From Flavobacteriales bacterium (lineage in GTDB: Bacteria; Bacteroidota; Bacteroidia; Flavobacteriales; Flavobacteriaceae), in contig JALVLX010000153.1 of NCBI GenBank assembly GCA_027032855.1, positions 1 through 28,018 of the forward strand: DNA of 28,018 bases, written 5' to 3'. The translations under genes were made by a program, and so were the position numbers. Below the pieces are notes generated by a model. That model was not told where the DNA came from, ran no database searches, and saw only the letters and a list, made by a program, of their open reading frames with translations. This document shows positions 1 through 28,018 of this stretch, piece after piece. Positions within the stretch are counted from its first letter, which is position 1, and each line of letters starts with the position of its first letter.

Positions 1-2
1 TC

Positions 3-155
3 GGGATTACCGTGTCTATGCTTTATATTTTATTTGACCGGATTTTTGGTATTATGGTTATCAAGTCCGGCTTTAATCCGTTTTTTGCCGCTTGGATTCC
101 CAATATCATTTTCGGTATTTTGGCGGTGTATTTGGTTATGCGGGCTAAGAAGTGA
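3..155 (+). CDS. 3' end of LptF/LptG (YjgP/YjgQ) family LPS export permease, partial
   Basis: Frame 3 is open from the window edge to TGA at 153-155 and reads GITVSMLYILFDRIFGIMVIKSGFNPFFAAWIPNIIFGILAVYLVMRAKK. The 'aW.PNiifg.la.yl' ending is characteristic of LptF/G C-termini. It is absent from the supplied ORF track. LptF versus LptG cannot be resolved from this fragment. Confidence 0.85.
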   Translation, partial: GITVSMLYILFDRIFGIMVIKSGFNPFFAAWIPNIIFGILAVYLVMRAKK

Positions 156-167
156 TAATTTATAGGT

Positions 168-479
168 ATGTTTACAGCCATAATTTTTATATTCTTTTCA
201 GTTTTGTTTTTCAAACCGTTAATACGTCTGACGGGTAAATTCTTATTGTTATTATTCTTGCCGGTATTAATGATTTACTATCTTTTTATTCCTGAGAAAA
301 GAGGAGAAGTTTTGAAAGTGTTAAGCGTTTTTTTATTGCCGTTTTATTTCTTCTTTTTGCCTTTTATCGTAGCTTTTAAGAAACGACAGACAGAACCCGG
401 ATTAGCTGTAGGCTTAACGGTTCTTTGGTCGTTGACTTATGTGATTTTGACGATTGATTTATTTAAGAGTTTTGGGTAG
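168..479 (+). CDS. small hypothetical membrane protein (2-3 TM)
   Basis: 103 aa, strongly hydrophobic segments, starts 12 bp after the LptF/G stop, so probably co-transcribed. No family recognised. Confidence 0.6.
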   Translation: MFTAIIFIFFSVLFFKPLIRLTGKFLLLLFLPVLMIYYLFIPEKRGEVLKVLSVFLLPFYFFFLPFIVAFKKRQTEPGLAVGLTVLWSLTYVILTIDLFKSFG

Positions 480-481
480 CG

Positions 482-501
482 TAAGTTCAATTAGTAAATG
501 C
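482..501. repeat. 20-bp direct repeat, copy 1 (TAAGTTCAATTAGTAAATGC)
   Basis: Identical to 10459-10478. Starts 3 bp after the stop of ORF 168-479. Confidence 0.95.
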
Positions 502-603
502 GACTTTTAGGAACATAAATAAAGACTTTATTTTATTCTCTTTCCTTTGTTCTTATTGGCTTTTAGTATATAAAAAACAAATATTTATAACAATTTTTTT
601 TAT

Positions 604-611
604 TATATTTG
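604..611 (+). promoter_or_regulatory. Bacteroidetes housekeeping sigma -7 element (TATATTTG)
   Basis: Matches the TAnnTTTG consensus, is preceded by a T-rich tract, and lies 80 bp upstream of the ATG at 692. Confidence 0.6.
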
Positions 612-691
612 ATTTTCAGAAACATAAATTTTAGAAATTACTCATTCCGGTTTTTATCAAACAAGAATGTTTTTAATATAAAAGTTGAAAT

Positions 692-1756
692 ATGGAAAAC
701 AACAATGAAAAATTGATTATTACTATCGTAAAAGGTATGGTAAATTATTTGGATGATGGGGGAGAGCTCGAACAAAAGTATAATTCTTATCTCGAATCAA
801 ATGATGAACGTGATAAATACGGCAAAAACAAGTACAAGGAATTGGGCAATATGGTTTATATTAATTTTCCATTACCAATAGGTACACCTTTAAGGCAATT
901 TTTTAGCTTGGAGTTTGGAAAATTAGAACGTTTTCGCAAGATGATGATAGTCTTTGACAGACTTTTAAAGTATGTATTATACACCATGGTAGCCGAACTA
1001 TGGGATATGGTAAAACAAAAAAATATCACTTTATCCCCGGAAGTTCAAAAGACTTTGGAAGAATGGTTTCATGCCTCTGATTCTAAAGGAAAACTTTGGA
1101 AACATATAAAAGTAATCACAAAATTTTATAAAGAAACCAACACGAAATATCTTGATGCCATAGAGCTTCATACTATTTTTACCGATAGCGTCAAGAAGAA
1201 AATTTCAGCACTAATTGAAGTCAGAAATTATGCTTCCGATCACAAGGATAACGACTTGGAACGAATAGATTTTGCCGGAGTGGAAAATCTTTTTGCGGAA
1301 ATAATGCAAAACTTTTCTTTTGTGGTAAAACGAAAATTTGTAATGATTGAAAAGATAGCTGTTTATAAACAAAAATATGAAAATGTTGAATATCAACATA
1401 ATATCAAAGAATTTGAAACAGGACAAATCTTGAAACAAAAAATTGACAGTTATTATGAAAATAATGCCATTGCACTCATTGATAATATTTACAAAAAACC
1501 TGAATTTTATCTTAACCTGAGTCCTTTGATAATTTTTATCAATAAGGAAGAAAAAGACGGTTCTTCTCAAGGATTTCAATTTCTCAAAACAATCATAAAA
1601 GGTATAGGAATATTTAACAAGCAGGCATCATCAAACAAACTGATTTATGAAATAGTAAAAGATAAAGGTACAACAGTTAAAATAGACGATTACAATGTAG
1701 CGCTATTTAATAAGATGAAAGAGGATTTGCTCACAACCAAAACCGGAGAAAAATGA
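692..1756 (+). CDS. hypothetical cytoplasmic protein with HEPN-like Rx5H motif; STAND-associated
   Basis: 354 aa with no signal peptide or TM. Helical core contains LIEVRNYASDH (R178-H184). ATGA overlap with the downstream NTPase indicates translational coupling. Confidence 0.75.
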   Translation: MENNNEKLIITIVKGMVNYLDDGGELEQKYNSYLESNDERDKYGKNKYKELGNMVYINFPLPIGTPLRQFFSLEFGKLERFRKMMIVFDRLLKYVLYTMVAELWDMVKQKNITLSPEVQKTLEEWFHASDSKGKLWKHIKVITKFYKETNTKYLDAIELHTIFTDSVKKKISALIEVRNYASDHKDNDLERIDFAGVENLFAEIMQNFSFVVKRKFVMIEKIAVYKQKYENVEYQHNIKEFETGQILKQKIDSYYENNAIALIDNIYKKPEFYLNLSPLIIFINKEEKDGSSQGFQFLKTIIKGIGIFNKQASSNKLIYEIVKDKGTTVKIDDYNVALFNKMKEDLLTTKTGEK

Positions 1757-3612
1757 GACAAAAACAAATATTCAAATTTTTAGATCCATACCTGAAAGAA
1801 GATAAAAACTATTTTTTCGGAAGGGAAAAAGAGACTTATGAAGTATTTTATAAACTCGGAGAATCAAAATTGTTACTTCTATACGGCGCATCCGGTACCG
1901 GTAAAACAAGTATTCTAAACTGTGGTGTGGCAAATATGTTTGATGAATCGGATTGGTTCCCCATTGAGGTAAGGAGAAAAAATAATATTATCAAATCTCT
2001 TTCTCTTGAGATTGAAAAGATATTAAATATCAGTGTTACGGATTTGGAAAACATTGATCAATATTTATATTCTGTCTATTTGGAAAATTACAAACCCGTT
2101 TATCTTATTTTCGATCAGTTTGAGGAATTGTTTATTTCCGGTAGTAGCGAAGAAACTGAACAGTTCAAAAAAATTCTAAAACAGCTATTAAATGCAAGTT
2201 TTGACCTCAAGGTAATATTGTCTATACGGGAAGAATATCTCGCTTATATTACAGATTTTGAAGATGAGATACCCGGTATTTTTGAAAATAAAGTGCGTAT
2301 TGAGAAAATGTCTCCGGTAAAAGCCAGAGACGTGGTGCTGAAAACCTGCAAAGCTTATGGCATAGAATTACAGAATGACGAAGAAACTGCAAAAAAAATA
2401 ATAGAGCTACTCGGAAGTCACCGTTTTGGGATAGAACTGACGTATCTACAGGTATTGCTGGATAAATTGTACCGTATTGCTTACAAGAAAAATCCGGACT
2501 ATATAGTTTTTGATGATGCCGTTATAGCGGAAGCCGGAACTGTTGAAGATGTTCTCGCGGATTTTCTCGAAGAACAACTTCACAAAATGGAAGATACCAA
2601 ACTTGCATGGCAAATACTCAAAACATTTGTCTCGGCAGAGGGGACCAAATTGACGCTCAGCAAACAAGCAATCAACGACACACTTAAAGGGCGGAAAATA
2701 AATATCACACAAAAAAGTCTTAATAAATATATCAATGCCTTCCTCAATATAAAGATACTGCGATTGCTCAATGAAGAAGAAGGGGATTTTTATGAATTGG
2801 CTCATGATAGTCTTGCCAAAAAGATATACGAAAATATGACTTCGGAAGAAAAACTTACTCTCGAAGTCCGGAATTTTTTAGTAACATCATACAAAAATCA
2901 TCTTCATACCGGAGGATTGCTCAATAAAAATGATATTTTCTACATTGAGCCATATATCGATAAATTGAATATTGACAAGGATATATTGCAATTTTTCAAC
3001 AAAAGCAAGGCGCATATCCGGAGAAAAAAAATGATAATGATTGCATTGGTATCCTTTGTTGTCTTGATACTGACCGGTATTACTATTTATTCACTGCAAC
3101 AAAAAGCTAAGGCGGAAAAAGCTTATAGAGACTTTAAGCAAGCCCAATACAAAATAAATATTAACAAAGCTGAAAATGCCCAAAAGTTGCCGGATTACAA
3201 AACGGCTATAGACTATTATAATGTAGCAAAAGAATTTATTGACACAGTTGATAAGTCCCCCAAAAATATCTCTCTTATTAAGTCTATTGATTCCGTTATT
3301 GATGTTTGCCAACAAAAATTGAACAAAAAGCTTGAATTTGAAAAATTGCTGTCTCAATCCGATTCATTAAAAAATGAAAAGATGTATGTAGCAAGTCTTA
3401 ACAAACAAATCCAAGCTCAAAAAACAGGTTATAAAGATATCAGCAATCAAATCATAAAGAATTGGCAAGAGATGAAATCCGAGCTCAATAAAAGAAAAAA
3501 AGATTATGAAGAATCGGAAAAATATATACTGAGTAAAAAAGTAGAAGCCAGATTGGATAGCCTTTGTCAATTGATGAAAGAAAATAATTTGATAGATAGT
3601 TGTAACAAATAA
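1753..3612 (+). CDS. nSTAND1-type P-loop NTPase with one TM helix and a C-terminal helical/TPR-like extracytoplasmic region
   Basis: N-terminal FKFLDPY...FFGREKE, Walker A GASGTGKT (aa 45-52), Walker B YLIFDQFEELF (aa 117-127), 'ILSIREEY', winged-helix motif YELAHDSLA, TM at about aa 427-448 preceded by RRKK. Confidence 0.9.
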   Translation: MRQKQIFKFLDPYLKEDKNYFFGREKETYEVFYKLGESKLLLLYGASGTGKTSILNCGVANMFDESDWFPIEVRRKNNIIKSLSLEIEKILNISVTDLENIDQYLYSVYLENYKPVYLIFDQFEELFISGSSEETEQFKKILKQLLNASFDLKVILSIREEYLAYITDFEDEIPGIFENKVRIEKMSPVKARDVVLKTCKAYGIELQNDEETAKKIIELLGSHRFGIELTYLQVLLDKLYRIAYKKNPDYIVFDDAVIAEAGTVEDVLADFLEEQLHKMEDTKLAWQILKTFVSAEGTKLTLSKQAINDTLKGRKINITQKSLNKYINAFLNIKILRLLNEEEGDFYELAHDSLAKKIYENMTSEEKLTLEVRNFLVTSYKNHLHTGGLLNKNDIFYIEPYIDKLNIDKDILQFFNKSKAHIRRKKMIMIALVSFVVLILTGITIYSLQQKAKAEKAYRDFKQAQYKININKAENAQKLPDYKTAIDYYNVAKEFIDTVDKSPKNISLIKSIDSVIDVCQQKLNKKLEFEKLLSQSDSLKNEKMYVASLNKQIQAQKTGYKDISNQIIKNWQEMKSELNKRKKDYEESEKYILSKKVEARLDSLCQLMKENNLIDSCNK

Positions 3613-3624
3613 TATTGATGTAAA

Positions 3625-6270
3625 ATGAAAAAACTACTCTTATCCATTGTATTTATTGCTATGACCTTTGTTGCGAAGGCACAAATAGACGATTACCGGT
3701 ATTTAATGAATGAAGCGGATAAAGACTTCAAAGCCCAACGGTATATCGATGCTTTTGCCGGCTACGACCTGGCAAAAGACGCTTTAAACAGCAACAATCC
3801 AAAGCATTTGCCTTATATCAAAGAGGCAAAAAAGAAAAAAGAGATATGCAAAAAAAAGATAGAGCAACAGCAAAAGGCATTGAAAGTCGCATTGCGAAAA
3901 GCAAAAATTGCCCTTAATCGTGCCGATTCTCTAAACCGGATAAACCAAAAAATAATCAATGCCTTTTATTTTTATGATAATAAATTTGCATTGGCTTATA
4001 GAAATTACAATTATGGCTATATTGACAAGCAGGGAAACGTAAAAATAGACTATAAATACGATGAAGCAATACCGTTTGATAGGGCCACAGGATTTGCTAA
4101 AGTAAAAAAAAATAACACCTATTATTTAATCGACACAACCGGCACCGAATACAAACTGGCTACCGATGTGGCACAACTGGATAGTAGTATTGAAGCATTG
4201 GATTTACACGGAAAAGAACTAAAAAGCATTCCAAAAGAAGTATTTAATACTACGCAATTAAAAATACTGTTTCTATCAGGAAATAATATTTCAACTCTTC
4301 CCGCTGAAATTGGTCAATTGTCCTATCTTTCGGAATTGGATTTAAGCGATAATGAACTCACTGCTCTTCCCCCAGAAATTGGTCAATTGTCCTATCTTTC
4401 GGAATTGTATTTAAGCGATAATGAAATCACTGCTCTTCCCCCAGAAATCGGAAAACTTTCTAAACTAAAGAAATTGGATTTAGGTTCATTTTTTAAAGAG
4501 AATAAATTAACTGTTCCTCCAGAAATTGGTCAATTGCATAACCTTACTTTTTTAGATTTAATGAATAATAACCTCACCTTTCTTCCCTCTGAAATCGGTA
4601 AATTAACCAAGCTAACCGAATTAAATTTAAGCTTTAATAAGCTCTCCACACTGCCACCTGAGATTGGTAAATTGACCAAGCTAATTGAATTAGATTTAAC
4701 CGGTAATCAGCTCACCACACTGCCATCGGAAATCGTACAATTAACCAATCTAACCAAATTAGATTTAAGCTCAAATCAACACACTGCATTGCCCGCTGAA
4801 ATCGGTCACTTGACCAATCTAACTGAATTAGATTTAAGTAATAATCAGCTCATCACACTACCCCCTGAAATCGCTCAATTGCACAATCTTACCTATTTAA
4901 GATTAAATAATAATAAGCTTACTAAACTTCCCCCTGAAATCGGCCATTTGACCAAGATAACCGGATTATATTTAAGTGATAATAAGCTCACCTTACTTCC
5001 CCCTGAAATCGCTCAATTACACAATCTTACCTATTTAAGATTAGATAATAATAAGCTTACCAAACTTCCAGCTGAAATCGGTCAATTATCCAATCTAACT
5101 GAATTAGATTTAAGTAATAATCAGCTCATCACACTACCCCCTGAAATCGCTCAATTGCACAATCTTACCTATTTAAGATTAAATAATAATAAGCTTACTA
5201 AACTTCCCCCTGAAATCGGCCATTTGACCAAGATAACCGGATTATATTTAAGTGATAATAAGCTTACCTTACTTCCCCCTGAAATCGCTCAATTACACAA
5301 TCTTACCTATTTAAGATTAGATAATAATAAGCTTACCAAACTTCCAGCTGAAATCGGTCAATTATCCAATCTAAAGAGATTAAATTTAAGGGATAATAAA
5401 CTTACAGCTATTCCCCCAGAAATTGGTCAATTGTCCAATCTTTATGATCTTAACTTAAGCTTTAATCAGCTCACCACATTGCCACCTGAAATCGGCCATT
5501 TGACCAATCTTACCTATTTAAATTTACTTAATAATCAGCTAAATACACTACCTCTTGAAATTGGCAAGCTTCATAGGTTGAGGAAGCTATATTTTGATGG
5601 TAATAATATATCCGCCATTCCGGATGAAATTTTAAATATGAACATTTTTTCCGCAAAAGTTTTATCAATTATTGCAGGACAGTTTTTCGATAAAAAGAAT
5701 TATAAAGAAGCCTTAAAATGTTATCTTAAAGCAGTTGAAAAAGACAGTTCAAACAAATATGCTTATGCTAATGCCGGACTGTGCTACCGGCTACTTGGAG
5801 ATTATAAAAACGCCATTAAATATTTTAATAAAAGACTTACATTCGATAAAAACAATATTTGGGCTTTGAATCAGTTGAGATATACCTATTCAAAGATGAA
5901 AGAATACAATAAAGCTTATGAATATGCCAAACGCTTGACAACGTTAGAACCCGGGAATTATAATTATCACTACGGTATTAGCTTTTATGCATTATTCGTC
6001 AATAAACCTAAAGAAGCGATAAAGGCGGCAAAAAAAACACTGGAACTAAAACCGGATGCCTTGGGTGTGGAAACAAACCTTGCCCTTGGCTATCTGCTTT
6101 CCAATCAATGGGACAAAGCGGAGGCTATCTATAAAAAGTGGAAAGGCAAGCATTTTCCGGATGATGACAAATTGTGTGATGAGGTTTTTTTACAAGATAT
6201 AAAAGACCTTGAAGCCGCAGGCATCAAGCACAAAGACTTTGAGAAAGTAAAGAAAATGTTTGAAAAATAA
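3625..6270 (+). CDS. secreted WG-repeat / LRR / TPR protein, paralog 1
   Basis: Sec-type signal peptide ([19 protein letters not shown]|Q), helical N-domain, WG-like repeat [22 protein letters not shown], 20 LPPEIG-type LRRs after an N-cap repeat, about 4 TPRs, helical C-cap. Confidence 0.9.
4306..4448 (+). repeat. recent single-LRR (69-bp) tandem duplication
   Basis: 4306-4374 and 4375-4443 differ at two bases: gat>tat and ctc>atc. Confidence 0.9.
4814..5374 (+). repeat. recent 276-bp (4-LRR) tandem duplication
   Basis: 4814-5089 versus 5090-5365, with one synonymous mismatch seen (ctc/ctt). A 9-bp start of a third period lies at 5366-5374. Confidence 0.95.
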
Positions 6271-6335
6271 TGTAGATATTTAGGAATATGTTTTTGAGAT
6301 GAAACCGGTATGATTAAAATAATACTTTTAAACTG

Positions 6336-9041
6336 ATGAAAAAACTACTCTTATCCATTGTATTTATTGCTATGACCTTTGTTGCGAAGGCACAAATAGA
6401 CGATTACCGGTATTTAATGAATGAAGCGGATAAAGACTTCAAAGCCCAACGGTATATCAATGCTTTTGCCGGCTACGACCTGGCAAAAGACGCTTTAAAC
6501 AGCAACAATCCAAAGCATTTGCCTTTTATCAAAGAGGCAAAAAAGAAAAAAGAGATATGCAAAAAAAAGATAGAGCAACAGCAAAAGGCATTGAAAGTCG
6601 CTTTGCAAAAAGCAAAAACTGCCCTTAACCGTGCCGATTCTCTAAACCGGATAAACCAAAAAATAATCAATGCCTTTTATTTTTATGACGATAAATTTGC
6701 ATTGGCTTATAATAATGGCAAGTATGGTTTTATTGACAAACAGGGAAACGTAAAAATAAACTATAAATACGATGAAGCAATACCGTTTGATAAAAGAACC
6801 GGTTTAGCCAAAGTAAAACAAAATGACACTTATTATTTAATCGACACTACCGGCACCGAATACAAACTGGCTACTGATATAGCACAACTGGATAGTAGCA
6901 TTGAAGCACTTGATTTGAGCAATAAAAAACTTAAAGCTATCCCAAAAGAAGTTTTTAATAATACCCATTTAAAAATACTATTACTATCAAATAATAATAT
7001 TTCAACTCTTCCCGCTGAAATCGGTCAATTGCGTAACCTTATTTATTTAGATATACATTATAATAAACTAATCTCACTTCCATTAGAAATCGGTCAATTA
7101 CATAATCTTACTTTTTTAAATTTAGGATATAATAAACTTACCACCCTTCCTGCTGAGCTTGGTCAATTGACCAAGCTAACCGGATTATATTTAAGTGATA
7201 ATCAGCTCACCACACTACCCCCTGAAATCGGCCTCTTGTCGAAGCTAACCAGTTTAAATTTATGGAATAATAAGCTCACCACACTGCCCCCTGACATCGG
7301 CAAATTGACCAAGCTAACCGAATTATATTTAAACAGTAATCAGCTCACCACACTGCCCCCTGAAATCGTACAATTGTCCAAGCTAACCAAAATAGATCTA
7401 AGTATTAATCAGTTCACCTCACTGCCCTCTGAAATTGGTCACTTGACCAACCTGACCGAATTAGATTTAAGATCTAATAAGCTCACCATATTGCCCCCTG
7501 AAATCATACTTTTAACTAAGCTAACCGAATTAGATTTAAGTTTTAATCAGCTCGCCTCACTACCTCCTGAAATTGGTCAATTAACCGAGCTAACCAAATT
7601 AGAATTAGGCTATAATAAGCTCACTACACTGCCTCCTGAAATCGGCCACTTGACCAAGCTAACCAGTTTAAATTTATGGAATAATAAGCTCACCACACTG
7701 CCACTGGAAATCGGTCACTTGACCAAGCTAACCGAATTATATTTAAACTTAAATCAGCTCACCACATTGCCCCCTGAAATCGGTCACTTGACCAATCTTA
7801 TCTATTTAGATTTTTTATCAAATAAGCTCACCACACTGCCCTCTGAAATTGGAAAATTGACCAATCTTACCTATTTACGTTTACACAATAATAATTTCAC
7901 TACACTGCCCGCTGAAATCTGTAAATTGACCAAGCTAAACGAATTAGATTTAAGCTATAATCAGCTCGCCTCATTGCCCACTGAGATTGTACAATTGAGC
8001 AAGCTAACCAAATTATATTTAAAAGGTAATCAGCTCACCACATTGTCCCCCGAAATTGGTCAATTAACCAATCTAACCGGATTATATTTAAGCAGTAATC
8101 AGCTCACCTCGTTGCCCACTGAGATTGTACAATTGAGCAATCTAACCGATTTAATTTTAAGCTATAATAAGCTCGTCACACTACCCTCTGAAATCGGTCA
8201 CTTGACCAATCTAACTGGATTGTATTTAAGAAATAATCAGCTCGCCACACTGCCACGAGACATCGTAAAATTGACTAATCTAACCGAATTAGATTTAAGA
8301 TATAATCAGCTGACTTCACTTCCCCCTGAAATTGGCAAGCTTCATAAGTTGAGGATGCTATATTTTGATGGTAATAATATATCCGCCATTCCGGATGAAA
8401 TTTTAAATATGAATATTTTTTCTGCTAAAGATTTATCATATTTTGCAGGACAGTTTTTCGATAAAAAGAATTATAAAGAAGCTTTAAAATGTTATCTTAA
8501 AGCAGTTGAAAAAGACAGTACTGATACATATTCATATGCTAATGCCGGACTTTGCTACCGGCTTCTCGGAGATTACAACAATGCCATTAAATATTTTAAC
8601 AAAAGACTTTCATTTGATAAAGATAATACTTGGGCTTTGTCGCAGTTGATGCATACGTATTCCGATATGAAACAATACAATAAAGCTTATGAATATGCCA
8701 AACGATTGACAACATTAGAATCCGGTAATTATAATTACCATTACAATCTAAGCTTTTATGCATTATTCGCCAATAAACCTGAAGAAGCCATAACAGCAGC
8801 TCAAAAAACACTGGAACTAAAACCGGATGCCATAAGTGTGGAAACGAACCTTGCCCTTGGCTATCTGCTTTCCAATCAATGGGACAAAGCAGAAGCTATC
8901 TATAAAAAGTGGAAAGGCAAGCATTTTCCGGACGACGACAGATTGTGTGATGAGGTTTTTTTACAAGATATAAAAGACCTTGAAGCCGCAGGCATCAAGC
9001 ATAAAGACTTTGAGAAAGTAAAGAAAATGTTTGAAAAATAA
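6336..9041 (+). CDS. secreted WG-repeat / LRR / TPR protein, paralog 2
   Basis: Same architecture as 3625-6270 with near-identical N- and C-termini; 21 regular LRRs after the N-cap repeat. Confidence 0.9.
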   Translation: MKKLLLSIVFIAMTFVAKAQIDDYRYLMNEADKDFKAQRYINAFAGYDLAKDALNSNNPKHLPFIKEAKKKKEICKKKIEQQQKALKVALQKAKTALNRADSLNRINQKIINAFYFYDDKFALAYNNGKYGFIDKQGNVKINYKYDEAIPFDKRTGLAKVKQNDTYYLIDTTGTEYKLATDIAQLDSSIEALDLSNKKLKAIPKEVFNNTHLKILLLSNNNISTLPAEIGQLRNLIYLDIHYNKLISLPLEIGQLHNLTFLNLGYNKLTTLPAELGQLTKLTGLYLSDNQLTTLPPEIGLLSKLTSLNLWNNKLTTLPPDIGKLTKLTELYLNSNQLTTLPPEIVQLSKLTKIDLSINQFTSLPSEIGHLTNLTELDLRSNKLTILPPEIILLTKLTELDLSFNQLASLPPEIGQLTELTKLELGYNKLTTLPPEIGHLTKLTSLNLWNNKLTTLPLEIGHLTKLTELYLNLNQLTTLPPEIGHLTNLIYLDFLSNKLTTLPSEIGKLTNLTYLRLHNNNFTTLPAEICKLTKLNELDLSYNQLASLPTEIVQLSKLTKLYLKGNQLTTLSPEIGQLTNLTGLYLSSNQLTSLPTEIVQLSNLTDLILSYNKLVTLPSEIGHLTNLTGLYLRNNQLATLPRDIVKLTNLTELDLRYNQLTSLPPEIGKLHKLRMLYFDGNNISAIPDEILNMNIFSAKDLSYFAGQFFDKKNYKEALKCYLKAVEKDSTDTYSYANAGLCYRLLGDYNNAIKYFNKRLSFDKDNTWALSQLMHTYSDMKQYNKAYEYAKRLTTLESGNYNYHYNLSFYALFANKPEEAITAAQKTLELKPDAISVETNLALGYLLSNQWDKAEAIYKKWKGKHFPDDDRLCDEVFLQDIKDLEAAGIKHKDFEKVKKMFEK
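6900..8411 (+). repeat. LRR coding array, 69-bp unit, paralog 2
   Basis: 21 regular 23-aa units counted; no recent perfect duplication seen. Confidence 0.95.
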
Positions 9042-9065
9042 TATCGGTATTTTTAAAAAACATAT

Positions 9066-10367
9066 TTGAAACCGGAAACATCTTTTATGAATCTACTTAA
9101 AAACAAAAAAACGTCAAGCATCCTGTTGTTAACAGGGATTGCCAAATCCAAAAAAAAACCGGATACTTCCGGATTTAAAAGGTTTATATCACACATTGAG
9201 AATAAACATAAGAAATTTACGGATTTGGAGGTATTGAAGCATCTTTTTCTGCCTGCCCATATTGATAATCTGGCAGCTGAAGAAAAAGAGCGAAAAAAAA
9301 CAAACAGTCCTCGTTGCTATACTAAAACAATCAATAAGGATTATATTTTTCATTTTGACAATGAAGCTTATAAAATACCGGTCAAACATTTGGACATTTT
9401 TTTCTTCCCGGATGAGGTAATGATCTATTCCATAAAAACCGAATTACACAATTTGCCGGTGTCATTAATCCCTGTATTTAATCATAAGATTAGAAGATTT
9501 GAATTTGAAAAAGATAGTGTGTTTGAAGAGATATTCCATATTCTCAACCGTTTATCGGAAGATGAACGGGACAAAATGGAAGAATATACTGATTTTTTGC
9601 ACCTTGTTACCAATGGTAATAAGCTAAAATCCTATCTTCTTTTGCTGGAAGATTTTAGTTATCCAAAAGATTATTCAAGGGATAATTTGATGTTTGAGCT
9701 TGCCACTTGTTCTCCTATTGGCAGTAGTACGGGAGCTACTGCCGATAAAAAATTGCAGCCGGCAACATCATATTATGAGTATATATTAGAGCAAGGCAAA
9801 ATTTCCGTATTTGAAGAATGGTGCGCTTTGTCCACTAATGATTCTTTTGTTTATGTACAAAATAATAACAGTGGTACGGGGCTTAATATCTTTCAGTGGG
9901 AACATCTGTATTACAGGTTTATTTACCTCAATGCAGTATATATATACAATTACCTTTTTGAGATTAATAAAGCCTATCGTAAAGAAAAATACGATAAGAA
10001 TTTATTGCACAAATTTTTGGATTTTGATAAAAAATATATCCTTGAAAAAATATCATATAATTTTTTACCAAATCTGGTACATAAGAAAATTAAAGCCGCA
10101 ATGGGAATAGACAATGAATTGGAGCAACTGCATACCTCTATAGACAAAGAGAGTATTAAACGTGATAGAATTTCAACTAATAAGTTGAACGCCGTGCTGC
10201 TTATTATTACATTGTTGTCTATGATATCCGTTTTTAAAGAATGGGGTGATTGGCTTGTAGAAGTGAATTTGGTACAGCTCGATACATTTTCTTATTATCT
10301 TTTCTCTTTGTTACCGGTTGGTATTGCCATATTGCTAATGTTGTTTTTTTGGCGCAGGTCGAAATAG
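9066..10367 (+). CDS. CorA-like two-TM membrane protein (no GMN motif); start may be the ATG at 9087
   Basis: Large soluble alpha/beta N-region, a long helical stalk (LLHKFLDF...ISYNFLPNLVHKKIKAAMGIDNELEQL), then two C-terminal TMs and a basic tail (WRRSK). This is the CorA-superfamily layout. Confidence 0.55.
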   Translation: MKPETSFMNLLKNKKTSSILLLTGIAKSKKKPDTSGFKRFISHIENKHKKFTDLEVLKHLFLPAHIDNLAAEEKERKKTNSPRCYTKTINKDYIFHFDNEAYKIPVKHLDIFFFPDEVMIYSIKTELHNLPVSLIPVFNHKIRRFEFEKDSVFEEIFHILNRLSEDERDKMEEYTDFLHLVTNGNKLKSYLLLLEDFSYPKDYSRDNLMFELATCSPIGSSTGATADKKLQPATSYYEYILEQGKISVFEEWCALSTNDSFVYVQNNNSGTGLNIFQWEHLYYRFIYLNAVYIYNYLFEINKAYRKEKYDKNLLHKFLDFDKKYILEKISYNFLPNLVHKKIKAAMGIDNELEQLHTSIDKESIKRDRISTNKLNAVLLIITLLSMISVFKEWGDWLVEVNLVQLDTFSYYLFSLLPVGIAILLMLFFWRRSK

Positions 10368-10458
10368 TAATTTTTAGGAATAGAAAGGCACGAGCGTTCG
10401 GGTAAAGGTAATCCCGGATAAAATTTATGGTCTTTATATGAGGGAATTGTATCGTGGA

Positions 10459-10478
10459 TAAGTTCAATTAGTAAATGC
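10459..10478. repeat. 20-bp direct repeat, copy 2 (TAAGTTCAATTAGTAAATGC)
   Basis: Identical to 482-501. Confidence 0.95.
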
Positions 10479-10500
10479 AATAATAAAGTTTATTTTTTTG

Positions 10501-10508
10501 TATATTTG
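10501..10508 (+). promoter_or_regulatory. Bacteroidetes housekeeping sigma -7 element (TATATTTG) for cluster B
   Basis: TAnnTTTG consensus preceded by a T-tract, 84 bp upstream of the ATG at 10593. Confidence 0.65.
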
Positions 10509-10592
10509 TGCTACAATGAAAAGGTTGGGGTATTTTTAGTTGCCACTACTTAGATATTAAGTTTCTTTAAAAGTTGTGCAAATTATTTTCCT

Positions 10593-12938
10593 ATGAAAAA
10601 AATTCTTTCAATTTTCTTCTTTTTTGTAATAGGTAGTGGCGTGTTTGCACAACCATGTCAAAAGGAAAAGGAAGAAAAACCTATTTTTATAAGTACAAGT
10701 TTGGGGGAAACAGATCCTGAATTAAAGGCTGTTGATATTGACAATTTGTCAAATTTGTGGATTATTACAATGGATAAATCTACGTTAGAGGGAGAGTCCC
10801 AATTGTATTTAGACAATAGTATTCTTTTTATAATTAAGACACTTCAAGATTGCGTTTATCCAAGGATTAATTTTGATAAAGACAGATTTGTGTTTTACAA
10901 TACCGGAGTTGTGAAAGATACCGGTATGGTGAGAAGCTATACCGGTTTAAACGCTCTGAGAAGTATTGAGGCAAATTTTACTGATGCGTATATTCATTTT
11001 GTTTATCAACATGTTTATTCTCCAAAAAAAAGAAGAAGAATAAAGACAACAAATGTTAAGTTTAAAAAACATCGCGATAAAGGACTTAGTGATAAAATAA
11101 CTGAATATTTGGAAGCAAATGAACATAATTCTGAAAGAATTTACCCGTATAAGTATTCATTTGTGTCTTTAAATCATACTTTATCCTTAAGTAAAACCCT
11201 AAAATATTTTAAAAAGGAAAAAAAAGCAAGATTTAATTTGTTAAACTTTAATAAGATTTATGTTTTGAGCATAACTAATGAAGAAAACGCTTTATCTGAC
11301 GAAAATGATTATTGGTTGACGGATTATAAGACGATAAAAGAATATGCGCCCGAAAAATTAAAAGAAATAAATACTGTAATAAGCCGTTTGGTTGTAAGTC
11401 CGTTTAGTAAGACTGAGAAACCTTTTGCGCGTTTTGTGCCTGTTTTTAATAAGGCTAACAGTTATTGGAGAGTTTCACTGCTGAGGTATGAAACATTTCG
11501 GTCAATTCCGGATACAATTGGATTTTTTAATGACATCTTAAAGCTTGAAAAGAAAAACGGAGACATTTTTGTAAAATTGGCAAAAAAGCGCATTTGGGGG
11601 AATGCCATTGAACAGGTTTCAATCAAAACATTTGCACTAAATCGTTCTACTACGCCAAGTACAGATTTTATTTTTAAAGATAGCTTTCCGGTTAATATCT
11701 CAATTAACAAATTTTTTGAAAATAATATGAGGATATCCGGTTATGCACAGGTGATATATAATGATCCTGTACTGGGCAAAAAACGAAAAAAAATCTATTT
11801 TAAACAGACCATTAATTTTTATTCAAATATTTATGATATGATTTTGAAAATTTTATTGTTAGGATCGTTGCTTTTGTTTGTCGTCTATGTTTCTCAAAAA
11901 CAAATGATTGTTGTAACACCTGCGGGTTCTGTAGTGTTCAAGCGAGGTTTCTTTCTATTTTCAAAATTTACAAAACAAAATATTTTAATGCTGTTGTCTG
12001 ACGGACAAAAGATTACAAAGCTTCTAACTTGTGAATCGGTTTTGTCGTTTTTATTTGTGAAAAATAATCCAAATCTTGTTTTTGAAGCCAATGATTCCGA
12101 TTATGAAATGGTCATTATGTCTAAAAAAAGTTTTGAGGTAACAAGTGTGCTAATTAAAACCGAATTATATAAAAAGAAATCAGACAAAAAAAGTACTGCT
12201 GAGACTAAAGAAATGAAGGAGATAATCAACGCATTCAGGGAGGGTTACAATCTTCGTTTTGTCCAAAAAAATACGGAACGTTTCATCTCGATTGATAACA
12301 AATACAATATTGTTAAGAATTATATTGAAGAAATCAATCAGCCGGATGATGAAGCAAAGAACCGGGCAATGATTTCAAAATATTTTATTGAAAATAATAT
12401 ATTTAGAAAAGCTAACTACTTTTTTATGATCAATGAAGTTGGTAACAAAGTTTTTTATAACTTTGTAAGGTTTTGTACAAAAAATAAACCGGATGTAAAA
12501 ATATTAATAACATACCAGAGAGAATTGGGCGTACAAGACAACGAGAAAGCGTATCGTGAAATAAAACAATTGGCAAAGAAGTATCATTTGAATTTGCATA
12601 AAAAAATTATTTATGAGAATGATAGTGCATACAACAAACAACTGAGCCATATAACTACTTCGGTTTATCCTTTGTTTGTAGCTATTATGCCTGATAATGA
12701 AGTATTAAAAGAAAAAGATGTCATGATGATATACGATCCGTTGCTTGAAACGGACCAAGTCACATTTAAGATTCCGGAAATGCCGGATGACGGAAGACAT
12801 TATTATTTATATCAATATTCTGACGTTTATATCTATCGTTTGTCATACAATGAAAGAATACCGTATCAGGTTGATCAGCTATTGCCGTCGCACAGATATA
12901 CTTTAGATTTATCTAATGGAAAAATAAAATTAAAATAA
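10593..12938 (+). CDS. membrane protein: signal peptide, vWA-like extracytoplasmic domain (degenerate MIDAS), TM, cytoplasmic C-domain
   Basis: Signal MKKILSIFFFFVIGSGVFA|Q. WIITMDKST (D61-K-S63) resembles vWA strand 1 and KIYVLSITNEE resembles strand 4 with D replaced by N. TM at about aa 417-434. The vWA call is tentative. Confidence 0.75.
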   Translation: MKKILSIFFFFVIGSGVFAQPCQKEKEEKPIFISTSLGETDPELKAVDIDNLSNLWIITMDKSTLEGESQLYLDNSILFIIKTLQDCVYPRINFDKDRFVFYNTGVVKDTGMVRSYTGLNALRSIEANFTDAYIHFVYQHVYSPKKRRRIKTTNVKFKKHRDKGLSDKITEYLEANEHNSERIYPYKYSFVSLNHTLSLSKTLKYFKKEKKARFNLLNFNKIYVLSITNEENALSDENDYWLTDYKTIKEYAPEKLKEINTVISRLVVSPFSKTEKPFARFVPVFNKANSYWRVSLLRYETFRSIPDTIGFFNDILKLEKKNGDIFVKLAKKRIWGNAIEQVSIKTFALNRSTTPSTDFIFKDSFPVNISINKFFENNMRISGYAQVIYNDPVLGKKRKKIYFKQTINFYSNIYDMILKILLLGSLLLFVVYVSQKQMIVVTPAGSVVFKRGFFLFSKFTKQNILMLLSDGQKITKLLTCESVLSFLFVKNNPNLVFEANDSDYEMVIMSKKSFEVTSVLIKTELYKKKSDKKSTAETKEMKEIINAFREGYNLRFVQKNTERFISIDNKYNIVKNYIEEINQPDDEAKNRAMISKYFIENNIFRKANYFFMINEVGNKVFYNFVRFCTKNKPDVKILITYQRELGVQDNEKAYREIKQLAKKYHLNLHKKIIYENDSAYNKQLSHITTSVYPLFVAIMPDNEVLKEKDVMMIYDPLLETDQVTFKIPEMPDDGRHYYLYQYSDVYIYRLSYNERIPYQVDQLLPSHRYTLDLSNGKIKLK

Positions 12939-12947
12939 TATACGAGT

Positions 12948-15341
12948 ATGGAGAAAGTATTTTTACCCTTAAAATTGGAAACAAGTCTTAAAATCATTAG
13001 TCTTTCCGAAGAAAATATAGAATGGTATGATCCGGCTATTATACGAGGTGAAAATTTATTTACCTTTGAAAAAAAAGCCAGAGGTTTATTTTCGGAAGAA
13101 AATAAATTAAAAGAATATGAACTTAGTTTTGAGATTGAGGAAGAGAATGTTATAACAGAGGGCAATTACTATGAAATTACCATTAGAATTAGAAAATCAA
13201 CCAATGGTAATTTTGTTATTGAAGAAGATGACGACAAGGACGATTCTGATCCCAACGCAAAAAAGAGATTTGTTCTACAAAAAAATGAGGGTAAAATTTA
13301 CTTAAAACTGAAGACTGAACCCACACACAATTCCGTTGTAAAAGTTATTTTCAAATATATGGAAGTTGATGATGAAGAAGAGGAGGAGGCTACTGATGGA
13401 AGAGTTTATACGGGTAAGTTGATGTTGGTTAAAGTGCCTTTTTCAGATGTGGTTAATATTAATATTGATTTAGGTTCGGAAGCCACTCAGATGAATTATC
13501 GTGACAGTAAAAACTCTCTGAATAGTATCAACATAATTAATAAATTTAACAAGCAATTAAAAATTGAAAAAACAAATCCGGACGATTACTTTTTCCAAAT
13601 GGATTTGTTTAATTCCTCTTTGTTTATAACCGGAAATTTATTAGTAAAAAAAGTAGGCGGTCATTTATATCCGGCTAAAAAGTTTGACGATAATGATGTT
13701 TTTTATCGAGTACTGAGTTTAAAATCAGATTTGAATAAGAAGGATGAAGATGTGTCATATAAAGACTGGAAAACTTCTAAGAACAATATTACTCGTTTGC
13801 CCAATCCTAAAATTTTGGCACAAGTGAACGTAGATCATATCATTAGTTCTGATATTGTTTTTTTAGACAGTTACGGTGATGAAACAGATTTGTCTTTAAA
13901 CTACCCGAGCTTTATCAAACATTTTTATAAATCATTGATTGAAATAGCCATCAATAAACATAGAAGAGAAAATGGTTTTGGAGAGTTTATTACAATTAAA
14001 AATTTCAGAGTTGTTTTGTTAATGCCCAATGTTTTTAATCAGAATTATATTACCGGTGTGGTAAAATATCTGAACAAAGCCATTAATGAAAAATTTGTTA
14101 AGGAACGTTTTGGTGACAATCCACAACCAAACAGCAAGCATCCAATGGTAGAAATTTTTGTTGTGTCAGAAAGTGATGCCGCATTTATGGGGGCTTTGCG
14201 TACCGGAAATACGGGGGTTGAATCTCACAAAATAAAGAAAGGGGATAAGATTTTAATCATTGATTCGGGTAAGGGAACAACGGATTTTTCAATTGTTGAG
14301 TATCTTGATAACAACCGGTGGAAAAACATAAAACGAGGCGGGATAATTGGTGCCGGGCAGTATATTACCAATGCTTATTTTAAAAGATTGGCAAAATTGG
14401 TAAAAGAGAGTGATAATAGAAATGATTATAATAATAAAGCTTATGATAATCTGATAAGCAGCTATACTCATCCGGAAAAGTGGCAAGCAGGATATGTTAT
14501 CAGTGAAATATTGGAAACTATTAAGCGAAAATCTACGGATTATGATACTTGCCAACTTGACGAAAAGTTTGTTGAACACCTGAAAGATAATGTTGTCGAT
14601 AATAATGCAACCTACGATATAAAGATTCCGAGTAGATGTATCAAGGATGATTTGGTAAAATTGGTTGTTGAAATTGTTGATAAAATTATTGGAAATAAAG
14701 CTGAAATTTCAGATATAGATAAAATATATCTGACCGGAAGAAATTTTATGTTTGAACCTTTTAAGAATTTGCTGAAAACAAGACTTAACCAAGTAGTTTT
14801 TTCAAAAACTACCGGCGGCTTCTTTTCTAAGAAAAAACGTGTTCCGTCAGAAATTGTTGTGGTAAAAGATGAAAACCTGAAAACTCTGGCAGTAAATATT
14901 CAATCGCCTACAGATTTTGAAACCAATGCTAATAGCGGACTGTTGGGACAAGAGTTTGATTTGTACAAGCCTATAAAACACAATAACAAGGAGTATTACT
15001 ACATTGGTATGCAGTACAATGATAAAAGTATTGTCAACAAAAATGATATCATGGATGCACTTGATATGCAGGAGACCATAAATATTTCGAAATTTACGGG
15101 TGATGCAATTTTAGCACCGGGTGTTTTGCCAAGTGCAAATGGATATTATGGTAAGTTGCTGGAAGAAATAGATAAAATAGTTGTAGAAGATTGTAGGTTT
15201 ATACTTTATGAAAAAAAAGAAGAAGATACTAAAGAACCCGAAACCCAAAAGCCGGTTGTTGAAAACCAAGGTGTTGTAAACAAAAATGATGATGCGAACA
15301 GCAATAACAAATCTGATAATCCTGATGAATATAAAATATAG
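12948..15341 (+). CDS. divergent actin/Hsp70-superfamily ATPase with extra N-terminal domain
   Basis: Phosphate-1 INIDLGSEATQ (D174), connect-1 VVSESDAAF (E408), phosphate-2 ILIIDSGKGTTDFSIV (D439), GGIIGAGQYIT, and adenosine motif IYLTGR (G597), in the correct order. No signal peptide. Confidence 0.85.
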   Translation: MEKVFLPLKLETSLKIISLSEENIEWYDPAIIRGENLFTFEKKARGLFSEENKLKEYELSFEIEEENVITEGNYYEITIRIRKSTNGNFVIEEDDDKDDSDPNAKKRFVLQKNEGKIYLKLKTEPTHNSVVKVIFKYMEVDDEEEEEATDGRVYTGKLMLVKVPFSDVVNINIDLGSEATQMNYRDSKNSLNSINIINKFNKQLKIEKTNPDDYFFQMDLFNSSLFITGNLLVKKVGGHLYPAKKFDDNDVFYRVLSLKSDLNKKDEDVSYKDWKTSKNNITRLPNPKILAQVNVDHIISSDIVFLDSYGDETDLSLNYPSFIKHFYKSLIEIAINKHRRENGFGEFITIKNFRVVLLMPNVFNQNYITGVVKYLNKAINEKFVKERFGDNPQPNSKHPMVEIFVVSESDAAFMGALRTGNTGVESHKIKKGDKILIIDSGKGTTDFSIVEYLDNNRWKNIKRGGIIGAGQYITNAYFKRLAKLVKESDNRNDYNNKAYDNLISSYTHPEKWQAGYVISEILETIKRKSTDYDTCQLDEKFVEHLKDNVVDNNATYDIKIPSRCIKDDLVKLVVEIVDKIIGNKAEISDIDKIYLTGRNFMFEPFKNLLKTRLNQVVFSKTTGGFFSKKKRVPSEIVVVKDENLKTLAVNIQSPTDFETNANSGLLGQEFDLYKPIKHNNKEYYYIGMQYNDKSIVNKNDIMDALDMQETINISKFTGDAILAPGVLPSANGYYGKLLEEIDKIVVEDCRFILYEKKEEDTKEPETQKPVVENQGVVNKNDDANSNNKSDNPDEYKI

Positions 15342-15343
15342 TT

Positions 15344-17959
15344 ATGAAGCCAATTGTTAAGAAAAACGGAATAAAAATAATCTTAATCTTACTGTTATTA
15401 TTAATTGTATTTTTTTCAATTAAGAGTATAAAATCAACGGATAGATTAAGCCAAGTTTTTTATAATAGTGAACCCGAAGTTGAAATACCTGCGGAAGCTG
15501 TTGCGATGAACTTTTTCTTACAACAGCACGATACTTCGATTAATTCTAAAATAATTTTACAGGTTTATGAGCGTCAAACCCCTGACGCGTTGGTTATAAA
15601 GTTGTTTGGAAAAGGAAAACTTATTGACAGTTTGCAACTGGTTTATACAAATGATACTTTAAAGGTAGAAACCTTAAAAAACGCAAATCCTTTTTTAAAA
15701 AAAACTAAATTGGATTTGTTGTTTGGAAGTGCAAATAAATGGGATTTAGCAAAATACAAGTCAAAGACAATTATTGAAAAACTTAATTGGAATGATATAA
15801 AACCGGATGAAAAATATGATAGTAAAAGAAAAATAAATTCGTTACCGGCAAAAGCTTTTTTTGCTCAAATATTAAAAAACAAGTATCGTGCGCAAAATCC
15901 TAAAAAGGATTATTTGTTGTTAATATACAAACCCAAAACGAACGGTACTTTTGCAAAAGATGATTTCAAAACACTGTTTGTTAATAAACAAGAGGTAATT
16001 GACCAATATTCAAATTACTTAAAACAACAAAGAGACAACCTGTCAAAGAACAATCATTCCGGTGTATTTGATTTAGTACGTAAAGGTGAAAATTATAAGA
16101 TTGTTGAGAAAGGCAAAAAACAACTTAGTTCAAAAAAGACGTTGGGGAAAAAATTGCCTCAATCATTATTTAATTTCTTTTCATTGCTGGAAAATAGAAC
16201 TTTAGACAGGACTAAAACCAGATATAAGGCCTTTAATTATATTTCATATCTCAATTTATCAGTACCGGGAGGAAAGTGGAAAGAGTATTTTGAAAAACAT
16301 AAGAATGATAAATTTGAAGATTTTATAGCTGGTGCACTTCTTTTGCAAATGGATACTTGGAAAAAGGATAAATTGCATTTGGAATATGGAAAAGATAAAA
16401 ACGGACAAACTTTTATCAGTATTTCATCCGGCAAAATTTTTAATCCGGCATGGATTGTTCTGGTGTTGTCATTGCTGGGAATTGTACTGATTTTATTAGA
16501 TGGAATAACCAAAAACAAATTAATTGTTCAAAAAGAAAAAATACAAAATAATCAATGGACTAATTATTTGTCCGGTTTAATTCAAACGCAAGAGAATGAG
16601 GGGATTAAACAAAAACTTTTGGCTTATAAAGACAATCATGATTATTTACAACAATGTTTGGATATAAAAAGGAAAGGCAATGAAGATGTAGTAAAATTGA
16701 TTGAAAAAGGTAATTTGGAAGAGGCGCTTAAGCAAAAGAATGACAGTATCAAGAAGTTGAATAGCAAGTTAGAAAAAATTACGAAGGCAAAAAGCATTGA
16801 GGAACTTAATCAACTGGGAGTAAATATTGAGAACCCCGTTGAACAATTAGATTCTAATGATAATTTTGAAGGTTTTTATCAAAAACTGGTTAATCTTTAT
16901 AAGAATTATGCAACGGAATTGAATAATTTAAAGCTAGATGCCGGAAAATATCGTCAGCTTGAAAAATTGACTGATATTGTTAGTTTAAAGGATAATATTT
17001 CAAACAAAACACTAGTTGCCAAACTCGATGAACTGTTGAAGTTTGCAACGGCTTACAAGGACATACTCAGCATGTCAAAGTGGAATGATTTGAAACAAAA
17101 TAAGGAATTATTCAATAAACTTAATGCGCTTCGTCCCGATAAAACATTGCTTGAAGAAAAAGACTTTGATAAATTTTATGATTTGTTGACGGTGTCTTAT
17201 TCTCAATATAGCGATAAACTGAAACAGTATAAAGAGGTTTCACAATTCTTATCTCAAAATAATCTTGATAGAAACGAATTGAAAGACATGTTGATAAAAC
17301 TGAAAGCAATCAACAAAAAGCCTTATGAAGCATTCAATATAATTTATAACGAAATTTATTTGAAAATAACAAATGCGGAAAGACTTGGTGATATTAAAGA
17401 ATTGCTCAATGAATTCAGTAAAATTGACTATGAAGAAAATTTGCAATATTTGCTAAAATTAGAGAATACCGGTTCATTAAAAGTAGATAAAATATTAAAT
17501 AAAATTATTGAAAATGGTATAAATTCCGACAATGTAGATAGTTTCTTTAACTCGTATAAACTTCAAAAACAATTTATGTCAAAATTACCCGGTTTGATTG
17601 ATGAAGTTTGGGATTCGTTAGAAGAGGTTGAACTGAACAATCCGGTTGTATTTGAACCGGAGCAAATCATCAATCTTATGAAGTTTTATAATATAATGAG
17701 AGATTACGAAAGAACTTACAGAAAAGGCAATGATATGCACTATAAAAAATACAAAGCAAATGTATTTAAACTGATAGGCGATGAGGAAACTGCCAAAAAT
17801 TTGGTTGAAAAATTTGATGTTGTAAACGGTATTTATTCTCATCAGGTTAAAATCATGTATTTTTATATTGGTGAGCATCTCAATGCATATAAAGGAAAGA
17901 TTGATTTTTACATTGATGGTACCGACTTTTCAGAGTATTTTGAAAATTTAAAAAAGTAA
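15344..17959 (+). CDS. two-TM membrane protein with extracytoplasmic domain and long cytoplasmic helical/coiled-coil region
   Basis: N-terminal anchor at about aa 10-25 and a second TM at about aa 370-387, followed by about 480 aa of K/E/L/N-rich helical sequence. Confidence 0.8.
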   Translation: MKPIVKKNGIKIILILLLLLIVFFSIKSIKSTDRLSQVFYNSEPEVEIPAEAVAMNFFLQQHDTSINSKIILQVYERQTPDALVIKLFGKGKLIDSLQLVYTNDTLKVETLKNANPFLKKTKLDLLFGSANKWDLAKYKSKTIIEKLNWNDIKPDEKYDSKRKINSLPAKAFFAQILKNKYRAQNPKKDYLLLIYKPKTNGTFAKDDFKTLFVNKQEVIDQYSNYLKQQRDNLSKNNHSGVFDLVRKGENYKIVEKGKKQLSSKKTLGKKLPQSLFNFFSLLENRTLDRTKTRYKAFNYISYLNLSVPGGKWKEYFEKHKNDKFEDFIAGALLLQMDTWKKDKLHLEYGKDKNGQTFISISSGKIFNPAWIVLVLSLLGIVLILLDGITKNKLIVQKEKIQNNQWTNYLSGLIQTQENEGIKQKLLAYKDNHDYLQQCLDIKRKGNEDVVKLIEKGNLEEALKQKNDSIKKLNSKLEKITKAKSIEELNQLGVNIENPVEQLDSNDNFEGFYQKLVNLYKNYATELNNLKLDAGKYRQLEKLTDIVSLKDNISNKTLVAKLDELLKFATAYKDILSMSKWNDLKQNKELFNKLNALRPDKTLLEEKDFDKFYDLLTVSYSQYSDKLKQYKEVSQFLSQNNLDRNELKDMLIKLKAINKKPYEAFNIIYNEIYLKITNAERLGDIKELLNEFSKIDYEENLQYLLKLENTGSLKVDKILNKIIENGINSDNVDSFFNSYKLQKQFMSKLPGLIDEVWDSLEEVELNNPVVFEPEQIINLMKFYNIMRDYERTYRKGNDMHYKKYKANVFKLIGDEETAKNLVEKFDVVNGIYSHQVKIMYFYIGEHLNAYKGKIDFYIDGTDFSEYFENLKK

Positions 17960-17967
17960 ATTAGCGT

Positions 17968-20900
17968 ATGAGTTTATCTGAATATTTGTTATCAGGACTT
18001 TTTTTTATAATTGTTTTTTTTGTTCTGTTTAATTTTTTTAAAGAAAAAATTGCTAAAAGAGGTATAGAAATTATATTGTTTTTTTCTTTGTTTTTTGTCG
18101 GTTTATCCTATTATGCCTTTAGGAGTTTGACCCATTCCTCCGACAAAAATATGTACACAAATACCGATTTGTTACATTTGGAATTAACAGGATATCAATT
18201 CGATTCGATTGTCAATTTATTCAATAGCAGAACTGATGATAACTTAAGCCGGGTGGTCCCTCAAAATAATAAGTATGCCGGATTTATTAATTCCAACAGA
18301 TACGAAACAGCTTTGTTTGACCGAGAAAAAGGCTATTTGTCTGTTATTAAAGATACTGATAACAAATATTCATTATCATATCGCTATTTGTCAAAGCCAT
18401 TGTATGTTCAAAATGAAAAAAACGAATATGAACTACAAAAAGCCGGTTGTTTAATACTTGACAGTTTGCCTGTTTTTATCAAATTTGATGAAAAAACTTA
18501 TAAGATTAACAAAAAGAAATTTAATAAAGAAAAAAGAAAGATAAAGCAAGACACAACAATCAGTGAATATTTAACAATCAAATTAAATAAGGAAGAAAAA
18601 AACAAAATCAGTTTTAATTTTGAATTTATTGGACGAAAAAAATATTCTAATATTAAATCTGAACCTTTGTCATACAAGTACGGCTTGCCTTTGTTAGATA
18701 TTCTAGCCACTTGTGATATCAAAGTTCCCCTTACAGATCAACAAAAGGAAATATTAAATGATACTTATATTCTTAGAGGAGTTTACGGCTATAAAAAGAG
18801 CCGGATATATTTATTTCCCGGGCATAATTTATCTCTAGCTCCAAAAGCCGGTTATGGATATTCAGAAAAAAATATACAAACAGGTGACAACTTGCATACG
18901 GTTCAACTTCCTGTCAACAAAAAGTTTTTTTTGGGGATTGGACATGAGCAAACACCCAAGTGGACGGTAAAATCCGGTAATAATAATAAGTCTGTTCTGG
19001 AATATAAACTTAAACCTAAATTTCCTCTTTATACAAAGGATACGATTTCAAAAATGTACCTGTCAACGGACCTAAATGAAATTATCAGAAATTCATCTTA
19101 TTATAACGGGGTTATTTCTTTTGGAAATCTAAAAGATAATAATGTTAACCACATAGATGCCTCAATACACTATGCCAACGATGATATAAATACTGCTTAT
19201 AAGTTAAAATTAGTAGATCATAATCGTAATAAACAACTTGATAAAGATATTGTTAACAAACAAATCGCATTGGCAACGAAAGCTAATGTAGGACCGGATT
19301 ATTTAATTAAGATTAGCGCCCCCATTAAACAACACCCGATACATAAGTACCCTTGGGCTGTTTTCGGCTTACTTTTTTTATACCTTTGGCTTCTGGCTAT
19401 CTTTAAAAGAAGAGAGGAAATAAAGAATAGCTTCAACAAAACCATAAAGATTAGCTATTTTATCGAATCTTTGGTTATTTGGGTTCTTTTGGCTTTTATA
19501 ACATTACGAATGGTTGTTTATTGGCGTTTGATTGCATTTCCGCCACTCAAAGACATTACATATAATGAATATATTAAAATAGTTGATCAAAATTCGAATC
19601 GTTTATTTTCAATATATCCGAAATACAAATTGCTGTTATCCGGCATCATGCTATTACTATTATTGTTGATTGCAAGATATACGATACTTCCGGTTCTTAA
19701 AACAAAAATTGAAAAAATAATAAGCAAATTTCAAAAACTCAGTGAAAATTCGGCTGATGCATGGAAGAAAAACGTTCTGATTCCATTTTTAGTTTTGTTT
19801 GTTATCACTGTTATACTGGAAATTTTGTTTAAAGATTTAATTCTAATAAAGATATTTTTCCCGTTTGTAGCATTTTTCTATATGCAGCGCCGTTTATTTG
19901 TTTTGGGGTATGTCAGCTTAAAATATTTATTGTTACCGGTTTTATATTTAGGGGTTTTCATCATTTTTGATAAGGGTTTTTTCCCGATTTTAATGCTTTT
20001 TTTGGTACTATATTACCTGACTATATACTTCATCTTTAACCCAAAGAAGACAAACAAACAAAAAAATAGATTGCTTTATTTATTGGGAGGCATTTTATTG
20101 GTTGTTATTTTATTATTTCCTTTCAAGCCTCTACGTTCGGCAGTCGCAACTACCTTAAAATCCTTTCACAGCAACGGTTTAAATAGAATCGCTTATCGTT
20201 TTGATATACTTGATTATAGCGTTGGCGAAATTCTTTACGGAACTGCCTACAAATCTGATAATGCACAGAAAGCAAGTTGGGCTGCTTCAAGTTTTTGGTT
20301 TACCAAGAACTATCTGTATAAACAGTATTATAATAAGCATCATGATGTCGTCGTAGAGGGTAAAAGCAAGAAAATAAAAGACTTACCCGCAAATTTTGAT
20401 ACTTTTTATCCAACCAGAGCCGGCGTTAGTATCATCAATCAAACCCGCGATTTGGTTTTGGTTAGATATATAATTTATGAACATGGTTTATGGGTGCCGT
20501 TTTTGTTAATAGCCTATTTGATTCTTCTGTTTTTTGTATATTTTTATTATACCTATGATGCCAGTTTTATCTACACGGATACCGGCCGTAATCAATATTT
20601 TACTAAGATAAGTTATAAATCGTTCAATCTGATTTTTGCCGGCATTGTGTTGTTTCTGATAAGTGTCAATTTAATTATCTACTTGGTTAATTTGAATCAG
20701 TATCCGTTTTTGGGACAAGATTTTTTATTCTTAACAATGACGGGTTTTTCCACGATTGTTTCCGGGATATTTATTTTCGCGGCACTTATCTTGCTGATTG
20801 ATAAGGATAATTTTAATATTGATACCAACAGAAATGCTACGTTCATACAGGTAATGCAAAATTGGATTAACAATAAGGGAAAAATTACCAAAGAATCTTT

Positions 20901-23562
20901 CCCGGTTTTGTCTTTTATATCAATTGTAATTTTGTTGGCTTTAGTGTTGTTGCTTTACCCTAACCGGTTAAACAATCAATTAACAGCATTGGCTAACAAG
21001 GATAAAGGTAATCATGAAAATTTAGATTATAAGGTTAGAAAGCCTATAGAAGCTTTACTTAATTTTACTTCAGAATTTAATAAACCGTTTAAGTCTTATC
21101 AGCGTCATTTAATCAATAAAATTAAAAACAGAAACAGTTTTTATATACCAAAAAAATATATTGAAAAGGTAGTAGCCGGTGTGGCAAATGATTCTGTTTC
21201 AAAAGATTCTAAAATGGATTTTATAATACATGGAAAGAAAATTTCTTTTGATGTAAAAGATTTTGTAGATGAAATGACCCCACATTACAAGGCAATTAAA
21301 CAAAAATATAAAGATTCAATTTATGTCATGTCCGCTTTTAAAGATTTTGCCAATCAGGAAAATCTACAAACTTTTAAACATGTGTTGTATTTGCGCAAAA
21401 ACAGAAATGGCATTTACAGTTTGGGTGTAAATCGCCGTTATTATACGATTGCCGCCATTTTTGATAAATCGGATAAAGATAAATGGAGTGGAGATTTAAT
21501 GGCCAATACTTTTGTTAAAGATATCAGTGTGCAGATTGATAAAAAATATAGTAGAAAAGATGTTAAATTCACCAAAGGAAATTTGCCGCCATGGGCAAAA
21601 ACAATCTCAAACGTCAGCTTTAATGATTATTTTAACATATATAAAATTGACGGTGATGTATTGGGATATGAAAAACCGCGATTAATTGCCAAGATTGCAC
21701 GAAATAGTGAAAAAAATATTGATATTTTTTTGAAAACAGCAGATGAGGGAGAAAGTATTAGAAAAGGAAAGGATTTGTTCGATTATTATTTAGAAACAAA
21801 TGACATAATTAAATTACATGCCGGCAACAATACGTATCAAATGAGAGTTGTTTATAAAAATGGTAAATATTTGGCACATAAATATCATTACAATGGTGTT
21901 GAAAGATATTTTTATCCCTTAGGAAAAGACTTTGTTTGGGCGTATGCGGCAGTCAATCATTTTCAAAACTATGGCACGCCTGAATTAAAGGACAGCATCA
22001 TAGAAACAAGTTTTGATTATATTTTACACCAACAACTATTGAAAGACTTAAGAACCAGAAGTAATGCCTACGTAACCGTTGCCGATGCACGAGGCAGAAT
22101 TTGGGCAATGGTTGATAAAAACAGAGATAAAAGAGCTTTTCGTATAGACCCGAATAATCCGGTCGATTTTACTAAGAAAACAGCCCAAACTTTTTTCGGT
22201 AATGCACCCTTTAGAGAAGAGGATGTGTTTGGAACGCGAAATCTTAGAATCAATAAAAATGGTTTTGGTTCAACCATAAAACCCATTATTTACGGTGCTG
22301 TAACTTCTCGTCTGCAAATGCCCGGTATTGCGTGGAACAGTATTGTGGTAAATAATATTATTCCTCAAAGATATGATACTAATACTAAAAAAACAGGTCA
22401 TCAATATTTTGGTGGAAAAAAATTCTATCCTATTTGGGTAGAATCAATAAGTAGAGAGTTTCGTACAAATGAGGATATCAATAATAGAGAATATCTGGTA
22501 AAGTCCAGAAACATGTACAACGCCATAGTTGTTGCGCTTGGGGCATATCCGAGCGAAGCATTCGCTAATCGTGGAAATTATAACCTTCGTAATGTGTTGT
22601 TGAGTGAAACAGACTTGAATAATAAATATGATAACGATTCAACATTTATGTTCCCACGCTTAATAATAAATGGTTCTTATCATTACTTTGATTTTAAAAA
22701 CAAAAAGAATTACTACGGAATACTAGATGAAGGTTTGGATAAAAACTATAAATTTATTTCTAAAAATAAAAAAACAGAGAATCTGAGAACTTACGAGATA
22801 AAGAATTATTACCAAAGCTTTAAAAGCGTTAAGAAGGATACGGCAAATTCAAAAAATATAGGAGTAGGCATCGGATACCGTATGTTTTTCCCTGAACGCA
22901 TGCGTTTTGTTAGATTTGTGGACAATAATTTTTATCAAAATGTTATCAATCCGGCTAAAGCCGGAACTCCTTTTGAGTTAACCCAATTCGGAATGGTTGA
23001 AAGTATTTTGAAGCTATTTACTTTTAACAGGGATTTTCAATTAGGTTTTGTTAAAGATTCATTGAAAAAAAGCCAAATATTAAATAGAGTAAACTGGGAG
23101 GTTAATCCCGGAAATAGAAAACATGTATTTAAAACATTTGTTCAAAACAATATCTTTAAATTTATGAATCTTTCTGTTTTAGAAGGGACTTCTGCAGGTT
23201 TAAAAAAACAACTTAACACGGTAAGAGGCTTTAGTTCAAAAACAGAAAACGAACAAATATATTTTGAGTATAATAATCAAAGATTTTACGTATATGCCAA
23301 AACAGGAACATCAAACAGCAATAGAAGCGGTAAAAATGATAAATCGCAATTTTTCATCATTAGTAATACTGATTTAACTAACAGTCAGGCTTATCCGGAA
23401 GGTAAAAACAAAGAAAAAAATGCGAAGAGTAAACCTAAGATTGTAGCAATTCATATCTTTTTACCTAATATTTCAGGGAGAGAAAGTACTGAAATTAAAA
23501 GTAAAATCATAGCATCGATAATAAAATCCCAATCAATGGAAAATTATTTTGAACAAAATTAA
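17968..23562 (+). CDS. SEDS (FtsW/RodA-like) glycosyltransferase fused to class B PBP-type transpeptidase, with extra N-terminal periplasmic domain
   Basis: About 14 TMs. SEDS-like motifs FDKG (D668), TRDLVLVRYIIYEHG (D828) and YPFLGQDFLFLTMTG. Then a TM at about aa 980-996, RYFYPLG, VADARGRIWAMV, GSTIKP (S1435-x-x-K), SRN (S1513) and AKTGTS (K1778). Confidence 0.85.
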   Translation: MSLSEYLLSGLFFIIVFFVLFNFFKEKIAKRGIEIILFFSLFFVGLSYYAFRSLTHSSDKNMYTNTDLLHLELTGYQFDSIVNLFNSRTDDNLSRVVPQNNKYAGFINSNRYETALFDREKGYLSVIKDTDNKYSLSYRYLSKPLYVQNEKNEYELQKAGCLILDSLPVFIKFDEKTYKINKKKFNKEKRKIKQDTTISEYLTIKLNKEEKNKISFNFEFIGRKKYSNIKSEPLSYKYGLPLLDILATCDIKVPLTDQQKEILNDTYILRGVYGYKKSRIYLFPGHNLSLAPKAGYGYSEKNIQTGDNLHTVQLPVNKKFFLGIGHEQTPKWTVKSGNNNKSVLEYKLKPKFPLYTKDTISKMYLSTDLNEIIRNSSYYNGVISFGNLKDNNVNHIDASIHYANDDINTAYKLKLVDHNRNKQLDKDIVNKQIALATKANVGPDYLIKISAPIKQHPIHKYPWAVFGLLFLYLWLLAIFKRREEIKNSFNKTIKISYFIESLVIWVLLAFITLRMVVYWRLIAFPPLKDITYNEYIKIVDQNSNRLFSIYPKYKLLLSGIMLLLLLLIARYTILPVLKTKIEKIISKFQKLSENSADAWKKNVLIPFLVLFVITVILEILFKDLILIKIFFPFVAFFYMQRRLFVLGYVSLKYLLLPVLYLGVFIIFDKGFFPILMLFLVLYYLTIYFIFNPKKTNKQKNRLLYLLGGILLVVILLFPFKPLRSAVATTLKSFHSNGLNRIAYRFDILDYSVGEILYGTAYKSDNAQKASWAASSFWFTKNYLYKQYYNKHHDVVVEGKSKKIKDLPANFDTFYPTRAGVSIINQTRDLVLVRYIIYEHGLWVPFLLIAYLILLFFVYFYYTYDASFIYTDTGRNQYFTKISYKSFNLIFAGIVLFLISVNLIIYLVNLNQYPFLGQDFLFLTMTGFSTIVSGIFIFAALILLIDKDNFNIDTNRNATFIQVMQNWINNKGKITKESFPVLSFISIVILLALVLLLYPNRLNNQLTALANKDKGNHENLDYKVRKPIEALLNFTSEFNKPFKSYQRHLINKIKNRNSFYIPKKYIEKVVAGVANDSVSKDSKMDFIIHGKKISFDVKDFVDEMTPHYKAIKQKYKDSIYVMSAFKDFANQENLQTFKHVLYLRKNRNGIYSLGVNRRYYTIAAIFDKSDKDKWSGDLMANTFVKDISVQIDKKYSRKDVKFTKGNLPPWAKTISNVSFNDYFNIYKIDGDVLGYEKPRLIAKIARNSEKNIDIFLKTADEGESIRKGKDLFDYYLETNDIIKLHAGNNTYQMRVVYKNGKYLAHKYHYNGVERYFYPLGKDFVWAYAAVNHFQNYGTPELKDSIIETSFDYILHQQLLKDLRTRSNAYVTVADARGRIWAMVDKNRDKRAFRIDPNNPVDFTKKTAQTFFGNAPFREEDVFGTRNLRINKNGFGSTIKPIIYGAVTSRLQMPGIAWNSIVVNNIIPQRYDTNTKKTGHQYFGGKKFYPIWVESISREFRTNEDINNREYLVKSRNMYNAIVVALGAYPSEAFANRGNYNLRNVLLSETDLNNKYDNDSTFMFPRLIINGSYHYFDFKNKKNYYGILDEGLDKNYKFISKNKKTENLRTYEIKNYYQSFKSVKKDTANSKNIGVGIGYRMFFPERMRFVRFVDNNFYQNVINPAKAGTPFELTQFGMVESILKLFTFNRDFQLGFVKDSLKKSQILNRVNWEVNPGNRKHVFKTFVQNNIFKFMNLSVLEGTSAGLKKQLNTVRGFSSKTENEQIYFEYNNQRFYVYAKTGTSNSNRSGKNDKSQFFIISNTDLTNSQAYPEGKNKEKNAKSKPKIVAIHIFLPNISGRESTEIKSKIIASIIKSQSMENYFEQN

Positions 23563-23575
23563 AATTAATCAATCA

Positions 23576-24064
23576 ATGAAAGACTTATTAAAAAATAACA
23601 TATTTTTTCTACTGATATTGGTATTCGCGATTGCATTTTTTTGGAAATTTAGCAATAAAACTGAAAAAACAAGCAACACACTTTTGGAAAAACAATTTGA
23701 TTTGGAAAAAAGAGCCAATATCAAAATTAAAGCCAATTATTTGGATTCTATTTTTACAACCGGTCGTTGGCACATGAACAATAAAATAAAATTTAACGGA
23801 GTTGAAAAATCAGATGACAAAATAATAGTGAAATATACGCTTGCAGAACCTAATTCTGATAATTTTTACGATTTGATATTTAATGATGATAGTAATTTGG
23901 TAAAAGAAAAAAATGATTCGTTATGGGATAACTCTATGAAAGCAAATGAAGGAGTTTTTACGTTTAAAGAGGTATCCAAAAAAAATGATACACTTTACGT
24001 TACGGTGCCGGTATCATTACTAACAAATTTTTTATACAAAACAGATAATTTCCAAAAACATTGA
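23576..24064 (+). CDS. small bitopic membrane protein, hypothetical
   Basis: Single N-terminal TM (IFFLLILVFAIAFFW) then a beta-rich domain. The ATG at 23576 is preferred over the overlapping TTG at 23549. Confidence 0.75.
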   Translation: MKDLLKNNIFFLLILVFAIAFFWKFSNKTEKTSNTLLEKQFDLEKRANIKIKANYLDSIFTTGRWHMNNKIKFNGVEKSDDKIIVKYTLAEPNSDNFYDLIFNDDSNLVKEKNDSLWDNSMKANEGVFTFKEVSKKNDTLYVTVPVSLLTNFLYKTDNFQKH

Positions 24065-24125
24065 TACTAAACAACATTTTTTGGCGTTATTATTGATAGA
24101 GTGCTATTGTTCTTAATTTATTCTT

Positions 24126-24977
24126 ATGCGTTTTTTATTTAAAAGTAATTTTATCATTTTCCTGTTTTTTGCGACAACAGCTTTTACTTTGCCTCAAGAT
24201 ACAAGAGAGCAATATAAAATCTGCAGAATTCACCATCTGTCTTACAAACAAACAATTCCGGAAAGCAGATTCAAAAATCTGAAAATGATTGGTACGGTCA
24301 ACAAGTTTGGCGTTCAGGGGAAAAATAAACAAGAACGCTTGTACGGTGCCATACTCAGAGCTTTGCGGTTCCAAAATATCACTAGAAAGGTTGAAAAAAA
24401 ATACGGTTTATCAAAAAATCTCCTGTTGGCAATGATTATGCAAGAGAGTGGCGGCGTAGATATTTTGCCAAACGGTAGAAACGATGGTGGTGCCGGATTG
24501 TGTCACATGCAACCCATGATAGCTAAAGATTTTGGACTGAAAGTCTATCAAAATTGCAATAAAATGGTGTCAAAAGTTCATGGTAGAGCCTTGCGTAGAT
24601 TGATAGTTAAGTATAAATCGGACCGTAAAAAACTAATCAAATTTGACGACCGATTTCATCCTATTAAAAATATTGATGCAGTAGCACGAATTCTACAGTT
24701 TTATAAGAATGCCGGCTTTTCAAGAAAAATATATAATACCCAAGAAAAAAGAGCCATAAGAGGTTATACGGGAAAGTATAATTTTAAAAAATATTATAGC
24801 AACCTAAAGTATTATCAAAGAATGTTGAATAATAAAAAAGTTATTAATGAAGTGAGAAAAATGTTTAACAAAAAAAATAAGAACTTCTTAATTGATGGCA
24901 AAAAAGGCAATTTTGACAGCTACATCAAAGCACATCAAAAACAAAACATCAATTACGGTTTAAACAGGTACAAGTAA
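24126..24977 (+). CDS. SLT-family lytic transglycosylase (lysozyme-like fold), secreted
   Basis: Signal peptide; KYGLSKNLLLAMIMQESGG (catalytic E107), GAGLCHMQPMIA (motif II), FHPIKNIDAVARIL. Confidence 0.85.
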   Translation: MRFLFKSNFIIFLFFATTAFTLPQDTREQYKICRIHHLSYKQTIPESRFKNLKMIGTVNKFGVQGKNKQERLYGAILRALRFQNITRKVEKKYGLSKNLLLAMIMQESGGVDILPNGRNDGGAGLCHMQPMIAKDFGLKVYQNCNKMVSKVHGRALRRLIVKYKSDRKKLIKFDDRFHPIKNIDAVARILQFYKNAGFSRKIYNTQEKRAIRGYTGKYNFKKYYSNLKYYQRMLNNKKVINEVRKMFNKKNKNFLIDGKKGNFDSYIKAHQKQNINYGLNRYK

Positions 24978-24998
24978 TTGTGTTTTAAAATTATATAT

Positions 24999-26450
24999 AT
25001 GAAAATTAGAATTGGATTTGCAATTTTTTTATCATTATTCTTTTTGTTGTCTTGTGAAACTGGCCAAAAAAATGACCAAAAAGAAACACCTCCGGAACCC
25101 GTCCAAACAAAATTTACCCTAAAGGATTTTTTGACGTCCAATAAATTTTTAGACAAAAAAGTCGATAGTATTTTTAAAACACTTTCTAGTAAACAAAAGG
25201 TATCTCAACTAATAATAGCATCTGTAGGAGACAAAAAAACAGATAATTTCAAACAAGTTGAAAAACTGGTAAAAAATAAGATAATAGGAGGTGTTGCTAT
25301 GTTTAGAGATGCTAAGGATACCATAAAAAGGAGAATAAAAATCTTAAATAACGAAAACACCAACATACCGTTATTGTTTAGCATTGATGGCGAACCCGGC
25401 TTGATAAACAGACGTTTAAAATCAAACATTGTTTCTATCAAAAATACCAGTGATTTAAAAACTACAACACAGGTTAAAAATATAGCCGAAAAGATTACGA
25501 ATACTTTAGTAGATATCGGAATCTATCAAAATTATGCACCGGTATATGATTTAAGCTACAACAAAGCTATTATCAATAAAAGATCTTTTGGAAACAAACC
25601 GGAAACTATCAAAAAGCTGGGCAAAGCCTTTATCAACGAAACACAAAAGAAAATTGTGGCAACGGTAAAGCACTTTCCCGGACACGGAAATGTTAAAGGG
25701 GACAGTCACAAGCAGTTGGTATATATTGACGGGAAGTTAAAAGAACGTGAATTGTTTCAAAGTGCAATAGATGACGGGGTATATGCTGTTATGGTTGGAC
25801 ACATTGCTATCAAAAATAACAAAAAGTATAATACAAATGGGCTACCGGCTACTTTATCAAAAAATATTGTTACGGACTTACTCAAGAACGAAATGAAATT
25901 TAAAGGATTGGTCGTGACAGATGCCTTTACAATGAAAGCCGTAAATGATATTCCCAATGCAGGGATTAAAGCCATTGAAGCCGGTTGCGACCAAATACTG
26001 ATGCCGGAAAATCCTGAGACTTTTTTCAACAGCGTTCTGAAAAAATACAAAACGGACAAACAATTTGCAAAAACGGTTGATAACGCCACAAAAAAGAATA
26101 TTCGCCTAAAAATTTGTTTAGGATTTTTTGATCACCCCAAAAAACAAAAGAAATCACAATCCAAAGCCAAAACATATACATTTAAAGGACACGTTGATAA
26201 ATATCCGGTAAAAATGACGTTGCATATCGTTGGTAATAGTGTAACAGGTTCATATACTTATACCAATAATAATATTACACTGCGTCTGGGTGGTTCGATA
26301 AAGGCAAACAGGTTGGTACTTTTTGAAAGAAATAAAGCAAATCAAAAAACAGGTAAATTCATAGGTAAAATGGAGAATAATACGTTTTCGGGCGTATGGC
26401 AAAATTTGAAAACTAAAAAGCAGTTAAACTTTTCTCTCAAGTCAAGCTGA
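24999..26450 (+). CDS. nagZ: GH3 beta-N-acetylglucosaminidase (NagZ-type) lipoprotein with an extra C-terminal beta domain
   Basis: Lipobox LLSC (C19 from the ATG at 24999); SIDGEPG, NYAPVYDL, RSFG, KHFPGHGNVKGDSH (NagZ signature), VMVGHI, GLVVTDAFTM, AGCDQILM. Confidence 0.9.
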   Translation: MKIRIGFAIFLSLFFLLSCETGQKNDQKETPPEPVQTKFTLKDFLTSNKFLDKKVDSIFKTLSSKQKVSQLIIASVGDKKTDNFKQVEKLVKNKIIGGVAMFRDAKDTIKRRIKILNNENTNIPLLFSIDGEPGLINRRLKSNIVSIKNTSDLKTTTQVKNIAEKITNTLVDIGIYQNYAPVYDLSYNKAIINKRSFGNKPETIKKLGKAFINETQKKIVATVKHFPGHGNVKGDSHKQLVYIDGKLKERELFQSAIDDGVYAVMVGHIAIKNNKKYNTNGLPATLSKNIVTDLLKNEMKFKGLVVTDAFTMKAVNDIPNAGIKAIEAGCDQILMPENPETFFNSVLKKYKTDKQFAKTVDNATKKNIRLKICLGFFDHPKKQKKSQSKAKTYTFKGHVDKYPVKMTLHIVGNSVTGSYTYTNNNITLRLGGSIKANRLVLFERNKANQKTGKFIGKMENNTFSGVWQNLKTKKQLNFSLKSS

Positions 26451-26459
26451 TCATACTAC

Positions 26460-28016
26460 TTATCTATCCAAATACCCCTCAAAAAATATCTTTTGCTTAG
26501 CAGGTAATTTTTCCAGTTCCATTTTTATTAAATCCCTGTAGGCCGGGTCGTGATATAGGCTTTTGATATATTTTCTTGCAGGTTGGTGCAGGCGCCAGTT
26601 AAAATGAAAGGAAGCATCAAGCAGGTTATCGATAAAGTCAGCATTTATCAAACGCATTTGTATAATCATTTCAAAACTTTTTAAGCGAATTAACATATTG
26701 TAGCGGGGTGAACTGTAGGCGATTAATTCTTTTATAAAATCATGTTTTTTAGCCGGTTTGTAGTTATCCGTCAGTAGCGCCAATGAAAGCCAAACAGTTC
26801 GAAGGGTTTTATCGTTTCCTCCGGTTACATTTTGCATTTTGTCAAGAATTTCTTCCCGTTCGTCATGAAATTGTATCCAGTAATGCCACAATGCACTTTG
26901 CTTGGTCAAATACGAAGCATCATCAAGCAAAAATTTGTAATCATTTTTTATTGCCACCGGTATCATATCCAATTCTATAGCGATTTGTTGACGGGTTTTC
27001 AGGTCTTTTTTAAACAATTCGGAAAGCATTTGCAAATGTGTTTCGTTTTTCAAATCCGCTTTGATTTGTTTGATGATTTCGTTGTAAATGGGAAAATACT
27101 CTTTGCGATTGATAAGTTGTTGAAAAACAACGTCTTTATCTTCATCTTTCCAATTTCTTATTTGGATTAAACCTCGGTAACGATCTATAAAATCAGGTGC
27201 TAGCAATATCTGATTCTTAAGCCAATCATCAGGCTTGGAAAAATGAATGTCATATAATTTTTTGTTGCCGGGGTTGGCAATTACTGTTTTGATTGAAGCA
27301 TTACCGGGCAATTTAAAACTTGACATTTTTTGCAAACGAAATTGTTTGTTATCAGTTATTATCAAAAAATCAAGCGGTAAATTATGAGAATTTTCATTAA
27401 ACACAATACTATCGTTGCGTTGTGTTAAGTCAAATTTCGGAATGCGATAATCTTCAAGCCAGATATTGAAAAATTGTGTCAAACTGTCACCGCTGATTTC
27501 ATAGACTAACTTTTTAAAGTCTGAAGTGCCGGCATTCTTGAAGGCAAAGCGTTTAAAATAGGCTTTGATGAGTTTACGATAGTTTTCTTCGCCGAGTTCT
27601 TGTCTGAGCATCTCTACAATTTTTGCTCCTTTTCTGTAGTATGTCAAGCTGCTGGCATTAGGGCGGTGTAGGGGAATGGTGTCATCTTTTTGTGATGCAA
27701 TTATTTGACTATCAAATAAATATGTCTTATAAGCCGTGTAATCTTTTCCGAAAAAACGACTGTCTATCAAACGTGCATAGTAAGTAGCAAAGGCTTCGTG
27801 TAGCCAGTGGTCTTTGTTCAGTTTACCGGTTACCAAATCGCCAAACCATTGGTGAACAAATTCATGCGCACTGACATTGATAAAGTTGATTTCGTTAAAA
27901 TTCAAGCTGTCAATGACATAGCGGTCACCGTTAAAACTCGTAGCAGAGACGTTTTCCATTCCGCCATACAAAAAATCCCTGCAGGGAATTTGCTTGTAAT
28001 TCAACCAAGGATATGC
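26460..28016 (-). CDS. M1 family zinc aminopeptidase, 5'-partial (frame open to the window edge)
   Basis: AYPWLNYKQIP, GGMEN, HEFVHQWFGDLVT-x-WLHEAFATY (HExxH-x18-E), YRKGA, HEAT-like C-terminal region. Confidence 0.95.
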   Translation of the reverse strand, partial: AYPWLNYKQIPCRDFLYGGMENVSATSFNGDRYVIDSLNFNEINFINVSAHEFVHQWFGDLVTGKLNKDHWLHEAFATYYARLIDSRFFGKDYTAYKTYLFDSQIIASQKDDTIPLHRPNASSLTYYRKGAKIVEMLRQELGEENYRKLIKAYFKRFAFKNAGTSDFKKLVYEISGDSLTQFFNIWLEDYRIPKFDLTQRNDSIVFNENSHNLPLDFLIITDNKQFRLQKMSSFKLPGNASIKTVIANPGNKKLYDIHFSKPDDWLKNQILLAPDFIDRYRGLIQIRNWKDEDKDVVFQQLINRKEYFPIYNEIIKQIKADLKNETHLQMLSELFKKDLKTRQQIAIELDMIPVAIKNDYKFLLDDASYLTKQSALWHYWIQFHDEREEILDKMQNVTGGNDKTLRTVWLSLALLTDNYKPAKKHDFIKELIAYSSPRYNMLIRLKSFEMIIQMRLINADFIDNLLDASFHFNWRLHQPARKYIKSLYHDPAYRDLIKMELEKLPAKQKIFFEGYLDR

Positions 28017-28018
28017 CA

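Follow-up and report, generated by a model that had tools for sequence, protein, structure and literature searches.

A conserved, unannotated gene cassette scattered through Bacteroidota and its possible role as an accessory peptidoglycan-synthesis complex

SEDS-class B PBP (bPBP) pairs are core bacterial wall polymerases and major antibiotic targets, and their activation from the cytoplasmic side continues to be investigated. The window analyzed here, a stretch of 28,018 nucleotides from a Flavobacteriales bacterium, contains five co-directional genes which raise the question of whether a bacterium can carry a further wall synthase with a cytoplasmic ATPase of its own. An earlier note on this DNA had read the genes as a parallel wall-synthesis machine. 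The co-occurrence of the genes, the ATPase and the bPBP assignment were upheld in this study, but the proposed vWA domain and the kinship to actin were not. The cassette is real, unannotated and scattered through Bacteroidota. The reading preferred here, that it represents an accessory, horizontally scattered peptidoglycan-synthesis complex, is given a probability of roughly 0.5.

Layout, conservation and host background

The ORF list of the window places all five genes on the plus strand (Table 1). The spacing is 9 bp between genes 1 and 2, 2 bp between genes 2 and 3, and 8 bp between genes 3 and 4. Genes 4 and 5 are separated by 13 bp if gene 5 begins at the ATG, or overlap by 14 bp if the TTG is the start. 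The ORF coordinates therefore bear out the tight spacing of 9, 2, 8 and 13 bp described in the earlier note. The candidate promoter box lies 85 bp 5' of gene 1, within a 225-bp intergenic region, and inside the cluster a generic scan for sigma-70 promoters and terminators gave no signal over background. None of the five window proteins had a match at the Pfam, NCBIfam, PADLOC or PDB-sequence thresholds. Immediately upstream of the cassette the window contains an nSTAND1/LRR cluster. The SLT-like and GH3 genes located downstream were considered as members and rejected; they are common only to a 57%-identical relative (L009) and are unrelated to the gene in sixth position elsewhere.

Table 1. 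Positions of the cassette features in the window.
Feature	Position	Strand	Basis or description
Candidate -7 promoter box TATATTTG	10501..10508	+	Match to Bacteroidetes TAnnTTTG; motif match only
Gene 1 (P0001, 781 aa)	10593..12938	+	ORF, hydropathy
Gene 2 (P0002, 797 aa)	12948..15341	+	ORF, AF2 model, Foldseek
Gene 3 (P0003, 871 aa)	15344..17959	+	ORF, hydropathy
Gene 4 (P0004, 1864 aa)	17968..23562	+	ORF, AF2, hhalign, motifs
Gene 4, N-terminal module, aa 1-455	17968..19332	+	TM hairpin and ~400-aa beta-rich domain, predicted periplasmic
Gene 4, polytopic core, aa 461-970	19348..20877	+	One extra TM, then ten TMs
Gene 4, anchor TM (aa 975-1011) and class B PBP-like pedestal/transpeptidase (aa about 1020-1864)	20890..23562	+	
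Gene 5 (P0005, 162 aa from ATG 23576 / 171 aa from TTG 23549)	23549..24064	+	ORF, hydropathy

Related loci belong nearly all to Bacteroidota and represent several orders. Genes 2 to 5 (ATPase, bitopic protein, giant protein, small bitopic protein) kept their order in 67 of the 68 related loci whose upstream DNA was long enough, and this order holds even at loci which are ~20% identical and have unrelated flanks. Because the order is kept to this degree, the arrangement of genes 2-5 is more than chance, and the co-occurrence of these genes elsewhere, on which the earlier note had made its proposal depend, is confirmed. Gene 1, which the earlier note had listed among the parts of the machine, was present in only about 10 related loci and is accessory. 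The distribution is patchy: 5 of the 301 genomes sampled from the phylum carry the cassette, and none of the 22 genomes from the window's own family does. The flanks vary between loci and some are mobile-looking (ArdC-N, CoiA, NYN); the STAND-LRR neighbours are not kept at other loci. The ATPase alone accounts for about 380 clusters at 50% identity among 1.84 billion representative proteins, and all named family members are labelled "hypothetical protein." The family is rare but real. Literature searches found no paper on the cassette, only a catalogue of recognizable SEDS-bPBP fusions.

The host genome contains mreB-pbp2-rodA on one contig (C209), ftsA/ftsW/ftsI on a second (C22) and a class A PBP on a third (C55), as well as dnaK. 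Since the host owns both canonical gene sets and dnaK, the cassette is extra. The separate elongasome and divisome sets, whose presence the earlier note had left to be checked, also rule out the possibility that this is the only rod/div locus of the organism.

The giant protein encoded by gene 4

As judged from its sequence, the C-terminus of gene 4 is a class B PBP domain whose active site is intact. Across 54 sequences of ~20% identity, the motifs S1435-x-x-K1438, S1513-x-N1515 and K1778-T-G1780 are conserved, and all are invariant except for T1779, which is kept in at least 90% of the sequences. When compared with Bacteroidota bPBPs by hhalign, this region aligned motif-for-motif (97.3%, E=2.7e-11), and the extended alignment, 521 columns long, ran from the pedestal region, where confidence is low, as far as the C-terminus. 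In addition, the ESM Atlas neighbours of the C-terminus carry PF00905, and the gathering score of PF00905 (22.1 bits) was passed by two relatives, L037 (28.1) and L055 (25.8). The window protein had no PF00905 match over this score, and the family profile gave a weak match to the KTG region of PBP1b among PDB sequences (E=0.04). Large insertions occur inside the transpeptidase domain. With respect to the SEDS-PBP fusion claimed in the earlier note, the class B PBP part thus stands, but the SEDS part is only probable, as it had no Pfam or Foldseek match.

The topology of gene 4 was assigned by taking the PBP domain as periplasmic and following the helices backwards from it, together with the positive-inside loop KEKIAKRG. 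The N-terminal module was modelled by AF2 with a pLDDT of mostly 80-95. In the core, AF2 and hydropathy predict ten TMs, spanning aa about 491-968, and between TM7 and TM8 a periplasmic loop of 105 aa (728-834). The predicted arrangement is that of SEDS proteins, namely a ten-TM core with both termini inside and a large TM7-TM8 loop. An AF2 model of aa 1-1100, of reasonable confidence (pLDDT 77, pTM 0.79), had no Foldseek match to SEDS, WaaL or any other PDB structure at E<0.15, so that structure gave no fold assignment for either the periplasmic N-terminal domain or the TM core.

Several profile comparisons point to the SEDS superfamily. The hhalign P values for the core were 2e-4 for FtsW, 3.4e-4 for Wzy_C and 4.5e-3 for RodA, and those of the reversed and MurJ controls were at least 0.026; MurJ, the negative control, was rejected as the identity of the core (P=0.25). 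The hhalign probability for SEDS was only 33-47%, and Wzy_C, itself homologous to SEDS (hhalign, 96.6%), scored similarly; therefore, the core may be a polymerase or ligase for an Und-PP-linked glycan other than peptidoglycan. In the alignment, which is of moderate confidence, four elements that are invariant in the family fall on SEDS motifs in order: R744 on QxxR, D828 on the catalytic D of TDF, E838 on EE.G, and G916-QDFPF on G.P.PF.SYGG, which precedes the last TM in SEDS. This four-motif alignment is transitively consistent with Wzy_C. The named ESM Atlas neighbours of the core were PF01098 in 100 of 100 cases (best 0.94, with 178 shared features), and among 681 control ORFs the two best scores with an HMM of aa 730-970 went to true SEDS proteins. 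An HMM of the full core retrieved hydrophobic noise alone, and aa 730-970 was the sole informative block. No PF01098 match over the gathering score was obtained for the window protein or five diverse relatives; the same model recovers the host FtsW and RodA at 1e-63 and 1e-51. Homology of the core to SEDS proteins is considered quite likely, and the core is a probable, not proven, SEDS-superfamily glycan polymerase.

The ATPase and the membrane partners

Gene 2 encodes a soluble protein whose AF2 model (pLDDT 65.6, pTM 0.74) begins with a beta domain (aa 1-165) and ends, from about aa 650, in a polar tail that is disordered. The top 50 Foldseek matches in the PDB were Hsp70 nucleotide-binding domains (NBDs) throughout, with a best E of 1.6e-10 and TM scores up to 0.59. 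In 51 sequences, D174, G176, K288, E408, D439, G441, G443, T444, D446, G597 and R598 are invariant; these residues cover the phosphate-1, phosphate-2, catalytic Lys/Glu and adenosine motifs (for example, D439-x-G-x-G-T-x-D446 and G597-R598). The profile of gene 2 had weak Hsp70 matches among PDB sequences (E about 0.006-0.02), and actin-like proteins were found only at E of 0.47 or worse. An identity as actin, MreB or FtsA was rejected, as none of these is present in the top 50 Foldseek matches. No PF00012 match was found, the model contained no substrate-binding domain or helical lid, the matches were to NBD-only targets, and by AF2 and Foldseek the beta domain at the N-terminus does not correspond to the substrate-binding domain of Hsp70. 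The earlier note had described an actin/Hsp70-fold ATPase; an ASKHA ATPase with all catalytic motifs is retained, but it belongs to the Hsp70-NBD branch and not to the actin/MreB/FtsA branch. In the model, gene 2 is an Hsp70-type nucleotide-binding domain without a substrate-binding domain. For its role in positioning or regulating the synthase we rely purely on inference.

Hydropathy predicts for gene 3 an N-in TM (aa 9-30), a periplasmic domain of ~330 aa and a second TM (aa 363-388), followed by a predicted cytoplasmic tail of ~480 aa which is helical and coiled-coil-like. A two-TM gene of equal layout lies between the ATPase and the giant gene at most loci, and a C-terminal domain is common to three sequence clusters of these counterparts. 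The window protein links only to its orthologue in L009, which has a weak coiled-coil Pfam match; BLASTP and hhalign, the latter with the whole protein and with the C-terminus, detected no similarity in sequence to gene 3 elsewhere. Gene 5 is predicted by hydropathy to have an N-terminal TM anchor and a periplasmic domain of ~130 aa. A small bitopic gene lies 3' of the giant gene in 70 loci, 60 of which have members of one sequence family. The cluster of the window protein links to other clusters at hhalign probabilities of 85% (P=5.7e-6) and 60% (P=8.6e-5). Gene 5 is a core member. In Bacteroidales gene 5 is fused with a transglutaminase-like core, and such a fusion would be consistent with periplasmic peptide chemistry.

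The predicted layout of gene 1 consists of a signal peptide, an exported domain of ~390 aa in which the degenerate vWA/MIDAS-like motif lies, a TM (aa 411-436) and a cytoplasmic domain of ~345 aa (hydropathy). The placement of cytoplasmic halves near the ATPase, as envisaged in the earlier note, agrees with the topology predicted for genes 1 and 3, in which the C-terminal half of each is cytoplasmic. Homologues of gene 1 were found in 9 other loci, with E=3e-26 to the L007 copy. Its description as a vWA-like anchor has a motif match behind it, to BatA/B-type vWA domains (hhalign 57%, P=1e-4), over only 26 columns around the first strand; however, the MIDAS residues are lost in the window copy, which reads DKSTL and TNE where relatives have DxSGSM and TDD. 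The protein had no Pfam match and nothing in the PDB by profile, and the ESM Atlas gave no support for vWA (best score 0.58). The vWA identity is unproven.

Proposed mechanism, alternatives and known systems

In the proposed complex, gene 4 would act as a single-chain synthase. Its SEDS-type core would polymerize Und-PP-linked muropeptide precursors at the periplasmic face, where the invariant Arg, Asp and Glu of the core sit in predicted loops, and the class B PBP transpeptidase of the same chain would cross-link the product. The periplasmic parts of genes 3 and 5, and of gene 1 in this subtype, may touch the enzyme or the wall, and the cytoplasmic parts of the bitopic proteins may reach the soluble ATPase. 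Through its nucleotide cycle the ATPase would bind these segments and switch or assemble the synthase, a control that would be functionally analogous to that by FtsA, MreB or PilM through FtsN, RodZ or PilN. We infer the catalytic activity of gene 4 and all of the protein-protein contacts, as well as the biological trigger, which may be stress, repair, shape change or beta-lactam tolerance. The strongest form of the proposal, a third, self-contained and horizontally mobile peptidoglycan machine in which an Hsp70-type switch gates a single-chain SEDS-bPBP synthase via bitopic adaptors, is tentative, with the odds somewhat against it.

Four other explanations were weighed against this proposal. 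The same enzyme could be served by an ATPase that is not a switch and instead a dedicated chaperone or assembly factor, folding or inserting the 1864-aa protein and its partners. The Hsp70-NBD-like rather than actin-like fold of gene 2, its strict association with the giant gene and the plausibility of a giant 14-TM protein as a difficult client agree with such a role. However, gene 2 has no substrate-binding domain, as it is disordered past about aa 650 and its N-terminal beta domain is none; the cassette contains no J-domain or nucleotide-exchange partner, and one relative (L038) keeps the giant gene without the ATPase. A chaperone is considered unlikely. A Wzy/WaaL-type core that polymerizes or ligates another Und-PP-linked glycan, such as a surface polymer, with the PBP anchoring or cross-linking the product to the wall, would explain why Wzy_C scores close to FtsW in the same block, given the homology of the two families, and invariant arginines in periplasmic loops are also a property of Wzy and WaaL. 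Against this, the aligned catalytic position is Asp, as in SEDS, where Wzy_C has His-Asn, the G-x-P-x-P-F-like motif is SEDS-specific, and the language-model neighbours are PF01098 exclusively. Moreover, a core fused to a bPBP that brings an anchor TM of its own mirrors the known SEDS-bPBP pairing (PMC12516126), and this explanation is regarded as improbable.

The preferred reading, a peptidoglycan synthase, was also compared with two readings in which wall synthesis is not the primary role. The PBP-like domain could be a sensor that detects beta-lactams or muropeptides, as in BlaR1 and MecR1, with the core and ATPase acting as a relay and no polymer being made. The extreme divergence of the family, its large extra periplasmic domain, the insertions in the transpeptidase domain and the missing Foldseek match of the core could all be accommodated by a sensor. 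It is nevertheless very improbable, considering that neither module varies in its putative catalytic residues over the 54 sequences and that no DNA-binding, kinase or protease output domain is encoded in the cassette. Least probable of all is a mobile conflict or defence system which remodels or damages the envelope upon infection. The patchy spread, the differing and partly mobile-looking flanks and the adjoining nSTAND1/LRR cluster would suit such a system, but PADLOC reported nothing over noise, the STAND-LRR neighbours are not conserved at other loci, and there are no nuclease, toxin or other effector domains.

The logic of the proposed complex is similar to that of the elongasome (RodA-PBP2 with MreB/RodZ/MreCD) and divisome (FtsW-FtsI with FtsA/FtsN/FtsQLB), in each of which a polymerase of the SEDS type and a bPBP are combined with bitopic linkers and an ASKHA-fold ATPase in the cytoplasm. 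The cassette differs from both in that its ATPase comes from the Hsp70-NBD branch and not the actin branch, its bitopic proteins have no detectable kinship to RodZ, MreC/D, FtsN or FtsQLB, and it is accessory and patchy. In PilM-PilN/PilO and GspL-GspM, a protein of the ASKHA ATPase fold clamps the cytoplasmic tail of bitopic partners. These systems offer a possible analogy of a cytoplasmic ASKHA protein coupled via bitopic proteins to a periplasmic machine, although the machine served is different and the likeness would be one of working arrangement. With Hsp70/DnaK (PF00012), gene 2 has in common the NBD fold and the ATP-binding and hydrolysis motifs. In contrast to Hsp70/DnaK, it has no substrate-binding domain, lid or Pfam HSP70 match, its N-terminal beta domain is unique and its tail disordered, and it is encoded beside membrane proteins rather than DnaJ and GrpE.

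Natural single-chain SEDS-class B PBP fusions, with an FtsW/RodA domain, a pedestal and a transpeptidase, have been catalogued; these are 900-1350 aa in length and adjoin mreB, rlmH or Ser/Thr kinase/phosphatase genes (PMC12516126). They have the same domain order as gene 4 (polytopic core, anchor TM, bPBP) and, like the cassette, coexist with canonical FtsW-FtsI and RodA-PBP2. The known fusions are recognized by Pfam, and a recognizable 1222-aa example is present in one of the sampled Bacteroidota genomes (G013). The gene 4 family, in contrast, measures about 1800 aa, is invisible to PF01098, contains the extra TM hairpin and 400-aa periplasmic domain, and is accompanied by bitopic proteins and an Hsp70-like ATPase. 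The cassette would be an extra synthase invisible to standard annotation and coupled to an ATPase outside the MreB/FtsA branch. If true, this would widen the known sequence space of SEDS proteins and PBPs, which is relevant to surveys of beta-lactam targets, and would provide a new model of wall synthase control. The proposed function is directly testable, since the cassette is carried by cultured strains, among them Emticicia aquatilis, Taibaiella koreensis, Edaphocola aurantiacus and Spongiimicrobium salis. Further carriers were found among gut and rumen Bacteroidales and Prevotella MAGs.

Layout and conservation of the cassette

The five genes of the cassette all lie on the forward strand, and their ORF coordinates agree with the spacing of 9, 2, 8 and 13 bp reported in the earlier note. 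The gene 4/gene 5 junction becomes a 14-bp overlap if gene 5 starts at TTG. A generic sigma-70 and terminator scan identified no promoter or terminator signal above background inside the cluster. Pfam, NCBIfam, PADLOC and PDB sequence searches returned no match above threshold for any of the five proteins; the assignments given here all come from family-level analysis.

Features of the cassette and residues of gene 4 aligned with SEDS signature motifs
Feature	Location	Strand	Description
TATATTTG	10501-10508		Putative promoter; motif match to the Bacteroidetes -7 box, in the 225-bp spacer 5' of the cassette
Gene 1	10593-12938	+	ORF, 781 aa
Gene 2	12948-15341	+	ORF, 797 aa
Gene 3	15344-17959	+	ORF, 871 aa
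Gene 4	17968-23562	+	ORF, 1864 aa
Gene 5	23549/23576-24064	+	ORF, 171 or 162 aa depending on the start
R744	gene 4		SEDS motif QxxR, aligned block
D828	gene 4		Catalytic Asp of the SEDS TDF motif, aligned block
E838	gene 4		SEDS motif EE.G, aligned block
G916-QDFPF	gene 4		SEDS motif G.P.PF.SYGG, aligned block

A word-based search found just four relatives of the giant protein encoded by gene 4. Two of these, at approximately 21-22% identity, lie in a five-gene arrangement like that of the window but between unrelated flanking genes, and genes 1 and 2 of the window are clearly homologous to their counterparts in the related locus L007 (E=3e-26 and 2e-26). A pattern scan limited to one genome for each species yielded 74 loci, nearly all from Bacteroidota (Emticicia, Taibaiella, Edaphocola, Chitinophagaceae, Flavobacteriaceae, Bacteroidales and Prevotella) and one from a Fibrobacter MAG. 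In 67 of them, iterative searches of all ORFs located the ATPase gene 1-2.5 kb 5' of the giant gene. The loci with no ATPase are cut by contig ends, except L038, the only such case among loci with enough upstream DNA. A two-TM protein is encoded between the ATPase and giant genes, and in 70 loci the gene after the giant one encodes a small bitopic protein, with 60 of these proteins forming one family. The window, L007 and Bacteroidales loci account for all 10 occurrences of gene 1; many loci have, instead, a sixth gene, which is unrelated to the SLT-like gene downstream in the window. The co-occurrence elsewhere on which the earlier note's proposal depended was observed for the ATPase, two-TM, giant and small bitopic proteins, and the core of the cassette is therefore genes 2-5.

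Several individual loci differ in detail. In L038 (9656-13948, a Sediminibacterium MAG), the giant gene lacks the N-terminal 415 aa, which form the periplasmic domain, and no ATPase lies upstream. L015 (CALRLS020000016.1) is on a contig binned as "Cyanobium sp.," and its cassette copies the gene sizes and order of the Emticicia loci; the label is probably a binning error rather than a cyanobacterial occurrence. Upstream of the ATPase, the Emticicia loci L015, L020, L021 and L071 share small conserved genes of roughly 307 and 175 aa, and L027, L037, L043 and L073 (Taibaiella and Edaphocola) share one of roughly 203 aa. These small genes may be lineage-specific extra members.

The giant protein

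The earlier note predicted that gene 4 encodes a SEDS-PBP fusion. The PBP part was confirmed: judged by its conserved motifs and profile matches, the C-terminal half is a class-B PBP (bPBP). The residues S1435-x-x-K1438, S1513-x-N1515 and K1778-T-G1780 are conserved across 54 sequences, and all except T1779 are fully invariant. This half matches an alignment of 30 Bacteroidota FtsI/PBP2 proteins in hhalign (97.3%, E=2.7e-11), with the bPBP landmarks aligned serially (TID junction, DPN, GS(S/T)xK, SSN, GTA and KTGT). In addition, two relatives of gene 4 pass the PF00905 gathering score, and ESM Atlas neighbours of the C-terminal region carry PF00905.

The SEDS part found support in topology, motifs, hhalign, ESM Atlas and HMM rank, but not in direct domain or structure matches. 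PF01098 matched no tested member of the giant family, and an AF2 model of aa 1-1100, itself of fair confidence (pLDDT 77.4, pTM 0.79), had no PDB match at E<0.15 in Foldseek. With helices counted backward from the periplasmic PBP domain, the protein is predicted to start with a TM hairpin that leads into a periplasmic beta domain (aa 56-455). An extra TM and a set of ten TMs come next, the seventh of the ten being followed by a periplasmic loop of 105 aa, and then the anchor TM, the arrangement seen when a SEDS protein precedes a bPBP anchor. The invariant residues of the family fall on the SEDS signature motifs in the same order in the alignment. The core aligned by hhalign with FtsW (P=2e-4), RodA (4.5e-3) and Wzy_C (3.4e-4), while the negative controls (reversed profiles and MurJ) gave P of at least 0.026 and the positive control, SEDS against Wzy_C, gave 96.6%. 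All 100 of the nearest named ESM Atlas clusters to aa 485-1010 were PF01098, and the best neighbour of the core scored 0.94 with 178 shared features (the tool's stated mark is 170). When 681 control ORFs, 57 of them SEDS, were ranked by an HMM of aa 730-970, true SEDS proteins took the top two places. Taken together, the membrane core is likely, at a probability of roughly 0.7, to be homologous to the SEDS superfamily.

Recognisable SEDS-bPBP fusions have been catalogued (PMC12516126) as 117 InterPro proteins of 900-1350 aa, which adjoin mreB, rlmH, or genes for kinases and phosphatases. The gene 4 family, in contrast, is about 1800 aa, is unseen by the models that detect the catalogued fusions, has an extra periplasmic domain, and is accompanied by the Hsp70-like ATPase (except in L038) and bitopic proteins. 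One sampled Bacteroidota genome contains a 1222-aa open frame matching both PF01098 and PF00905 (G013:C28:26370-29063), which by these matches is a recognisable fusion separate from the gene 4 family. Literature searches found no description of the cassette.

The ATPase and the membrane partners

Gene 2 has the invariant residues D174-x-G176, K288, E408, D439-x-G-K-G-T-x-D446 and G597-R598 across 51 sequences of about 20% identity, which is the set of an ASKHA ATPase. In its AF2 model (pLDDT 65.6, pTM 0.74), a beta domain at the N-terminus precedes a two-lobed core, and the tail is disordered. The 50 best PDB matches were all Hsp70 nucleotide-binding domains (E to 1.6e-10, TM at most 0.59), with no MreB, FtsA or actin among them. 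Thus, of the actin/Hsp70 fold originally proposed, the Hsp70 type was retained but not the actin type, and the modelled protein is an Hsp70-like ATPase. The family comprises about 380 clusters at E <=1e-30 among 1.84 billion representatives, and all named members are labelled "hypothetical protein."

Gene 1 is predicted to have a signal peptide, an exported domain, a single TM and a cytoplasmic domain. Its relatives have DxSGSM and TDD at the vWA MIDAS-site positions, but the window copy has the degenerate DKSTL and TNE. The hhalign match to BatA/B-type vWA (57%) covers just 26 columns, and no other method supported it; the proposed vWA-like anchor is treated as a lead only. The predicted topology of gene 3 is N-in, combining some 330 aa of periplasmic domain with a cytoplasmic tail that is helical and some 480 aa long. 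Its place and layout recur across loci, but in sequence it links to the related locus L009 only. Gene 5 is a predicted bitopic periplasmic protein that joins the small-bitopic family by hhalign (85% and 60%). In Bacteroidales, gene 5 is about 330 aa (L050:15625-16653; also L036, L054, L056, L058, L061 and L064). Of these copies only that of L050 was scanned, and its C-terminal part is a transglutaminase-like core (PF01841, E=1.8e-7).

Interpretation and genomic setting

The simplest reading is that the cassette encodes an accessory peptidoglycan synthase complex, in which a single-chain polymerase-transpeptidase would work with bitopic partners and be linked through the membrane to an Hsp70-type ATPase. 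The identity of the enzyme is reasonably well backed by sequence; we infer what the ATPase does, whether as a switch, an assembly factor or a chaperone, how the parts contact one another and what triggers the complex physiologically. A rival reading makes the ATPase a dedicated chaperone; gene 2 has no substrate-binding domain. Another rival makes the core of gene 4 a polymerase or ligase of a different Und-PP glycan. Gene 4, SEDS and Wzy_C align consistently in a three-way comparison, and the position held by His-Asn in Wzy_C is occupied in gene 4 by an Asp of the SEDS type; within the superfamily, a SEDS-like polymerase is favoured over a Wzy/WaaL-like enzyme. The cassette as a whole could also be a sensor device or a conflict system, with the accessory synthase complex the simpler account.

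The host assembly, a 1.46-Mb MAG that is 69% complete, has separate canonical genes: mreB-pbp2-rodA are grouped on contig C209, ftsA, ftsW and ftsI are on C22, a class A PBP is on C55 and dnaK is on C222. Since these rod and div genes are present, the possibility that the cassette is the organism's only rod/div locus was ruled out. A search with the ATPase profile detected the cassette in 5 of the 301 genomes sampled from the phylum, and in none of the 22 other Flavobacteriaceae genomes.

Upstream of the cassette, a co-directional cluster (692-10367) encodes an nSTAND1 NTPase and two LRR+TPR+WG-repeat paralogues of about 900 aa; it is not conserved beside the cassette in other loci. The cluster is flanked by a perfect 20-bp direct repeat, TAAGTTCAATTAGTAAATGC (482-501 and 10459-10478), whose second copy falls within the spacer, immediately 5' of the putative promoter; no such repeat is expected by chance. 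Downstream, 24126-26450 contains an SLT-like lytic transglycosylase gene (a weak Pfam match) and a GH3 (NagZ-like) gene. Both were rejected as cassette members, and are probably local synteny, because they are shared only with the 57%-identical relative L009. The ATPase gene of L009 (3-2121), the closest relative, is broken by an in-frame stop within a Lys/Glu-rich insert, although similarity continues past it (44% over aa 348-747); either the assembly is wrong at this point or the gene is an early pseudogene.

Follow-up and report, generated by a model that had tools for sequence, protein, structure and literature searches.

The window (the whole stretch of DNA that was analysed, 28,018 nucleotides) carries on its plus strand a cassette of genes that lie 2-9 bases apart or overlap, and which includes the frame of a giant protein, P0001. 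The cassette genes and the parts of P0001 are listed here by their positions in the window, with residue numbers (aa) referring to the respective protein.

10593..12938, + strand: first cassette gene, 781 aa, with an N-terminal signal/TM and a TM helix at 416-434; found in some carriers only
12948..15341, + strand: partner ATPase, cytoplasmic, ~800 aa, of predicted actin/Hsp70 fold (ASKHA; weak Actin, Arp8 and HSP70 matches), with motifs DLGSEATQ and DSGKGTTD
15344..17959, + strand: presumed membrane adaptor (by position), 871 aa, TM helices 8-26 and 371-389, long cytoplasmic helical tail
17968..23562, + strand: P0001, whole gene (open frame), 1864 aa, giant SEDS-like/class B PBP fusion
17983..18120, + strand: N-terminal TM hairpin, aa 6-51, helices joined by the basic loop KEKIAKRG (hydropathy)
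18121..19347, + strand: N-terminal domain of ~400 aa (aa 52-460), predicted periplasmic (family-wide conservation)
19348..19425, + strand: extra TM helix, aa 461-486, predicted to bring the chain back to the cytoplasm ahead of the SEDS-like bundle (AF2 helix 6-32 of the model)
19438..20811, + strand: predicted SEDS-fold ten-helix bundle, aa ~491-948 (VIA-align, AFDB clusters, ESM clusters)
20128..20487, + strand: large ECL4-like loop on the outer side, aa 721-840, connecting TM7 to TM8, with QTRDLVLVRYIIYEHG at its end (hydropathy, AF2)
20449..20451, + strand: D828, candidate counterpart of the putative catalytic SEDS Asp, D297 of E. coli FtsW (hhalign)
20713..20745, + strand: GQDFLFLTMTG, aa 916-926, ECL5-like loop (hhalign against SEDS G-x-P-L-P-x-x-S-Y-G-G)
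20899..20994, + strand: TM anchor of the PBP part, aa 978-1009, preceded by a cytoplasmic linker, 945-977 (hydropathy, AF2)
20995..21468, + strand: extra membrane-proximal alpha/beta region, aa 1010-1167 (AF2 model)
21469..23550, + strand: predicted class B PBP module, pedestal and transpeptidase with inserts, aa 1168-1861 (Foldseek, VIA-align, hhalign)
22270..22281, + strand: S1435-T-I-K1438, SxxK acyl-serine motif (in register with PGSTFK of canonical bPBPs)
22504..22512, + strand: S1513-R-N1515, SxN motif (in register with SsN)
23299..23307, + strand: K1778-T-G, KTG motif, here YAKTGT (in register with GKTGTA)
23549..24064, + strand: small bitopic protein of 171 aa, whose frame shares 14 bases with the 3' end of the giant gene

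An earlier note had described the gene as a single frame, and it is indeed open over its 5.6 kb, without interruption. Every motif string given there is found at the residues and codons assigned to it: the loop between TM7 and TM8 ends as described, with the D828 codon at 20449, RYFYPLG occupies aa 1313-1319, and S1435-T-I-K, S1513-R-N and K1778-T-G begin at 22270, 22504 and 23299. The spacing of the last three motifs (78 and 265 aa) had been called longer than usual, which is the case, since the canonical PBP2 and FtsI of the same genome have spacings of 56/163 and 56/150. Hydropathy and AF2 helices likewise bear out the ten TM helices (aa ~491-943), the seventh and eighth being separated by a loop of 120 aa, and the cytoplasmic linker and further TM helix that follow them.

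Three parts of the chain were missing from that description, namely the N-terminal hairpin, the outward domain of ~400 aa and the extra TM helix. The orientation of the hairpin is predicted from the positive-inside rule. In the outward domain, N65, G75, G122 and R270 are invariant (58 sequences); the domain itself has no PDB or Pfam match, and its profile retrieves nothing credible from the PDB (one uS15 match, E 0.02). The extra TM helix falls outside the stretch that VIA-align superposes on RodA, and the region 1010-1167 falls, in the model, outside the range aligned to any PBP, and so appears to have no counterpart in canonical bPBPs. A promoter and terminator scan gave counts at the level of shuffled sequence.

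Fold and motifs of the two halves

Sequence searches with P0001 itself are silent. Pfam and NCBIfam scans give neither a SEDS nor a transpeptidase domain, phmmer finds nothing in the PDB, nor does a profile of five family sequences, and BLASTP of both halves against the RodA and PBP2 of the same genome reaches no significance. PF01098 matches neither P0001 nor the TM region of any of ten relatives, and in genome-wide scans of the carriers it finds only the canonical FtsW and RodA. A TM profile of 77 sequences retrieves from the PDB no SEDS chain and no match at all.

The SEDS-like bundle was recognized by structure. The earlier note had claimed such a bundle, with a bundle of another kind set as the refuting result; our AF2 model of aa 455-1010 (pLDDT 82, pTM 0.88) superposes on RodA and FtsW. 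RodA 8tj3_B scores Z 17.3 (VIA-align, 302 of 341 residues aligned, model residues 39-498), RodA 6pl5_A Z 17.1 and FtsW 8bh1_A Z 16.6, and the SEDS superpositions cover 302-318 residues with rmsd values of 3.8-4.6. The next fold in this exhaustive search is WaaL, at Z 8.5, and unrelated chains score 7.9 or less. FtsW is also the first match in a Foldseek search of the PDB, but with E 0.35 and TM-scores of 0.26-0.35. Among AFDB clusters that match the bundle, the names FtsW, RodA and SpoVE rank on top, and 90 of the 100 nearest ESM clusters carry PF01098.

When the TM profile is aligned to 30 SEDS proteins with hhalign, the match is weak (local E 0.004, probability 8%; global 40%, in a mode that is unreliable in the N-terminal half), but the Asp motif of ECL4 and the motif of ECL5 are both in register. 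The mapping of SEDS residues covers these two motifs only, and FtsW W138 and R243, which we take to be important residues in SEDS proteins, lie outside it. D828 is placed on the Asp of the SEDS DF[IV]F motif and, by this alignment, would be the equivalent of the ECL4 Asp, which in E. coli FtsW (D297) has been described as the putative catalytic SEDS Asp (PMC8765783). The same region reads HTDWILTVVGEQWG in the RodA and SDFIYAIIIEEY in the FtsW of this genome; compared with SEDS proteins, the motif of the giant protein has a two-residue insertion and E-H instead of E-E. For ECL5, the family consensus F-x-G-Q-D-F-P-x-L-S-x-x-S aligns with TGxPLPFiSYGG. In P0001, P920 of this motif is replaced by L and S923 by T, and the FtsW of the same genome has GQPLPLLSSGG.

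The PBP half, for which intact catalytic motifs had been claimed, is seen by sequence as well as structure. All of the top 50 Foldseek matches to a model of aa 1000-1864 are bPBPs (best E 1.5e-9), and VIA-align superposes this model on class B PBPs with Z 23-26 and rmsd 3.0-3.8, from the pedestal to the C-terminus. The alignments begin at residue ~49-70 of the PBP2 and PBP3 chains and reach their C-termini; for example, the module aligns to residues 63-613 of E. coli PBP2. With hhalign, 76 family members match 30 canonical Bacteroidota bPBPs with a probability of 97.7% (E 1.6e-12, 271 columns), with SxxK, SxN and KTG in register, and all eight matches of an hmmsearch of the PDB with the family profile are PBPs (best E 4.8e-4). 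The TM anchor and pedestal are those of class B, in place of a class A glycosyltransferase domain, and FYPLG, GxIxxM and DPN motifs are conserved in the family's PBP module. P0001 has no PF00905 match above the curated cut-off (22.1 bits), which its relatives P0005 (23.7) and P0009 (26.4) exceed, and P0003 and P0091 fall slightly short of; the bPBP membership of P0001 therefore follows by transitivity from the first two. That the three motifs converge on a single pocket, which the earlier note had made a condition of its reading, has indirect support from the register of the profiles and from the superposition of the whole domain. The results on the two halves make the assignment of a SEDS fold and a class B PBP fold, joined in a natural fusion, very probable.

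Conservation, distribution and gene neighbours

The family comprises 425 representative clusters at 50% identity, nearly all of 1700-2100 aa, and its named members are annotated "hypothetical protein". The 146 full-length relatives share a median of ~21% identity with P0001, and no positions of the family are better conserved than the proposed catalytic residues. None of the 146 departs from S1435, K1438, S1513 or N1515; K1778, T1779 and G1780 are retained in 144-145, and D828 is an Asp in 145. The acidic E838 ahead of TM8 is present in 146 of 146; along with R744, G819, Q825, D828 and R833, it belongs to a set of ECL4-like loop positions that are 99-100% conserved. In the ECL5-like loop, Q917 is kept in 143 of 146, and G916 and D918 do not vary. 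Such conservation at this level of identity argues that the catalytic motifs are not chance matches.

The members that deviate most are P0001 and P0002, its closest relative, with 14 of 77 near-invariant positions changed (median 3). In P0001 these include P920L, within the ECL5 motif, and P1673Q, within the TPL motif. Both proteins deviate at 14 of the 14 positions and are identical at nine, and we therefore regard these as fixed lineage-specific changes and not as decay. A pseudogene was rejected on the same grounds, together with the intact frame.

The distribution in Bacteroidota is sporadic: five of 401 genomes carry the gene, and none of the 28 in the window's own taxonomic family. Among 72 loci, Emticicia, Taibaiella and Edaphocola are each represented by many species-level genomes (~8-10 each); these three genera and Spongiimicrobium are the cultured carriers. 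Canonical FtsW, RodA and MreB are kept in this genome and in four complete carrier genomes, and this genome also keeps canonical FtsI and PBP2, so that the giant protein is accessory to the canonical wall-synthesis sets. A mobile role, or one outside housekeeping, would also be compatible with the sporadic occurrence and the varied flanks.

The order ATPase-adaptor-giant gene is conserved in six loci. Homologues of the ATPase, which has no TM helix, are present at all six loci compared; they occur in exactly the five carriers of the giant gene and in none of the other 396 genomes, and are adjacent or near in five more distant carriers (in two of these, whether contig and orientation are the same is unclear). 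The adaptor is conserved as a slot between the two genes, but not in sequence or length (339-1265 aa). A bitopic ORF of 149-172 aa lies 3' of the giant gene in five of the six loci, and these ORFs have no detectable similarity to each other. The 781-aa gene has a homolog at locus L007 (E 3e-26), its position is occupied by a 778-aa gene at the P0003 locus, and it is absent from four Chitinophagaceae loci. Beyond the cassette, the flanks differ at each locus and are mostly ordinary housekeeping genes.

A candidate wall-building machine and its alternatives

The earlier note had proposed a polymerase and a cross-linker in one chain. Both folds are found, and we infer that both are catalytic; that P0001 is an active peptidoglycan polymerase and cross-linker within an accessory machine is our main reading, to which we give a probability of roughly 0.6. 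The chain would consist, in order, of the outward N-terminal domain, a SEDS-fold glycan polymerase, a TM anchor, and the pedestal and transpeptidase of a class B PBP. The bundle would polymerise lipid II by means of D828. As the strand emerges, the PBP in the same chain would cross-link it, using S1435 together with K1438, S1513/N1515 and K1778-T-G. Covalent joining of the two modules would take the place of the non-covalent contact that the TM anchor and pedestal make with the SEDS protein in RodA-PBP2 and FtsW-FtsI. In this way the giant protein would be the enzymatic core of a cassette added to the canonical divisome and Rod system, in which the actin/Hsp70-fold ATPase, acting through the bitopic adaptor with its helical tail, would position or activate the synthase, as FtsA or MreB do. 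Regulation or substrate specificity probably resides in the N-terminal domain, the region 1010-1167 and the large inserts of the transpeptidase. The family always travels with its own actin-like ATPase, and therefore probably marks an extra wall-building machine. A tentative extension, which we hold to be somewhat less than an even bet, is that Bacteroidota have in this cassette a third, self-contained peptidoglycan machine that works alongside the divisome and Rod system, with an actin-fold ATPase, adaptors and a single-chain polymerase/cross-linker of its own; the additional outer domains would target synthesis to some specialised structure or condition, and sensitivity to beta-lactams would follow a profile peculiar to this machine.

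The same folds might instead serve another substrate, such that the bundle polymerises or ligates a different undecaprenyl-linked glycan, in the style of Wzy or WaaL, or a modified lipid II, and the PBP is a specialised DD-peptidase (carboxy-, endo- or trans-) working on a non-canonical acceptor, in a special envelope layer and not the ordinary sacculus. The failure of all SEDS sequence models to see the TM domain, the rank of WaaL as next structural neighbour, the insertion and E-H in ECL4, and the added mass of the protein (transpeptidase inserts, region 1010-1167, 400-aa outer domain) all point this way. We consider it rather unlikely, since the SEDS Z-scores are twice that of WaaL over an alignment spanning nearly all of RodA, the SEDS-type ECL5 motif is conserved in the family, and the bundle is fused to a pedestal-bearing bPBP, a partner specific to SEDS peptidoglycan polymerases. 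A scaffold or sensor (BlaR-like), in which the folds are kept for protein contacts or ligand sensing and the enzymatic modules are inactive, is very improbable: the branch of P0001 and P0002 has lost several near-invariant residues, P920 and P1673 among them, but the frame is whole, no catalytic position is altered here (conservation of these positions across the family is 99-100%), and the shared losses are those of a lineage.

The cassette might also be a mobile accessory module for conflict or stress, its ATPase triggering wall remodelling or reinforcement upon phage attack, antibiotics or envelope damage. The sporadic distribution and variable flanks are in keeping with this, as are the ArdC and CoiA genes near the cassette at one locus and the STAND-NTPase/LRR cluster that adjoins it in this window. 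That cluster is absent from the other loci compared, however, and the many species-level carriers in each of three genera indicate vertical inheritance. A defence system was given low weight, considering this spread, the mostly housekeeping flanks and a search of PADLOC defence models that found no match, and we judge the conflict or stress role as a whole to be improbable.

Bacterial growth and division depend at their core on pairs of SEDS and bPBP enzymes, which are prime targets for antibiotics, and to our knowledge only two or three functional types exist (elongation, division and sporulation). On our main reading, a large family invisible to sequence searches would amount to one more class of wall synthase, given that both enzymes are fused, ~800 residues of extra domains are present, and the coupling to a dedicated actin-like ATPase is strict. 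The family would further show that domain-based surveys undercount SEDS-bPBP enzymes, and would offer a natural single-chain system for the coupling of polymerisation to cross-linking and for its control by a cytoskeletal ATPase. With cultured carriers at hand, these questions are open to experiment.

Comparison with known systems

The closest functional parallels are RodA-PBP2 (PDB 6pl5, 8tj3) and FtsW-FtsI (8bh1, 8p1u). Common to these and the giant protein are the ten-helix SEDS fold, a TM7-TM8 loop with a conserved Asp, and, in the PBP part, SxxK, SxN and KTG in a transpeptidase that follows a pedestal and is anchored by one TM helix; for ECL5, it is the family consensus that aligns with the SEDS motif (G-x-x-x-P-x-x-S), P0001 itself having L for P and T for S. 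The working logic is likely the same: polymerisation comes first and cross-linking second, both controlled by an actin-fold ATPase. The giant protein differs in being one chain, not two, with ~800 extra residues, which comprise the N-terminal hairpin, the 400-aa outer domain, the extra TM helix, the region 1010-1167 and the transpeptidase inserts. The last of these account for the raised motif spacing (78/265, against 56/150-163 in canonical enzymes). PF01098 never detects the giant family and PF00905 only some of its members, and the ~800-aa partner ATPase is neither MreB nor FtsA. The WaaL/Wzy-type ligases and polymerases (PDB 7tpj) are likewise polytopic, and their fold, which includes a large outward loop, is distantly similar, but at half the SEDS Z-score, with other motifs and without a fused PBP.

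SEDS and bPBP enzymes are normally separate, as the earlier note had it, but the novelty that it saw in a single chain does not stand: natural SEDS-bPBP chimeras were catalogued in 2025 (117 InterPro proteins, such as the 947-aa protein of Rhodococcus jostii; PMC12516126), and PDB 4r3j and 4mnr are transpeptidase domains of Coriobacteriia SEDS-bPBP fusions. Like the giant family, the catalogued chimeras, putative "bifunctional class B" synthases, have a GTase, pedestal and transpeptidase, in this order, in one polypeptide beside canonical FtsW and FtsI. They are ~950 aa long and seen by both Pfam models, whereas the giant family is about twice as long and has the added outer N-terminal domain. 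Their neighbours are mreB, rlmH or kinase/phosphatase genes, in contrast to the ASKHA ATPase and bitopic adaptors of the present cassette. The survey selected proteins with both IPR/Pfam domains annotated; P0001 has neither, and is therefore not retrievable by a domain-architecture survey of that type. Also from Bacteroidota are the Pedobacter ginsengisoli-type chimeras (1341 aa in PMC12516126; 1222 aa in genome G013), which are likewise SEDS-transpeptidase fusions accessory to canonical sets. Both PF01098 and PF00905 recognise these chimeras, Ser/Thr kinase and phosphatase genes lie on their flanks, and in sequence they are not relatives of the giant family. The idea of a single-chain SEDS-bPBP enzyme is therefore not new; what is new, and undescribed, is a divergent, giant and Pfam-invisible family of Bacteroidota, together with its cassette.

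Layout and family of the giant protein

The giant protein P0001 is encoded by an uninterrupted open reading frame of 1864 aa (17968-23562, forward strand). The motifs quoted for it in the earlier note all lie at the claimed residues and codons, namely QTRDLVLVRYIIYEHG, with D828 at 20449, and the four strings listed below. Its motif spacings (78 aa and 265 aa) are indeed longer than in typical class B PBPs, as judged from the same genome's canonical PBP2 (56/163) and FtsI (56/150). The layout, derived from hydropathy and AlphaFold2 helices, matches the topology that had been proposed, with ten TM helices, a large loop after the seventh, and then a linker and one more TM helix.

Features of P0001 (gene on the forward strand)
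aa 6-51: TM hairpin
aa 52-460: domain of ~400 aa, predicted to lie outside by the positive-inside rule
aa 461-486: one extra TM helix
aa 491-943: ten TM helices
aa 721-840: loop of 120 aa joining TM helices 7 and 8
after the ten-TM bundle, ahead of the TM anchor: cytoplasmic linker
aa 978-1009: TM anchor
C-terminal to the TM anchor: 855-aa outer region
aa 1313-1319 (+): RYFYPLG, string verified
22270 (+): S1435-T-I-K, string verified
22504 (+): S1513-R-N, string verified
23299 (+): K1778-T-G, string verified

Neither the FTSW_RODA_SPOVE nor the Transpeptidase domain was found in P0001 with Pfam and NCBIfam, phmmer gave no PDB matches, and BLASTP gave no significant match to RodA or PBP2 of the same genome. 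A word-indexed search returned only four relatives among 5.8 billion proteins. A profile search run exhaustively over 1.84 billion cluster representatives gave 425 clusters (E <= 1e-3), of which 258 reach E <= 1e-30. Almost all have lengths of 1700-2100 aa; those members that have a name are labeled "hypothetical protein".

In an alignment of 146 full-length members (median identity to P0001 21%), the best-conserved positions coincide exactly with the proposed functional residues. The proposed catalytic residues, previously read as apparently intact, are all present in P0001 and conserved family-wide. Of the conserved positions, E838, G916, D918, S1435, K1438, S1513 and N1515 are kept in all 146 members, D828 in 145, and K1778, T1779 and G1780 in 144-145. 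Also kept are FYPLG, GxIxxM and DPN, signatures of the class B pedestal. At near-invariant positions, P0001 and its closest relative, P0002, depart furthest of the 146 from the family: 14 of 77 are changed (median 3), for example P920L (in the ECL5 motif), S923T, G1665A and P1673Q; both retain every catalytic position. P0002 shares all 14 changed positions, nine of them with the identical residue, so the pattern looks like a fixed lineage-specific shift rather than decay.

SEDS fold and class B PBP joined in a single chain

The TM region was modeled with AlphaFold2 (aa 455-1010; 77 sequences, pLDDT 82, pTM 0.88). Foldseek against the PDB ranked FtsW first, at a weak E of 0.35. When the model was compared exhaustively by VIA-align with 48,161 PDB representatives, the best match was E. 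coli RodA (8tj3_B, Z 17.3, 302/341 residues aligned), followed by T. thermophilus RodA (6pl5_A, Z 17.1) and P. aeruginosa FtsW (8bh1_A, Z 16.6). These values compare with Z 8.5 for the distantly related WaaL ligase, which came next, and Z < 8 for all others, so that by model superposition the bundle is SEDS-like, as the earlier note had claimed. Several AFDB clusters at probability >= 0.9 are named FtsW or FtsW/RodA/SpoVE, and PF01098 occurs in 90 of the 100 nearest clusters in language-model feature space. A profile-profile alignment of the TM region with 30 Bacteroidota SEDS proteins was weak (E 0.004); in it, QTxDLVxxRYxIxEH pairs with the SEDS motif DFIF..EE and GQDFPxLS pairs with GxPLPFiSYGG. 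The Asp of DFIF..EE is a putative catalytic residue, D297 in ECL4 of E. coli FtsW (PMC8765783). SEDS sequence models all miss the domain, both in P0001 and in ten relatives, and the assignment to the SEDS fold is therefore based on the predicted structure and the two motifs.

The C-terminal part had been read as a PBP region. With a model of aa 1000-1864 (76 sequences, pLDDT 82, pTM 0.85), class B PBPs fill the top 50 Foldseek matches in the PDB (best E 1.5e-9), and VIA-align gives Z 23-26 to class B PBPs over a span from the pedestal to the C-terminus (e.g., E. coli PBP2 residues 63-613). All eight matches of the family profile to the PDB are PBPs (best E 4.8e-4), two relatives exceed the Pfam cut-off for PF00905, and hhalign against 30 canonical Bacteroidota bPBPs (probability 97.7%, E 1.6e-12) places SxxK, SxN, the TPL-type motif, GTA and KTGT in register. 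Residues 1010-1167 and ~130 residues of transpeptidase-domain inserts are without a canonical counterpart. The two modules, SEDS-fold bundle and class B PBP, thus share a single chain, and their catalytic positions are strongly conserved in the family.

Gene cassette, ATPase partner and distribution

Genes at 10593-24064 are separated by 2-9 bases or overlap. Across six loci (this window, one metagenome contig and four Chitinophagaceae genomes), the order of a ~800-aa protein, a variable membrane adaptor (339-1265 aa) and the giant gene is kept, and at five of these loci a 149-172-aa bitopic protein lies 3' of the giant gene. TM helices are lacking in the ~800-aa protein, which carries ASKHA phosphate motifs (DLGSEATQ, DSGKGTTD), matches Actin, Arp8 and diol dehydratase reactivase weakly, and has HSP70, SrfB and MreB as feature-space neighbors. 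The first gene of the cassette (10593-12938) encodes 781 aa, with a TM helix at 416-434, its N-half outside and its C-half in the cytoplasm, and was earlier read from sequence as possibly vWA-like. A homolog occurs at another locus, L007, and a like-sized gene takes the same position at the locus of P0003, another family member; the gene is absent from the four Chitinophagaceae loci, two of which carry an unrelated 280-aa bitopic protein there.

Directly 3' of the cassette, after a 62-base gap, abutting genes at 24126-26450 encode a 283-aa protein with an SLT lytic-transglycosylase match (24.6 bits, above cut-off) and a GH3 NagZ-like beta-N-acetylhexosaminidase, both peptidoglycan turnover enzymes; this pair was not seen at the other five loci. 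Five genes on the 5' side (692-10367) form a cluster of their own; besides an nSTAND1 NTPase they encode proteins of 354 aa and 433 aa, the latter with two TM helices, and a pair of paralogs of 881 and 901 aa with LRR, TPR and WG repeats. From sequence alone this cluster had earlier been proposed as a possible conflict system flanked by a 20-bp direct repeat, and no link to the giant-gene cassette was found in other genomes.

The giant gene is genomically coupled to the ASKHA ATPase. Both occur in exactly the same five of 401 Bacteroidota genomes sampled, where the informative part is the absence of the ATPase from the other 396, its profile having been built from the five carriers. By coordinates, five additional, distant carriers also have a single ATPase homolog no more than a few kb from the giant gene: Emticicia aquatilis and Winogradskyella, rumen Bacteroidales, Fibrobacter and Saprospiraceae MAGs (a shared contig is assumed for the last two, and the Saprospiraceae ATPase gene has the opposite orientation).

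Canonical FtsW, RodA and MreB are retained in the window's own genome, which also keeps FtsI and PBP2, and in four complete carriers; the cassette is thus an addition to the canonical set, not a replacement, and the giant gene is accessory. The window derives from a MAG that is 69% complete (1.46 Mb, 261 contigs, about 30% GC), and the cassette is absent from all 28 genomes sampled in that MAG's family. In species-level genomes, 72 loci came up in a pattern scan, with many in Emticicia, Taibaiella and Edaphocola species (about 8-10 each) and the rest scattered in Flavobacteriaceae, Bacteroidales, Saprospiraceae, Chitinophagaceae and one Fibrobacter. Flanking genes vary from locus to locus and are mostly ordinary, and PADLOC defence models gave no match. 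One member lies on a 24-kb contig binned as a Cyanobium sp. MAG (L050, CALRLS020000016.1); its E-value, identity and locus length are like those of the Emticicia loci listed beside it, which makes mis-binning the probable explanation rather than an occurrence of the family beyond the FCB group.

Proposed function and known fusions

The sequence-only reading of P0001 as a SEDS-PBP fusion is supported; as an enzyme, we infer, the fusion would polymerise lipid II and cross-link the product. The ATPase may position or activate it through the adaptor's cytoplasmic tail, by analogy with FtsA or MreB and their synthases, and the extra outer domains could provide regulation or specificity.

A 2025 survey already lists natural SEDS-bPBP fusions: 117 proteins from InterPro, about 950 aa long, and a 1341-aa Pedobacter fusion with adjoining kinase and phosphatase genes (PMC12516126). 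The PDB entries 4r3j and 4mnr show the transpeptidase domains of such fusions from Coriobacteriia. The single-chain principle is therefore already known. Another Bacteroidota genome encodes a 1222-aa open frame (G013:C28:26370-29063) with PF01098 (E 7.8e-52) and PF00905 (E 2.4e-36), a conventional, Pfam-visible fusion unrelated in sequence to the P0001 family. Our literature search found no paper describing this family. What is new here is the giant family and its undescribed cassette: unlike the catalogued fusions (PMC12516126), its members are twice the size, escape the domain models used in that survey, and have an added outer N-domain and a different conserved cassette.
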